Shown: positions 1 through 64,000 of the stretch, piece by piece | Layout of the letters: every line of letters starts with the position of its first letter | Position numbering within the stretch: position 1 is the first letter of the stretch | Assembly (NCBI GenBank): GCA_050246315.1 | Contig: JBFWWG010000012.1 | Location: 1 to 64,000 of the forward strand | DNA length: 64,000 bases | Source: Nitrospiraceae bacterium | Lineage (GTDB): Bacteria > Nitrospirota > Nitrospiria > Nitrospirales > Nitrospiraceae | Reading direction: 5' to 3' | Notes under the pieces: generated by a model | What the model saw: only the letters and a program-made list of their open reading frames with translations | Databases searched by the model: none | Told to the model about the DNA's origin: nothing | Position numbers and translations under genes: made by a program

Positions 1-1
1 T

Positions 2-409
2 GGACTGGCGAGCCTCCTGTGTACGTTCCCAGATAACCTCCGCGCCGAATCCGTTGGGACGTCTGAGACCGAGAAGCCTGAGCTACAGGGACAGTGGGAG
101 ATCAAGGAGGAAGACAAGTCCTATGTGGCCACTCTGGATCAGAATGGCCATGGGTTCTACACATGGCAGAACGGCGAAATCACCGTCTCCAAATGCCGCA
201 ATCGCCGATGCGAGGGCACCTGGAAACAATCAGGCAATGACCGAGAAGGCGGGTTCGACGTGCTCTTCGGTGACGATGGATCGGAAGCCAAGGGAGTGTG
301 GTGGTATAGCCGTGTCGGTAACAAGAACAACATTCCTCCCAGGCAGTGGGGGGGCCCCTATACGTGGAAACGCGTCGACTCCCCTTCAACATCGCGCACT
401 CCTCGGTAG
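2..409 (+). CDS. Hypothetical secreted/periplasmic protein, 5'-truncated by the window edge
   Basis: Frame is open from nt 2 (GLASLLCTFPDNLRAES...GQWEIKEEDKSYVATLD...GTWKQSGNDREGGF...WWY) to the stop at 409; Trp/Gly-rich beta-type sequence. Confidence 0.6.
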   Translation, partial: GLASLLCTFPDNLRAESVGTSETEKPELQGQWEIKEEDKSYVATLDQNGHGFYTWQNGEITVSKCRNRRCEGTWKQSGNDREGGFDVLFGDDGSEAKGVWWYSRVGNKNNIPPRQWGGPYTWKRVDSPSTSRTPR

Positions 410-990
410 CGACGCCAAGTCCTTTCTCCGGATAGACTGCACAGAGTCTGTCCCTTGGTTGATCGAGCATCCAGCTTCGGTCCTTCATTGACGGGACCAT
501 TCCACCGAAGATCGAGTGCGCTCTGACCGTCAGGATTCCGCCGTCTTATTGACAAGCTACCCATCATTCCCGGCTACTTTGTAGGTATTCTCCTCGCCAT
601 CCAAGCTCTTGCACCTTTTTCGAGATCTTGATCGAAATGGGGCCATACAGCCCTATACTATAAGTCCACATGGATGCATAGCATATTGGACTCTTCGGCC
701 CTGCACAAGTAGGATAGGCCCCCCAAGCTGTTATCTCCCCGATGTGCAGGAACTATGCTATCCAGGCCCTACGGGAGAACGGTCTCGATGGCCATTCGAA
801 GAGTTCAGTCCTCGCCGGTCAAGCCATCTGCCCTGAGACGACATCGCATCGATACCCGTTGTCATCTGAAAGCGGTCTCTGGGACGGAGACGCCGACCTC
901 TGCTGGTCAAACATCGACCGCTGATTCAGAGCCTGTTGAGAAACCGATGCCTCCCAACACAGTCGGATCGCTCGGGGCAGGACAGGCTCG

Positions 991-3900
991 ATGATGTCGC
1001 TTCGGTTGATGAACGTCCTTCTGATTACCGATTCGGCTGAACAGACGACCCGCCTGACGCACGCTCTACGGCGACGCCACGAAGCCTGTCGTATCGAGGC
1101 CATCCGAACGTTGGAGGAAGGGATTGAGTGGGCGGGAAGATTGACATGGGATATCATCCTGCTGGATGCCGACCATGACGCGTTCTCTGGCATCTCCTGC
1201 ATCCACAGCCTGCGCGCGCAGGCTCCCCATGCAGGCCTTCTGCTTCATACTGAACGCTCCGTATTGAGTCCTTTGCAAGCCATACTGAATGGCGCCGACG
1301 CGGTGTTGTTCAGACAATCCACCAATTTTACGGACGAGGTCCTGTCGGCGGCTCAAGAAGTCCTCACCCAAGAGGAGCGACCCGCCACGCGCGGTCCGAC
1401 TCTCAGCCAGTACCTCCATCTCGTAGAGTCCACCGGGTTAGTTCTCTATGAATTGAACACCAGCGGAGCATTTACCTACGTCAGCCCCGGCTTTCATCAA
1501 TGGCTCGGATACGGGAACCAGGAACCCCTAGGCTGTCACTATAGTCAGTTCTTGGATCCGGACTCGCGGCGCTATGCGGAGCAGCGATTTAACGAGCGGC
1601 GCGCAGGTGCACGGGCCACTCGCCGCCTCGATCTCCATCTGTTGCCGAAGTTTCGCAAAGGGGTCCTTCGCACCCGCTTGCACGCCGTGATCAGCGCGAA
1701 GGGCATCTACGCACCCCACCACACATTTCTCGGAACACTGGGAGTCATTCATGCTCGGGTTTCACCTCACCCGGGCCAATCCACGATCGAGCTGCCGGTT
1801 GCACCGGAACCGACCGGACAACCTCCACAACCGGCTCCACCTTGGGAGTATGTCGAGACGTTGTGGCAGCAGATTCACCATTTTCTCGGCAAGCCCAGAG
1901 AAGCCTCATTGAGCGTGGAAGACAGGTCCTTCAGGACTCCTGTCTCCCAGTCGGGGCAAGCTGAAGCGATGAAACCGGAGCCTGTGTCCACCGCCGCGTC
2001 CCCCTCCTTATCCCCCTCCGTGCTTGAGACGGACCCAGTTCCCTCTACACACGAGGCTCAACAACCGGACACCCGCCTCACAACGCCTCGCCAGACAGAA
2101 CTCCCCGCGCTCCAATTACACACCGACATCCGATCCGAACATGAGACGGTCAGCGGGATCACAACCGCCTTGGACGTGGCCGGATTGCAGTTTCACCTCG
2201 CTACGCGGTCCACCAACGTTCCGACCGGCAAGGCCTCAATCCGTCTGGCATCCGACGTGATGTTCCTCCATCTGACCGGGACCATCATGGTGGATGCTGC
2301 TCGCCCGTCGGGGGGTCGTGTCCTGTTCGATCCCATCGAAGAAATCCAGCGAGCCGTATTGCTCTCATTCCTGGAAGCGCTACGAGAGGACCCGAAGGGC
2401 TTGAATGTGGAGATCGTGATCACCGGTGGGACCCACCTTACGTCACTCTCTGAACGCTCACCTCAAACTCCCTGGAAGATCGACCGCGGCGATCGCCGAC
2501 TGAACGTTCGGTTGCCATGCACATGTGCGGCCTTTCTCGCGACTCACAAGGAGACACACCGGAATGGGCCGATCGCTCTCAAGCTCCTGAACATCAGTTT
2601 GGGCGGATGCCGTTTCAGCAGTCCAATGCCGCTTCCCATCAGTCAGGGTTCGCTTCACCTCATCCTCGCACCATTCGACACCACTCCCGCTCATCCTATC
2701 GGAGCGAGTAGATCGGCGCGTGATGTGGTGTATGGATTGGAGAGTCCGGACACCCTGCCCATCACGATCATCTGGGAGCGCCAGCCGGCCACGGAGGCAA
2801 CCGCTCTCGATCGGCAGCCCCACTGGACCTACGGTGCACGATTGGCGCCGATTCCCGATCGGGCTTCCGGAGTCTTTTTCCGGCTGGTGAATCACCAGGC
2901 TCTCTTTGTCATGGAGGACCCCGAGCAACGAATCGCCCGACGTGTTCTGACCGATCTCTTATTCTGCATGAATCCTTACGATCGCAAGATCGCGCTGTAT
3001 CACGACCATGAACCAGGCAGCCGGGCGACTCTGGCTCCACTCGTGATCATCGTGCCCGGGTTCGCCAATCCTAAAGAGGGATATGCGGAACTGGCCTATG
3101 ACCTTGCCTCCCAGGGTATGCAGGTGCTTCGTTATGATTGCACTAACCATATCGGCGAGAGCGATGCCGCCGCCCCACATGCGATGCTGAGCGATATGCT
3201 CCTCGATTTCGTGACCGTGCTCGATTTTGCTGCTGAATTCTGGCCCAGTTGCCCGCTCTTCGTGATCGGCCATGGAATCGGTGGCGGCATCGCGGCTCGA
3301 GGTCTCAAGGACCATCCCCGGCTCGCCGGGCTTCTCCTGCTGCATGCGCCCTTGGACTTGAACCAGGAGCTGCATCGGCTCCAGCATACCGACAACGATC
3401 CGATGCAGATGCACGGACAGGACTTCGACTCGGGAAGCGTCTATGGCATCAACGTCATACCCGGGCCGTTCATCCGTGACGCTATCCTGTCTCGCTTGGC
3501 GGGCAGCCAGGATTTCCTCGACGATCTCGAGCGACTCCGAGCGCCGGTCGGCATTTTTGCACCACTTGAAGAGGCGGCGGCGCACCGGGACCTCCTCGAC
3601 CGTATGCGCGCGACTCTCGGCGAGGCCTGCCGCTTCGTGACCTATCTCGCGGAGCCGATCACCGGCGCGCCCAGACGACCGCTCCATCCGGACAACTGGT
3701 TCGACAGAATCGCACAGTTCTGCCTGGCGGAATCCTCATACGCACTGCGGGCGGACAGGCGGGTTCTCACACCGACGCAGGATCTCCAACGTGAAATAGG
3801 CCTCGAGCAGATGCGGGTCCGGTCTCTCCATCATCGTTCCTCCACCGAGCGGGTCCGTAACTGGACCAACTACGCCATCCACTCGCGCACGCTCCTCAAC

Positions 3901-4623
3901 CTTCCTGATTACTGGAAACTGTTGGAACGATCCTGTCAGTTGCTTGGCCCCCTGGAGGCCACTGGTCGATTGCTGTGCATTGGTGACGTGAGCGGCCACC
4001 TCGGCACACTTCTCTTGACCCATCATGCATTCCGCCATCGAACACTGGGGGCGACCTGGCCGGTCAGCCCGGCATATACGGGTCTCGACTTTTGTGTCGA
4101 TGGGTTGATTCAAAGTCGCCAGATCCTCCTGTCGGTCCTAGGCAACGTCTCACACGAGGCTCCCCGCCCCTGGCCCACAGATCGGTACCGGCAGCCATCC
4201 TTTTGCCTCGGCGATCTCGATGGTCCGCTCCCGCTGGCTGACAACAGCTTTGACGCGGTGTTCTGCCATATCGTCCTCGGACACTTTGCCGACCCGCTGT
4301 CGGCGCTCAGGGAATGCTTACGTGTGTTGCTTCCAGGCGGCCGACTCGTCGTGTTGTGCCTCCACCCCGACGCCAATTTGTTCACTTGGCACCAACATCA
4401 GCTCTCGGGATATGCACCGGGCGCGGGACCGCCGAGCCGCGAGTTGCTCCACGCATATGGCGAAATCCAGCGAAGCTATCTCGAAGGCGCGCTGTGGCGG
4501 TTCACGCACCGTCAGGTGGAACTGCTGCTCGAAACAGCCGGAGGCTGCCTGCCTTCCGTCGAATCCGCTCTGAGCCATCTTTTACATGTCGCCGCGGCCC
4601 AGAAGCCGAATTCCACTGGCTGA
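991..4623 (+). CDS. Multidomain protein: REC-like + PAS + Pro-rich linker + PilZ-like + alpha/beta-hydrolase (LuxD-like) + class I SAM methyltransferase
   Basis: 1210 aa. NVLLITD...WDIILLD (REC); YELNTSGAFTYVS...WLGY (PAS); DRRLNVR...NISLGGC (PilZ RxxxR, N/DxSxxG); IIVPGF...LASQGMQVLRYDCTNHIGES (hydrolase); LPLADNSFDAV...LRECLRVLLPGGRLVV (methyltransferase). Confidence 0.75.
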   Translation: MMSLRLMNVLLITDSAEQTTRLTHALRRRHEACRIEAIRTLEEGIEWAGRLTWDIILLDADHDAFSGISCIHSLRAQAPHAGLLLHTERSVLSPLQAILNGADAVLFRQSTNFTDEVLSAAQEVLTQEERPATRGPTLSQYLHLVESTGLVLYELNTSGAFTYVSPGFHQWLGYGNQEPLGCHYSQFLDPDSRRYAEQRFNERRAGARATRRLDLHLLPKFRKGVLRTRLHAVISAKGIYAPHHTFLGTLGVIHARVSPHPGQSTIELPVAPEPTGQPPQPAPPWEYVETLWQQIHHFLGKPREASLSVEDRSFRTPVSQSGQAEAMKPEPVSTAASPSLSPSVLETDPVPSTHEAQQPDTRLTTPRQTELPALQLHTDIRSEHETVSGITTALDVAGLQFHLATRSTNVPTGKASIRLASDVMFLHLTGTIMVDAARPSGGRVLFDPIEEIQRAVLLSFLEALREDPKGLNVEIVITGGTHLTSLSERSPQTPWKIDRGDRRLNVRLPCTCAAFLATHKETHRNGPIALKLLNISLGGCRFSSPMPLPISQGSLHLILAPFDTTPAHPIGASRSARDVVYGLESPDTLPITIIWERQPATEATALDRQPHWTYGARLAPIPDRASGVFFRLVNHQALFVMEDPEQRIARRVLTDLLFCMNPYDRKIALYHDHEPGSRATLAPLVIIVPGFANPKEGYAELAYDLASQGMQVLRYDCTNHIGESDAAAPHAMLSDMLLDFVTVLDFAAEFWPSCPLFVIGHGIGGGIAARGLKDHPRLAGLLLLHAPLDLNQELHRLQHTDNDPMQMHGQDFDSGSVYGINVIPGPFIRDAILSRLAGSQDFLDDLERLRAPVGIFAPLEEAAAHRDLLDRMRATLGEACRFVTYLAEPITGAPRRPLHPDNWFDRIAQFCLAESSYALRADRRVLTPTQDLQREIGLEQMRVRSLHHRSSTERVRNWTNYAIHSRTLLNLPDYWKLLERSCQLLGPLEATGRLLCIGDVSGHLGTLLLTHHAFRHRTLGATWPVSPAYTGLDFCVDGLIQSRQILLSVLGNVSHEAPRPWPTDRYRQPSFCLGDLDGPLPLADNSFDAVFCHIVLGHFADPLSALRECLRVLLPGGRLVVLCLHPDANLFTWHQHQLSGYAPGAGPPSRELLHAYGEIQRSYLEGALWRFTHRQVELLLETAGGCLPSVESALSHLLHVAAAQKPNSTG

Positions 4624-4758
4624 AAGCGGGACCGCCATGTATACTTCCTCCGGTGCTGAGGTAAAACCCGGAGGGCGTGCGTCGTCCAAAACCCCTCCTC
4701 ATCAGCGACCATCGGTGGACCGCAAAGGTTTCCAACAACCCTCGTCACACCAGCCGGC

Positions 4759-6174
4759 ATGAAGAGACGCATTCTGATCGTTGATGACGAGCCACGGGTC
4801 CGCACCTCGCTCAAAATGGTGCTGGAGCCGACCTACGAAGTACTCCAGGCGGCAGATGCGCAGGAAGGACTGGACCTGTTCAGACGCGAAAGCCCGCACC
4901 TGGTGCTACTCGACGTCATCCTTCCCGGCATGGACGGTCTGGCCGTGCTGGAGAAGCTTCGCGCGGAGGACCGCTCGATCCCCGTCATCATGCTCACCGG
5001 CACCAAGGCCGTGAAAACGGCCGTGGACGCCATGAAGCTCGGGGCCGCCGATTACATCTCGAAACCGTTTGAGATTGACGAGCTCCGCATCATCATTGCC
5101 AAGGCCCTTGACAATCAGGAACTGGAGCGCGAGGTACGGTACCTACGCGCACAGGTTGTTCACCGGTATGCATTTCACAATCTGATCGGGAAGAGCTCGG
5201 CGATGCAGGAGATCTATTCGAAGATCGAGCAGGTGGCCGACAGCCGGACAACGGTGATGATCACCGGAGAGAGCGGCACCGGCAAGGAGTTGGTCGCACG
5301 GGCGCTCCATTACAACAGCGCGCGTCGAGACCGGCCGTTCGTCGCGCTCAACTGCGCGGCGCTGCCCGAGACCCTGATTGAAAGCGAGCTCTTCGGACAT
5401 GAGAAAGGTTCGTTCACCGACGCGACCGCCCGCCGCGTCGGACAGTTCGAACTTGCCCATACAGGCACGTTGTTTCTAGATGAAATCGGCGACTTGAGTC
5501 CCACCACGCAGGCCAAACTCCTTCGGGTTCTTCAGGAGCGTGAATTTACAAGGATCGGAGGCGTGCAACCCATCAAAGTGGATGTCCGGATCGTGGCGGC
5601 CACGAACAAGACCTTGGACGAATTGGTTCGACGAGGCACATTTCGAGAGGATCTGTACTACCGCATCAACGTGATCTCCCTGTACCTGCCGCCGCTTCGA
5701 GAGCGTGGAGAAGACGTCGCGCTGTTGGCCAGCCATTTTCTGACCAAGCGCAATGAGGAGGACAAGCGTCCCGCGCAGGACTTTTCCAAGGAGGCCTTGG
5801 AATTGATCTGCCGGTATCCTTGGCCCGGCAACGTGCGCGAACTGCAAAACGTCATTGAGCAGGCCGTGCTCTGGTCCCAAGGCGCCGCGATCATGCCCGA
5901 CCACCTTCCCGCCTCGCTCAAGTCCGATACGAAATCCGGCACTCTCCGCGAGGATATCCTGTCGGGACGCGTGTCATTGGAAAAGGCCGTCATGGATTTC
6001 GAAAAGGACATCATTCTGGATGCCCTGCGCCGGACCAACTACATTCAGACTCATGCCGCCACACTACTCGGTATCAGCCGTCGCATGCTCAAGTACCGAA
6101 TGGACACCCTCGGCATCTCGCGCCCGGAGACCGTCACTGCCGTGCCCGATCCTCCGTCGATGACTCAGGATTGA
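4759..6174 (+). CDS. NtrC/AtoC-family sigma-54-dependent response regulator
   Basis: N-terminal REC (ILIVDDE...LLDV...YISKP), Walker A GESGTGKE, ESELFGHEKGSFTDA (GAFTGA-like), FREDLYYR, WPGNVREL, C-terminal Fis HTH. Confidence 0.95.
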   Translation: MKRRILIVDDEPRVRTSLKMVLEPTYEVLQAADAQEGLDLFRRESPHLVLLDVILPGMDGLAVLEKLRAEDRSIPVIMLTGTKAVKTAVDAMKLGAADYISKPFEIDELRIIIAKALDNQELEREVRYLRAQVVHRYAFHNLIGKSSAMQEIYSKIEQVADSRTTVMITGESGTGKELVARALHYNSARRDRPFVALNCAALPETLIESELFGHEKGSFTDATARRVGQFELAHTGTLFLDEIGDLSPTTQAKLLRVLQEREFTRIGGVQPIKVDVRIVAATNKTLDELVRRGTFREDLYYRINVISLYLPPLRERGEDVALLASHFLTKRNEEDKRPAQDFSKEALELICRYPWPGNVRELQNVIEQAVLWSQGAAIMPDHLPASLKSDTKSGTLREDILSGRVSLEKAVMDFEKDIILDALRRTNYIQTHAATLLGISRRMLKYRMDTLGISRPETVTAVPDPPSMTQD

Positions 6175-6442
6175 GGCCTCAAACCCCGCTCACATCCTTC
6201 TCACAGCCGACCCACAATCTCTTCACAGGATATTCATCTTTTTCAGAATTATGGCTCGATCTGAATGGACTGTTTCGCACCCATATGTAATGTTGTAAGA
6301 GTGGGACCCCGCAATATATAGTAGATGATCAACGATCCCCTGTCATGGTCCGTCCTCCAAGCTTTCGCTTGTCCACAGTATTCACCGTTCAGGCCCTGTG
6401 AATTGCTTGACATTTTAGGCGATTACCACTACACAGCTACCT

Positions 6443-7582
6443 ATGCCTCTTAATCCAGGCTCCTCGCAGACGGACAAACCTACGATTTTGGTCGTCGACG
6501 ACGAAGCCGGTCCTCGAGACGCCCTCAAAGTTATCCTCCGCCCCTTCTTCAATGTCCAATCGGTCGATTGCGCGCGCGACGCACTTCGCGTTCTCCAGGA
6601 ACATCACATTGATCTCATCACATTGGATCAGAAGCTTCCTGATCGGCAGGGGCTCGATCTCTTGCAGGACATCAAACAGCTCTACCGCGACATCGAAGTG
6701 ATCATCATTACCGGATACGGGAGCTTGAAGTCGGCTATGGATGGCATCCGTCACGGGGCGGCAGGGTACTTGCTCAAACCCTTCAACGTGACCGAGCTCA
6801 TCACACTGATCAACCAAACCTTGGACAAGAAGAAGCGTCTCGATTTTCTGCGCACCTTCATCGCGGAGAGCCAGGCGCTTTGGCAGTCTGAGGATCAGGC
6901 CGCGCAAGCCTGGGTCAGACTACAGGAAAATTATCGCGCCCTGACGAAGACCAAGACCGATGGTCGAATTGGATCGGGGGACTACGCTGATTTGGTGCCA
7001 TTGCTCTCCAGCCTCCTGGAAGCGAAGGACCGCAACCTCTTGAACCATTCCAGCCGTGTCAGCTTTTATGCCACGCTGCTCGGGAACCGTTTGAGCCTGA
7101 CCCCGGCGGAACAGAAATCCCTGGCCCTCGGCTCACTTCTCCATGACCTGGGAATGATCGGGATGGAGGCAGGTCACATTTCGACACCGGACACCGTGCA
7201 GGCGGAACAATTGGGACGCCACACAGAAATCGGCGCCCGCATGGTCCTCTCATTGGGCATCCCGGCCGAGGTTGGACAGATCATTTCATACCATCATGAA
7301 CGGTATGATGGGAAAGGGTTTCCTCACGGGTTGGAAGGAGAAGGCATCCCTCTTCTGGCCCGCATTGTGGGGATCGCCGAGGCGTTCGACCGGATCACCT
7401 TCGACGGCCCCGGTATCGCACCCCTTTCGATCGACGATGCCATCCACTACGTGGTCCAGCAGGCCCATACTCACTTCGATCCGCGCCTCGCGACCATGTT
7501 CGCTCAGGTCATCAGCGAATGTAAGACCTCTCTGCCGGCACTGGCTCTGGCCAACGTTCCTATTTCCACGCCTGATCCGTAA
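6443..7582 (+). CDS. Response regulator with HD-GYP domain (RpfG-like)
   Basis: REC (ILVVDDE...ITLDQ...LLKP) plus HSSRV...LLHDLG...HHERYDGKGFPHGL...IPLLARI. Confidence 0.9.
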   Translation: MPLNPGSSQTDKPTILVVDDEAGPRDALKVILRPFFNVQSVDCARDALRVLQEHHIDLITLDQKLPDRQGLDLLQDIKQLYRDIEVIIITGYGSLKSAMDGIRHGAAGYLLKPFNVTELITLINQTLDKKKRLDFLRTFIAESQALWQSEDQAAQAWVRLQENYRALTKTKTDGRIGSGDYADLVPLLSSLLEAKDRNLLNHSSRVSFYATLLGNRLSLTPAEQKSLALGSLLHDLGMIGMEAGHISTPDTVQAEQLGRHTEIGARMVLSLGIPAEVGQIISYHHERYDGKGFPHGLEGEGIPLLARIVGIAEAFDRITFDGPGIAPLSIDDAIHYVVQQAHTHFDPRLATMFAQVISECKTSLPALALANVPISTPDP

Positions 7583-7590
7583 TCAATCGA

Positions 7591-9282
7591 TCAGTTCGGC
7601 TCGGCCTCTCCACCCTGTCCCAACAATTCTGCCGCCGCCCGACGCATTGCGGCCGTGACCGTCTGGCCTCCCAGCATCTTGGCAATTTCCTCGGACCGCG
7701 CGCGCACATCCAACAGTCGGACCGAGGTTTGTGTCCGTCGATCTCGGGCCTTCTTTTCCACAAGGATGTGTGCATGAGCTTGCGACGCAACCTGCGGCAA
7801 ATGTGTGACGCACAAAACTTGGTGGTAGGCCGCAAGGGCGCGGAGTCGTCGACCGATCGCCTCGGCCGTCGCCCCTCCGACTCCGGCATCGATTTCATCA
7901 AAGATCAGGGTGGGGATCGTATCGTGCGCGGCCAACGCGGTTTTCAGTCCGAGCATGACCCGGGACATCTCCCCGCCCGATGCCACCCGTGCCAGAGGGC
8001 GCAGTGGTTCACCTCTGTTGGCCGAAAAATGGAATTCTGCCCGATCCTGACCAGCCGGACCGAGGGGCTCGTCACCGCCGTTACGTTCGATTTTCACCTG
8101 TAGTCGCGCATGCGGCATCTGGAGTTCCGTGAACTCCCGCTGGAGACGACGTTCAAGGAGTGCGGCCGTGCGCTCACGGGCAACCGACAACTGATCCGCG
8201 AGCCGGCGAACTTCTTGAAATGCCAGCAGTTCTGCCTCCTGCAGATCCTGGAGCCGGTGTTGAGAATGGTCCAAGAGGGAGAGGGTTGCCGAGAGTTCGT
8301 CGCCCTTTCGGCGCACCTCTGCCAGCGTCCCGCCGTATCTTTTCTTCAACCGCTCGAGCAAAGCCATCCGGTCTTCCGCTTCGGCCAATTTCGATGGATC
8401 GGCCGCAATCCGGTCTCGATACCGCCGGATCTCCTCGGCCATGTCCCGTAACTTGACTTCCACCGTACGGATCTCAGACAGCCACTCCGCACTCGCCCGG
8501 TCGATCCCGGTCAGGTCCTGCATTTGCCGCTCGACCATCGCCAGTTGTGCCAACACCGCCCCGTCGTTCTGATACAGGATGTGATACACCGCATCGGATA
8601 GATGCTGGAGCTTGTCCGCATGACGAAGCCGTTGGAGCTCTTCATGCAACTGTTGATCTTCATCCGCCGTCGGAGCTGCATCCTGAATTTCCTTCCACTG
8701 AAACCGCAACAGGTCCTCCCGTTGCCGGAGATCCTGGGCCTGGGTCTCGGCTTCCGTCACTGCCCGACGCGCCAGACGCCATCGCTCGAAGGCCCGCTCA
8801 TACTGTCCACGGAGTTCATCGTGAGATCCAAAGGCATCCACTGCGGCCAGTTGCACGGCGGGTCGCAACAGGGACTGTTGTTCGTGCTGCCCGTGAATAT
8901 CCACGAGCACCCCGGATAGTTGCTCCAGGCACTGAAGCGGGACCAGGCGCGTATTCACATAGGTCCGGCTTCGGCCAGATCGGGAGAGGACGCGGCGGAC
9001 GATCAGCTCCGACTCCTGAGAACCGAGCAGATCGAGAGCACGAAGATGTTGAAGCGCCGGATGTGGGTCGGAGAAGGAAAAGGCGGCTTCGAGCTCCGCC
9101 TCATCCGATCCGGTTCGGATAAGGTCCGCGGCCGCCCGCTGGCCGAGCAAGAGAGAGATGGCATCAATCAGCAGGGACTTGCCGGCCCCAGTTTCGCCGG
9201 TCAGCACGACAAATCCAGACGGAACGGTGAGCTGGAGTTGCTCGATCAGCGCAAAGTTGGCAACTCGCAACTCGCTGAGCAT
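7591..9282 (-). CDS. recN: DNA repair protein RecN
   Basis: 563 aa; TGETGAGKS, DIHGQHEQQSL, ASGGEMSR, LIFDEIDAG, VTHLPQVA. Confidence 0.97.
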   Translation of the reverse strand: MLSELRVANFALIEQLQLTVPSGFVVLTGETGAGKSLLIDAISLLLGQRAAADLIRTGSDEAELEAAFSFSDPHPALQHLRALDLLGSQESELIVRRVLSRSGRSRTYVNTRLVPLQCLEQLSGVLVDIHGQHEQQSLLRPAVQLAAVDAFGSHDELRGQYERAFERWRLARRAVTEAETQAQDLRQREDLLRFQWKEIQDAAPTADEDQQLHEELQRLRHADKLQHLSDAVYHILYQNDGAVLAQLAMVERQMQDLTGIDRASAEWLSEIRTVEVKLRDMAEEIRRYRDRIAADPSKLAEAEDRMALLERLKKRYGGTLAEVRRKGDELSATLSLLDHSQHRLQDLQEAELLAFQEVRRLADQLSVARERTAALLERRLQREFTELQMPHARLQVKIERNGGDEPLGPAGQDRAEFHFSANRGEPLRPLARVASGGEMSRVMLGLKTALAAHDTIPTLIFDEIDAGVGGATAEAIGRRLRALAAYHQVLCVTHLPQVASQAHAHILVEKKARDRRTQTSVRLLDVRARSEEIAKMLGGQTVTAAMRRAAAELLGQGGEAEPN

Positions 9283-9313
9283 GACCCCGTTGAGGGTGAA
9301 CCGAGACGAGCGG

Positions 9314-9661
9314 TCAGGTGGTCGCGGAGGGCTTGGCCAGCAACCCGTCGATGACGTCCTTAAACTGCCGCTTGGGACGGGCGCCGACCAGGCGCTCGGC
9401 CAATTGGCCGTTCTTGAAAAACAGAATGGTCGGAATGCTCATGATCTGATAGCGACCCGCAATTTCCGGATTCTCATCTGTGTTCAGCTTTCGTACCCGA
9501 ACTCGACCGGCGTACTCCTGAGCCAACTCATCGACGATCGGCGCCACCATCTGGCAGGGGCCGCACCAAACCGCCCAAAAATCGACCATGACGAGTTCCG
9601 GCGCGTTAACGACTTCGGCTTCCCAATTCTTATCATCGACTTTCAGCGCTAAACCAGACAC
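9314..9661 (-). CDS. trxA: Thioredoxin
   Basis: VDFWAVWCGPC...SIPT; GTG start at 9661 after an AAGGAGG RBS. Confidence 0.95.
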   Translation of the reverse strand: MSGLALKVDDKNWEAEVVNAPELVMVDFWAVWCGPCQMVAPIVDELAQEYAGRVRVRKLNTDENPEIAGRYQIMSIPTILFFKNGQLAERLVGARPKRQFKDVIDGLLAKPSATT

Positions 9662-9936
9662 CGGATGGCCTCCTTCGGTTAGGACGGTCGTCTTGCGCTC
9701 CAGACCTCCACACTGGTGCGTGTGAGCCAGGCGCTCTTCCATCGTAATCTGCCCGTCCCTCGGCTGTCAACGGTGACGAGGACGCCCGCGCGACCACAGG
9801 GCACCCTCCAGGCGTGCTCAGATCGAGGATGGAAGGCAGGCTGACCTCGACTTCCTCTCTCACTCTGTCGCGACGACGAATCCTGACGCCCATCGCGCTT
9901 CCGTACCTTGGGCGAAGGCCAATGCCCTCCTGCCTC

Positions 9937-10476
9937 TTACGGTGATGAACCGTCCCACCGCCACGCCTCAGGAGCGGATCGCCACCAATCCTGCGGGTGC
10001 GCGCGCCTCCAGGCCGTTTGTTCCTCCCATAGGCGCCTGACTTCCGTGGCATCCAACCGCGAGGCCATTGCAGCCGTGATGTCGGATTGTTTCTGGACGC
10101 TCGTATGGATCAGCTCCTTCGCCACTCGGGCCAGGATGTCGGGAGGATCCAACAACTGCTCGGGCCGGTCGCCGGCGAGGCTGAGCGCGAGTTGCTCGAC
10201 GCCGACCCACTGGTCCTTTTTGGCCAGATCCTCCAAATAGGCATCCAATGCATGATAGACGTAGGCGAGGTAGACGTAGCTCGCCACTGAGGGCTGCGCG
10301 CGCACCTCCTCCAGGCAGGCATCGATCGCGCGACGATAGTCCGCGGCGGCAAGGAAGACACGGGCGTGGCGGAGTTGAAGATGCGGGGGAATCGGCTCCG
10401 CAGGTGTTGTTGCTCCCTTCACGCTCGAACAGGCAGCACAGAGCAACAGAACCGCTCCCAGCGCCATTCGGCCCAT
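9937..10476 (-). CDS. Hypothetical lipoprotein with TPR-like helix pair
   Basis: GAGGAGG RBS before ATG 10476; hydrophobic signal with lipobox-like LCAAC; helical body. Confidence 0.7.
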   Translation of the reverse strand: MGRMALGAVLLLCAACSSVKGATTPAEPIPPHLQLRHARVFLAAADYRRAIDACLEEVRAQPSVASYVYLAYVYHALDAYLEDLAKKDQWVGVEQLALSLAGDRPEQLLDPPDILARVAKELIHTSVQKQSDITAAMASRLDATEVRRLWEEQTAWRRAHPQDWWRSAPEAWRWDGSSP

Positions 10477-10597
10477 CGTCCACCTCCTCGTCCCGAGACA
10501 CAATGTCATGCGACGGTACGACGCCTTGCGGCGTGCGACTCACCTTGTGACAGCCAGCAGGTACTCCCTTAGGTGTTCAGTCGGACCGCCACGTCGG

Positions 10598-13030
10598 TCA
10601 TTTCATGGTCGAGGCGCCCGACTGTCCGGCAGGCAACATGCGACCGTAGGGGCCTCCCACCGCCCCCCATGGCAGGCCTCGCTCGCCGATCATGATGGGC
10701 GAAAGAATCCGCTTCAGGACCGCCGTGCCGAAATTTTCCGTCCACCCAATTCCCGTCAGACTGAGGACCACGTTGTACTGCACGCGGTCGGGAAACTGTA
10801 GATACCACATCCCCAGCGACCAGCACTTACATGGATTCTGGTACATCCCGACCAGATCAAACTCCGGACTCCGCTTGTTTTTCACATCGTAATAGCCGCG
10901 CGCCCCGACCGTCCATCCCATCGGCAAGCGCACCGCCGCCATGGCCGTAACGAATTGAATTTCCGATGTCGGGGCGTAGACCTCGTTGAAGGAGATCGGA
11001 TTCCAGATGTCGCCGCGCCGCACGAGATTGCCCTCCCGGGCAAAGCGCTGGCCGACTTCGATGTACCAGGCATTGTTGTTCTGTACCCGGAAGTCGGTGT
11101 TGAACTGACTCAAGGTCCCCTTATAGGGATCGATGAAGGCGTCCACGGTGAGGTATTGATTGAGCGAATAGTGTCGCGACCAGACATCAATCGTATTGGG
11201 AGTCAGCCCCGGAATGAACTCCGGCGTGTTGTTGCCGATCATCGCCCGAATCCACAGATCGGAAAACTTTCGGCCGTCAACCGGCGTGGTGGCGGGGATC
11301 AATGGTTGCGTGATGGTGCCGAGCGTCGGCGGCACCCCCGGCATAAAGTCTCGGGCGGTCGTCTGCACCGCCCCCATGCGGTAGCTCTGTGCAATCGTCA
11401 GATCGAGCCAGTTAAAGGCGCTGCCCGAGCGCTTGCTTTCGAGCAATCGGCTGCGCACCGCATAAGTCACCAGGCTCTTTTTCGGTAGGTCGTCCAATTG
11501 GTCGATCTGGGCGATTTGAGACTGGTCCGAGGGCGGCACGTATTCATAGATCACCTGAGGCTCGATCGTATGGAGCATGGTATGGCCTTCGCTGGTCCCG
11601 AATCGCCTCGTGAGCCGGGATTTGGCTTCGAGCGCCAGCCAGGCGGTCTGCCGTTGCACCGACACGTCCTGCACCGCTCCGCGCGAATAGTAGGCCTCGA
11701 GAAACTTGGCCTGCGGCGTGATCGCAAGGACATGACCCAGGTTCAATGGGTCCGTGGTCAACCCCGGCATGATATTGCCGCGGCCGACGTGGAACCCCTC
11801 CTCTCGATAAAAGTAAGTCAGGCCCGTATCCATGTTGAACTGAAGCGGCCCGGTGAACGGGGTGGCCGTGTTCGCCATGCTGTACCCCAGTTCGGGGAGG
11901 CGCTGAAAGGTATCGCTGCCGCCGGACTGCAACGGTTGCAGATACTGGCCTTGCAGGTAGAGATTACCGGTTCCCCACCGCTGCGTGGTCAGCAGGTTCG
12001 ACTCTCCGCTCGGCAAGGCCCGCAGGACACCCGAATTGCTGAGTTGCTGAAGGTAGTCGGGGTCCGAGACAAAGAACACCTGCGCGTTCATCCGAAGGTC
12101 CGGATTGAACTGTTGCACGTGAGTGCCGCTGAGCATGCCACGGAACCCTCGTTCATCCCCTCCGACTCCTTTCCCGCTCGAGACCTGATCAATGAAGCTC
12201 CCCAGCCACTGACCCCGCGTCTGCCGGTTCAGGACATAGCGATAGCCGAGATCCGCTCCGTATCCCAAGTTGCTATAGTAGTTCGGCGTGATGAGCAGAT
12301 CTTGGCTGGGATTGATGGCCCAGAAGAACGGGACCTGAACGCCCAACCCGAATCGACTGTCGAACGTCGGCGACGGGATCAGAAACCCCGTCTTGCGATA
12401 GGTCAAGGGATAGGTCAAGGTCGGCAGCGGCAGCAGTTTGTGGTCCAAGACGCAGAACCACGCGCCCTTCATCGCCAAACTGTCGCTGGTGTCGAGATCC
12501 AAGTCCTGGAACTTGAACCGCCAGGCCGGCACTTCTCCGTCCTTGGCGTCGCAATTCGTGAAGGACCCCTCCTTGATACGGTAATGGCTTTCGGAATAGC
12601 GCTGCAGAAGGCGCCCGGTGGCGAACGTGTTCGTCTGTTTGAAATGCAGTTGGCCGTTGACGACCACGCCGCCCTCGGTATTGATGTCCAACCGCAATTG
12701 CTCGCCCCAGACCTCCGAGACCGGCCCTACTAGGTGGACGTTGCCGGTGGCGATGACGTTGCCCGTGAGCGAATGGATGGTGACGTGATCGGCCGTCAAA
12801 CGCTGGTCGCCATACAGGATCACGACCGACCCATCGGCCTCGTACGTGTCCACTTCCTGGAGATATTCGATGCGATCGGCCGTGACCTCGACGCGTTGAT
12901 TGGCCGAGCCGCTGGTCGCAACGCTGGATGCCGCAACCGGTTGGGCCGAGGCCGAATGCGCGGACAGGAGGGCCAGGAACGGACAGAGGAGCCAGAGGAC
13001 CCAGACCACGGACTGAGGGAAATCCCTCAT
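10598..13030 (-). CDS. lptD: LPS-assembly protein LptD
   Basis: Signal peptide, OstA-like N-terminus (VTADRIEY...LTADHV), GSFTNC, RKTGFLIP, QRLPEL, LHTIEP, YQNPCKCW. Confidence 0.9.
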   Translation of the reverse strand: MRDFPQSVVWVLWLLCPFLALLSAHSASAQPVAASSVATSGSANQRVEVTADRIEYLQEVDTYEADGSVVILYGDQRLTADHVTIHSLTGNVIATGNVHLVGPVSEVWGEQLRLDINTEGGVVVNGQLHFKQTNTFATGRLLQRYSESHYRIKEGSFTNCDAKDGEVPAWRFKFQDLDLDTSDSLAMKGAWFCVLDHKLLPLPTLTYPLTYRKTGFLIPSPTFDSRFGLGVQVPFFWAINPSQDLLITPNYYSNLGYGADLGYRYVLNRQTRGQWLGSFIDQVSSGKGVGGDERGFRGMLSGTHVQQFNPDLRMNAQVFFVSDPDYLQQLSNSGVLRALPSGESNLLTTQRWGTGNLYLQGQYLQPLQSGGSDTFQRLPELGYSMANTATPFTGPLQFNMDTGLTYFYREEGFHVGRGNIMPGLTTDPLNLGHVLAITPQAKFLEAYYSRGAVQDVSVQRQTAWLALEAKSRLTRRFGTSEGHTMLHTIEPQVIYEYVPPSDQSQIAQIDQLDDLPKKSLVTYAVRSRLLESKRSGSAFNWLDLTIAQSYRMGAVQTTARDFMPGVPPTLGTITQPLIPATTPVDGRKFSDLWIRAMIGNNTPEFIPGLTPNTIDVWSRHYSLNQYLTVDAFIDPYKGTLSQFNTDFRVQNNNAWYIEVGQRFAREGNLVRRGDIWNPISFNEVYAPTSEIQFVTAMAAVRLPMGWTVGARGYYDVKNKRSPEFDLVGMYQNPCKCWSLGMWYLQFPDRVQYNVVLSLTGIGWTENFGTAVLKRILSPIMIGERGLPWGAVGGPYGRMLPAGQSGASTMK

Positions 13031-13031
13031 G

Positions 13032-14342
13032 TCAACCCCGGAGCGGTGATAGAGCGGCGCCACGCAGCAAAGCCTTCACCTCTCCGATGATCATGAGGGA
13101 ACCGGTTACGCAAATGACGTCGGACGGACGGGCCAGACGCCGAGCGAGCGCCAACGCGTCGGCCACGGCCGGTTCGACGTGGACCGGCGGCCCGCCGAGG
13201 GGGATCGCGGCGCGCAGGCTATCGACTGGCGCCGAACGGGCCATCCTCGCCTGGGTGAGCACGACGTGATCCGCCAGCGGGAGGACGGCGCGAAGAAACC
13301 CGAGATGGTCTTTGTCTCGCATCATGCCGATCAGGAAAATGACGGAACGATCCGAATGGCCCGGCCCCGTCCGCACTTGCCGGAGATACGCGCTCAACGC
13401 TTCCGCCGCCGCCGGGTTATGGGCCCCATCTAACAGGAGCGTCGGCTTCCGCTCGACCGTTTCGAGTCGTCCTTCCCATTCCACCCTACGGACACCGTCG
13501 CGCACAGCCTGCTCAAGGATCGTCACTCCGCGTTCTGCGGCCAACTCGGTCATCATGAGCGCGCAGCCGAGATTATCCAATTGATGCGCTCCCTGCAAGG
13601 GACAGGACAATCCCGTGAACGTCCAGCGGCGGCCGCTAAACCGGCAGTCGCCGGGATGATCACCAACAATCGAATAATCCTTCCCCGACTGGAACAGCGC
13701 CGCTTGTTGTTCCTTAGCCATCAGTTCCACCACCTGCACGGCCTCAGCGGGCAACGAACCGGTGACGATCGGAACCAGCGGTTTGATGATCCCGGCCTTT
13801 TCGTATGCGATGGAGGCCAGATCATGGCCGAGATACTCCTCATGGTCCAGCGAGACGGTGGTGATGCAGGAGACCAGCGGCGTGACCACGTTGGTTGCGT
13901 CGTATCGTCCGCCGAGCCCGACTTCGAGCACCGCCACATCAACCCCCGACTCGGCAAAATGCCGAAAGGCCATGGCGGTGGTGAATTCGAAGAATGTGGG
14001 AATCGATCCGGGCTCGCAGGCCGCGCGCAGTGCATCAGTCAGCTCCGCGACCTGCGCCTCGGTAATCTGCGCGCCGTTGACCCGGATGCGCTCGCGGAAG
14101 TCCACCAAGTGCGGTGAGGTGTACAGCCCGACGCGATAGCCGGCCGAAGCCAGTACGGAGGCTACGATCGCCGCCGTAGACCCTTTCCCATTGGTGCCGC
14201 CGATATGAAGCACCTGAAACCGGCGTTCGGGGTGGTCCAACGCCGCCAGCAACGACCGGATGGTCTCCAGGCCGAGCTTGATCCCGTGTCGCTGGAGTCC
14301 GTAGAGGAACGCAACCGAGGCGGCGTAGGAGGACGGCATCAC
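13032..14342 (-). CDS. folC: Folylpolyglutamate synthase/dihydrofolate synthase
   Basis: HIGGTNGKGS, YTSPHL, EVGLGGRYDATN, LDGAHN. Confidence 0.97.
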   Translation of the reverse strand: MMPSSYAASVAFLYGLQRHGIKLGLETIRSLLAALDHPERRFQVLHIGGTNGKGSTAAIVASVLASAGYRVGLYTSPHLVDFRERIRVNGAQITEAQVAELTDALRAACEPGSIPTFFEFTTAMAFRHFAESGVDVAVLEVGLGGRYDATNVVTPLVSCITTVSLDHEEYLGHDLASIAYEKAGIIKPLVPIVTGSLPAEAVQVVELMAKEQQAALFQSGKDYSIVGDHPGDCRFSGRRWTFTGLSCPLQGAHQLDNLGCALMMTELAAERGVTILEQAVRDGVRRVEWEGRLETVERKPTLLLDGAHNPAAAEALSAYLRQVRTGPGHSDRSVIFLIGMMRDKDHLGFLRAVLPLADHVVLTQARMARSAPVDSLRAAIPLGGPPVHVEPAVADALALARRLARPSDVICVTGSLMIIGEVKALLRGAALSPLRG

Positions 14343-14358
14343 GACAGAGGGACGCCGG

Positions 14359-15195
14359 TTACAAGTGTCCGATCAGTGTAGCCAGCGTGTCTTTCAGTTG
14401 CTTGCGTTCGACGATCCGATCGATCATACCGTGTTCCAGCAGAAATTCGGCGCGTTGAAAACCGTCGGGCAACTGTTGCTTGATCGTTTGCTCGATCACG
14501 CGTGGCCCGGCGAATCCAATCAAGGCCTTCGGCTCGGCCAGGATGACATCGCCCAACATCGCCACGCTGGCCGTCACCCCGCCGAAGGTCGGATCGGCCA
14601 GAACCGAGATGAAGGGTAACCTCGCCTCATGGAGCTTGGCCACAGCGCCGGAGGTCTTGGCCATCTGCATCAGCGACAGCGTACCCTCTTGCATCCGCGC
14701 GCCGCCGGAGGAGGTTACCAGGATCACCGGCAGCTTCTGTTCAATGGCCCGGTCCACCGCCCGGCAGAATTTTTCTCCGACCACTGATCCCATGCTGCCG
14801 CCCATGAAGCCGAAGTCGAACACGCACAGCACGGCTCGCCGACTATGGATGAGCCCCTCGCCCGTAACCAGCGCATCCTTGCGGCCGGTCTTGTCCTGCT
14901 GCGCCTTGAGCCGGTCCTTGTATGACCGCTGGTCTTGAAAATTCAGAGGGTCCTGAGCTTCCAGGTCCGTATCCCATTCCTTGAACGTCCCCACGTCGAG
15001 AAGCAGCGCAATCCGCTCAAGGACGCTGATCGGAAAATGGTAATCGCACTTGGGACAGACTCGATGGTTCCGCTCCACTTCTTTGCGATAGATGATCTCG
15101 CGGCAGTGATTGCACTTGAGCCACATGCCTTCGGCCGCTTTCGGCTTCCGCGGAGGCTCTTCAACCGTTGTCTTTTGCTTCTTGAACCAGGCCAT
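14359..15195 (-). CDS. accD: Acetyl-CoA carboxylase carboxyltransferase beta subunit
   Basis: Zinc finger KCNHC...CPKC, FMGGSMGS, SGGARMQEG, IGFAGPRVIEQT. Confidence 0.97.
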   Translation of the reverse strand: MAWFKKQKTTVEEPPRKPKAAEGMWLKCNHCREIIYRKEVERNHRVCPKCDYHFPISVLERIALLLDVGTFKEWDTDLEAQDPLNFQDQRSYKDRLKAQQDKTGRKDALVTGEGLIHSRRAVLCVFDFGFMGGSMGSVVGEKFCRAVDRAIEQKLPVILVTSSGGARMQEGTLSLMQMAKTSGAVAKLHEARLPFISVLADPTFGGVTASVAMLGDVILAEPKALIGFAGPRVIEQTIKQQLPDGFQRAEFLLEHGMIDRIVERKQLKDTLATLIGHL

Positions 15196-15259
15196 ACGCT
15201 ATGTCTCTCAGAGGTTCCGAGGTAGTTCTCCTATCAGGACCGAATCGGCGCTCATCGCA

Positions 15260-15970
15260 TTACGGGCTCAAGAAACCGGCCTGCGCGATCATGACGATGC
15301 CGACGCCCACGCTGCCGAGACTCACCATGCCTCGCATCGCCACTTGCGCGACCGGCCCCCACGCACCCCACGACCCGGCATAAACCATCGGGAAACTGAT
15401 CAGCGCGCCGGTCAGCATCATACCGAAAATCGAGCCGACGCCAAAGATCGCGATATAGGTGAGTCCCTCCCCCAACGTCCGGACGTTGGCGAGAACCAGG
15501 AGCAGCAGCGCGGCCGATCCGGCAAGCCCATGGACCATCCCGACAGCAAAAGGTTTCCACGTGCTCTTGAGCCAATGCGCATGGTTATGATCCGGACCGC
15601 TTCGATGGTGGTGGAGGTGCAGGTGGCGGGCTCCGTCATGCCCATGGCTGTGCCAATGCCATCGCTCGGCATAGAGCGTCCAGGCCAGCGAGCCGCCCAG
15701 GCAGACAAGCATCAAGCCGACCATCCCCTCGAACGCCTGGGCCACCGGATCGGGAATCGAGAGCTGAAAGGTCATCAGGATGGTCCCGGCGGCCAGCAGC
15801 ATGACCGTGTGCCCGATACCCCAAGAAAGTGCCACAAGGCCTGATCGCCAAACGGAGGACGATCGCGCCAACATCGTCGAGACGGCGGCCACGTGGTCCG
15901 CGTCCAGGGCATGCCTCAGCCCGAGGACAAAACCCAACCCCAACATGGTCAGGAAGTGAAGGTCAGACAT
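15260..15970 (-). CDS. HoxN/HupN/NixA (UreH-like) Ni/Co permease
   Basis: RHALDADH motif, WGIGHT, His-rich loop, GMVHGLAGS, multiple TM segments. Confidence 0.85.
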   Translation of the reverse strand: MSDLHFLTMLGLGFVLGLRHALDADHVAAVSTMLARSSSVWRSGLVALSWGIGHTVMLLAAGTILMTFQLSIPDPVAQAFEGMVGLMLVCLGGSLAWTLYAERWHWHSHGHDGARHLHLHHHRSGPDHNHAHWLKSTWKPFAVGMVHGLAGSAALLLLVLANVRTLGEGLTYIAIFGVGSIFGMMLTGALISFPMVYAGSWGAWGPVAQVAMRGMVSLGSVGVGIVMIAQAGFLSP

Positions 15971-16032
15971 GCGGAAGAAATTCGTACCGGATCTTGCGCC
16001 AAACCGGATGCCGACAGGACGTTCGTTGCGCG

Positions 16033-17100
16033 TCAGCCGCCACGGGCATGCATTTCAAGGTGAGGATCTTCACGCAGACGGGAGACATCGATGAGTTGCA
16101 ATTCGCGGAGCCCTCCTTCTTCCAGGGCCTTTCGCTGTTCAGCGCCTCGGTCGCGACGCGCCTGCCACACGGAGGTGATGAGGGCTTCAATCGCTTCCGG
16201 TGCTCCGCCCCGACGCAACGGCACCCGCAAGTCGAATCCTTGCTTCGCATACAAGCAGAGATACCACATGCCGTCGGCGGTCAGCCGACTTCGGTCGCAG
16301 GTTGCGCAGAAGGGAACCGTGGTGGAGGCGATAATGCCAAAGATCGTCCCATCCGCCAAGGAAAAGCGCTGCGCCGGGGCAGACGAGGCTTCGTGGATCG
16401 GTTCGATTGGCCCGTATCGTTTCGTCAGAATCTGGAGGATCTCTGCCTGAGAGAGCACCTTGCTCATCGACCAATCGGTCGCCCCGCCCACGTCCATATA
16501 CTCGATGAACCGCACTTCGCCACTGACCGCCTTACCGTACTCGATCAAGGACACGACCTCGTCGTCATTGAAGCCCTTCATCGCGACGGTATCGATCTTC
16601 AGATTCGGGAAGCCGGTCCGATTCACGGCATCGATCCCCTCCAGCACCTGATGAAAGAGGTCGCGGCGGGTCAGTGCCCGGAATCGCTCGGGTCGTAGCG
16701 TGTCCAGACTGACGGTGACCCGATCCAAGCCGGCTTCGTAGAGCAGCTCCGCTTGCTCGGCCATCAGAATGCCGTTCGTCGTCAGCGCCAGCTCCTTGAT
16801 CTGGTGATTCTGCCGAAGCATACGGATCAGCAGCGGCAGGTTACGCCGCAGTAACGGCTCCCCGCCCGTGATCCGGACCTTGTCGACCCCCAACCCGGTA
16901 AAGGCCTTGGTGAGGAGCGCCATTTCCTCGAACGAAAGCACCGTCTCGCGCGGCAACCAGGCATACTCCTCCTCCGGCATGCAGTACTTACAGCGGAGAT
17001 TGCAGCGATCGGTCACCGAGAGCCGCAAACTGCGCAACGGCCGACCGAAGGTATCGTTCACGGTCGGCAGGTTCGCGTTGTGAGAAAACGCCTGTTCCAT
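16033..17100 (-). CDS. moaA: GTP 3',8-cyclase MoaA (radical SAM)
   Basis: LRLSVTDRCNLRCKYCMP, TGGEPLLR, FCATCDRSR...LC, C-terminal GG. Confidence 0.97.
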   Translation of the reverse strand: MEQAFSHNANLPTVNDTFGRPLRSLRLSVTDRCNLRCKYCMPEEEYAWLPRETVLSFEEMALLTKAFTGLGVDKVRITGGEPLLRRNLPLLIRMLRQNHQIKELALTTNGILMAEQAELLYEAGLDRVTVSLDTLRPERFRALTRRDLFHQVLEGIDAVNRTGFPNLKIDTVAMKGFNDDEVVSLIEYGKAVSGEVRFIEYMDVGGATDWSMSKVLSQAEILQILTKRYGPIEPIHEASSAPAQRFSLADGTIFGIIASTTVPFCATCDRSRLTADGMWYLCLYAKQGFDLRVPLRRGGAPEAIEALITSVWQARRDRGAEQRKALEEGGLRELQLIDVSRLREDPHLEMHARGG

Positions 17101-17119
17101 GTCAAACCTTGATCACAAG

Positions 17120-17390
17120 AGGATGATCAAAAAGGTCAGTCTTCTCATCCGCCCGACCCCGGCGTATTTGTCTCACCCGCCCACCCTCCGATTGCTCCGC
17201 AATCGACTTCCCGGGACGCGCCTTTCCACAGGCAACGCCGCAGCGAGTGAGGAGGTGAGGACGTACATACTACACTTCGTGTGAACCAGCGGCGCTTCGG
17301 GCGGAGCCCCCTCCGTATTGACGCCGCTGGAGAAGCCCACCAGTGAGTGTCGTGCCCCCGACAAAGCTGGCGGCCTTTTTTCATCATCCT
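17120..17390. mobile_element. MITE-like non-autonomous repeat between moaD-E and moaA
   Basis: Terminal inverted repeats AGGATGATCAAAAAGG...CCTTTTTTCATCATCCT; internal ACTTCGTGTGAACCAGCGGC shared with 38907-38926 and, inverted and near-identical, with ~63393-63412. Confidence 0.75.
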
Positions 17391-18125
17391 CTACGGGTGC
17401 TCCTCGACCCAGACCTCCCCCTCCGGTGTCTGTTCCAACTTCCAGATCGGGGTGATCTGCTTTAACTCGTCGATTGCCCACTTGCATGCCCGGAACGCAT
17501 CGGCGCGGTGCTCGGCGCCGGCGATGATCAGAACGATATTTTCGCCGATCTCGATCGGGCCGTAGCGGTGCACGATCAACAGTTCAAGGATTTCGAAATC
17601 GTTGAGCGCCCGTTCGCGAATCTCCCGGAGCTTCTTCTGCGCCATCCCTTCGTAATGTTCAAAGGTGATGCCGCTCACGTCACGGCCCTTCGATCGATCG
17701 CGCGCCGTGCCCAGAAACAGAGCAATCCCGCCAATGCGCTTGGAACGACGGCGCACACGGTCAAGTTCCGCGTCGATGGAAAAGTTTTCGCGCTGTACCC
17801 GGACGAGCATGGCCTCCTCGTCGGTCACGAGGCTGTTCCCATTCGATTCACTCCTCGCGGAGCCACCTGCAAACGGAGGCAACAGTGCAATCTCGTCGCC
17901 GGAGGACAATTCCGTGTCCTCATGGGCCATATCCTGATTCACCGACACCAGCACCTTCTTTTTCAGAATCAACTCTCCGATGGCCGGATATTGGGCATCG
18001 ATCATTCCGACGAGGTCACGGACCTTTCGGTCGCCGTTCAACGTGAAGACCAAATCCGCCTGATTTTTGGCCAGGCTCTTGGTCATGCCGAACAGTTTGA
18101 CGGAGACTTGCACCGGACCGGCCAT
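17391..18125 (-). CDS. moaX: Fused molybdopterin synthase MoaD-MoaE (MoaX-like)
   Basis: MoaD half (VSVKLFG...VSVNQ...GDEIALLPPFAGG) continuous with a MoaE half (GGIALFLGTAR...HRADAF...KQITPIWK). Confidence 0.9.
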   Translation of the reverse strand: MAGPVQVSVKLFGMTKSLAKNQADLVFTLNGDRKVRDLVGMIDAQYPAIGELILKKKVLVSVNQDMAHEDTELSSGDEIALLPPFAGGSARSESNGNSLVTDEEAMLVRVQRENFSIDAELDRVRRRSKRIGGIALFLGTARDRSKGRDVSGITFEHYEGMAQKKLREIRERALNDFEILELLIVHRYGPIEIGENIVLIIAGAEHRADAFRACKWAIDELKQITPIWKLEQTPEGEVWVEEHP

Positions 18126-18127
18126 CG

Positions 18128-18625
18128 TCAGGACCTTTCCCTCGTGAACGTGCCGGATTTCCCGCCCGACTTGGAGAGCAAACAGATATCGCGAAAACTC
18201 ATCCGCTTGTCGATGGCTTTGCACATATCGTACATCGTCAAGGCGGCCACCGAGACCGCGGTCATCGCCTCCATCTCCACCCCGGTCTGCCCGGTGGTTT
18301 TGACCGTCGCGGTGACGCTGATGGAGCACTGCCCGTCGGCATTCGGCTGAGGCTCTTCTTTAAAGGAGATATCGACACTGGTCAGCAGAAGGGGATGGCA
18401 CATCGGGATCAGATCCGGGGTCCGCTTGGCTCCCATCACCCCCGCGACCTGGGCGACCGCCAGCACATCGCCCTTCGCGATCGAACCCCGTCGGATGGCT
18501 TGGAGGGTTGCAGGCTCCATCAAGACCTGGACCTGGGCCACCGCCACCCGTTCCGTCGAGGCCTTGGCGCCCACATCAACCATCCGCGCCCGACCCGACT
18601 CGTTAAAATGCGTCAATTCGGCCAT
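18128..18625 (-). CDS. moaC: Cyclic pyranopterin monophosphate synthase MoaC
   Basis: LTHF...[39 protein letters not shown]. Confidence 0.97.
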
Positions 18626-18722
18626 TTGCCTTGGCGAATCAGCCGGTTTGCGCCCACCGTCGGCGGATTATAGGAGCCGGTGGAAGGGGCAGTCAAGGTA
18701 GGTAAGAGGCGGGCGGCGACTT

Positions 18723-19002
18723 GGTAGGTCCCCTTCGCTCGCAGAGGCCGCACACTCAGAAGGTGCCGGGCCACCCATTGCTCCCTAATCGCAATGGGTC
18801 GTGTGCGCCCGGTGGGGAACCTACCAAACCGCCACTTACAGCGAGGTCAAGAGGAGAAGATCGAGGACCAGGGGTACCCTCCCCTGCTCGCAGACCGCGC
18901 ACGCAGGACTCAATCAGATTTTTCAAGCAGCGGGCGGCGCCGGGGTACCCGTTGCTCCCTGACCGCAAGGGGTCGCGGTGCGCGCAGTCGGAGCGTACCC
19001 TC
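18723..19002. repeat. Two tandem palindromic REP-like units
   Basis: Unit A (GGTAGGTCCCC...GGGGAACCTACC, 18723-18825) and unit B (~18871-19002) share the core GCCGGG-ACCCRTTGCTCCCT..CGCAAKGGGTCG..TGCGC. Confidence 0.6.
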
Positions 19003-19255
19003 CCGTTAGCCCCCTGGAAGGGAAACAACAAGCAAACTTGGAGGGAGCATTGATACCGGTGAGGAATCTCGCCAAGTTGTCCCTGGCAAGAATCGGAGAG
19101 CTAGCTTATTGACAGCGGCACTTAGCAAACACCGTCACAACTTTGGAGAGAGTTGAGGAGACACCTGAATCTTAATACCCGGTCGGACCGGTTCCTCTGC
19201 TTGTCTGGTTGGTGATGCGAGACTTTTCATCACGGGAGCACAACGATTGCCCAAG

Positions 19256-19486
19256 ATGACCTCAGTACCACCGTCTGCCTTCGAGCGCCTTCCGGTCGAT
19301 GAACAGATCGACTATGTCCAGTCTCTGTAGCACCGGATTGTCCCGAGCCCTCAGCGTCTTCCAGTCCCAGAGTGGCACCGGCGCATCATTCAAGAACGCC
19401 TCGAATCCTACAAAGCCAAACCTGTCGCCGGCCGGCCTTGGCCGGACGTCCGTCACGATATCGAAGAGAGGTTGCAAAATCGTTGA
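19256..19486 (+). pseudogene. Addiction-module component (TIGR02574-like antitoxin) with an in-frame stop
   Basis: MTSVPPSAFERLPVDEQIDYVQSL*HRI...PVPEWHRRIIQERLESY...GRPWPDVR; TAG at 19328-19330 occupies the family's usual Trp position. Confidence 0.75.
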
Positions 19487-19667
19487 TCTGATTGATCGCG
19501 TGGTGGATCGTCACTCTCACCAGGCCCACAACCGTTCATTGACTCTTCCCGTTGACATCGTCCGGTCAGCCTGACTAGATTTCCAATCCAACCGTTCGGA
19601 GGAGATGCCGGTACGATGACAATTGACATGACCTCCTCTGACCCGCACTCACCAGGAAGGAGACCCT

Positions 19668-19955
19668 ATGGCCAATGAGGGATATCACGAACGATTTGAA
19701 GACCTCTCCGACGCCACCCGCGACATGCATCGCGCGATCACCTCGTTGATGGAGGAATTGGAAGCCGTTGACTGGTACAACCAACGCGTCGATGCTTGCA
19801 AGGATGCGGACCTGAAGGCGATCCTGGCGCACAACCGTGACGAAGAAAAGGAACACGCGTCGATGGTCCTCGAATGGATTCGCCGCAAGGACCCGAGTTT
19901 TTCCGAACATCTCAAGGACTACCTCTTCACCACTAAATCGATTGCACACAAATAA
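19668..19955 (+). CDS. Encapsulin-associated ferritin-like protein (EncFtn/Flp)
   Basis: 95 aa; MANEGYHE...DMHRAITSLMEELEAVDWYNQR...HNRDEEKEHA..LEWIRR; AGGAAGGAG RBS. Confidence 0.93.
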   Translation: MANEGYHERFEDLSDATRDMHRAITSLMEELEAVDWYNQRVDACKDADLKAILAHNRDEEKEHASMVLEWIRRKDPSFSEHLKDYLFTTKSIAHK

Positions 19956-20233
19956 TCGTCGCAGCTCCCGCGGCCGCCTGCATCACCGGCGGCTGCGGTA
20001 CTTGTTCCGATCATCCTCCCCTATCATTCGCTTGACTCAACGCACCGATCACCTCGTGCAACGGTTTTCGCAATTCCCACCTCTTGAGGCCCCCAGGAAC
20101 CGACCGGTTTCAAATTCATGAATTCTTGGTCGCGAGAGACAATCGTCATAGAGTGAAGCCGGCAGATCGATGTCTTTCCGCTGAACGACATTCGCACAGG
20201 CCGTTGGGTTGTTTCTGACGAGAGGGCTCGACG

Positions 20234-20509
20234 ATGGGATTTGCACTTCGCAAACACGACCAGCCTCCGCTCTCCGTCGTGGCCGCGCTACGGCGGGGCG
20301 AGAAGGTCGAGGCGATCAAGCTGCTGCGCGAAGACCGGCAGATCGGCTTGAAGGAAGCGAAAGACGAGGTCGATCGGTACCTGCAAGCCAACCCGGCCCT
20401 CTTGCAACAGATGCAGGCGAAGCAAGCGGCCATGGTCCAGAGGTTGCAGCTTTGGGTGCTTGTCCTGCTGGGGATTGCAATTATGGCCTATGTCACGTTG
20501 ATCGGATGA
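20234..20509 (+). CDS. Small membrane-anchored protein with an L7/L12 C-terminal-like domain
   Basis: GEKVEAIKLLRE...GLKEAKDEVD followed by a C-terminal TM helix. Confidence 0.7.
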   Translation: MGFALRKHDQPPLSVVAALRRGEKVEAIKLLREDRQIGLKEAKDEVDRYLQANPALLQQMQAKQAAMVQRLQLWVLVLLGIAIMAYVTLIG

Positions 20510-20545
20510 TCGCCTCATCGGCTTCGCGATCAGCGACGCAGACCC

Positions 20546-21259
20546 TCATTCCCTGCCCGCCTTGGGTCGAACGCCTCGTAGGATGGCACATCCGAAAGTC
20601 CCCGCTATGAGTGAAGCGAAGAGAATGCCCATTTCCTCGGCGCGCAGATGGTCGGCCTGATCAATCGCCAGGCCGGCGAGAAAGAGCGACATCGTAAACC
20701 CGACCCCGCCACGCACCCGACCCCAAGCGGTTGCCGCCAGGACGCACCATCGGGCAGCGAGGCCGCGCCCGACCGAACGGCCATCCACGTTGCCTCCACG
20801 ATACCGATCGGTTTGCCGATCACCAGACCCAGCATGGTTCCGATGACAACCGGATGGTCCAGGATCCCGCCCGAATCGGCATTCAGCGAGACGCCGGTGT
20901 TTGCGAGCGCGAACAGCGGCAGCGGCGCCTGCTGCGGCGAAGCGAGTTCCCCGACAGGCAAATCGCGGTTGATCTCCAACCCAATGACAAAGAAGAACAT
21001 CGCCATCAGGCCGTCGTTGATCCAGTCCAACAAGGTTTCCGTCAGGACATGCAACCCCGCCGCCACACTCACGAACAATATCCAGCATGCGTGGTATGAA
21101 TCGGCCCAGGGCGAGTTGGCCCAGACCAACGCCACCAGCGTGGCGGCCAACCACAGCACGCCGCCCGAGGATTCGGCATGGACAAATTCGCTGGAACGGT
21201 TCCACAACCGGATAGATCAACGGGCTCTGCTGCGAAGCTGTCGTATCGAGGTTCGCCAT
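20546..21259 (-). pseudogene. nhaA: Na+/H+ antiporter NhaA remnant (frameshifts plus large internal deletion)
   Basis: Motifs spread over frames: ESSGG..L...ALVWANSP, WINDGLMAMFFFVIGLEI, PLFALAN.GV, GLVIGKPIGI, GVGFTMSLF; the central MATDIAF region is missing. Confidence 0.85.
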
Positions 21260-21337
21260 TGCCTCGCCATGATTCGACGGCGTAAGCCGTGACCTTCCCA
21301 CGGCGCCGAAACGGACCACGCATCGGATGATGAATGG

Positions 21338-22078
21338 TTACGGCGCCTCGACCAGATCGGTAGATTTAAAAGAAATGAAGAAAAAGAGGGTGTACTGGTT
21401 GTAGTAGGCCGTGCCGATCCACGAAGGCGTCGAACGAATGAAGCGTCCAGTGCGGCTGTCATAGAGATCCAAATACAATCGTACATGGGCCAATTGATCA
21501 ATTTCCTGATACAGCGTGAGCTGCGGGAGCGAAAACGGGATCAACACGCTTTGGACGGGTGGCATCCCGAAGAATGTGATCCCCTGATTCGTTCCCAACG
21601 ACTCCACCATGACCCGGGCGACATACGCCCTGTCGCCGGCCGCGCTGATAACTCGATAGCCCAGTTTTCCCAATCGTCCGGCTACGGCGTCGCGCACGTA
21701 CCCCAGGTCCCACGAGGGAGCATCGATAATCCCGATATACTGTTCCCCGTTCAGATTCACCTGCGCGTCGTTCAGATGCACCTGTCTGCGATCCGCATCC
21801 AGGCCGTTCACCTGGATCGCGACCGTGGCTCCTTCCGGCAGAGGCACATCGAGTTCGCCAACCGCCCGTCTCACCGATTCCGTCAGCAGCAGTTGTTCGA
21901 CCGCGCTCCGCGGGGTTCTTGAGACTTCCTGCGGCAACATGCACCCGACTGCCGCCAGGAGGGCCCCGGCCAGGATAACCGTCCACAGGCCGCTCGCCGT
22001 CGGACACCGCCGAGAGAAAGCCGTCTCGCGCTCCCACGAACCCCGAAAATCCTGGTACTCCACATCAGCCCTGTTCAT
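21338..22078 (-). CDS. Hypothetical lipoprotein
   Basis: Lipobox-like LAAVGC, TPRSAVEQLLLT; 246 aa. Confidence 0.7.
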   Translation of the reverse strand: MNRADVEYQDFRGSWERETAFSRRCPTASGLWTVILAGALLAAVGCMLPQEVSRTPRSAVEQLLLTESVRRAVGELDVPLPEGATVAIQVNGLDADRRQVHLNDAQVNLNGEQYIGIIDAPSWDLGYVRDAVAGRLGKLGYRVISAAGDRAYVARVMVESLGTNQGITFFGMPPVQSVLIPFSLPQLTLYQEIDQLAHVRLYLDLYDSRTGRFIRSTPSWIGTAYYNQYTLFFFISFKSTDLVEAP

Positions 22079-22197
22079 ATCGCGATCCTATTCATGGCAG
22101 AGTCGAGCAGCCTCGTCGAGTTTGGCCCCGTAGCGACGATTTCAGTTCACGGATTCGAGCAGCTTGATAGCCGACCACGCTCATCAGACACGATCCG

Positions 22198-22617
22198 TCA
22201 GCGCTTAACGGGATCTCGAACCTGCACCGTCCCCGAGGTGATCGTCTTTCCGCCCGGCAAGGCCGATTCCATTCGCAGATTGTACTTGATCACGCCGACC
22301 TTGCTGAAACAGGTCGAGACGGACTCATTGGGGCCGATCTCAGCCGAATCTCGCTTCATGCCCAAGAAATTGGAGAATCCGCGTTCGCAGGACAGGGTTT
22401 CCCGCAGATTGCCGCTTACCAAACCCAGGCGCACAGGCCAGGCTCGGTGATTCACCCACCGGACCTCATCGCCGACGTCGACGACCAGATCGGCTGGAAC
22501 AGGCTCCTTTTCGATATTCACCGTCTGTATCTCTCCGCTCCGCGTCGTCTTCGGGCCGGCGCAGGCCACAAGACTGCTCGCCACCACGACAACTGCCATT
22601 GCCGTGCGCGTCTTCAT
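22198..22617 (-). CDS. Cupredoxin-fold-like lipoprotein
   Basis: AGGAGGAGG RBS; lipobox LVAC; P..L.V.VGDEVRWVN...IGPNESVS..F...G...Y pattern; no Cys/His/Met copper triad visible. Confidence 0.7.
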   Translation of the reverse strand: MKTRTAMAVVVVASSLVACAGPKTTRSGEIQTVNIEKEPVPADLVVDVGDEVRWVNHRAWPVRLGLVSGNLRETLSCERGFSNFLGMKRDSAEIGPNESVSTCFSKVGVIKYNLRMESALPGGKTITSGTVQVRDPVKR

Positions 22618-22861
22618 TGCTATCCTCCTCCTCATTACTCTATGAGGTATCTTCATCACGCCGGGACCGCATCTTGGACACGTAGGAAGCACACGGTACT
22701 CCTCATTGAGTATCATCGTGTGATGAAATGGAGACCGGGGAAACTCCGACAGATGCGCATCCTTCTAGGATACCCCTGACACATTCGTCCTTGTCGCAAG
22801 CCACCGCGCCGCCGGTCGGCCCGGAGGATGACGAAGCCTCACGGAAGAGACCGTTGCACGA

Positions 22862-25800
22862 CTATCGGGATTCAGCCCGAGAGAACTCCTTCCGGGGGAG
22901 GGTGACCATATTCCCCAGCACATCGACAGCCCGCCGCGGATAGCCGGCCAAACCTTTCGCGAGGGATTCGACGGGAAGATAGCGGACATTGGGATCATTT
23001 AGCGACCCCGTGACCTCGAAGAGCGCCGTCGTCAAGCCCGGATGATCGCCCGCCCAGAACTGGCCGAACAGGGGAATCTTGCTCATCGTTTCGGAATAGG
23101 TTCCCAACGGACTCACGGCCACGGACAAACCGAGTTCATCCGCCACGAGATTGTGCGTTCCGGCCCCGCTGGCCTTGACGATGGGACTGTCGAACCGGAT
23201 GTCCTCGGATGTCAGAACCCCGTCCTTGATCGCGACGGTCGCCGCGATCGAATCGAACGGCACTCCGTCGCGGTCAAAGTTCACTTGACCCTTCAGCAGG
23301 GCCGACACATTGAGAATCTTCAGCACCTTGGGCATGATCTTCCCACGCAGGATCCGCCCGTCTTGGATTGTGATCGTGATCGGATCAAGGCTCTGCAGGG
23401 TGCCGAGGAAGGGTGAGCCTTCCTGCCACGTACCCTGCAATCGTCCCTCCAAGGCTAACAGCCCTTGAACGATCTCCTCGTTCGGTTCGAACAGCGAAAC
23501 CACTCGCTGGACCGGCACCCCGTCGAGATCGAATGAGCCGGTCAGGTCGATCCTCGACGGATCGCGGAAATCCAGCGAGGCTTCTCCGGTCACGGTGCCG
23601 TCTGTCGTGTCGCCGCTCAGGCGATGGAACTCAATCCGCCCTTCTCCCATGCGGAGGTGGGCGCTCAGTTCCCGAAAGAGCAGTTGGCGGTACCGAGCCT
23701 TCGAAACAAGGAGCCCCGCATCGACATGGCTCGAATGGGCCCAGCGGCGCAGCCGGTCGAGGAGCGGTGCGTCTCTCTCGGATGACTTCACCTGGTCTGT
23801 GTCGGATTGCGACAACAGCCCCCCCAGATCCAATTTCGACGATTCGACCGTGAGCACGATGTCCGGCACGTCCAGCACCCGCTTGACGAACCCCTTGATC
23901 ATGACGTCGCTCTTGCGGAGCTTGAACGAGATCCGCTCGATGTTAATGTCTCGCCCCGCCAATTGCACCCGCAGCGAGACGTCCTTCACCGCGTCCTTCA
24001 TCCGTTCGCCCTGGATCACGCCCTGTTTCAAATTGATCCACCCATAAAGGCGGGACGAGGCCCACTCCGACCACCGCCCCGTAGCATCGAGCGAGACCTT
24101 CAATATCCCCGCTTTGAGCGGACCGGCGGAAAACCCGCTCTCCAATCTCGCGACCGAGACCGGCCCCGCCGCCAGATGCACCGTGAATCCATGAGGCGAG
24201 GTCAGGCCGATCTTGCCCCTCCCCTCCAACCGCACGAACGGCAGTCGGACCTCGATTCGCGACAAGGTGAGTCGATCCGCTCCCGAGACACGGCCCTCGA
24301 AAGTCACGGCAGTGGGAACTCCTTCCGGCTTCTCAATGACGGGAGCCACCGCCAAACTCGCCTGGTCCAATTCGAGTACTCCTTTGAATCGGGGAGCCGA
24401 CCAACGGCCCTGCACGGTTGCCGTCGCGCGGACCAGCCCCTTCAAGGCCAGACCTGGATGGGCCGACGGCTCGAAGCCTGCCGATGCGAGGATGTCTTCG
24501 CCTTGTCCTTCCAGGTGAACCGTGACGTCATGCAGCTTCGGCAGCGGTTCGAGATCCGCTGCCCCTTTGGCCTCGAAGCGGACCGACCCGATCGTTCCGT
24601 GAACCTGACGGGCTTCGACGGCGCGCGGCGTCAGCATCACATCGGCCGAGAGCCGTTCGATCGGGCGCGGCAACCTCGACGACCGAACCTCCAGATCCTG
24701 TCCGGAAATCTCCGCCCTCACCAGCGTAACCGTCGGCTCCGGTGTAAGTTCCCCCGCCAGACGAACCGACAGCCGGAGTGCTCCCGCGGCCTCGTCGATC
24801 GTGTCCCGCAACAGCCGTCGCACATCGGCGTCGCCCGTTTCCCGCATGAGCTGGAGCAGCTCGCTCGCCTGCACGTCGCCGGCCACGTCCAGATCCAACG
24901 ACGGCGCCACCTGCACATGAGACAGGGTCATCGTGCCGTCGGAGATTCGGATCGGCCCATAGGCTCCCTTCAGGCCCACGAATTGAACCGTATGAGGATC
25001 AAATACCACCTTGCCCGACAGGTCTTGGAGCGGGACGCGGGCTTTCCCCATGAGCATACGGCCTTGAGACAATTTCAGGATCCCCTTCCACTCATCCACC
25101 TGAGATTCGCCGAGCCGTCCGCTCACCGTAGCCCTGACCACCTCGACCATTCCATCCCCTTCTTGCCGATGCAGCATGGTCCGGAATTCCGGATCGGCCA
25201 ATAACGCGGGAACATTCCGGAAGAAGGTCCCGAGCCGGAAAGGAGACGAGGACAAGGTCGCCGTATAGGTGGGATGATCCGTCCCGATACCGTGAATGTC
25301 GCCCTCCCCATTCAGGGCCAACCAGTCCAACCGCAGCTCAAACTGAGACAGAGTGAGGTCGTAGCCGGCCGGCCCCGGGGCAACGTTCACCCGGACTGTC
25401 ATATCCGTCAACCCTACGAACCCTTCTTGAGCCGCATCACCGCCAAACCATCGGGTCCATTCCCGCGTCGCCAAATCCTGCACCTCGACCCGGCCGGAGA
25501 AGGACACGTGTGCCGCTCGGGCGGTTGCCTCCGCGGTCCGTGTTTCCGCCGGGTGATCAAGGCCGGTCAGGGTTCCACCCAAAGTCACGGTCGAGGCCTG
25601 CTCCCCTCTGTGGACGTGTCCGGTCAATTGAAGGTCGGTTTCGTGGCCCACGGCATCCTTCGTCGTGACGAAATGGATATCCGTGAGCCGGAGCGACTCG
25701 GGAGCTTGTCCGCTTCGCTCCACGATCAGCTCGACCTCCCCTCCGAGGCACTCGACAGTCAACGGCAAGTGCGACAGCGTTTCTTCCGAGAGCCCATGCC

Positions 25801-26212
25801 GCTCCGGAACGGCGCCTGCCGTGCTTTCGAACGGCAGGCGCCACTGCCCCTCGGCATCACGGCGCAGCGTCACCCGCGGATTCAGCAACAGCAACTTGGC
25901 CAGTGCGAGTTTCCCCTGCAGCAACGGGCGGAGGGCCATCGCCGCCTCCAACCGCTCCGCGCGAAGCACCGGCTCCCGGAGAGTCGGATCACGCATCACG
26001 ACATCGAGCAGTTGCACCCGCGGTCGCGGGACAAGTCGAATACGCAGGTCTCCGGCCTCAAGCCCCGTCTCACTCGCAACCTGCCGCACGATCATGCTCC
26101 GCACCGATGCCAGGTTCAGCAGGGCCTGAAGCGATGGTCCGATGAGGATCACGAAGGCGAGAAGGAGAAACCAACGGGGAATGGACGGGGAAGAACGGCG
26201 AGGGTGCTCCAT
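22862..26212 (-). CDS. AsmA/YhdP-like large periplasmic beta-protein
   Basis: 1116 aa; N-terminal TM, AsmA-like N-terminus (PRVQLLDV...LRPLLQG...PRVTLRRDAEG.W), AsmA_2-like C-terminus (FDSI.AT..IKDGV...G...L...L.L). Confidence 0.85.
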   Translation of the reverse strand: MEHPRRSSPSIPRWFLLLAFVILIGPSLQALLNLASVRSMIVRQVASETGLEAGDLRIRLVPRPRVQLLDVVMRDPTLREPVLRAERLEAAMALRPLLQGKLALAKLLLLNPRVTLRRDAEGQWRLPFESTAGAVPERHGLSEETLSHLPLTVECLGGEVELIVERSGQAPESLRLTDIHFVTTKDAVGHETDLQLTGHVHRGEQASTVTLGGTLTGLDHPAETRTAEATARAAHVSFSGRVEVQDLATREWTRWFGGDAAQEGFVGLTDMTVRVNVAPGPAGYDLTLSQFELRLDWLALNGEGDIHGIGTDHPTYTATLSSSPFRLGTFFRNVPALLADPEFRTMLHRQEGDGMVEVVRATVSGRLGESQVDEWKGILKLSQGRMLMGKARVPLQDLSGKVVFDPHTVQFVGLKGAYGPIRISDGTMTLSHVQVAPSLDLDVAGDVQASELLQLMRETGDADVRRLLRDTIDEAAGALRLSVRLAGELTPEPTVTLVRAEISGQDLEVRSSRLPRPIERLSADVMLTPRAVEARQVHGTIGSVRFEAKGAADLEPLPKLHDVTVHLEGQGEDILASAGFEPSAHPGLALKGLVRATATVQGRWSAPRFKGVLELDQASLAVAPVIEKPEGVPTAVTFEGRVSGADRLTLSRIEVRLPFVRLEGRGKIGLTSPHGFTVHLAAGPVSVARLESGFSAGPLKAGILKVSLDATGRWSEWASSRLYGWINLKQGVIQGERMKDAVKDVSLRVQLAGRDINIERISFKLRKSDVMIKGFVKRVLDVPDIVLTVESSKLDLGGLLSQSDTDQVKSSERDAPLLDRLRRWAHSSHVDAGLLVSKARYRQLLFRELSAHLRMGEGRIEFHRLSGDTTDGTVTGEASLDFRDPSRIDLTGSFDLDGVPVQRVVSLFEPNEEIVQGLLALEGRLQGTWQEGSPFLGTLQSLDPITITIQDGRILRGKIMPKVLKILNVSALLKGQVNFDRDGVPFDSIAATVAIKDGVLTSEDIRFDSPIVKASGAGTHNLVADELGLSVAVSPLGTYSETMSKIPLFGQFWAGDHPGLTTALFEVTGSLNDPNVRYLPVESLAKGLAGYPRRAVDVLGNMVTLPRKEFSRAESR

Positions 26213-26617
26213 ACTACTTTGTAGATGAGAACCGATACTGATTCAGGCAGACGGCCCGTTCCCTCAGGCTCAGCTAAAAATCAATGCACAGCGGACCGCT
26301 AGAGCACCGCTCAGGGCCCGACCGTTGATACGGACCTTCCCGTCCGGTCGGATAGTCCCGCATAGCTGTCGGGTCTGGGTTTGAGCAAGGGGTTTCGCGA
26401 CGAGTCGATCCGATGACTCATCCTAGAGCGGGACATGAAGACTATTCAAGTGGACAGGTCAGGCGACCAGTGAGCCCTTCTGAATCTGGCAATTCATTTG
26501 GGGAATCGGACTTCCGCAGGTAAGATTGACCCCACGAGGCGGGCACCACGCGGGACGAGGGCGTCGTCGTTCCGTTCAGCACGATCCTTCACGAGACCCA
26601 GAACTCCAGCGCATCCC

Positions 26618-27532
26618 ATGCCGACCATGATCTCCATTGCCTCCGGGAAAGGTGGGGTTGGAAAGAGCGTGATTGCCGCCAATCTCTCCCTGTTGCTGGC
26701 GAAGAAGGGGAAGCAGGTGGTGTTGGCCGACCTGGATGTCGGCGGCGCCGATGCGCATGTCTTGTTCGGTCTTTTTCACCCTCCCGTGACCCTGACGGAG
26801 TTTCTGAACAAGCGCGTCGTACGGTTGGACGAGGTGGCCCAGCCAGTGGCGATCCATCCGAACCTGAAACTGATCGTCGGAACCGGCGATGCGCTGGCAA
26901 CCGCAAAGATGCCCTATGCGCGCAAGAAACGGTTGATCCGCCACTTCCAGGATCTTCAGGCCGACGTGGTCGTGATCGACATCGGCGCCGGCACGGGCTT
27001 TCAGGCTCTGGACTTCTTCCTGATGGCCAAGGTCCATCTGGCGGTGGCGACGCCGGACCCGACCTCGGTATTGGACCTCTATCGGTTTATCAAGCTCGCC
27101 GCGATCCGCCGGGTACTGTCCCACTTTCTGTCCCGTGATCCGATGACAGAGGCGTTGTCCGAACGGAACTTCAACAGCGTGCAGGAGGTGCTGGACACGG
27201 CCGGCCAGACCGACGAAGCCGGGCGGGCCTCGGCGGAAGCGGCCCTGTCCACCTTTCGACCCGGCTTGATCATCAACCGCACCGTTCGCCACACCCACGT
27301 CAACATCCTGCATCTCCGCAAGCTCCTTCGTGACTACGTCGGCGGGGACATGACCTTGATCGGAGAGATTCCCGACGACCCGGCCATGGAGCGGGCCATC
27401 CGCAGCTACCTCCCGGTCGCAGAGGCCTTTCCACAGTCCCCCGCCGCCAGGGCGCTTGAGCAGATCACCGAGAACCTCCTGCCCCTCCTGGCATCCCAGC
27501 CAGTCCCCACGCCTGTTCCTCAGGTGGTCTGA
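26618..27532 (+). CDS. MinD/FlhG-family P-loop ATPase
   Basis: IASGKGGVGKS, LADLDVGG, VVIDIGAG, TPDPTS. Confidence 0.88.
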   Translation: MPTMISIASGKGGVGKSVIAANLSLLLAKKGKQVVLADLDVGGADAHVLFGLFHPPVTLTEFLNKRVVRLDEVAQPVAIHPNLKLIVGTGDALATAKMPYARKKRLIRHFQDLQADVVVIDIGAGTGFQALDFFLMAKVHLAVATPDPTSVLDLYRFIKLAAIRRVLSHFLSRDPMTEALSERNFNSVQEVLDTAGQTDEAGRASAEAALSTFRPGLIINRTVRHTHVNILHLRKLLRDYVGGDMTLIGEIPDDPAMERAIRSYLPVAEAFPQSPAARALEQITENLLPLLASQPVPTPVPQVV

Positions 27533-27630
27533 GACTGTCAGCATCGTCTCGACCGCCCCTGTGCCGTCTCCGCATCGGTCTCTTGATCCTCATTTGACTT
27601 GGCCCACGGCAATCTTTAAGAATGGCCCCC

Positions 27631-28560
27631 ATGCCCGCGCGGATTGTCATTGAACGGCTGGAGTTCCAGACCTCCTGCGGCGTCACCGATCAGGAGCGTC
27701 ACATTCCGCAACCCATTGCGGTGGATGTGGAATTGGAGGGCCGACCCGAGAACGCCAGCGAGACCGCGCTCACCGACGATCTACGCCACACGATCGACTA
27801 TGCCCAGGTGGCAGCCCGGCTGGTCCAGGTCGGTACCGGCGCTCCGTGCCACCTCCTTGAGACCATGGCCGAGCGCATGCTCGCGACCCTGTTCGCAGAG
27901 TTTCCGGTCGAGGCGGCGTACCTGTGGGTGCGTAAGGTCCATCCGCCGGTCAAGGCCGTGCAGGGTTCGGTCGGGGTCCAGATCAAACGAACGAGGCAGG
28001 CCCATATGAATCAGCGACACGATCCGCTTCCCGCACGATTTTTGGTCGAACAACTCCACCGCCTTCCGCGCGGCCGCGCACTCGATGTGGCGAGCGGCGC
28101 CGGGCGCAATGCCATGTACCTGGCGGCCAACGGGTTCCAGCTCGACTGTATCGATCGGGACGAGCAGGCGTTGATCGCGCTCAATACGATGGCGCAGGAA
28201 CGGCATCTCGCGACCCTCTCGACCAAAACCATCGATTTGGAAACCGACCCGGTCCATATTCCGGATCTCGGAACAGAGCAATATGATGTCGTGTTGGTAT
28301 TCTTCTATTTGTATCGCCCGCTGTTTCCGCGCCTGATTCAAGCGCTGAAGCCGGGCGGGATGCTCGTGTACGAGACATTCACCGTTGCGAACCATCTCAA
28401 GCATCAACACCCACGGCGTCGAGAGTTTTGTCTCGAACCGAACGAGCTGATCGGCCTCACCCAGCCCCTCCAGCTTCTGTGTTACGATGAAGGGGAACAT
28501 GCCGGGAGCGACGGCGCCGCACCTCTCTGGACCGCACAGCTCCTCGCACAAAAGGTCTGA
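27631..28560 (+). CDS. folB: Dihydroneopterin aldolase (FolB) fused to a TehB-like SAM methyltransferase
   Basis: FolB motifs GV...ER...Q...DV, TIDY, LLET.AE, VRK..PP, then ALDVASGAGRNAMYLA...LKPGG..VYETF. Confidence 0.85.
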   Translation: MPARIVIERLEFQTSCGVTDQERHIPQPIAVDVELEGRPENASETALTDDLRHTIDYAQVAARLVQVGTGAPCHLLETMAERMLATLFAEFPVEAAYLWVRKVHPPVKAVQGSVGVQIKRTRQAHMNQRHDPLPARFLVEQLHRLPRGRALDVASGAGRNAMYLAANGFQLDCIDRDEQALIALNTMAQERHLATLSTKTIDLETDPVHIPDLGTEQYDVVLVFFYLYRPLFPRLIQALKPGGMLVYETFTVANHLKHQHPRRREFCLEPNELIGLTQPLQLLCYDEGEHAGSDGAAPLWTAQLLAQKV

Positions 28561-28574
28561 CGATACAAATCCGC

Positions 28575-29438
28575 ATGAGCAACCGAGCCCGCCGCATCGA
28601 CCTCCATCTGCACACGACCCATTCCGACGGAAGCCTGTCGCCGGCCGCCGTGCTGGCCCTGGCCCATGAGGCCAACGTCACCACACTGGCGATCACCGAC
28701 CATGACATTACGTCCGGCTTGCCCGAGGCGATAAAGACGGGAGCCGACTACGGCATCGAAGTCATTCCCGGCATCGAAATCAGCGCCCGCTATCTCGATA
28801 CCGAACTGCACATTCTCGGATATTTTCTAAACTGGGAAGATCCCCTGTTGAATGAGCGACTGGCCCACCTGCGCGCGAGCCGCCACCAACGGAATCCTCA
28901 GATCATCCAGAAATTGCAGGAACTCGGGCTGGCGATTACCTATCACGAGGTGCAGCAACTTGCCGGCACGGAATCGGTCGGACGTCCTCATATCGCGCGG
29001 GTCCTGATGGCCAAGGGCTATGTCTCCTCGGCCAAGGAAGCATTCGACCGCTACCTTGCGAACGGCGGTCCGGCCTTTGTTCCACGCGACCTGCCCGATC
29101 CGGCAACGGCCATTCAATGGATTCGTGAAGCACAGGGAATTCCGGTTCTGGCCCACCCAACCTGGGCGCCTGCAACCGGCGCCGCGCTCATCACATTGTG
29201 CGAGGACCTGAAAGCGGCCGGCCTCGGAGGCATTGAAGCCTACTACAGCACTCACAAGCCCAAGCAGACGGCCGAATACCTTCAACTCGCGCAACGCTTG
29301 GATTTATTGGTAACCGGCGGGAGTGATTTCCACGGATTCACGAAACCGGACATCGATGTCGGCACCGGCCGGGGGGATCTCACGGTGCCGGAGAAACTGT
29401 TGGAACCGCTGAGGCGCGCAGCGGCCGTGGCGGGCTGA
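28575..29438 (+). CDS. PHP-domain phosphoesterase (TrpH/YciV-like)
   Basis: DLHLHTTHSDG, AITDHD, GRPHIA, LAHP, TGGSDFHG. Confidence 0.93.
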   Translation: MSNRARRIDLHLHTTHSDGSLSPAAVLALAHEANVTTLAITDHDITSGLPEAIKTGADYGIEVIPGIEISARYLDTELHILGYFLNWEDPLLNERLAHLRASRHQRNPQIIQKLQELGLAITYHEVQQLAGTESVGRPHIARVLMAKGYVSSAKEAFDRYLANGGPAFVPRDLPDPATAIQWIREAQGIPVLAHPTWAPATGAALITLCEDLKAAGLGGIEAYYSTHKPKQTAEYLQLAQRLDLLVTGGSDFHGFTKPDIDVGTGRGDLTVPEKLLEPLRRAAAVAG

Positions 29439-29479
29439 CCGACAGAAGATCCGTGTTCAATCGGAGCGCTTCATCGATC

Positions 29480-29896
29480 ATGAAGATCGCTCTGACAGGA
29501 CGATGGCCCACCATGGTGATGGCCTTCACCATGGCGCTGAGCATCTCGCCTGTCTCCGACGCGGAGGCTGATGTCGTGGTGTTAGGAGGACAGGGCGGGA
29601 CCATCGGGACGATCGCGAATCGGAGCGGCAACACGATGGTCGCCTCTGATTCGCACAAGGCATTCGGCCCGGCTCAGGAGTGGAGACCTCCAGCATCGAA
29701 CCTCATCCTGCATCTCGGTCAATCACCACAGCGGACAAGCACACCCTTCGGGATACCGCCACCTCCTTCGAGCCTCACGCCCGCGCCGGTTCTTCCCTTT
29801 TATCCTCATAGTCCCTTGATGCCCGGATCCGCTGCGGACTCGGCGCCATTCACGCTCGGTGTACATGGAGCGACGGGCGGCTTTCACGGACGCTAG
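29480..29896 (+). CDS. Hypothetical Pro-rich secreted protein
   Basis: Signal-like N-terminus; fills the gap between convergent genes; no recognisable domain; start uncertain. Confidence 0.45.
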   Translation: MKIALTGRWPTMVMAFTMALSISPVSDAEADVVVLGGQGGTIGTIANRSGNTMVASDSHKAFGPAQEWRPPASNLILHLGQSPQRTSTPFGIPPPPSSLTPAPVLPFYPHSPLMPGSAADSAPFTLGVHGATGGFHGR

Positions 29897-29912
29897 CTCG
29901 GATTCTTCCTGC

Positions 29913-30500
29913 TTACAATTTCTCCGCCTGTTGTCTAAGCGCGTTCACTTGCTCATACGAGAGAATGGCGACCGGCCGGCGATTACGGTCCAAAATGGTC
30001 ACACCTCCATCGCGCGAGACTTCGGCGGAAAACAGCTCCTGTCCGTTTTGATCGACCAGCTTCAGATGACCACCGGCTTCGATCACCGTGCCGGTTGTCA
30101 CGACCACCCCGTCCCGCCGATATTCAACTCGCTTGGATGCCCCGTCGGAAATGAACACCACCTCGGTTCGCAAATCGCCGACGCGGACCGTCTTCGTGCC
30201 ATTGAACGACGACGTTTGGCTGACCTTCACCGGATTATGCCCGGTCCAGAATTCGATGGAGTTGAAGACAAGAGCGTCAGCCAGGGTGGAGAGTGGGTAG
30301 ACCGGCACGATGACCAGCGCCAGGAAAATGACCTCCTTCATCCATTTGACGCCGACCTCCCCGCTTCCCTTGACGTCACCGTTCCATTTATAGACGCTCT
30401 GCGTCAGGTTGAAAGGGCCGTAACAAGCGCTGGTCGTGGCGAGTAGAGCCGTCAGCACCAATCCCGTGACAATCGAGCGATTCGGACCAAACAGTTTCAT
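29913..30500 (-). CDS. DUF3332-family lipoprotein
   Basis: AAGGAGG RBS; lipobox TSAC-YGPFNLT...KW..E..F...PVY....AD.LVFNSIEFWTG.NP. Confidence 0.85.
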   Translation of the reverse strand: MKLFGPNRSIVTGLVLTALLATTSACYGPFNLTQSVYKWNGDVKGSGEVGVKWMKEVIFLALVIVPVYPLSTLADALVFNSIEFWTGHNPVKVSQTSSFNGTKTVRVGDLRTEVVFISDGASKRVEYRRDGVVVTTGTVIEAGGHLKLVDQNGQELFSAEVSRDGGVTILDRNRRPVAILSYEQVNALRQQAEKL

Positions 30501-30626
30501 CGACGTTTCCTCCTTACAGAATCCTGTAGAGCACGTGCTTGAATCTTAGCAACTCCTCGGAGAGGCGCCAGCAATTCATCCGTTCCAATGTCATCACCGT
30601 AGCTCCGTCGAAAACCGACCAAATTA

Positions 30627-30654
30627 TTGACTCTGCCCGACCCTCCGTTAGACT
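30627..30654 (+). promoter_or_regulatory. Candidate sigma-70 promoter for the kinase operon
   Basis: TTGACT-16 nt-TAGACT, ending 13 nt before ATG 30668. Confidence 0.45.
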
Positions 30655-30667
30655 GGGGCTGTTCTGT

Positions 30668-32113
<1,446 letters not shown>

Positions 32114-32129
32114 ACGTTGAGCTGTGACC

Positions 32130-32987
32130 ATGGCGTTATCGATCACTGCGGCAGCCCTGACAGACCGCGGCCTCCTGCGGGAACGGAACGAAGACAGCTA
32201 TGCGATCGACCCGTCTCTGGGATGCTACCTGGTGTGCGACGGCATGGGCGGCCATGCGGCCGGCGACATCGCGAGCCGTCTCGCCGCCGACAGCATCTGT
32301 TCCTACCTGCGCCACATGCCGGAAGGCCTCGACTGTCGGGCCGGCGCTCCCTGCGACGAATCCGTTTCCCCGGTCACAAGCCGGTTGAATAGTGCAATCC
32401 GTTACGCCAACCGCGTCATCCATGGCGAGGGACTGCAACGGCCGGCCTGTGTGGGCATGGGCACGACCGTCGTTGCCGTGTTGATTCACGATCAGGTTGC
32501 CTCCATCGCCCACGTCGGCGACAGCCGGCTCTACCTGGTGCGCGACCGGCGGCTTGACTCCCTGACCACGGACCATACGGTGGAGGGTGAACGAAGCCGC
32601 TGGGACTGTGCCGGCGTCCGCCAGACCGACGGCCCCCGTTGGACCTCCGCGCTGACCCGGGCAGTGGGGATCGCCGACTCGGTCGAGGTGGAATTGTCGG
32701 AAGCGCCGTTGATGCCCGGCGATGTCTTGCTCCTCTGCTCGGACGGCCTGACTCGTGAGGTCACGACGGACGCCATCTTGCACACCGTTCTCGACCGCCA
32801 AATGCCGCAGCCGATCGCCGAACACCTGTTATCGCTGGCCAAGTCCGCCGGAGGGCGCGACAACATTACGGTCCTGGTCTTGGCGGTTCAAACCGAAACG
32901 ACCCCAACCGTCTGGGATCGCATCCGACGCCGTTTCTGTCACCACACGATGTCCGTCACGATGAACAAGGAGAATCCCCATGCCTGA
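32130..32987 (+). CDS. PP2C/Stp1-family Ser/Thr phosphatase
   Basis: TD.G..R..NED, VCDGMGGH, GMGTT, HVGDSR, LLCSDGL, GGRDNIT. Confidence 0.95.
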   Translation: MALSITAAALTDRGLLRERNEDSYAIDPSLGCYLVCDGMGGHAAGDIASRLAADSICSYLRHMPEGLDCRAGAPCDESVSPVTSRLNSAIRYANRVIHGEGLQRPACVGMGTTVVAVLIHDQVASIAHVGDSRLYLVRDRRLDSLTTDHTVEGERSRWDCAGVRQTDGPRWTSALTRAVGIADSVEVELSEAPLMPGDVLLLCSDGLTREVTTDAILHTVLDRQMPQPIAEHLLSLAKSAGGRDNITVLVLAVQTETTPTVWDRIRRRFCHHTMSVTMNKENPHA

Positions 32988-33702
32988 AGTCATTGCCGCC
33001 CATGCCAAACTGCTCCTGAAATCGAAGGAGGTCGCGATACAAGAAATCGACATCACGAAACCGACCTTTACGATCGGGCGAAACCCCGACAACGATGTCG
33101 TGGTAGACGATCCCACGGTCTCCGGGCACCATGCGCGCATCCTCAAAATCCAGGCGGCCTACTTCCTTGAGGATCTCAAGAGCACCAATGGCACCCTGCT
33201 GAACTCGAAGGCCGTGGACCGTCGCCAGTTACAGGATGCAGATGTCATCACGATCGGTCATGCTCGATTGGTCTTCCGCGATCAGAGTCCTGTCTCCTTG
33301 CAGCCTCCATTCACAGGTGCGATCGGCGCAACGGATCTGGACAGGACAATGGTCCTGACCGGGAAGACACCTCGGAGCTCAGTGCCGGCTTGTCCTCCCG
33401 CAAAGGTGGAGGTCCTCTCGGGCCGCACCGACCGGTCGGAATATCAGTTGACGAAACTCGTGACGGTGATCGGCTCGCAGGAGGACGCCACGATCCGGTT
33501 GACAGGATGGTTTGCCCCCAAAGTCGCGGCCATGATCGCCAGACGGAAGGAGGCCTGGACTCTCATCCCGTCCAACCACGGAAAGAAGGTGCTCCTGAAC
33601 CAGACTCGGGTGACCACGCAGGTGGAATTGAAGGACGGCGATCAAATCGACGTCGCGGGCACGACGTTGCGGGTTTCGTTGATCCTCCCCAAGGCGGCCT
33701 AA
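32980..33702 (+). CDS. Tandem FHA-domain protein
   Basis: FHA1 IGR...D.TVSGHHA...DLKSTNGT; degenerate FHA2 (VTVIGS...LKDGDQI); overlaps the PP2C stop. Confidence 0.9.
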   Translation: MPEVIAAHAKLLLKSKEVAIQEIDITKPTFTIGRNPDNDVVVDDPTVSGHHARILKIQAAYFLEDLKSTNGTLLNSKAVDRRQLQDADVITIGHARLVFRDQSPVSLQPPFTGAIGATDLDRTMVLTGKTPRSSVPACPPAKVEVLSGRTDRSEYQLTKLVTVIGSQEDATIRLTGWFAPKVAAMIARRKEAWTLIPSNHGKKVLLNQTRVTTQVELKDGDQIDVAGTTLRVSLILPKAA

Positions 33703-33749
33703 CTGTGTCGAGCCCTTGGCTGGAAGATCCGACGGCTGATCAGGTCGGA

Positions 33750-34364
33750 TCAGTCCAGCACGCGTTCTTGGATCAGCACCTCGGTGCAGGCGGAGGACAG
33801 ATCTTCCGCATGGGTACGCAAACAGCGCAAGATGGGACCACCGCGCATGGGCGTCTGCGGACAGAACCTCCGCACATCGGCACGGCACGACGCGAGGACG
33901 GCTCGGGCTCCATCACGAGGACGCGCCATCATCTCAACAGGGCGGCCCTGACAAGAGGGCGGCAGCAAACTGCCGTAGGTTCGCAGGCAATCTCGGAACC
34001 GCCCGCTACCCGGCTCTACTTCGCCGCACAACTTCCTGACTTCCTCGACGCAGTTTAACTCCAGGCTCGGCTCGAGCGAGAGCGCCGGTTGGTCGCGCGG
34101 AAGAGCCGGCGCTCCGGTGATATCCTGCGCCGGCACAGTCGGCCCCTCACCACGCGGATGCCTGTTCTCGGAACCCTGCCGGTCATCCGGCGCAATGACG
34201 AGGGATGGGCGAGACTCGACTCCGGACTCCAACCCGATGCCGGTCCAGGCGCTAAAAAGCGTGGTCGGCAGATTGACCCAGATCAGCGACCAAGCAATCC
34301 CCAACACGAAGAACGTGAGCACCCTGGCCGGCAACGACGATCGCCCGGGGAGAGGATCAGTCAT
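33750..34364 (-). CDS. Membrane-anchored cysteine-rich-repeat protein
   Basis: N-terminal TM, then two C..(E/D)V...C......G....CL......L...C repeats. Confidence 0.8.
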   Translation of the reverse strand: MTDPLPGRSSLPARVLTFFVLGIAWSLIWVNLPTTLFSAWTGIGLESGVESRPSLVIAPDDRQGSENRHPRGEGPTVPAQDITGAPALPRDQPALSLEPSLELNCVEEVRKLCGEVEPGSGRFRDCLRTYGSLLPPSCQGRPVEMMARPRDGARAVLASCRADVRRFCPQTPMRGGPILRCLRTHAEDLSSACTEVLIQERVLD

Positions 34365-34425
34365 GGGACACGCTCCCTCTCATGGCCGGTCGCGAGAACA
34401 CCGGCGCTCACCCACGAACTCCAGA

Positions 34426-35442
34426 TCAATTCTCCGGCGTTTCGACGATGTGATTCTCGAACTTGGTGCAGCCTTCGGCGAGCAGACGGTTGGTCAACAT
34501 TTCTCCCGGCCACTCGATGGGAAGATCCGCCGTAAAGACCCACACATCGGGGGAGGTCCAGACCGGGCCATGGTCTTCCGGCAATTCGGGATCGAACAGG
34601 TCGGTCCAGATCGGCATGTAGACTCCGTTACCGCACTGTGTATGGAGATGGACAATAGTCCGGGCGCGCACGGCCGGGTCCAATTCACGCCACACCGCTG
34701 CGGTTTCGTCGGCCAGCCGGTGCAGACGAACCGCATTCTGCGCGTCGTACAACGCATAGGCGGCATAGACAGGCGCCTCGATCATATGGGGCGCCTGCGC
34801 CAATTCCGCGCACTGTTCCGTCAACCCGGCCAAGAGTGCGCGCCGATCCTGCTCCTCCATGCCCTCGGGCAATGCCGGCTCCGTCGCCCCGATCAGCTCG
34901 AACAGCAGGAACGCGGTGTTTTCGACCGGAGGATGGAGTCGCGCCGCGACCGGTTGCGGCCGCTGGGATTCCGCCAACAACGACAGATGGTCATGGATCG
35001 ATTGCAGGCTGAGCAGGTCCAGAGTCGAGTCGGTGAGCAAGCGCGGCTCCACCGTGATGACCGTGCCGGGTGGCACGCGCAAGTACTGGTGCAGCAGGTT
35101 CGCGGTGGCGACCGGGTCGACTTTCAGGCCGAGCGGCAGGGTGAGGTTCGCCTGCAACGGCAGCGCCAAGGCGCCCATGACCGCATAGGTCGGCTTCTCG
35201 TCCGGATCGTGGACATCCATCATCGCCGAACAGGCCGCTTCGGCCAGCAGGTCGAACAGCCATTCGGCCATTTCTTCATCCAAGGCGGCCATGACCATGA
35301 GGAGTTCCTGCTCCCGACCCTGATCCAAAAAGGCCTGCAGCGTATCGACAGCCGCATCGTTGTCCCCATGATCGTGCCGGCGGGCGTTGATGAGGTGAAT
35401 CAGGTCCCGCGTGAGGGGATCGGGACGGGTCCAACTGAACAT
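34426..35442 (-). CDS. Hypothetical acidic protein
   Basis: AAGGAG RBS before ATG 35442; protein-like composition; no recognised motif. Confidence 0.7.
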   Translation of the reverse strand: MFSWTRPDPLTRDLIHLINARRHDHGDNDAAVDTLQAFLDQGREQELLMVMAALDEEMAEWLFDLLAEAACSAMMDVHDPDEKPTYAVMGALALPLQANLTLPLGLKVDPVATANLLHQYLRVPPGTVITVEPRLLTDSTLDLLSLQSIHDHLSLLAESQRPQPVAARLHPPVENTAFLLFELIGATEPALPEGMEEQDRRALLAGLTEQCAELAQAPHMIEAPVYAAYALYDAQNAVRLHRLADETAAVWRELDPAVRARTIVHLHTQCGNGVYMPIWTDLFDPELPEDHGPVWTSPDVWVFTADLPIEWPGEMLTNRLLAEGCTKFENHIVETPEN

Positions 35443-35594
35443 GTGGCGCTCCTTCGAATCACGCGTCGGCTTGCACAGGATGGCGAGCCGACCCAAAATA
35501 TGTTGCCAAAGATTGAATGGAGAGGCAAGTTTCTCACAGTTTCATCATCGAGACATCCACATCGACACGTCCGCGAGTCGCGCCTCGCTCGTCG

Positions 35595-36008
35595 TTACTC
35601 GCCGATGATCTTGATCAGCACGCGCTTCTTTCGCCGCCCGTCGAACTCGCCGTAGAAGATCTGCTCCCATGGACCGAAATCCAACCGCCCGTTCGTCAGC
35701 GCCACGACCACTTCCCGCCCCATGAGTTGGCGTTTGATATGGGCATCGCCGTTGTCCTCTCCCGTCAGGTTATGACGATAGGCACCGGCCTGGGGCGCCT
35801 GCCGTTCAAGAAAATCGTCGTAATCCTGCAGCAGGCCCGGTTCGTCGTCGTTGATGTAGACGCTCGCCGTGATGTGCATGGCGTTGACCAGCACCAGCCC
35901 TTCCCGGATGCCGCTCTTCCGCACCGCGCCCTCCACCTGCGGCGTGATGTTCAGATAGGCGCGGCGGGTCGGCGTCTCGAAGGAAAGTTCTTCTCGATAC
36001 TGTTTCAT
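35595..36008 (-). CDS. yjbQ: YjbQ/UPF0047 family protein
   Basis: [35 protein letters not shown]. Confidence 0.93.
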
Positions 36009-36247
36009 GACGAGCCACGGACGGTCCGTCGCACGATGATGCCTCACGCTCCGCCGGAGTTGCAAGTCCGCCGTCGCCGATGCAGACGTCGAACGGGAAC
36101 CGGATGATCGAACCCTGACCGGATGAGGGCCAACTCACAATCAGACGACTCATGACCTCGAACGAATGCGCATGGTGCCTTGCTGGCACTGAGGCCTTGC
36201 ATCGCTTATAATCACGAGACGACGGAAATTTTTCCTCAGGAACATCT

Positions 36248-37993
36248 GTGCCCACTCGCCGCCCGACAGTTCCCCACCTCTCGTCCAACGCGCGGACCGT
36301 ATTGCAACGGCGCTATCTCATGAAGAACGAGCGGGGACGTCTCATTGAAACACCGGCGCAGATGTTCTCCCGCGTAGCTACCAATATCGCCGGGGCGGAA
36401 CGGGGCTACCGCGTGCAAATGCCCCCTGCGCGTGTGGCCCGTTCGTTCTACGAGATGATGGCGAAACTGGAGTTTCTGCCGAACTCGCCGACACTCATGA
36501 ACGCCGGGGGTCGGTTGCAGCAACTGTCCGCCTGTTTTGTGCTCCCCGTCGCGGACTCGCTCGAATCCATCTACGAGACGCTCAAGCACCAGGCGCTGAT
36601 CCATCAATCCGGAGGCGGCACCGGCTTCTCCTTCAGCCGGCTTCGGCCAAAGGACGACGTGGTCGCGACCACGCACGGCATCGCCTCAGGCCCGGTGTCC
36701 TTCATGAGAATCTTCAACACCTCGACCGACGTCATCAAGCAGGGAGGCACCCGCCGCGGCGCCAACATGGGGATTCTCCGCGTGGACCATCCCGATATCT
36801 TGGAATTCATTCAGGCCAAGCAGCGTCCTGAGGCATTGACCAATTTCAACATCTCGGTCGGTGTCACGGATGCTTTTATGGAAGCCGTGGCCCGCCGGCG
36901 CGACTACCCCTTGATCAATCCGCGGACCAACAGGCTCGTGCGTCGGATCTCCGCGCAGATGGTTTTCGACACGCTCATCGACGCGGCCTGGACCAGCGGT
37001 GAACCGGGGATCATCTTCCTCGACACCATCAACCGGACCCAACCGACGCCGACCGTGGGGGAGATCGAAGCCACCAATCCGTGCGGCGAGCAACCCTTGT
37101 TGCCCTACGAGTCTTGCGTCTTGGGCTCGATCAACCTCGCCAAGTTCGTCGACGGGCCGTTACAGACCCGCCACATCGACTATGAACGGCTCGCCGAAAG
37201 GGTCCGTCTGGCCGTGAGGTTTCTGGACAATGTCATCGACATGACCCGATTCCCCTTGGAGGCGATTGCCAGGCTCACGACCGGTAATCGCAAGATCGGG
37301 CTTGGCGTCATGGGATTTGCCGACCTGCTGATCTCGCTGAACGTCCCCTACGACAGCGAAGAAGCGCTGAAGCTCGGCGAATCCCTGATGCGGTTCGTCC
37401 GCGAACATGCGCACGAGGCCTCTGGCGACCTGGCGCGGACGAGGGGGGTGTTCCCCAACTACGGGACGAGTCGTTTGAAGGAGACCGGGGAGCGCCGCCG
37501 CAACGCCACCGTGACGACCATCGCCCCGACCGGCACCATCAGCATCATTGCCGACTGCTCGGCGGGCATCGAGCCGCTCTACGGCGTGAGCTTCGTGCGG
37601 ACCGTCATGGATGATGTGCGCCTCACGAGCGTCCATCCCGAGTTCCTGAGGCTGGCGCGCCGTCACGGCATCGCGAGCGACGCGCTGCTCCGGAAGGTGT
37701 CCCAACAGGAATCGATTCAGCACCTGACTGAGATCCCGCCGGACCTGCGCCGGCTGTTCGTGACCGCGCACGACGTGAGCCCGGAACACCACGTGAGAAT
37801 CCAGGCCGCCTTCCAAAAATATAGCGACAGCGGCGTCTCCAAGACCATCAACCTCCCGACCGGCGCTTCACGGGCCGACGTGGCCGGGGCATTTCGCCTG
37901 GCCTACCAGTTGGGTTGCAAGGGGCTGACCGTGTTTCGCAACGGGAGCCGCGAAAGGCAAGTGCTCTCGTGCGCCAACATTCAATACTGCTGA
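36248..37993 (+). CDS. nrdJ: Class II adenosylcobalamin-dependent ribonucleotide reductase
   Basis: FLPNSPTLMNAG, LSACFV, GGTRRGANM, TNPCGEQ, TIAPTGTIS, SKTIN, KG.TVFR.GSR; C-terminal CANIQYC. Confidence 0.95.
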   Translation: MPTRRPTVPHLSSNARTVLQRRYLMKNERGRLIETPAQMFSRVATNIAGAERGYRVQMPPARVARSFYEMMAKLEFLPNSPTLMNAGGRLQQLSACFVLPVADSLESIYETLKHQALIHQSGGGTGFSFSRLRPKDDVVATTHGIASGPVSFMRIFNTSTDVIKQGGTRRGANMGILRVDHPDILEFIQAKQRPEALTNFNISVGVTDAFMEAVARRRDYPLINPRTNRLVRRISAQMVFDTLIDAAWTSGEPGIIFLDTINRTQPTPTVGEIEATNPCGEQPLLPYESCVLGSINLAKFVDGPLQTRHIDYERLAERVRLAVRFLDNVIDMTRFPLEAIARLTTGNRKIGLGVMGFADLLISLNVPYDSEEALKLGESLMRFVREHAHEASGDLARTRGVFPNYGTSRLKETGERRRNATVTTIAPTGTISIIADCSAGIEPLYGVSFVRTVMDDVRLTSVHPEFLRLARRHGIASDALLRKVSQQESIQHLTEIPPDLRRLFVTAHDVSPEHHVRIQAAFQKYSDSGVSKTINLPTGASRADVAGAFRLAYQLGCKGLTVFRNGSRERQVLSCANIQYC

Positions 37994-38159
37994 CTTCATA
38001 CCGGACCCCCGAGTGCCAAGCAGCCGTAAGCCGCGAAAGCCGGCCCTCTAACCCCGCACGATTTCAGCGGAAGTTTGACATGGCCGGATGAGGATGCTAT
38101 CACAGCACACAAGAACGACTTTCGAGATCGAGTGTCACACATCCTACGAGAGGTGATCC

Positions 38160-38861
38160 ATGTTCGCTCATAGCGGGTGGTCAACAGGCGCCGCACAACT
38201 TCCGCATTGGAATCTGCTCTTTGCCCGAGCGCCGGAACCGGACCTTGAATTCGAAGAGGATGTGTTGGAAGAGGCGGGGTCGGGATCGGGTCAGCCCTCC
38301 TCCGCGAATAAGCCGCCGAAACGCAAGGGCAGCAGCCCGATGATGTGGATCCTGCTGCTCCTGTTCCTCGGGGGCGGCGCCTATGTCGCAATGGACCCGG
38401 ATATCGTCATGGACCTCCTCAATCCGCTGCTGGGCGAGCCGGTCTCGACACCGCCGCTCGCTCAAAGTCCGCCATCATCGAAGCCAACAACTCCTCGACC
38501 CGAACCGGTGACTCCTTCACCGGCGGCACAACCGACTCCGATGGACTCGGCGTCGGCGCCTGGGCCGCGTGCCATCCCTTCGCCTCCCCCGACGGTCGCT
38601 CCGGCGCCAACCGTCTCGGCCAGACCGTTTAGTGACCCACAATTCGGCGAAGGCCAGCGTGTCACCATCGCCGGCACAGCCGGACCGTTAATCCTGTCAC
38701 AGGATGCGGCAGGACGGCAGCCTGGGCCGTCGGTCAAGCCAGGAAGCACATTGATTGTCCTGGACGGCGATCTCCAAGCGACCGGCTGGGTCTATTCAGT
38801 GCGGACCGAGCAGGGCGCCAAGGGATGGGTTCCTGAAAGGATGCTGCGGCTGATCCCATAG
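38160..38861 (+). CDS. Membrane protein with Pro-rich linker and C-terminal SH3-like domain
   Basis: GAGGTG RBS; single TM; W.YSVRT..G.KGWVPE..L. Confidence 0.75.
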   Translation: MFAHSGWSTGAAQLPHWNLLFARAPEPDLEFEEDVLEEAGSGSGQPSSANKPPKRKGSSPMMWILLLLFLGGGAYVAMDPDIVMDLLNPLLGEPVSTPPLAQSPPSSKPTTPRPEPVTPSPAAQPTPMDSASAPGPRAIPSPPPTVAPAPTVSARPFSDPQFGEGQRVTIAGTAGPLILSQDAAGRQPGPSVKPGSTLIVLDGDLQATGWVYSVRTEQGAKGWVPERMLRLIP

Positions 38862-38906
38862 CGAATCGCCAGCCTCCGCTCGACTGAAATGGCACGAGTA
38901 GGCTCG

Positions 38907-39063
38907 ACTTCGTGTGAACCAGCGGCTCATCGGGAGAAGCCCATCCGATGCTGACGCCGCTGGGGAAGCTCCCTCAGGCTGAGCCTCTTCGCGGTAGACC
39001 CATTGCATCAAGATAGGACCGCAATGGGTGCTCCACTCCGGCGGCGGACTTTTTCAGCATCTT
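38907..39063. mobile_element. Partial copy of the MITE-like repeat
   Basis: ACTTCGTGTGAACCAGCGGC...TGACGCCGCTGG...GGCGGACTTTTTCAGCATCTT; same family as 17120-17390. Confidence 0.65.
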
Positions 39064-39228
39064 GTTTGAGGCGCCGGGGTTGCCCCAAGGACAACCCCGG
39101 CGCTGTTCTGTGATTCCACCACGCACCCTCGAAGCTCCGACCGCCACATCCATCGACCCCTTCGTTTCGGCCTTCTCTCCTGCGCCGAGTCCTGTGCTAT
39201 ACTGCCCTCTCATTTCGAACTCCCAGCC

Positions 39229-39927
39229 ATGCTGCGCGCGATCATTTTCGATTTCGACGGTGTCATCGCCGATACCGAGCCCCTTCACTTCCGGGCCTTC
39301 CAGCAGGTCTTAGAAGGGATCGGCCTCTCGATGAGCGAGGCCGAGTATTACGCCGACTATTTGGGATTTGACGATCGAGGTTGTTTCATCACGGCCCTGG
39401 CCGCCAACGGACACCCGACACCAGCCGATACCATTCACTCCTTAATGGAGCGGAAAGCCGCCGCCTATTTGGACGCCGTGCGCCGGCACCTGGTCGTGCT
39501 GCCCGGCGTGCCGGCCTTCGTGCAGCAAGCCAGCCGGCAGTATCCGTTGGCTATCGCCTCCGGCGCGCTCCGACCCGAGATCGAACTGATCCTGCGCACG
39601 ATCGGCCTACGAGACTGTTTTCAGGAAATCACCAGCGCCGAGGACGTAGTGAGGGGCAAGCCGGACCCGGAACCGTTCCTGCTGGCGTTGGAACGTGTGA
39701 ATAAGTCCAGCAGGACGGCGGCGACGGCTCCGATCAAGCCAGGCGAATGTTTGGTCATCGAGGATTCCATTCCGGGCATCCGAAGCGGCAAGGCCGCGGG
39801 CATGAAAGTGTTGGCCGTGGCCAACACCCACGCGATCGGAGATTTGGCCGAGGCTCACGCCATCACACCCGGCCTGGACCAGGTCGATCTCCAAGAGCTG
39901 ATCGGGCGACTGTGGGGACCAGGCTGA
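39229..39927 (+). CDS. HAD-family phosphatase (beta-PGM-like)
   Basis: IIFDFDGVIADTE, IASG, GKPDPE, VIEDS..G..S. Confidence 0.93.
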   Translation: MLRAIIFDFDGVIADTEPLHFRAFQQVLEGIGLSMSEAEYYADYLGFDDRGCFITALAANGHPTPADTIHSLMERKAAAYLDAVRRHLVVLPGVPAFVQQASRQYPLAIASGALRPEIELILRTIGLRDCFQEITSAEDVVRGKPDPEPFLLALERVNKSSRTAATAPIKPGECLVIEDSIPGIRSGKAAGMKVLAVANTHAIGDLAEAHAITPGLDQVDLQELIGRLWGPG

Positions 39928-40050
39928 CGCGTCATACGTCGCTGGTCGCTGGTCATCCGTCACGAATCGCCCTTACCAAGTGAATAGACGAATCGCCTCT
40001 GCCTTACCTACGATTGACGCAAGACGGGCGACGATTAACGAATATCGGCA

Positions 40051-40989
40051 ATGCGAATCTGCTCCTTACAGCCAGGCGCTACCGAGATCATCGCGGCCTT
40101 GGGATTGACGGATCACCTTGTCGCCCTGAGTCACGAGTGCGACTATCCCCCAACGATCACCGGCCTGCCGGTCGTCACCAGGTCGTTCAGCGCGCCTGCT
40201 CCTTCGTCCTGCCGCGAAATCGACCGATCCGTCGCGGAGCGGATGGCAGCGGACCAGCCGCTGTTCGAGATCGATGCCACTTCGCTCGCAGCCGCGAATC
40301 CGGATCTCATAATCCTGCAAGACCTCTGCCACATTTGCGGGATCACTCCCGACCACCTCGATCAAACGCTCAGTGGCCTGCCGACCAGACCGACGCTTAT
40401 CACGGTGGGAGGCTCCACATTGGAGGCCGTCTTCCACGACATCGTGCGGATCGGCCAGGCGGTAGGACGAACCGAGACGGCTGAGTTGCTGGTTGATGCC
40501 CTGCGCCGCCGGCTCGAAGCGGTGCGGCAGCGGCAGGCGGGCCGCGCGCGGCCACCCAAGGTCGTCTGTCTGGAATGGCTCGATCCATTCTATGTGGCAG
40601 GACACTGGACGCCCGAACTCGTGGCATTGGCCGGAGGACGGGATGTGCTGGGGACAGCCGGGGCGCCCTCTCGGAAAGTCGAGTGGCACGACCTGGTCGC
40701 CGCGGCGCCGGATCTGTTGCTGATCATGCCCTGTGGATTCACCCTCGAACGTACGGTCGACGAGTTTGACTCCCATTGCCCGGCCTTCCCCTGGGACCAA
40801 TTGCCGGCCGTCCATCGCCGACGTGTGTTTGCGCTCGACGGAAACGCCTATTTCTCCAGGCCCGGTCCCAGACTCATCGACGGGCTGGAGCTGCTGGAGG
40901 CCCTGCTGACGAAGGAGGACCTCGTCGTTCCTTTGCCGCCGGGGGCACGGCGGATCACCAACGTGCCGGCTCAGGGCCTCAGGGTGTAA
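40051..40989 (+). CDS. BtuF-like cobalamin/Fe-chelate binding protein
   Basis: MRICSL.P.ATEI..ALG, SHECDYP, Q.LC..C, CLEWLDP, PCGF, FSRPGPRL.DG.E. Confidence 0.85.
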   Translation: MRICSLQPGATEIIAALGLTDHLVALSHECDYPPTITGLPVVTRSFSAPAPSSCREIDRSVAERMAADQPLFEIDATSLAAANPDLIILQDLCHICGITPDHLDQTLSGLPTRPTLITVGGSTLEAVFHDIVRIGQAVGRTETAELLVDALRRRLEAVRQRQAGRARPPKVVCLEWLDPFYVAGHWTPELVALAGGRDVLGTAGAPSRKVEWHDLVAAAPDLLLIMPCGFTLERTVDEFDSHCPAFPWDQLPAVHRRRVFALDGNAYFSRPGPRLIDGLELLEALLTKEDLVVPLPPGARRITNVPAQGLRV

Positions 40990-40992
40990 GCG

Positions 40993-41880
40993 ATGACGCC
41001 GACCGAGGCTCAAGCCTACTGCACGACGCTCACCAAGCGGAGCGGCAGCAATTTCTACTACTCGTTCTTCTTTCTGCCGCGAGAGCGCCGTGAGGCGATG
41101 TACACCGTCTATGCCTTCTGCAAAGAGGTCGACAGCGCCGTGGACGAGCCGCCGGCGGGAAGCAACCCCCGGGAAGAACTGCGCCGATGGCGCCAGGAAC
41201 TGACCGCGGTCTACCACGGCCGCCCCACTCATCCCGTGATGATCAGCTTGGCAACCCATGCCAAACTGTTCGACATTCCGCAGGAGTTGTGCGAAGAACT
41301 CATCAATGGGGTTGAGATGGATCTCAGCCTGACCCGCTATCAGACATTCACCGATCTGTACCAATACTGCTATCGGGTCGCCTCGGTCGTGGGCCTGATC
41401 TGTCTCCGCATCTTCGGCGTCCAATCCCCCAAGGCCACGGCCTACGCCATCGATCTCGGTCTTGCCTTTCAAATGACGAATATCCTCCGCGACCTGGGGG
41501 TCGACGCGCGCAACGGCCGCATGTATCTCCCGCTGGAGGACTTGGACCGGTTCGGCTACCAGGAATCCGATCTGCTCGCGGAGCGGATGACGCCGGCCTA
41601 CTATGCGCTGATGCGATTCGAGTGCGAGCGAGCCCGTACATTTTATGACAAGGCTCGGCAGTCCCTGGAGGAGTTGCCGGCATCCGATCGACAGCTCCTG
41701 ACCGTCGCGGAAATCATGCGCGGAGTGTACAGCCGCATTCTGACGCGCATCGAATCCTCCAACTACCAGGTCTTCGGTCCGCGCATCCGCCTGTCGTCCC
41801 CTCACCGGCTGGGAGTCGCGGCGGCCATCTGGCTCCGGTCTCGGTTGCGATCTCATCTCCTCTCCCAGGCCTCGGCATGA
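40993..41880 (+). CDS. hpnD: Presqualene diphosphate synthase HpnD
   Basis: SGSNFYYSF, YAFC..VD..VD, YCYRVASVVG, FQMTNILRD...D...GRMYLP; adjacent to hpnE. Confidence 0.88.
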   Translation: MTPTEAQAYCTTLTKRSGSNFYYSFFFLPRERREAMYTVYAFCKEVDSAVDEPPAGSNPREELRRWRQELTAVYHGRPTHPVMISLATHAKLFDIPQELCEELINGVEMDLSLTRYQTFTDLYQYCYRVASVVGLICLRIFGVQSPKATAYAIDLGLAFQMTNILRDLGVDARNGRMYLPLEDLDRFGYQESDLLAERMTPAYYALMRFECERARTFYDKARQSLEELPASDRQLLTVAEIMRGVYSRILTRIESSNYQVFGPRIRLSSPHRLGVAAAIWLRSRLRSHLLSQASA

Positions 41881-43244
41881 CACGTCCCTCGTCCGTTCTC
41901 GTGCTTGGCGCCGGCCCGGCCGGATTGGCCGCCGCGTTTCGCCTGAGCCAGCAGGGTCACTCCGTGACCCTGCTCGAAGAGCGTGATCGACTGGGCGGCG
42001 GCCTCGTGGCTTCGGCTGAGGACCAGGGCCTGGTCGACGCGATCCCCCCCGTCATCTTCGGCCACCAGACTGCGACCCTGCAGCTCCTTCAGGATCTCGG
42101 CACGCTCAAACATACCCAACTCCGAACCCCCGGCCAGATCGAGTTTCGAACAAGGGATCGCACGACCAGGCGGATGCGCAATCTCTGGCTGCCGGCGCCG
42201 TTTCACAGCATCCTTGGTCTCGCAGCGTCGCGCGGCCTCACGCTCCGGGATCTCTGGCGAGCGCTCGTCTTTCTGGAACGGACCTGGGAAGAAGACCCCG
42301 GCCTTCCATTGGATCTGGACAGCCGCCGAGCCGATCAATGGTTGACGGAAATCCGGCAGTCGGAGGAAGCCCAGGTCAATGTGTGGGCCCCGCTCTCCCG
42401 TTTCCTGCTGAGCAGCGAATTGTCCTCGGCCTCCGCCGGTCTGCTTGTCGAAATGCTCCGTCGCAGCTTCCTGACCACCCGAGCCAACTCACGTGTCGGC
42501 ATCCCCGACCACGACTGGTCCGGCCTGTTCATGAAGCCGGCCGCGGAGCACTTTAAGAAGCGACAGGTGATCCTGCAAACCGGTGCGCGTTTCGACCAAA
42601 TTCACGTGAAGGGCAGCCGCGTTGCCGGCGTGCGCCTGAAAGACCGCCGGCTGCTGACCGCCGATTGGTACGTCGCCGCCATCCCGCCGCGACGGCTCTC
42701 CGACCTGTTGCCCGAGGGCGTCGTCACGCATTACGCGACTTTTCACCAACTCGGCAAACTCGCCGATGCCGTCGGCCTCACCGTCCATCTCTGGTTGGAG
42801 GCACCGAGCGGGACGCCTCGCCTGGCCCTGTTGGTCGGCCACACCTTCCACTGGCTCGTCATCCGGCGGACATCGGGCTCGAACACCGAGGCGCTGGTCT
42901 CGCTGGTCGCAACCGGACGGGCCGACTTGATGCACCATTCCGACCAGGCGCTGGCGGATTTCGCGTGGACAGACGTGAGGACGGCTCTCCCGGAAGCGAG
43001 CCAGGCGCGCCTGATCAAAGCACAGGTCATCAAGCGTGAGCGAGCCTGCCTGATGGCCAGACCCGGTTCTACCGCCTACCGACCTGTGACGGAATCGCCG
43101 TTTGCGAACTTGCTGCTGGCCGGCGGATGGACCGATACGGGCCTGCCGGATTCGGTGGAAGGGGCGATTCTCAGCGCCGACCGTTGCGCCCAGACCTTGA
43201 GCGCGAAGTGCAGCGCCGGTGAACGGAACCAACGCACGGCCTGA
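41877..43244 (+). CDS. hpnE: Hydroxysqualene dehydroxylase HpnE-like FAD oxidoreductase
   Basis: GAGPAGL Rossmann motif, LAG.WT.TGLP.S.EGA..S; ATGA overlap with hpnD. Confidence 0.8.
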   Translation: MTRPSSVLVLGAGPAGLAAAFRLSQQGHSVTLLEERDRLGGGLVASAEDQGLVDAIPPVIFGHQTATLQLLQDLGTLKHTQLRTPGQIEFRTRDRTTRRMRNLWLPAPFHSILGLAASRGLTLRDLWRALVFLERTWEEDPGLPLDLDSRRADQWLTEIRQSEEAQVNVWAPLSRFLLSSELSSASAGLLVEMLRRSFLTTRANSRVGIPDHDWSGLFMKPAAEHFKKRQVILQTGARFDQIHVKGSRVAGVRLKDRRLLTADWYVAAIPPRRLSDLLPEGVVTHYATFHQLGKLADAVGLTVHLWLEAPSGTPRLALLVGHTFHWLVIRRTSGSNTEALVSLVATGRADLMHHSDQALADFAWTDVRTALPEASQARLIKAQVIKRERACLMARPGSTAYRPVTESPFANLLLAGGWTDTGLPDSVEGAILSADRCAQTLSAKCSAGERNQRTA

Positions 43245-43260
43245 ATCGAAGGGACGGATC

Positions 43261-44418
43261 ATGGCACGAGCATGGAGTCAGCGCATTGCGGGCTTGGGAC
43301 AATCGGACATCCGGACCATGACGCAGGCCTGCGCGCAGATCAAGGGCATCAACATGGCGCAGGGCGTCTGCGACACAGGCGTGCCTCCGGCGGTATCTCA
43401 GGCCGTCCAACATGCGGTCGATCTCGGCTATAACATCTATACCAGGTTCGATGGGTTGCCTCAGTTGCGTCAGGCTCTGGCCCGCAAGACGGCTCAGTAC
43501 AACGGCTTCACTCCGGACCCCGAGACGGAGATCACGGTCTCGGCGGGCGCAACCGGTGCGTTCCATTGCGCCTGCATGGCCCTGTTCGATCCCGGTGACG
43601 AAGTCATCGTGTTCGAACCCTACTATGCCTATCACCTACATGCCCTGGCATCGGTCGATGCGGTCCCGCGCATCGTCCCCACGGTTCCGCCAGACTGGGC
43701 CTTCGACCTCCGATCGCTGGAGCAGACGGTCACCGCTCGCACCAAGGCCATCGTGGTCAATACGCCGTCAAATCCCTCGGGCAAGGTCTTCAGCCGGGCC
43801 GAGCTGGAACAGATCGCTCGGATTGCCGTGGAACGAGACCTCTTCGTCATCACCGACGAGATCTATGAGTACTTCCTGTACGACGGCCGGTCCCATGTGA
43901 GCCTGGCCTCCCTACCGGGCATGGCCGAACGGACGGTCACCATCTCAGGCTATTCGAAAACCTTTGCAATCACGGGCTGGCGAATCGGCCATACCATCGC
44001 CGCGCCGAGTTGGGCCCAAGCCATCGGGGCGATGAACGATCTGCTCTACGTCTGCGCGCCGGCGCCGCTGCAACATGCAGTAGCCACGGGCATCAACGAG
44101 CTGCCGGCGGAGTTCTATGCTGCGCTCGCGACCGACTATCAGGCCAAACGCGATCGGTTCTGCGACGCCTTGAAACGGGCCGGTCTGACCCCGTCGGTCC
44201 CGCAGGGAGCCTATTACGTGTTGGCGGATGTCTCGCGACTACCGGGCAAGACGGGAAAGGAGCGGGCCATGTATGTCTTGGAGCGATGCGGCGTGGCCGG
44301 CGTGCCGGGTGAAGCCTTCTTTCAAGGCAAGACCGGCCACCGGTTTATCCGGTTCTGCTACGCCAAGACCGAGAACGACCTCGCCGAGGCCTGCGATCGG
44401 TTGGCCCGCCTTGGCTGA
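43261..44418 (+). CDS. PLP-dependent aminotransferase class I/II
   Basis: NTPSNPSG, TDEIYE, SKTFAITGWRIG. Confidence 0.95.
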   Translation: MARAWSQRIAGLGQSDIRTMTQACAQIKGINMAQGVCDTGVPPAVSQAVQHAVDLGYNIYTRFDGLPQLRQALARKTAQYNGFTPDPETEITVSAGATGAFHCACMALFDPGDEVIVFEPYYAYHLHALASVDAVPRIVPTVPPDWAFDLRSLEQTVTARTKAIVVNTPSNPSGKVFSRAELEQIARIAVERDLFVITDEIYEYFLYDGRSHVSLASLPGMAERTVTISGYSKTFAITGWRIGHTIAAPSWAQAIGAMNDLLYVCAPAPLQHAVATGINELPAEFYAALATDYQAKRDRFCDALKRAGLTPSVPQGAYYVLADVSRLPGKTGKERAMYVLERCGVAGVPGEAFFQGKTGHRFIRFCYAKTENDLAEACDRLARLG

Positions 44419-44680
44419 GCGACCCGGCCGGCATTTGGACGATTCTGCACGAATGCCGTGTGATTCTCTCAACAGACTGTTTCGTTTGCGGGACGCCGGT
44501 CCGATCACCCTGCAACATCGTCTCCCCGCGCTCACGCCTCTCGCCGTCCCATCATGCTCTCGTTTTATTTCGCGAATCTGATGACTCGGTCCCAGCCTCC
44601 ATCGAACGACCCTCTTGGAGAGACCGAGCGGCACAGGCCTTGCTGGATCATGAACCGCCCTTCAAGAAGGGAGGCCGCCC

Positions 44681-44845
44681 ATGATGTGGACGTGGTGGTA
44701 TGTGCTGCTGCTCCTCTTCCCCTCTGCGATTCTCGTGATTCTGATGATGGACGCGATGAAGTCCCTACAGGGCGCTGCGCGTTCGAAGACCGGGACGGTA
44801 TCAGGCAAGAATCGGATCGACGCGGACGGCTCCCGCCGCGGCTAG
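44681..44845 (+). CDS. Small single-pass membrane protein (54 aa, not in ORF track)
   Basis: GGGAGG RBS; MMWTWWYVLLLLFPSAILVILMMDAMKS...; stop overlaps the convergent gene's stop. Confidence 0.55.
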   Translation: MMWTWWYVLLLLFPSAILVILMMDAMKSLQGAARSKTGTVSGKNRIDADGSRRG

Positions 44846-45486
44846 CGGTTTGAGGACTGCCTCCTTCGCAGATAGCATAGGTCTCGAAACGCATCACCGG
44901 CTTGATAAGTTGCGATCACCACATCATCATAGGGCGGCGAAGTGAGGCCTACGTACGTCCGCCCATCCACCTCGAACGGCTCGATCGTAAACAGCGTGTG
45001 CAAGGCCGCAGAGGCGCCGCCGCCTGCTCCCTCCGACAACGGATAGACGCCGCCCGTCCGCTCGAACTTGTCCGGGGTGGCGTGAAGAGGCGTCAGGTCC
45101 TGCCAGGTCGCCTCTTGCAACACCGGACTGTCTTCAGGAAACACGTACAGACTGTCGCTCGGTTTCCCCTTCATGCAGAAACGAGCGCGGATGACCAGGT
45201 CCCGACGCCCGTCGTTGTTCAGATCGACCAGCGCCTGCTGCAATTCGGAACAGACGGTGGTCTTGGGCGCCTCCCCTCCCAATTGAACCGGCTCCCAGAT
45301 CACGGGATGAATCCGATCGTCCTCCGGCCTGAAGACCCTCGATGGAGAGGCCCCCACCTCAAGCGCCTCCGCCGCCTGCCGGCACAATTGCTCGTCTCCT
45401 CCCATCAGCACATCGTACCCGGCGGCCCAAGCCACGCCGGCGGATAAGAGAATCAAGAGGCCGATCAGTCGGATTCGATCCATCAT
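44842..45486 (-). CDS. Hypothetical secreted protein
   Basis: Signal peptide ending AWA; DLNNDG..D Ca-loop motif; paired Cys. Confidence 0.75.
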   Translation of the reverse strand: MMDRIRLIGLLILLSAGVAWAAGYDVLMGGDEQLCRQAAEALEVGASPSRVFRPEDDRIHPVIWEPVQLGGEAPKTTVCSELQQALVDLNNDGRRDLVIRARFCMKGKPSDSLYVFPEDSPVLQEATWQDLTPLHATPDKFERTGGVYPLSEGAGGGASAALHTLFTIEPFEVDGRTYVGLTSPPYDDVVIATYQAGDAFRDLCYLRRRQSSNR

Positions 45487-45501
45487 GCGCTCACGCCGGC
45501 G

Positions 45502-45972
45502 TCACTCTTGGTTCAGATAGAGCGGACGCGGTCTCCTCTCCTGCTCGGGTCGCGAAGGACCGGCCGGCTCACGAAGGGTCTCGATGACCTGTTCTTCCAT
45601 CTGTTCGTTATAGCGATCCACCTGTTTGTGAAGCGTGACGAGATCCACGAACCACCAGCCGATCAGCATCAGCCCGCCGCAGATCGCCGCGCCGCGGAAC
45701 ACCAGACTCCAACTCTCGTCCATCACCCAGGACCACAGAAATCCCACGAAGAACCCGACCGTTCCCACCGTGAAAGCCAGGAGATAGCCGACCGCCTTCC
45801 GGGGCCGTTCCAAGTAAAAGTGGTGCACCCCGCACCAACCGAGCACCAACCACAGGGCATAGGCCGTCAGGGCGGACTTGTGAAGCCGCACCATCTCACT
45901 GTTCAGCACCTCAAGTTGATGGGCCGATAGCGTGGTCTTCAGTTCCACCAGGTGGGATCGGTAGCGCATCAT
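45502..45972 (-). CDS. TM2-domain membrane protein
   Basis: KS...AY.LW..LG..G.H.FYL...WW.VDL. Confidence 0.88.
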   Translation of the reverse strand: MMRYRSHLVELKTTLSAHQLEVLNSEMVRLHKSALTAYALWLVLGWCGVHHFYLERPRKAVGYLLAFTVGTVGFFVGFLWSWVMDESWSLVFRGAAICGGLMLIGWWFVDLVTLHKQVDRYNEQMEEQVIETLREPAGPSRPEQERRPRPLYLNQE

Positions 45973-46106
45973 TGCACGATCTTGTCAGGCCGGCTTCTCG
46001 AACGACACAAGCCCAGCTCCTGATCAGTCTACACCGACTCGCCTCCGTTGGGCACGCGAACCACCTTCCAATGTTTGATATGATGAATTCGGCAGGCGGG
46101 AGTTCC

Positions 46107-46835
46107 ATGGGCGTATCTTCAGCCAGGGCGGCCGAGCCCCCTTGTCAGACGCCTCAGCGGCGCAGGGCGGCGCTGGAGTTGCTGGTCGTAGGTGCCCTGA
46201 CGAGCGGCTTCCTCGCGCTGTTTCCACGCCGACCCATTGTCGTCGATCTCGGCCTCGCCCTCCTCGCAGCAGGTCTTGTGCTCCTCAACGCCAGCTCCAT
46301 CAAGGCTCAGTTTTGGGGACCGCGCCCGGTGGCCATCGGTGGCGCAGCCCGGCAGCACGGCGTGGTGATCACCCTGGCCCTGACAATCCTTGTGATTCTC
46401 GGATTGGTATTCGTCGGAGCCGTGATCGGCTATCGAGGCGCCGATTGGCCCGGCGTGAGGGCCCGGCTCCTCCATCCCTACATCCCCACCGCCATCCTGT
46501 TGTACCTGCCCTGGGCCTGGCTCCAGCAGACGCTCTTCCAGTTCTACCTCCTCGGCCGCGTGCGCATGCTCTGCCCATCGCTCCATCCGGTCGCGCTATC
46601 CGCGGTGAACGGGCTGCTCTTCGGTCTGGTTCACGCCACCGACATCGAAATCATGCTCTCGGCGGCGCTGGGAGGCACCCTTTGGAGCTGGTTGTACCTT
46701 CGCGACCGCCGGCTCTGGCCGCTGGCGCTCTCACATGCCCTCGTGGGCACCACGTTTTACTACTGGGTGTATGGCTACGATCTCGCGAGCCGCTGGAGCG
46801 CCTTCCTTCGCGGCTTGTGGAGCGCTCCCGTATGA
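46107..46835 (+). CDS. CPBP (CAAX/Abi) family intramembrane protein
   Basis: Multi-TM; LFGLVH...LYLR.R.LWPLALSHA; the EE..xR motif appears as QQ..FQ. Confidence 0.75.
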   Translation: MGVSSARAAEPPCQTPQRRRAALELLVVGALTSGFLALFPRRPIVVDLGLALLAAGLVLLNASSIKAQFWGPRPVAIGGAARQHGVVITLALTILVILGLVFVGAVIGYRGADWPGVRARLLHPYIPTAILLYLPWAWLQQTLFQFYLLGRVRMLCPSLHPVALSAVNGLLFGLVHATDIEIMLSAALGGTLWSWLYLRDRRLWPLALSHALVGTTFYYWVYGYDLASRWSAFLRGLWSAPV

Positions 46836-46978
46836 TTCCAGACCACGGCTCCGACCATGGCCCGTTGCAACCGCAACGCAGCGGGGGAGATGCTACGACC
46901 CGCCACGAATCCTACGCACGAGCCGGCGAACCGGCGAGCATTCTTGTGTGGTGTGCCGCTGGGCTGAGCTCTCGGGAT

Positions 46979-47117
46979 CTAGCAGGATGCGGCCAACCCC
47001 TCCGTTCGTCCTTCGAGAGCCTCAGGACGAACGGAGCAGTTTTTGAAGAGACCGGCGTTTTTCGATCGTGCTGAGCCAGTCGAAGCACACACATCGCGTT
47101 TTTTCGCAGCCTGCTAG
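46979..47117. repeat. Palindromic REP/MITE-like element at the left island border
   Basis: CTAGCAGG...CCTGCTAG ends enclosing CCGTTCGTCCTTCGAGAGCCTCAGGACGAACGG...TCGTGCTGAGCCAGTCGAAGCA. Confidence 0.7.
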
Positions 47118-47118
47118 T

Positions 47119-47919
47119 TCATGCGGACTGCGCAGACCGGCAATGTCGGGCGAGAGCATGCGAAGCTGCCTCGATGAGGGGCCGAGACAGAACGGAAGGC
47201 TCGTGTTGGAGAAAATGGGAGACGGCTTTCGGATTGAGGACCCAGACATCGTCCTTACTGTGATGCCCTGTCCGTTCGACATACCATTCAGGGAACACCA
47301 CAATCGGTCGGACATGAAACACCGCGCTCCGCCCGTCATTGAGAAAGTCGGACAGCCAGCTTGCCTGTGCGTGCGCCTGCCGTAACGGTTTCTCGAGGAC
47401 TTGATTCTGTCCGATCCGAATGGTCTGACCATCGTAGACGATTTTCGCGCAGCCCCCGATCGGCTTGGTTCTCGTTTTCGTCTCGATTGCGAAAATGCCG
47501 GCAGGCCCGACAATCACATGATCGATATTGAACCCCGGACCAGGAACGTCGTGGAACACTCGATAGCCTCCTTCCCGCAACTGTTCGAGGGTCTGCCCCA
47601 CTGAACGTTCCCCATCTCGACCTGTACGAAGATTCTTCATGGTCGTCCTCAAAGGCACGATCCTTCTCCAGGCATAGCCGATGGCGATGATCGCGATGAT
47701 CGTCAGCACGACAGGGTTGAGTGGTCGCCCCGTCCACTGTTGAATCCACCCGAAACATGCCGCGACAATGCAACACATTGCCATGATCAAATGCTCGACT
47801 ATTTTCTCCTGCAAGAATCCGATGCGCTCATCGATGGATTGGCCGGGGAGTCGAAGGGGCGTCTCCTTGAGTGGTGAACGCCGGGCTGATTGTTTGTGAT
47901 CCCAGTCGATATCAGACAT
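47119..47919 (-). CDS. NERD-domain nuclease-like membrane protein
   Basis: Two TMs, then G..GE..V...L...GY.VFHD...NIDHVIVGP.GIFAIETK...QA..QA. Confidence 0.9.
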   Translation of the reverse strand: MSDIDWDHKQSARRSPLKETPLRLPGQSIDERIGFLQEKIVEHLIMAMCCIVAACFGWIQQWTGRPLNPVVLTIIAIIAIGYAWRRIVPLRTTMKNLRTGRDGERSVGQTLEQLREGGYRVFHDVPGPGFNIDHVIVGPAGIFAIETKTRTKPIGGCAKIVYDGQTIRIGQNQVLEKPLRQAHAQASWLSDFLNDGRSAVFHVRPIVVFPEWYVERTGHHSKDDVWVLNPKAVSHFLQHEPSVLSRPLIEAASHALARHCRSAQSA

Positions 47920-48185
47920 AGCGGCTCCGTCCTAGTCGCTCCTAAAACCGGATCATCCTATATCCGAGTGAACGCTCGTCATAGGAATTGGTGAATTCCA
48001 GGCAGAGCGGGGTGAAAGACCGGATTAGGCAGCAAGCGCTTGACAGGGACGAGTCCTACCGGAAATCCTCCGTCGTGCGTGACAGCATCAGGCGCTTTCC
48101 TTTCCATACTTTCCTTGTCGGCGGGAGCGACGGAACCATTCCGTTGTCAAAGCACGGCATGGTGTTGTCTGCGCGGGCGTGCGGC

Positions 48186-48238
48186 TTGCCTCTTCACACC
48201 TAATCGGTTACAGTGTTATTTGATATCACGATTTGATA
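48186..48238 (+). promoter_or_regulatory. mazEF promoter and probable autoregulatory operator
   Basis: TTGCCT-17-TACAGT followed by ATTTGATA direct repeats (48218, 48231) and a TGATATCA palindrome. Confidence 0.55.
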
Positions 48239-48254
48239 GCATGTGGAGGGATCG

Positions 48255-48491
48255 ATGAGCACCATTACCGTGACGTTGCCTGATGACCTGCTCGAACGCT
48301 CTACTCGTTATGCCCATTCGCTGCGAGTGTCGAGAGCGGCGTACATCCGGCAATCATTGGAGCGCATGAACCGGGAAACCGAACGGCGTTTGCGAGCCGA
48401 TCGCCTCATCCACGCCTCGCGCAAGGTTCGCGACGAAAGCATGCGCGTCAATGCGGAGTTCGATACCATCGAAACCGATCCACATGCGTAA
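48255..48491 (+). CDS. CopG/RHH antitoxin
   Basis: MSTITVTLPDDLL...A....VSRAAYIR.SL; GGAGG RBS; overlaps the toxin start. Confidence 0.85.
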   Translation: MSTITVTLPDDLLERSTRYAHSLRVSRAAYIRQSLERMNRETERRLRADRLIHASRKVRDESMRVNAEFDTIETDPHA

Positions 48492-48828
48492 GCGCGGCGA
48501 GATTTGGCTCGCCGACCTGAATTCCCGGCGTGGGACGGAGCCCGGCAAGACCAGGCCCGTGCTCATCGTCCAAGCTCAAGCGTTGCTCGACGCCGGACAC
48601 CCCTCCACACTGATCATTCCTCTCACCACCCAGCTCGTCGACGACGCAGAGCCTCTTCGGCTTCGCGTTCAGGCACAAGGCAAACTGCGTAAAGACTCCG
48701 ATCTGCTCGTGGACCAACTCCGTGCGATCGACAACCACCGACTGATCGAAGGCCCCCTGACTCGTCTCACCACCGCACAACTCCGCCCCATCGCCCGCGC
48801 CATAGAGGATGTTTTGGAGCTGCGCTGA
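48484..48828 (+). CDS. mazF: MazF/PemK endoribonuclease toxin
   Basis: KRGEIWLADL...GTEPGKTRPVLIVQ...IIPLTT...DQLRAID..RL. Confidence 0.93.
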   Translation: MRKRGEIWLADLNSRRGTEPGKTRPVLIVQAQALLDAGHPSTLIIPLTTQLVDDAEPLRLRVQAQGKLRKDSDLLVDQLRAIDNHRLIEGPLTRLTTAQLRPIARAIEDVLELR

Positions 48829-49103
48829 GCAGAGTCTCACCTCGTCTCATTCCATCACGCCGTCGTCGACCGCATCGAGGACCTGCCCCGCCTCGTGATC
48901 AACGCTGGCACACTCAACCGGATTCCGCACGGCGCCGAGATTTCCGCTGAACAATTCATCGACCTGCGCTGAAAGACTTGCTCCCTATTTCCCGAGCACG
49001 TCCGCATGAACAAACCAGTGCTCTTCCCCGATCCCTCGCGCCCCCTGTCTCCCTGTTTCACCGTCCGGCGCCGCTGCACAGCGGGCTACGCAGTTGCGCG
49101 CGT

Positions 49104-50752
49104 CCTTCAATGTAGATGGGGCATTGCTGCCGTGGAATCGCCGGCCCGGTCTGCCACCAGTTCGAGGCGGAGGAGCCGCTTCAATGGGGCCACGGCATTG
49201 CTGCCGTGGAATCTCGAACGCCTTGCACAGGGCGTGTTACCGCTCTAGGCGCTTCAATGGGGCCACGGCATTGCTGCCGTGGAATCCCTTTTTTCGTTTT
49301 CCCCAGCCAAGGCATGCGAAGATCTTGGCTTCAATGGGGCCACGGCATTGCTGCCGTGGAATCCTCAACGGCGGGACCGCCGGTGACGGTAAAAAGCTGC
49401 TGGCTTCAATGGGGCCACGGCATTGCTGCCGTGGAATCCCAACTTGGCAACTGCTGGCGTCGCGAGTGTGCTCACGCGCTTCAATGGGGCCACGGCATTG
49501 CTGCCGTGGAATCGGCCCGCCGCGATGGGAAGTGACGAACGGTTATTGCTGCTTCAATGGGGCCACGGCATTGCTGCCGTGGAATCCACGGCCTGGTCGA
49601 TGATGGGCGCGAGCGGCCTACTGGCTTCAATGGGGCCACGGCATTGCTGCCGTGGAATCTTCGGACCGTGAGTCCCTGAAGTCGTTGATTGACCTGCTTC
49701 AATGGGGCCACGGCATTGCTGCCGTGGAATCCGTGCTGGATACCCCTGACCTCGCCCGACTCGTCACCGCTTCAATGGGGCCACGGCATTGCTGCCGTGG
49801 AATCTGGCGGCGACGACCGAAGCGCCACCTCCGCGCATTCGGTAGCTTCAATGGGGCCACGGCATTGCTGCCGTGGAATCAGTATCAATGTGGAACTACC
49901 CGAAACATAAGCTCTCCGCTTCAATGGGGCCACGGCATTGCTGCCGTGGAATCGCGCAACGAATTGGCCGAAGAGATCGAGGAGCTAGAGCTTCAATGGG
50001 GCCACGGCATTGCTGCCGTGGAATCCGCGCAACGTCACCGCATCGTTCTTGCGGATATACGCGCTTCAATGGGGCCACGGCATTGCTGCCGTGGAATCCG
50101 AAGATATGGGCCAGTCAATTAAAGCAATGCGTTGGCTTCAATGGGGCCACGGCATTGCTGCCGTGGAATCCCGCACATTGACGGCGCGTGCGGGATGTCG
50201 AGTGTCGCTTCAATGGGGCCACGGCATTGCTGCCGTGGAATCGTTTTTGTCCATGCCATACGACACTCCTTCTCAACAGCTTCAATGGGGCCACGGCATT
50301 GCTGCCGTGGAATCTGGTTTCATGTGAACCATTCATCGACGCCTACGTAATATGCTTCAATGGGGCCACGGCATTGCTGCCGTGGAATCTCCGGTCAAGG
50401 TGATCGGCGCCCCCGTACTCCCGGCGCTTCAATGGGGCCACGGCATTGCTGCCGTGGAATCCGGATTCCGCGGCGCTGCTGTGGGTCGTGGTCTCTTCGC
50501 TTCAATGGGGCCACGGCATTGCTGCCGTGGAATCCTTGGCCGATGCGATGGAGATCCGCGGCGCCGAATCGGCTTCAATGGGGCCACGGCATTGCTGCCG
50601 TGGAATCAAACCCTTTCTCAAAGTCTTTGCCTAAGACTTTGCCGCTTCAATGGGGCCACGGCATTGCTGCCGTGGAATCACCCGCTCTTCACCGATGCGA
50701 CGGATTGGTATCTGTTGCTTCAATGGGGCCACGGCATTGCTGCCGTGGAATC
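49104..50752 (-). CRISPR. Type I-G CRISPR array: 23 repeats of 36 nt, 22 spacers of 36-41 nt
   Basis: 22 exact copies of GCTTCAATGGGGCCACGGCATTGCTGCCGTGGAATC (49178 to 50752) plus a degenerate copy at 49104-49139. The minus-strand repeat has a CCACGGCA/TGCCGTGG stem and an ATTGAAGC end. The degenerate copy is distal from cas2, which supports minus-strand orientation. Confidence 0.99.
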
Positions 50753-50971
50753 AGCTCACATACAAGTGAGCGGTCAGCCTGAGCTTCTGCCGCACATCGC
50801 GAGCGCTTGCCTCCTCTCGCCAACACCACCCTGTCATTGTGGTCCTTCACCTCCTTCCGTAGCCCGTTGTTGTTCGTTAAAGCCTGGTATGGCTCGTTGT
50901 TGTCCACGAGCGCTTCCCGGCCTCCGAGCCACCATTCGACCGCTCGCGTGGGATGCGGCTGCGATGCCCCC
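50753..50971 (-). promoter_or_regulatory. CRISPR leader
   Basis: Non-coding gap between the cas2 stop and the first perfect repeat; contains the direct repeat CGAGCGCTT (50800, 50907). Confidence 0.8.
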
Positions 50972-51262
50972 TCACACCACACGCGCCCGTCGTTCCTCCA
51001 CCTCCACCCGAAGGCCGAGTGCTTCGAACCGCTTAATCGGCCGGCTCTCCGTCGGACCCAGATCGATGATCAGGACTTGATCCTCGGTCTGGTGGATGAT
51101 CTCCGTCAGCGCGGCCTTCATGCGGACCACATCGATGTCGGGAAGATCGCATTGAAAGACCGAAAGCTGCAAATGGACGCCATAGCCCTTCATGGTCTTG
51201 AACACGCGCCGGAGTCGCTTCGGATCGGCAATATCATACGTGACCAGATAGCACCGGCGCAT
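50972..51262 (-). CDS. cas2: Cas2
   Basis: 96 aa; [16 protein letters not shown]...G.HLQLSVF.C...DQVLIIDLG. The true start is internal to the tracked ORF. Confidence 0.97.
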
Positions 51263-51267
51263 GGCAG

Positions 51268-52992
51268 TCACCGCGTAATGATGGCCGGCAGCTCCGGGAT
51301 CTCGCCCAAGAGGTAGCGTCCCAGCAGCCGCGCCTGTACTTCCAACACCCGCCGATAGCTGATCTGATAGCCGAACACCGGATGGGTCAACTCCTGTCCC
51401 ATTCGCCGCTCGTAGGTCTCGATTAACCGGCGGCGTCCCTCCGGCGTCAAGGTCACGGCCCCCATCCGCTCGATCCAGTCCGTCGTCCGGATCTCCCCGT
51501 TGTTGATGGCGGTCAACACAGCCGAATCCGCAATCAACGGCCGGAACTCTTCCATCATGTCGAGCGCCAAGGCCGGACGGCCGTAGCGCGGCTGGTGGTA
51601 GAACCCCAGATAAGGATCGAGTCCCACGCTCAGCAGCGTGACGGTCCACTCGCGCGCCAGCATCGAGTAGAGCAACGACAACATGGCGTTGACGGGATCG
51701 CGCGGCGGCCGGCGATTGCGTCCCTCAAAATCGAACCGCGCCCCCGGTTCGGCCTCCTTCAACATGCCGGCAAACTCTGAAAAGTACCGCCGGGCCGCCG
51801 TACCTTCCGTACCGAGTAGCGACTCCACCGATTCCGCTGAGCCGGCCTGCCTGTGATCATATTTCAACTCCTGAATCACCGTCTCCGGCGCAGCCCGGTG
51901 ATTGCGCCGGAGCAGCGTGCGGCAATTGGCAATCTTGGCCTGGACGAAGCGTCGCGCCAGTTGAAGACACCGTTCACGGTCCGCCGCGACCGCGTACTGC
52001 CGACGCCGCAGTTCCACATGTTTGTGCAGGAGGCCCGTCGTCATGCCGTAGAACCAGCCACCGCTCGAACAGTAAACCAGCGGAATTTCGCGTTTGCAGA
52101 GTTCCTGAATCGCTTGTGTACTGACTTGCACGGCTCCGTACAGGACCACTTGAGAGGTTTCCACCAGCCGCGCCTCGCCGATCACCTCGTCGTGATCTTT
52201 GATTCTGAGGCAATCCCCGTCCTTGGCCAACTTGGCGCCGGGGGTCTGCACATGCAGCGGCAGGGCATCATCGTTCGTGGGAACCAGTTTTCTGAGCGCC
52301 GGGGTTTCCCCTTCATGCGGCCCGCGCAGCCAGTCGATTTCGTCCGGCAAACAGAGCCCCACCAGCGAACAACGGGGACACTTGGGACTATCCACCAAGG
52401 GCGGCGGGGCTACGGATAAGGTCGTCATCGCCCGCATCTCCGCCAAGAGGTCCAGCGTTCGGGCAACGAAGGCCTCGTCAAACGGCACCTCGACCCGCTC
52501 GCGCGAACCGACGAAATAAAGCACACCCCGGTCGCAGCTATAGCCCTGTTCCCGCAGCAACAACCCCTGCACACAGAGCTGCACCCGCTCCGGCTCCCAC
52601 GCGCCCTGCGCCGTATGCGGGCGCTTGCCCCGCTTGTAATCCACCGGCACGACTGCGCGGGCCCCTTCCTCTTGTCCCGAGGAGATCGCCTCACCTTCCA
52701 CCAGGTCGATCTTCGCCGTCACCCCGAGCCGCTCCGAGGATAGCCAGACCGACCGCTGATGGATGGCCGTCTCAGCCGCCTCGTCCTCCGCCTGCTTCGC
52801 TTTTCGCGCCGGCGCCTGGTCCACGCGCCGATGATGGAACCGGCCCTCAACCGTCTCGGCGTTGTCGGCGAACTCCCCGTCCACCCATTCGAAGTAGGCC
52901 AGACGCGGACAATAGGTGAATTCGTTCACCATCCGGGCGGGGAGCAACGGAATGTCGCTCCCCGAGGATGGCCCTAGGGATTCGTTCTCCAT
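51268..52992 (-). CDS. cas4/cas1: Cas4-Cas1 fusion
   Basis: Cas4 part: YCPR, KIDLVE, PVDYKRG, QLC.Q, KCPRCSL..LC. Cas1 part: [33 protein letters not shown]. Confidence 0.97.
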
Positions 52993-53175
52993 ACTCCCTC
53001 TATCGGCGGGAGCGATGGAAATATTCAGATGTCAAAGAACAAAGGCGACCGAATGAGCCCCACCCGGTACCGGTCAGCCCCGGCCCCACAGGCTCGGGCA
53101 TGGCAACTCATGCCTCAACCTCATGCTCTACCTGCTCACGCGCCAGATGCCGAGGGTATCGCCCCCGACGATGTC

Positions 53176-53373
53176 TTACTTCACCCCAAGCTCACCCTTC
53201 GCACGGCTGAGGGGAACGGAGCGTTTCCGGCCTTCCGTCTTCTTCGCCTTGCGGAGTTGCAAAAGGTCTTCCATGTCCTCCAACCGTTCTTTTAAGGACA
53301 CGAACTCTTCATACGGCAGCACGGCAAACTGTTTTTTCCCGTCTTTGATCAGAATCTCAGGATGTAAGGTCAA
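53176..53373 (-). CDS. Phd/YefM-like antitoxin
   Basis: 65 aa; I..KDGKKQFAVLPYEEF..L.E.LED.ED...L..AK; directly downstream of relE. Confidence 0.75.
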   Translation of the reverse strand: MTLHPEILIKDGKKQFAVLPYEEFVSLKERLEDMEDLLQLRKAKKTEGRKRSVPLSRAKGELGVK

Positions 53374-53393
53374 GATCGACTTCTTCTCAAGCC

Positions 53394-53641
53394 TTAACGA
53401 TAGGCCTTATCTCGTGACAACACGCGAAAGATTATCACCCGGTGCCTGCAACCTCAAAAAGCACACGGTAGTCCCCCACCCGCAATCGGTATTCCGGCGT
53501 GAAGTGAGTGAGGCGTTTCACATCGCCGGCAAGGTCGATCTCCAGCGCCTCCACCTTCGCGACGACCCTTTCGCACTCACGCAAGGTCAGGGTTTTCAGA
53601 TCCTTGATCGCCCTTGGCTTGAATTCAATGTTGTATTGCAT
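53394..53641 (-). pseudogene. relE: RelE/ParE toxin with a frameshift near the C-terminus
   Basis: Y.IEFKPRAIKDL...GDVKRL...YRLRVGDYRVLFEV stops at 53435, while the family C-terminus RVIIFRVLSRDKAYR* continues in another frame to 53394. Confidence 0.85.
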
Positions 53642-53737
53642 TCATGCTCCAACCGTCCCGGACGAATAGGGAAGCGGAAACCGTACGTGTCATAGCTTGC
53701 GCCTCACACGCACAGGTTACGATCTTCACCTGAGCCC

Positions 53738-53821
53738 TTACGCGCTCCGCTCGCCCCCACGACCATCCACCGGCATAAATTGCCCGAGGCCGAAGTGGCA
53801 GCCGTAGCCGAGGGAGCAAGG
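53738..53821 (-). pseudogene. csb2: 3' remnant of a second csb2 (Cas5/6)
   Basis: Translates as PCSLGYGCHFGLGQFMPVDGRGGERSA*, a Cas6-type Gly-rich C-terminal loop; no start codon; begins 6 nt after the cas8g stop. Confidence 0.75.
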
Positions 53822-53826
53822 TATAT

Positions 53827-54789
53827 TCACACTGGTATTCCCATTGTGAAGTTGCGAAACCTGCCTTGGGTAATTCGCTCGCAGCGATAGATTTCCTTGA
53901 TCCCCATCGCCTCGAGCTGGCGTCTATTAGGGCACTCTGCCCGTAGTTCATCTAATGCCAACAGAGAACGTACAACGTCTACACTGACCTCACCCTCCCA
54001 GATAGGCCAGGTCCAGAACACACCGATATCTTTGCGTCTGATAAAGCCGGTGGTTTCAAGTCGATTCCCAATCGGTGCTGTCGGCAATAGCGCTATACCT
54101 TCGATCGCGAGCCGGTTGGCACCCCAGACGCTACCTTGAACCTTACGCGCAGGGTCTCCACTAGGCTCACTCCAGCGCAGTGCACGACGTACATCGTCAC
54201 GAGGATCCCAACGCATAGTGTGTTTCTCCATAGGATCATCATAACGCCAGGGTTCCATCAGCGCTTTGCACAAATGTTCTGATTGGCTGTCCTGAGCCAA
54301 TTGCCGCATGGTTCCAAGAAAGTGCTGGTGCCCAGACCCACTCATAGTGCGCAATGCTGTATCCGCAACAATCTTGGGGTCGGTCATGTTCCTTATGGCT
54401 TCACTGCCAAATGCCGCCAGAAAATCAGCAAGGCGCCTTTCGCTGTTGGTGCCCGTCTTCTGCGCTTTTACGGCTTCCTTGCGAAAGTCCTCAATCTTTA
54501 TCGTGAGGTTGTCAGCCAGCTCAAAAGCTTCATGCTTCGGCTCTCGTCTCAGTTCTTGCATCAGTTGGGCAAAAAGATCGATCTTCTCATCAAAATCCAC
54601 GGTCAGCTCTGGCCGCCAACCACCCTCGTCTCGTTTCCAGGTCATGCGACAGCGATAGCATCGCCACGCCAGCGTTGCCGTTCTCAATGTTCCTATCGCG
54701 GCGAGAAAGGCGAGCGGATTGCTGCCATCCAGTCCTTTCAATAACCAACGGTTCTTCATACGCCACCTTGAGGGACGGTTTAATTTCAT
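53827..54789 (-). CDS. cas8g: Type I-G large subunit Cas8g (Csb3/Cas8u-like)
   Basis: L.GLDGSNPLAFLAAIG, SG.G.Q.F, WRYDD....RWDP, GANRLA.EG..L.P, WTWPIW; ATGA-coupled to cas3. Confidence 0.75.
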   Translation of the reverse strand: MKLNRPSRWRMKNRWLLKGLDGSNPLAFLAAIGTLRTATLAWRCYRCRMTWKRDEGGWRPELTVDFDEKIDLFAQLMQELRREPKHEAFELADNLTIKIEDFRKEAVKAQKTGTNSERRLADFLAAFGSEAIRNMTDPKIVADTALRTMSGSGHQHFLGTMRQLAQDSQSEHLCKALMEPWRYDDPMEKHTMRWDPRDDVRRALRWSEPSGDPARKVQGSVWGANRLAIEGIALLPTAPIGNRLETTGFIRRKDIGVFWTWPIWEGEVSVDVVRSLLALDELRAECPNRRQLEAMGIKEIYRCERITQGRFRNFTMGIPV

Positions 54790-57700
54790 TGTTCAGCTTC
54801 ACTGCGGCGATGGTCTGCCAGCCGCATGATCGCTTCAAGCCATGCGAGTCCCCACCAGCCGTATCGTCGCGTGAGCGCCCAAAATCGCTCAGCCACTCCA
54901 GAATCCAGAAATTCAAGACCCGTCGCGCTGGAATGGATCAACTGGCGACCTTGAAACTTCACGGCCACATCCATTGGGATGTCATCAATCACGACGGGCG
55001 CAAAAGGCCTGCAATAACCATGATGACTGCCAACCAAATGCAGCACCAACATCGGAAGATACTCATCATCTCGTGGCAACAGGTCAGCGGCTTGTTCGAG
55101 AAAACGCACAGAAAGCAATTCGTGTCGGCCGCCGTTAGGGTAGCCGGCACGCCGCCTGGCCTTTTCGCTGGCATGTCTTCCTTGAGGCATATCCGAGGAC
55201 TTTGCGAGCAAATCACTCCCTACCCAAGGATTGCCGCCCCTGAGCCACGCCTGAAAACGCGGGTCGGCCTTGCCGAGATCGTGCGCCCGAGCCGCCAACT
55301 CCACTGCGTTTACCAACGGCTTTGATAAACCGCACCCTTCCGCAAAATGACGAGCAAACTCCGCTACTCCGTCGAGATGCGCCGCAAGCCCTACGCGACA
55401 AGTACCAGAAGCAGTGGCATCGTCCTCATCCGAAAAAGCATCGGTCTCGCCTGGGCGTGCGGAGAGCCTCTTGCTACCCCGTACCACCAACCCACCCATT
55501 GGGTGCAACATAAGACCATGTGCAAGCTTCTTATCACTAGCGAGGCTTAATGCGATCTCCCTGAGCCATTCTGGAGCAACCGCATCGCCTCCCATATTCG
55601 AAAATGCTGCTCTAAGATCATCAGCCAATAACTCCGGATCTGCCTCAAGACGATTCGCTGCCTCCGCAGCAAGGCGACGTAGTCGTTCCGTGGATGATGT
55701 TTCAGGGAAGATGGACATGACCTCCGGGTGTAACCGAAGCATTGCCTTTGCTCGCGCAATGCGATGCGCGCGATCGCCCCAATCCAACACGGGTTGTCCG
55801 TTCGGTCCCGCGGGTAGACCACCAAGAACATCCCAGCCACCCGCCTCTGCGGGAATGACCACGACATCACCGGGGCAAATTTCTTGTGGATCGGAGATGA
55901 CCCGTGAGTCCTTCCGTCCGCGCCAACGAACGACACAAGAAGTGCTTAACGCCGTGTCAGACTCCGCGACGAAATCTCTGCTCGCTCCTTCCACATCGGT
56001 ATCGTTGCTACCGGCAGCTCTGTCTCCCATGAGCCAGTTGCGTAAAGTGACGATCGTAACAGGCAGGCACTCCATCGCGGCGGGAGGGCAAAGAGCGAGT
56101 GTTTCGAGCCAGTCTTCCTCGCCACCAACACGAAGATCGGCCCGCCAGCACACCTGCACATCAGCCGAGGCTCGTTCCGGGCCGTGCAAGAAGACAGCGA
56201 CGTCCGGTGTAGGTGTTGGCTCCGGGGCCGTCTGCGCCCAGCAGTCAACATGGGAAGGAAGTATCACCGGGGCATGCGCAGCGGGAGCGACAAGTTTCGC
56301 CAATTTCGCTCCGCTCGGCAGCCTCCCGGCTAATGCCATGATGCCCATGCTAAGCACCTTAGCTTTCCCCCCTTGCTCGTTCAGCCATTTCCATGTCTCG
56401 GTAAGTGCCGGTCCATACACCGGATCATCTTCACTCTTCTCGGTTTGATCGGCCCGGATAAGAATCGCAGCCTTGGCGCCACGAGGATGACCGGCCTCGT
56501 CCCTTCCATCGATTGTTCGCCCCATTCGGTTGAGTCGCCCAAAGCGCTGTCGCAGCGCATCAAGACTGGCACACTCGGTCACCAATACGTCGAAATCCAA
56601 ATTGGCGCCAACTTCCAACGTCTGGGTGGTAACGACGAACAGAGGACCAGCAAGCTGTCGCTCTTTTGAATGTTCAGCGGAGAGAGCTTCCAGCCGTGCT
56701 GCTACCGTATCGTCCTTGTCAATCGCTCGCATCCGTCCAGTGAGCAACACCGCTGCCTGACCGTAATTCTTCGTGAGCAACCTGTGGATATGGCGTGCGG
56801 TGGCTACGCGGTTAGCGAATATCACCGCGGCAACCGCCCGTCCTGCAACCAGGTCCTCGGCTTTTATTGCTAACGCAGCAGCAAGCATTTCCTCAGCGTT
56901 CGCGCGGAGTTCGACAAGCTGCTTGCGCAGGCGTCTTTGTGCATTGCTGCCCTTGGCCTCTTTCAGTTGTTTGAGCGTATCTTTGACTCCCCAAGCAAGT
57001 TTCTTATCTTTTTCAGTTGGCTGTATAAGCTCAGTGGGCTTCTCCGCAAGTTGTCTGTCACCGAGCCGATGACCAGCGGTCTTCGGCTCCTCGGAGTTGT
57101 CCCTGAACACATCCGACAGCCCATCCGGCGGCGTGGCGCTCATGATGACGATATGAAATGGCGCCTTCGGTACGGCATCGCCCCAAAGGCGATACTTTTT
57201 TACTGCCTGCAAGGTCTCCAGAAAGGGTTGAGCACAATGGGCTTCGTCGAGCAACACCAACGCATCGTTACCGGCCATGCCTGCTTGTATGGGCCACGCA
57301 CGGTGGGAGCGACCGTAGGCCCGGAACAGCAGGCGCGAGCCCAGTTGATCCACTGTGCTGGCAATCACTGCCGGTTGGATAGGTGAATGTGCCCATGCAT
57401 CGGAACGATACATGCCGCCGCGTAACTGAAAACAAGCTAAGGGTTCTTCGCCACCCGAAAGTCGGCGCAGTTGGTTGGCTACGCTGTACAGAATGCCCTT
57501 GGTTGCTCCCCGCAACCTGTCGGCGATCTTGCGGGCGCGCTCATAGGCTTCATCAACGATCACACGGCGATCCACGACAAAAAAGATGCGCCGCGGAGCG
57601 GTCAACGATTGATCCGGTGCCAACATGTCCGCCTGTGCCGCCAAAGCGAAGACGGCGATGTCGATGCAGACCGTCTTGCCAGAGGCGGTTGGCAGTGCGA

Positions 57701-57836
57701 TTGCGTCAGGCCAAGGCCTCGATGTATTCGACAATACCCTTTCAGCCAGGTCTCTCTGCCACTGAAACGGAACATGTCCATGTCCCCAAAGCGCTGTGAA
57801 GAAGTCGCTGAAGTCTGCGGCATTCAATTCAGGCAT
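54786..57836 (-). CDS. cas3: Type I-G Cas3 helicase with C-terminal HD nuclease
   Basis: PF.WQ, LPTASGKT, VVDRR, STVDQ.GSRLLFR, LDEAH, MSATP, TQTLEVGANLD, QRFGRLNR, then HLDGV...HDLGKAD...RHE...SHHG...LADHR. Confidence 0.95.
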   Translation of the reverse strand: MPELNAADFSDFFTALWGHGHVPFQWQRDLAERVLSNTSRPWPDAIALPTASGKTVCIDIAVFALAAQADMLAPDQSLTAPRRIFFVVDRRVIVDEAYERARKIADRLRGATKGILYSVANQLRRLSGGEEPLACFQLRGGMYRSDAWAHSPIQPAVIASTVDQLGSRLLFRAYGRSHRAWPIQAGMAGNDALVLLDEAHCAQPFLETLQAVKKYRLWGDAVPKAPFHIVIMSATPPDGLSDVFRDNSEEPKTAGHRLGDRQLAEKPTELIQPTEKDKKLAWGVKDTLKQLKEAKGSNAQRRLRKQLVELRANAEEMLAAALAIKAEDLVAGRAVAAVIFANRVATARHIHRLLTKNYGQAAVLLTGRMRAIDKDDTVAARLEALSAEHSKERQLAGPLFVVTTQTLEVGANLDFDVLVTECASLDALRQRFGRLNRMGRTIDGRDEAGHPRGAKAAILIRADQTEKSEDDPVYGPALTETWKWLNEQGGKAKVLSMGIMALAGRLPSGAKLAKLVAPAAHAPVILPSHVDCWAQTAPEPTPTPDVAVFLHGPERASADVQVCWRADLRVGGEEDWLETLALCPPAAMECLPVTIVTLRNWLMGDRAAGSNDTDVEGASRDFVAESDTALSTSCVVRWRGRKDSRVISDPQEICPGDVVVIPAEAGGWDVLGGLPAGPNGQPVLDWGDRAHRIARAKAMLRLHPEVMSIFPETSSTERLRRLAAEAANRLEADPELLADDLRAAFSNMGGDAVAPEWLREIALSLASDKKLAHGLMLHPMGGLVVRGSKRLSARPGETDAFSDEDDATASGTCRVGLAAHLDGVAEFARHFAEGCGLSKPLVNAVELAARAHDLGKADPRFQAWLRGGNPWVGSDLLAKSSDMPQGRHASEKARRRAGYPNGGRHELLSVRFLEQAADLLPRDDEYLPMLVLHLVGSHHGYCRPFAPVVIDDIPMDVAVKFQGRQLIHSSATGLEFLDSGVAERFWALTRRYGWWGLAWLEAIMRLADHRRSEAEQ

Positions 57837-59427
57837 GATCTCTGTCTCCCTGCGAAAGGGGCCGGCAGAGACCATAGCCACGATACCGCCCGGCGCCCAC
57901 CAACACAGGACCCTCAACGTCTTCTCCGAAATCGATCACAGCATGAGCATGGGACATACGCCCACCATCCTTCTTGCGGATCAAATAAGGGAACTCGTTA
58001 CTTCTCGGAACACCCTCAAACATTGATACCGGATGCAATAAGACTTCCTGTGGACGAGGCAGACCAATACGTTTGCATGCGTCCTTGACGCTCTCCGCCG
58101 TATGCTCCCATTTATCTTTGCCATTGAAATGACGATCCAACACCACTGGCGTGACACTGGCCCATACGCGCGCCGGGCCTGTCCATGTCTCTTGCCTCAG
58201 GCTCCACGGTGGTGATTCTCGGGTATCCAGCTCCACACCACACTCGAACCATTGTCCATCGAAAAGACGGTGGCGCTTGGGGAGTTCGTATTCATCACGT
58301 AACCAATGTCCCAGAACACGTGCTGGTTCGTCCTGTGAAACCGCTCGCGGCAATGTCAGAGCTACACCCAGCAGCCGACCATCGGCGTGTTCCCTTCCGA
58401 CAAATGGTAGAGGCACCAAAGCCAAGTGGGGTTTCTCGCTGCGTCCACCACCAGATGCATGACCGCACAGCCATTCCGGCAGAGGCTGTGAAGCGCCGGC
58501 CATCAATGCTCCACGCAACGCTTCGGTAAGCCTGAGAGTAGCCGGAAGCGACAATCGCGGACCAGAAAGACTCAACACCACCAGGCGAGGATCGAAGATG
58601 CTGCCGCGAATCGTTTTCCCAGGCTCTATAAATGGTTTGTTGTACCCCGTGTAATGCCACGAATTCGGTCGCAACCGATCGATGATGCCATGGAGATAGT
58701 TCTCCCGCCTTTTCTTGAGGTCGTTTCTCCGCTTACCATGGGCCGCTTGCTCCAGCGCCCATAAATCGTCAACTACCGCGATGTGTGCCTCACGCCCACA
58801 CGTTCTGATTAAATAGTCGAGCCGCCCCGGCCCAAAGATGCGCAAGCGATGGCGGGTCACACCCTCGCGCTCGACAAGAGTGGGTGCTGGTGGGGAGTCG
58901 GTCAACCACATCTGCACCAGTGAAGCGGGATGACCGATGGAGACCACCTTCCCGCAAAGGCGGGCAAGCGGTTCGCGGTAAATTTCTGGAATGTCGTCGT
59001 TCCATATCAGATGAACGACTGGGTCATGAGGGATGGCGACTGGGAAAGAACGCTCCTGCCTGGGACGGAACTCTACAGCCACTGTCAGACCGGCCTCCTT
59101 CAAATCCTTGAGGGAAGGTTGCGGATCAGCAAGCACTGAAGCGAGTTTCTTCGATCCGGCCAGTTCCGAGTCGTTCGCTGGCACGTAACTAGTAACCACC
59201 TCTCGAAACTCAGCCTCCGAAGCTGCAATCCCCGGTGGGTTAAGTCGTTCCAACCAGCGAAGGATTTCTCCTTCGGCGGCGTCCTGGTCTGTTTCAAACC
59301 ACGCCGCCGTAAGCGCCATAAATACCCGATCCGGATGGGGTGGCCATTCGGCGCGCTCTTTCTTTGGTCCATCTGCCGCCGCCATCACCCACCCATTCAA
59401 AAAGTGGATGCCGAGACCAAACATCAT
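57829..59427 (-). CDS. csb2: Csb2 (Cas5/Cas6 fusion)
   Basis: EWPPHPDR.F.AL.A, L.WLE.L..P, W.SVTP.VL, GPVLVGAGRYRGYGLCRP. Confidence 0.93.
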   Translation of the reverse strand: MMFGLGIHFLNGWVMAAADGPKKERAEWPPHPDRVFMALTAAWFETDQDAAEGEILRWLERLNPPGIAASEAEFREVVTSYVPANDSELAGSKKLASVLADPQPSLKDLKEAGLTVAVEFRPRQERSFPVAIPHDPVVHLIWNDDIPEIYREPLARLCGKVVSIGHPASLVQMWLTDSPPAPTLVEREGVTRHRLRIFGPGRLDYLIRTCGREAHIAVVDDLWALEQAAHGKRRNDLKKRRENYLHGIIDRLRPNSWHYTGYNKPFIEPGKTIRGSIFDPRLVVLSLSGPRLSLPATLRLTEALRGALMAGASQPLPEWLCGHASGGGRSEKPHLALVPLPFVGREHADGRLLGVALTLPRAVSQDEPARVLGHWLRDEYELPKRHRLFDGQWFECGVELDTRESPPWSLRQETWTGPARVWASVTPVVLDRHFNGKDKWEHTAESVKDACKRIGLPRPQEVLLHPVSMFEGVPRSNEFPYLIRKKDGGRMSHAHAVIDFGEDVEGPVLVGAGRYRGYGLCRPLSQGDRDHA

Positions 59428-60737
59428 TCGTCTCCTTCTTCACCCTCTGCAGCAATTTCGTGACTCCGGCGTACCAACTGGAGCAGGTCGTCGGAGGGAG
59501 CAAGTTGGATGACATTCCTTTCCCACGGCAATCCCAACTGTACTGCCTCGTCCACAGCCTCATTGAAGAGCACTACTGCATTATCGGCTGTAAGATCGAA
59601 CGGTGTCTCCCGGCCGGGTCCGCTCAGAAGATTCCACTCAAATGGTCCATCAGGAACAAGTTGGCAACGGGATCGTAGATCCGAACCTTCCTCGCGCGCC
59701 AGCGTGGCTGCACAGATGCCAAGAGCGGCCAGCACCGTGCGTGCCGCCTTGTCTACCATGGTCTGTTCTTCAGCATTCTTGCCTTGGAGAGGAAATCGCA
59801 GTCGTCGCAGTGCTGTCAGTGATAGCACAGTGGTCTGGCTAGCTTTGTCGATTGTGAAACCACCTCTGATGCGTGGTTCTCCATTTTTCTCCCGAATAAT
59901 GTTGTTTCTGTTGTCTTTAGCATAGGCAAAATCTGGCGTTACACCGCCAAGATTGGCTTCAGATGGCTTGCCCTCCTTGCCAATCTTCAGTCTCTTCCCA
60001 TCCCTTTCACGAGCATCGGACTCGTTCAGAGTCCAATGGGGAAGAGAGTCAGATTTTTTCTGGCGCTGAAGGAGCGGCCCCGCACTTCTCAGAATATTCA
60101 GGTGATCGACCTTGCCACCGGTCGTGATCCCCGGCTGAGCATTGATGCCTACAATCTCCGATACGAGTGCCCGTTGGAACTTCGCGCCTAGACCACCGCG
60201 CGGTCCTGCAGAGTCCCATAGCCCAAACAGTAACGCTGTTGGGCAGAGACCAAAGAGCCCGGTTGCATTTCGAAGATCAGCCACATCCAAAACTCTGCCT
60301 TTACTCGACCTGCGAAACAGCACCGCCTGGCCAGCTTCCTCATGGAGGCTGTCGCGAAACAGGGCGTCTGCAACACGGTGAGGAGCGTCAAGACTCGTTA
60401 CCTTGATAGTCTTCGGCACTCCCCTCACTTCGAACTCGAACTTCACCTGCACTATCGGAAGTGAATGGGGTCCGAAACGTTTCGCTTCCCATGCATCCAG
60501 CAGCGCCGACTCCATTCGGTTGGCCTGGGATTGCACCGAATCCAACAGTACGCAGTCCACAACCTTGCTGTCCTTCATCACTCGTTTCTCGGTCGCATAC
60601 TTTCCACCTTCGTAAGTCGGCGGGAATACCTTGTCCCCAGGCCCACCGGCGGGCTGATACTCGGTTACGCATCGCAACGCTGCGGCTGAACCACCCACTG
60701 CTTGTTTCACTTTCTCCAATGTCAGCGTCTCACTCAT
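59424..60737 (-). CDS. csb1: Csb1 (Cas7g)
   Basis: PAGG...KVFPPTY, LDSVQSQANRME, PHR.ADA, PTALLFG.WDS, LS...LRRLRF, DLRSRC.L; AAGGAGG RBS. Confidence 0.95.
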   Translation of the reverse strand: MSETLTLEKVKQAVGGSAAALRCVTEYQPAGGPGDKVFPPTYEGGKYATEKRVMKDSKVVDCVLLDSVQSQANRMESALLDAWEAKRFGPHSLPIVQVKFEFEVRGVPKTIKVTSLDAPHRVADALFRDSLHEEAGQAVLFRRSSKGRVLDVADLRNATGLFGLCPTALLFGLWDSAGPRGGLGAKFQRALVSEIVGINAQPGITTGGKVDHLNILRSAGPLLQRQKKSDSLPHWTLNESDARERDGKRLKIGKEGKPSEANLGGVTPDFAYAKDNRNNIIREKNGEPRIRGGFTIDKASQTTVLSLTALRRLRFPLQGKNAEEQTMVDKAARTVLAALGICAATLAREEGSDLRSRCQLVPDGPFEWNLLSGPGRETPFDLTADNAVVLFNEAVDEAVQLGLPWERNVIQLAPSDDLLQLVRRSHEIAAEGEEGDE

Positions 60738-60790
60738 GGACAGCTCCTCCTTTGTTTACACTCTTCTTCTCAATCCAGAATTTTCCTGAA

Positions 60791-60952
60791 CTACACCCAT
60801 CCCAGCACCGCCATCGCGGTTTTGCCAAGACCTGTCGGCACATCCACCAACGATGGTAAGATTCGCTCGCAGGCGAAGCGGACCTGGAATGGATACGGGA
60901 CATATCCCGTCGCCTGCTTGAACCATTCAGAGAATTGTCGCTCCTGACTCAT
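60791..60952 (-). pseudogene. cas3: 5' remnant of a second cas3
   Basis: AGGGGG RBS then MSQERQFSEWFKQATGYVPYPFQVRFACERILPSLVDVPTGLGKTAMAVLGWV* (53 aa): Q-motif plus Walker A, then a stop. Confidence 0.85.
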
Positions 60953-61440
60953 CTGGCTTTCCCCCTGTCACTCTTTACTCTCTCCTGTTCCGACTCCCAC
61001 TCCCCATCCAGCGGCGTATACGGTATCCGTTGTAAAGGACCTCTCACGAACTGAGCACGATCGGGACATTCCGTAGACTGAATTCCACATGGAGGATATT
61101 TCAATGGGTGTCTCTCAAATTCTGCAAAGGACCAAATTCTGATTCCTCGACCACTCCGACGCATACTCGGGTTCAAAGCCGGGGGCAAGGTGCCGTTGAT
61201 CGAGGAGGCGAGTTAACGTCCCGAGCAGGCATACGCCATTTTCCTGAATGATTCAATACGCAGAGGATGGACAAACGGTCCTATTGGACCCGCCTCCAAT
61301 CAGCACCGGTGGCTCGTTCGGCGAGTGGCCTGGTCTTCGCCTGCTCCTCCTGAGATGCCGACCTGCCGGCCGGCGGCGTTGACGGAAGGCCTGGATGAGA
61401 CCGGCTTTGTCTTTCCCTGCCGGTGCTGTACAATCCGCGC

Positions 61441-61650
61441 ATGGCTTTCGATCCGGACAATCCGCCCATCTGGCTGCGCAAGCTCCACGTGACCGCGGTG
61501 CAGATCAACCCGACGGACTATCCGACATCGCCCATCGATGGCCTCCTGGCCGTCTGTCGTCTTTCCGATGCCCAGTACCATTGGATAAGGGCGATGCGCC
61601 GCGCCACCACCGAAGCCGATGGCGCCGCATCGCCCTCTTCTCACAGCTAG
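61441..61650 (+). CDS. Small hypothetical protein, probable partner of the downstream nucleotidyltransferase
   Basis: 69 aa; TACAAT -10 box 6 nt before the ATG (possibly leaderless); 8 nt gap to the next gene. Confidence 0.55.
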   Translation: MAFDPDNPPIWLRKLHVTAVQINPTDYPTSPIDGLLAVCRLSDAQYHWIRAMRRATTEADGAASPSSHS

Positions 61651-61658
61651 TTCGAACC

Positions 61659-62241
61659 ATGGCCCAACCCGATGCCGTTCATGACGACTACCGCGTCGTG
61701 GTCGAGATGGCGCATCGTGCACTGTCCTCCACGCAATCTCCCTACTGCGTCATCGGGGCCTTGGGCCTCGGCATGTGGGGGACTCCGCGCGCAACCTGCG
61801 ACGTCGATCTCCTCATTCTCGCTCAACGCACCGATCCTGAGCCGTTCCTTGGACTGCTGCTCAGCGCGGGGTTTTCGATCAACGAATCGTGGCACCACGC
61901 GAATCCGATGGCTCAGGAGGTCGTCCCGCGGCTCTCGCATCCCAGGGTCCCGCATTTTCCCGTGGACCTGGTGTTTTCGCGAGGGCCATTGGAGCGTGCC
62001 GTGCTCGATCGGCGCCAGCCCGTCGATCTTCATGGCTTGACGATTTTGGATGAGTTCACCTGAGGACCTCATCCTGATGAAACTACGCGCCGGTCGGCCA
62101 CGAGATTTTGACGACGTGATCGGTATCGTCAAAAACCCTCGGCTCCAGCTCGACCTCGACTACCTCTGGAGCTGGGCGGACCGCTTGGGCTTGCAGGGCG
62201 AACTGCATTATGTCCTGCAAGCGGCCGGCGCCAAGGCCTAG
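61659..62241 (+). pseudogene. Minimal nucleotidyltransferase (DUF6036/AbiEii-like) split by a frameshift
   Basis: Y.VIG......WG.PRAT.DVDLL...PVDLVF in one frame and SPEDLILMKL.AGRPRDFDDV in the next; one extra T in GATTTTGG at ~62042-62049. Confidence 0.8.
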
Positions 62242-62319
62242 CGCACCGGTTCCGACACGTTCCTCCCCGAACAACGTTTGCAGCGCGATGGCGTCCGCAC
62301 AAGCCGCGTTCGTCCCTCG

Positions 62320-62688
62320 TCACTTATTCCTCCAACTGTTTCCATCCAACGGCGCAAACGGCACATTGGGGTTGAATTGATTCGCCGGATTCAGCGGGTT
62401 ATCCGGACGAAACTGGTTGACGGGATTGAACGGATTGTTGGGATTGTATTGATTGATCGGGTTTGCGGGATTCCCCGGATCGTAGCGATTGACGGGATTG
62501 AAGGGGTTGCTGGGCGCGTACGCGTTCGCGGGATTGAGCGGATTGTCAGGCCGATACTGATTGGCGGGATTGAAGATATTGTAGTCTCGCTCGTACTTCT
62601 CGTCGAAGCCTTGGTCGGCTGCCCCTCCCGTGGTCCAAGTCGGCACCATAAGCACCATGATAGTTGCCGCTAACGCAAGCGCACGCAT
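62320..62688 (-). CDS. Secreted Asn/Pro 12-aa tandem-repeat protein
   Basis: AAGGAGG RBS, signal peptide, about six repeats of NP(A/V/I)Nx(Y/F)xPxNP(L/F/A). Confidence 0.85.
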   Translation of the reverse strand: MRALALAATIMVLMVPTWTTGGAADQGFDEKYERDYNIFNPANQYRPDNPLNPANAYAPSNPFNPVNRYDPGNPANPINQYNPNNPFNPVNQFRPDNPLNPANQFNPNVPFAPLDGNSWRNK

Positions 62689-62772
62689 GGACGCCTCCTT
62701 TCCCCCTCACCGTCGCCCCTCCCCTTGAGGAGAGGGCGGAACCCAGGATCGTGAGGAGGATACGAAATACGT

Positions 62773-62898
62773 GTGACATCCGAGGTCACAGGCCATGGAA
62801 AAAGACGGAAGCTCAGGCGACCTTGTGTTTCAGGACGTTGCGCGGCGACTGGCGCACGGAGGTGTTCACTGTCGTGACATCCGAGGTCACAAGGCCAT
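62773..62898. repeat. Direct repeat pair with internal palindrome
   Basis: GTGACATCCGAGGTCACA(A)GGCCAT at 62773-62796 and 62874-62898. Confidence 0.85.
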
Positions 62899-62921
62899 CC
62901 GACGATACGACGACGCGAGAG

Positions 62922-63254
62922 GAAAAAGCCATCCTCGATCTTCTGATCGATGCCGATGAGGCTGCGCTGGTCGGCCCGGTCCTCGTCGAATTCCTCCAGG
63001 GTTGCCGGACTGCTGCGGAACGAGAAACGCTCGCCGAGGCCCTTCTTGCCTTGCCCTATTTTGAGGTGACCCAATCCACCTGGCTTCGGATCGGCGACCT
63101 TTCCACAACCCTTCTTCGTCGAAGAGCGACGATCCCTCTATCAGACCTCACGATCGCATGCTTGGCGATCGAATGGGACTGTCGGGTCTATAGTCTCGAC
63201 GCTCACTTCAAGCGGATTCCCGGGGTACAGCTTTACACACCCGTATCGGCCTAG
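62922..63254 (+). pseudogene. vapC: VapC/PIN toxin lacking its N-terminus
   Basis: V..E.LQG...IPLSDLTIA.LA......YSLD.HF..IPG; the N-terminal xxDTSxW motif and an upstream vapB are absent. Confidence 0.75.
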
Positions 63255-63604
63255 CAGGATGTTGAAAAAGTCCGCCAGCTTTGTTGGGGCACCCAATGCT
63301 GAATTTTCATGCTGCAGTGGGTCTGACGCGAAGAGGCCAACCCTGTAGGATTTTCTCAAGCGGCGTCAATGGGGAAAGGCTACGCCTGGTGAGCCGCTGG
63401 TACACACGAAGTGTGGTATGTACCTCTTCGCCTCTTCACGTGCTGCGGCCGTGCCCGTGGAGAGGCGCGCTTCGGCGCGCCGGGGTTGGGCGGGTGAGAA
63501 AGCCGGCCTTTTTGACCATCCTGTACGTGGTTCTGAAATCATCCGTGATCCCTCGCTGTGCCGGCTCTCACGGGTACTCGAAGGGTTTTTCAACAGCCTG
63601 CTAG
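63251..63604. mobile_element. Composite MITE-like repeat at the right island border
   Basis: CTAGCAGGATGTTGAAAAAG...CCTTTTTGACCATCCT (inverted relative of 17120-17390), extended to ...TTTTTCAACAGCCTGCTAG. Confidence 0.75.
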
Positions 63605-63654
63605 AAGTCATTTCAACACCCTGCGTTCACCCGGTTCGATACACTCACCGCAGG

Positions 63655-63732
63655 CTTCGACCGGCTCAGAGCGAACGGATCTGTTCATGAACACAGGATA
63701 TTCCTCCGCTCGTGCTGAGCTTGTCGAAGCAC
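63655..63732. repeat. REP-like palindrome
   Basis: CTTCGACCGGCTCAGAGCGAACGG...CCGCTCGTGCTGAGCTTGTCGAAG; same family as the core of 46979-47117. Confidence 0.7.
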
Positions 63733-64000
63733 GGTCATGAGGTCTTGAAATGATTTCTGGCTCTTCCGGAAATCGGATGGGTTGCTGGTAAAACCCACAC
63801 CCTCGGCGCGGGTGAGACTGGAAGGGCGGCGCGGCCTCAGAGGCGCGGCGACCACCAGGACGACATGAGAAGAGGACGGCGACACCATCGCATCAGGGCA
63901 AGGCCCGCGCATCGGGGCAAGGCCCGGAGACGCCCGGCCTTCGGCAGCCGAGGCGATAAGGGCTATCCTCGCTCCCCACATGAAAGCCGGAAGAACCATG

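Follow-up and report, generated by a model that had tools for sequence, protein, structure and literature searches.

Scars of a Csx17-type module around a type I-G CRISPR effector block in Nitrospira point to probable replacement in place, recurrent in related species

Touchon and Rocha, in 2010, reportedly described alternative cas gene sets at one Escherichia/Salmonella site, with recombination in the flanking DNA as the presumed route of exchange. The locus described here resembles that case in having alternative cas gene sets at one chromosomal site. There, however, the subtype is a different one and the sets reportedly comprise whole cas operons, whereas here an effector block stands against a retained adaptation module and the scars lie inside genes. 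Within type I-G, the Geobacter-type locus comprises GSU0051–GSU0054 (family names from NCBIfam). The modules that we call C resemble it, with Cas3g, Cas8g2 (TIGR04106, 'cas8c_GSU0052'), Csb1 and Csb2, followed by cas4/1 and cas2. The module studied here, in contrast, is csb1-first with a Cas3-extension and has no Cas8g1 or Cas8g2 match, and the module that it probably replaced was the Csx17 (Cas8g1) variant rather than the GSU0052 one.

In-situ shuffling of CRISPR effector modules is a known trend (Makarova et al. 2025, PMC12669027), and the present locus is a scar-bounded, recurrent variant of it: closely related Cas1 proteins accompany distant, differently organised effectors at the same site. 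Compared with the consulted passages of that paper, which do not mention such scars, our case concerns a multi-gene class 1 effector block, and a single subtype is represented at one chromosomal site by three alternating architectural variants. Conflicting trees are the usual basis for inferring that adaptation and effector modules were exchanged; here physical, gene-internal remnants fix the breakpoints to within a few bases, and older remnants are stacked. The remnants also indicate a direction, the Csx17-type module being replaced by two other I-G variants, and they recur across species and within sampled populations. Literature searches found no work joining Nitrospira, CRISPR and type I-G; those on Nitrospira with CRISPR-Cas or subtype I-U returned only general genome papers (e.g. 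PMC5767232, in the part consulted), and those on cas3 remnants, truncations, pseudogenes or fragments only unrelated work.

The window is the whole 64,000-nt stretch analysed (contig JBFWWG010000012.1, positions 1 to 64,000) from a Nitrospiraceae bacterium whose 4.39-Mb assembly consists of 30 contigs. The site is laid out as a WYL regulator, an NP-repeat protein, the effector module, a toxin-antitoxin pair, cas4/1, cas2 and the array. The open reading frames of the effector block were confirmed at the following positions, all on the minus strand. The block opens with csb1 (cas7g; 59424–60737; TIGR02570, E 3.4e-15, 56.4 bits, cut-off 38; PF09617; GC3 0.541), followed by csb2 (Cas5/Cas6-like; 57829–59427; TIGR02165, E 4.8e-87, 293 bits, cut-off 45; GC3 0.563) and the cas3g helicase-nuclease (54786–57917; TIGR02621, E 7e-214, 713 bits, cut-off 400; full model, 1–854). 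The listed cas3g frame begins at a TTG and overlaps csb2; since the model match begins at residue 35, the true start is probably near 57836. The last gene (53827–54789; 320 aa) had been named cas8g in the first-pass annotation, a name that we withdraw. It matches the 'type I-G Cas3-extension family' (NF049934, E 6.2e-72, 242.7 bits, cut-off 65), the marker of the csb1-first variant, and neither Cas8g1/Csx17 (TIGR04113) nor Cas8g2 (TIGR04106) finds a match among the window proteins. Downstream, also on the minus strand, the flank that we regard as retained includes a parE-like toxin gene (53435–53641; PF05016, E 3e-5) and a phd/relB-like antitoxin gene (53176–53373; PF02604, E 7e-4, weak and below cut-off), which are 86% and 91% identical, respectively, to the copies at the same place in G001, a genome of the same genus with a C module. 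The adaptation module consists of a cas4/cas1 fusion (Cas4g/Cas1g; 51268–52992; NF049935, E 3.8e-242, 804.6 bits, cut-off 560; GC3 0.779) and cas2 (50972–51268; TIGR01573, PF09827), and is followed by a CRISPR array (49102–50756; 36-nt repeat, TRF consensus). With Cas3g, Csb1, Csb2, a Cas3-extension beside cas3, the Cas4/Cas1 fusion, Cas2 and the array, the intact block is assigned to type I-G.

Two fragments on the same strand bracket the block. The upstream one (the 5′ scar, 60791–60952) is an ATG-initiated frame, truncated by a stop after codon 53, that encodes the N-terminus of a Csx17-type (A) Cas3g, including its Walker-A P-loop. Its residues 6–53 match positions 1–51 of the 854-position Cas3g model (TIGR02621, E 3.7e-14), and it shares 64–77% identity with full-length Cas3g proteins of other Nitrospira at their N-terminal end, a set that was retrieved by the A-type N-terminus and is therefore biased toward carrying it. 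The homology to A-type genes ends within 4–12 nt past the GW codons. The adjoining 5′ junction (60738–60790, minus strand), a short spacer with the csb1 ribosome-binding site, has homologous counterparts at the junctions of L054, L051 and G240, and a blastn alignment of window positions 60849–60616 with L054 and L051 crosses it. Further upstream, a conserved non-coding stretch (61070–61285, minus strand; 76–84% identical to G001, 79% to G240) may represent upstream sequence of the former module and could act as a promoter or regulator site; a search for a sigma-70 consensus on the minus strand of 60600–61500 found none.

The downstream fragment (the 3′ scar, 53738–53821, minus strand) comprises 27 codons, the last ~16 codons and tail of an A-type csb2. 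At 27 residues it is too short for family models (neither NCBIfam nor Pfam gave a family at E up to 0.1). A tblastn search aligned it with the very last residues of the Csb2 that precedes cas4/1 in 7/7 relatives' loci (58–75% over 16–25 aa), where full-length A-type genes end in ...LGY[AG]CHFGLGQFV.V. The scar contains a conserved 30-nt core at 53768–53797 (CAC TTC GGC CTC GGG, continuing CAA TTT ATG CCG GTG), which encodes HFGLG[Q/L]F in all 16 stand-alone copies, most of them without an in-frame start codon. The proposal of the first-pass annotation that the fragments come from a different Cas3 and a different Csb2 thus holds for both, on the strength of TIGR02621 and the relatives' full-length genes for the former and of the tblastn matches to A-type Csb2 ends for the latter. 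In the six-frame translation of the whole 4.39-Mb assembly, PTG.GKTA[MI]A and HFGLGQF each occur once, at the 5′ and 3′ scar, respectively, and the genome holds no full-length A-type gene elsewhere. Contig C29 of the same genome was considered as the missing module and rejected: its truncated Csb2-like C-terminus, beside an IS-like ORF, is unlike the 3′ fragment of the window.

Relatives carry an intact A or C module at this chromosomal site, which is bounded by the WYL regulator and NP-repeat gene at one end and by cas4/1-cas2-array at the opposite end; as anticipated, an intact cas3-first module is thus found here with the same flanks. The A module consists of Cas3g, (an AbiEii-like nucleotidyltransferase), Cas8g1/Csx17 (TIGR04113, E 1.1e-106), Csb1 and Csb2; the Geobacter-type C module is cas3g-cas8g2-csb1-csb2, and the B module, as in the window, csb1-csb2-cas3g-Cas3-extension. 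The replaced module had initially been given the Geobacter-type order with csx17. That it was cas3-first stands, but Cas8g2 (GSU0052-type) and Csx17 (Cas8g1) mark different variants, both of which occur at this site in Nitrospira. In comparison with G001, DNA homology extends down to 60793 and resumes from 53801. Nucleotide identity is 87% for parE-phd and 78% for cas4/1-cas2, and Cas4/1 is 88% identical by tblastn (90% over 565 aligned tree columns), whereas the Csb1, Csb2 and Cas3 proteins are only 24–34% identical and differ in gene order. The array repeat of the window is 100% identical to that of G001 over 35–38 nt and 97% to that of G044; a single 36-nt repeat appears to serve all three variants.

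Scar identity, synteny and the breaks in homology support the original proposal that a cas3-first module gave way to a csb1-first I-G variant while the old upstream region, adaptation genes and array were kept. Very probably, a resident A effector module was replaced in place by a complete B module, leaving the cas3 5′ and csb2 3′ scars, and comparable replacements recurred in related species. The A module (cas3g-[NTase]-cas8g1-csb1-csb2) would have been removed from about codon 55–60 of cas3 to ~16 codons before the end of csb2, and a B module of different composition would have taken its place. The upstream region, the adaptation genes and the array, hence also the spacer memory, would have stayed.

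The same arrangement is found in G240, a complete single-contig genome of another genus, which aligns with the window from scar to scar (60925–53763) in one alignment of 80.2% identity over 7178 nt. The scar-B-scar unit thus either predates the split of the two lineages or was passed on as a block. Four further species genomes or MAGs show the same order. In public data, an X1 contig spans 53300–61328, and across each junction there is a contig of X15, which comes from another study, that shows 0 differences. A chimeric assembly of two co-occurring strains might be suspected in a genome of 30 contigs, the more so as alternative alleles do co-occur in the same samples; given these independent contigs and the collinearity of G240, the chance that the junctions are such artefacts is negligible.

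Composition also sets the block apart. Its GC content (53822–60790) is 0.560, compared with 0.610 and 0.591 in the flanks, which places it in the lowest 3.3% of 4198 same-length windows of the genome. The GC3 of its four genes is 0.54–0.57, against 0.67–0.78 for the scars, cas4/1 and cas2, although low GC3 could partly reflect the genes themselves. The AT-richness first judged by eye is borne out by these values, with GC3 steps at both junctions. Conversely, the adaptation side could have moved, a native B locus gaining a foreign cas4/1-cas2-array with its flanks and the fragments arriving with that DNA, and incongruent trees alone do not tell which module moved. We consider this highly improbable: the effector block has an A scar at either end, and the departure from genomic GC3 is seen in the block rather than in its flanks. 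Moreover, synteny with A- and C-type Nitrospira loci covers the upstream region (WYL, NP-repeat gene, non-coding stretch) as well as the downstream region (parE-phd, cas4/1), and genus g35 combines its native B loci with a distinct Cas4/1 of just 49–54% identity.

Replacement in place by B or C modules is probably recurrent. Among 371 Nitrospiraceae species genomes, B loci were identified through NF049934, independently of the scars, and C loci through TIGR04106. The B module is present in eight genomes. All six B loci with upstream sequence have an A-type cas3 scar within 400 nt of csb1 and the A-type csb2 core after the last gene, two further B loci being on contigs too short to judge; the native B loci of g35 have neither scar (0/3). 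G556, from another family, has two scars resembling the A-type cas3. The C module occurs in 11 genomes, of which 10 are assessable, and in eight of these a short-ORF A-type N-terminus lies 30–140 nt upstream of the cas3 that belongs to the C module. In G229 there are two such fragments, a closer one at ~70 nt and a stronger one at ~1 kb upstream; G101 and G117 have none. All scars are of A type, and remnants of B or C were absent from the mapped A loci. Where scars are stacked, the older ones lie outermost. This pattern, with the same scars flanking B and C modules in other species, marks the event as not recent and not confined to this genome. On the Cas4/1 tree (17 rows), the three effector variants alternate recurrently: B needs three changes (forced by starred branches), C three and A five, and the module labels cluster no more strongly than after shuffling (36/200 shuffles gave counts as low). 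The Cas4/1 of the window is nearest to those of the C-type locus G001 (90%) and the A-type locus L041, so the incongruence expected at the outset is present between the Cas4/1 tree and module type. In the Csb1 tree, the scar-less native B locus G541 nests among scar-flanked loci.

The breakpoints cluster immediately after the segment that encodes Walker-A and immediately ahead of the one that encodes HFGLGQF. At the 5′ end they lie 4–29 nt past the W codon in most junction classes, with a second class at about codon 80, and one junction lies in cas8g1. Direct or inverted repeats flanking the block did not exceed chance matches of 14–15 nt, the repeats overall were chance matches of 14–22 nt with none at the block ends, and no transposase-like ORF was found in 53000–61500 and no integrase in the locus. 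The earlier remark that the junctions show neither target-site duplication nor transposase accords with this repeat search and ORF inspection. The two block ends are different sequences (cas3 5′ and csb2 3′), not a duplicated target. Accordingly, the block has none of the terminal inverted repeats, target-site duplication or transposase of a transposon- or IS-borne insertion, nor the identical core at both ends and recombinase of att-type integration. In four loci an MNT-HEPN pair (0.8–0.9 kb) is flanked by direct repeats of the core, ~35–45 nt in length without sharp limits.

Could cassette exchange nevertheless be site-specific, with the csb2 core, and perhaps the G-rich stretch past the Walker-A codons, used by a putative recombinase or by Cas1-Cas2-like staggered integration? 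Distinct partners do meet the 3′ core within 0–3 nt of CAC in at least four classes (L042, L048/L076, L073 and the alternative read allele), the 5′ breakpoints of most junction classes fall in the range given above, and the core repeats around MNT-HEPN are close to the 36-nt CRISPR repeat in length. Nevertheless, we regard such a mechanism as improbable. The ends of both B and C blocks differ, with no duplicated target; the locus lacks an integrase or transposase; the length of the MNT-HEPN repeats is not sharp, and stacked scars account equally well for the duplicated core. The codon-80 class and the cas8g1 junction also lie apart from the main 5′ cluster. As a CRISPR pseudo-repeat target the core was rejected, its local alignment score of 16 being reached by 289/5000 shuffles. 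The octamer TGTGGCGG, common to both breakpoint regions and considered as a Chi-like signal, was likewise discarded, as it is not over-represented (302 observed against 286 expected, z 0.9, rank 10351/59095).

The scars look conserved in a manner resembling genes. Between the window and G240, dN/dS is ~0.10 for the scar, with 14/10/28 differences at the three codon positions, compared to 0.12–0.16 for neighbouring genes at dS of ~0.85–1.04; scar-versus-scar values are 0.04–0.14. By these measures neutral relics of an event that preceded the species split would have decayed further than the scars have. Replacement in place, although still the best explanation, therefore needs an added assumption, either renewal by recombination or a cis function.

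The second of these would mean that the A-derived fragments are now functional and kept by selection, the 53–62-aa P-loop peptide (or its translation) serving expression of the new module and the 30-nt core acting as a cis site for expression of the downstream TA pair and cas4/1. Breakpoints would then cluster because the non-functional remainder decays up to the functional edge. The purifying-type pattern fits this proposal, as do the intact core in 16/16 copies, the ~10 of 15 examined 5′ scars that keep an open frame (several with ATG and ribosome-binding site), and, in the C lineage, a stretch of 33 nt from GGCCAT to CAGTTC in which G001 and L071 show no difference, next to 21 upstream nt of which 7 differ. 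However, the 3′ core usually lacks a start codon and yet varies mainly at third codon positions like real genes, which selection on a peptide cannot explain. RNAalifold predicted no consensus RNA structure (0 pairs) from 27 core sequences, and neither scar has a promoter or terminator consensus; a terminator scan of 53000–54000 gave two terminator-like matches, both away from the scar and within shuffle expectation in number. Furthermore, some scars are frameshifted or truncated (L071, L051, G252, G271), and, judging by their intact genes, two C loci and three native B loci function in the absence of scars. Retention for function is thus an unlikely account, though less so than the site-specific one.

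Renewal by recombination would instead complete the replacement scenario as follows. The first A-to-B and A-to-C transitions may have been illegitimate deletion-insertion events, after which scar-module-scar units, or the modules inside them, could have moved between Nitrospira lineages by homologous recombination in conserved flanks or module ends. The scars, as part of the homology arms, would be overwritten from functional A alleles and would consequently look selectively conserved. More tentatively, the cas3 5′ end and the 30-nt csb2 core might be portable homology arms or recombination sites that make I-G modules and adjacent toxin-antitoxin pairs exchangeable cassettes, the arms being re-copied from functional alleles at each exchange; we see this as a possibility worth stating rather than the expected outcome. 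If true, Nitrospira populations could swap three interference architectures against one spacer memory, and the succession of earlier exchanges would be readable from the arms stacked on either side. The driver is likely to be diversifying pressure on interference complexes from phage anti-CRISPRs, exerted while the spacer memory is kept. The locus makes it testable how class 1 effector operons are replaced without loss of the array, whether different I-G complexes (Csb2 ~25–35% identical) process and use the same repeat and spacers, and whether recombination is anchored by short conserved coding segments. The three I-G effector variants, naturally matched to one repeat, are also useful material for the comparative biochemistry of a little-studied subtype.

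Public metagenome contigs carry alternative alleles that diverge at the scar edges. From X16, an RNA library, only short contigs of low depth fall on the B block, and contig depth is not readable as allele frequency. The 30-nt loose ends of the alternative allele match nothing in the compared loci or the own genome at up to five mismatches, and a 19-nt scan of the metagenome contigs led to one unrelated contig that encodes a DNA ligase and a ROK kinase. In X3, X15 and X16, contigs follow the flank as far as 53798, or as far as 60793 or 61223, before diverging, and contigs that end in an A-type csb2 join at 53812 and 53814.

An intact type I-G CRISPR-Cas locus lies on the minus strand of the window. 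Its effector block (53822–60790) consists of csb1 (59424–60737), csb2 (57829–59427), cas3g (54786–57917) and a gene of the "Cas3-extension family" (NF049934; 53827–54789). These genes are followed on the same strand by a parE-like toxin ORF (53435–53641; the ParE match covers 68 aa of an 89-position model), a phd-like antitoxin ORF (53176–53373), and the adaptation genes and array of the locus, namely a cas4/cas1 fusion (51268–52992), cas2 and a CRISPR array with a 36-nt repeat. The GC content of the block is 0.560, compared to 0.61 and 0.59 in the flanks, which is within the lowest 3.3% of equal-length windows of the genome (n = 4198). GC3 is 0.54–0.57 in the four block genes, 0.67 and 0.75 in the two gene fragments that bracket them, 0.78 in cas4/1 and 0.73 in cas2. 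These computed steps bear out the by-eye impression of the first-pass annotation that an inserted block is more AT-rich than its surroundings. That annotation had seen no target-site duplication or transposase at the junctions, and likewise the block lacked terminal repeats, a target duplication and a transposase in our analysis.

The two fragments had been read as parts of a different Cas3 and a different Csb2, and both assignments hold. The upstream fragment (60791–60952) is a 53-codon ORF that starts with ATG and is preceded by a purine-rich stretch. It aligns with positions 1–51 of the Cas3g model (E = 3.7e-14) and, including its P-loop, is 64–77% identical to the N-termini of full-length Cas3g from other Nitrospira. 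The Cas3g loci of relatives were retrieved with an A-type N-terminus (see below) as query, and are thus biased toward having that N-terminus. The downstream fragment (53738–53821), whose 27 codons are too short for HMMs, matches the C-terminal residues of Csb2 encoded by genes preceding cas4/1 in relatives (e.g. ALGYACHFGLGQFVAV, compared to SLGYGCHFGLGQFMPV in the window). Each fragment motif is unique in a six-frame translation of the whole 4.39-Mb assembly, and this genome contains no second full-length I-G cas3. The only other Csb2 match in the genome is truncated and dissimilar and lies on a 3.9-kb contig outside the window (C29, 3943 nt). This piece (~2215–3069, minus strand) resembles a Csb2 C-terminus (TIGR02165 positions 258–492) and adjoins an IS-like DDE transposase ORF. 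The contig is small and GC-richer (0.629), and the piece may be left over from another I-G locus or derive from a contaminant.

The site is conserved among relatives, with a WYL/WCX regulator and a secreted-looking NP-repeat protein upstream, and cas4/1, cas2 and the array downstream. Three effector variants are found between these flanks. Variant A comprises Cas3g (~840 aa), often an AbiEii-like nucleotidyltransferase (weak Pfam match), Cas8g1/Csx17 (TIGR04113), Csb1 and Csb2, and is the intact csx17-type module that had been anticipated in syntenic relatives. Variant B is the csb1-first block of the window, and variant C consists of Cas3g, Cas8g2 (TIGR04106, GSU0052 family), Csb1 and Csb2. 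The two fragments of the window are the two ends of variant A. A single-contig genome of the same genus (G001) carries variant C. Its DNA homology to the window covers the upstream region and the 5′ fragment as far as 60793, is absent across the block, and restarts at 53801 in the 3′ fragment, continuing through parE-phd (87%) and cas4/1-cas2. The effector proteins of the two loci are 24–34% identical and differently ordered, compared to 88–90% identity for Cas4/1, and B-type and C-type loci share an identical CRISPR repeat. The parE-phd pair is unusual in length and in gene order, with the toxin-like ORF before the antitoxin-like ORF; as the pair is conserved at 86–91% with G001, it is probably functional.

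Assembly chimerism, which would produce such junctions artificially, is contradicted by independent genomes and public contigs. In G240, a one-contig genome from another genus, one alignment to the window (80.2% over 7178 nt) runs collinearly through the 5′ fragment, B block and 3′ fragment, and the same order is present in G016, G044, G219, G081 and G271. Among public sequencing runs, X1, which may be the source sample, yields a contig spanning 53300–61328 with 0 differences, and separate contigs of X15, from another study, bridge each junction, also with 0 differences. Based on the G240 collinearity and the X15 contigs, we conclude that the junctions are real.

B loci were searched independently of the scars, through NF049934, and turned up in 8/371 species genomes of the Nitrospiraceae. 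A cas3A (A-type cas3) fragment lies upstream and a csb2A (A-type csb2) core downstream in 6/6 loci each, two further loci being left out because their contigs are too short; in G081, a cas8g1 5′ fragment is also located between the cas3A fragment and csb1. In a wider phylum sample (B in 9/401 genomes), three B loci of genus g35 have their own Cas4/1 (49–54% identical) and neither fragment, and G556, from another family, carries two fragments that are cas3A-like but of a distinct sequence type of its own, ending just past the P-loop and near codon 80. G556 and a Deltaproteobacteria MAG (L052) hint that I-G loci elsewhere, including other phyla, may contain cas3 5′ and csb2 3′ remnants. C loci, searched through TIGR04106, were found in 11/371 genomes. 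A short ORF strongly matching the A-type N-terminus is present upstream of the C module's own cas3 in 8 of the 10 assessable C loci, at a distance of 30–140 nt in seven and as two fragments (~70 nt and ~1 kb) in G229. The C loci of G101 and G117 have none upstream of cas3, and that of G020 was left out since the contig end cuts the region. In a Cas4/1 tree covering 17 loci, modules of different type are intermingled and group no better than shuffled labels, requiring three changes for B (forced by the starred branches), three for C and five for A, which is the kind of incongruence between Cas1 and effector genes that the first-pass annotation had proposed to test for. As all remnants are A-type and no B or C remnants were seen in the A loci mapped, the exchange went from A to B and from A to C.

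The breakpoints fall at similar positions. Homology to cas3A stops 4–29 nt past the GW codons downstream of the P-loop in the window, G240, L054/L051, G016 (likewise in its second copy), G044 and L050, ~10 nt past GW, with a 1-nt insertion, in the upstream copy of loci L042/L047, and 87–95 nt past GW in G001, L053 and L055. The same two classes appear by profile end in the TIGR04106 set, at 51–62 (G118, G277, G252, G229) and 82–83 (G168, G084, G223). The 3′ remnant begins 0–21 nt before the CAC of HFGLGQF in 16/16 stand-alone copies. We give this clustering without a probability, since related loci inherit junctions by descent. The junction partners include B csb1, C cas3, a nucleotidyltransferase 3′ end, an unrelated gene, HEPN genes and an alternative allele in reads. 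Thus, one single event cannot underlie all junctions, even though the 5′ junction is homologous in the window, L054 and L051, which therefore share one event.

The scars appear conserved. Between the window and G240, which have the whole unit in common, the 5′ scar has a dN/dS of ~0.10 (14, 10 and 28 differences by codon position), compared to 0.12–0.16 for the neighbouring B genes (dS ~0.85–1.04); other scar pairs give 0.04–0.14. All 16 stand-alone copies of the 3′ core encode HFGLG(Q/L)F, and variation in the core is mainly at third positions, as in the 15 full genes. Within the C lineage, G001 and L071 have identical cores but differ at 7 of the 21 nt directly upstream. Broken scars occur in L071, L051, G252 and G271. 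The scars could be kept for a cis or coding role; however, most 3′ cores have no in-frame start, no RNA structure was found in the core, and no promoter or terminator consensus was found at the scars. Alternatively, if the locus often recombines with functional A alleles and crossovers fall within the scars, these would be re-copied time and again from selected sequence. This renewal fits contigs 97–99.8% identical to the window flanks, which diverge exactly at 53798 (X3, X15 and the RNA library X16) and at 60793 (X16) or 61223 (X3, X15), and contigs ending in A-type csb2, which join the window flank at 53812 and 53814. The ~70 nt at 61215–61285 are present twice in G001 (L033 3745–3811 and 6089–6148) and, together with the divergence at 61223, may be a small repeat element marking another recombination edge.

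Several loci contain multi-layered remnants. G016 has four cas3A 5′ fragments ~1 kb apart, one of them fused to the final nucleotidyltransferase codons and followed by the first ~55 codons of cas8g1; in G031 and G025, a complete A module is preceded by a cas3A fragment. In L042, L048, L073 (G240) and L076, a csb2 end or scar is followed by an MNT-HEPN pair (nucleotidyltransferase and HEPN) and a second copy of the same csb2 core. This pair occupies 0.8–0.9 kb of the gap between effector module and cas4/1 (L042 19099–19930; L048 17918–18880; L073, minus strand; L076 8259–9220) and is thereby bounded by 35–45-nt direct repeats of the csb2 3′ core. In the simplest interpretation, newer modules were inserted within older scars, and the order of scars would then reflect the order of events.

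We consider it very probable that the effector module of the window was replaced in place. The earlier proposal that a csb1-first block replaced a csx17-type module is supported by scars on both sides and extended by the recurrence of the swap in relatives. As a first step, the resident Csx17-type module would have received a foreign I-G effector operon by illegitimate deletion-insertion, with the 5′ end of its own cas3 on one side and the 3′ end of its own csb2 on the other. The new block would be expressed from the old upstream region, of which 61070–61285 is conserved, and the array and adaptation genes would remain in place; the repeat shared by B and C loci suggests that the new complex could use the existing spacer memory. 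Later exchanges would have proceeded by homologous recombination in the flanks, scars and conserved module ends. Between the window and L054, csb1 is 74% identical over its first ~120 nt, although the proteins share just 48% identity overall. In the Csb1 tree, the scar-less native locus of G541 nests among scar-flanked loci, a position that fits either repeated capture or B-for-B replacement within existing scars. A role of the remnants as recombination anchors or arms is a tentative suggestion, and rather a doubtful one. Shuffling of modules, with adaptation and effector genes exchanged relative to each other, is textbook knowledge. CRISPR effector modules are known to shuffle in situ, as described by Makarova et al. 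(2025, PMC12669027). The present case differs in that class 1 effector blocks of three architectures of one subtype are exchanged at one site, with conserved remnants as bounds. The open-access literature searched yielded no account of I-G loci in Nitrospira, nor of remnants inside genes that mark such swaps.

Additional features were observed around these loci. Many A-type modules contain the conserved AbiEii-like nucleotidyltransferase gene (169 aa; Pfam E ~7e-4), inserted after cas3g and before cas8g1 (L036 10281–10790; equivalents in L032, L034, L043, L069 and L070), and its final codons persist in some scars. A GC-rich, repeat-like insert translating as ...SPSP(L/R)..GEG.GEG... is located in frame between FAC.P.L and LVDVPTG, adding 15–40 residues just N-terminal of the P-loop in both cas3 scars and apparently intact cas3g (5′ scar of L034/L056 in G044; full cas3 of L035 in G025, L051 and L069; upstream copies of L031). 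Between two cas3 scars of L031 (G016; ~16450–17300, minus strand), an ORF pair resembles, by eye, a DUF4258-like toxin and a DUF2283-like antitoxin. The NP-repeat protein of the window (62320–62688, minus strand) has 122 aa, is signal-like at its N-terminus, contains numerous N-P-x-N repeats (NPxNxY/F) and matches no family; it is conserved directly upstream of the I-G locus across Nitrospira, at times in two copies.
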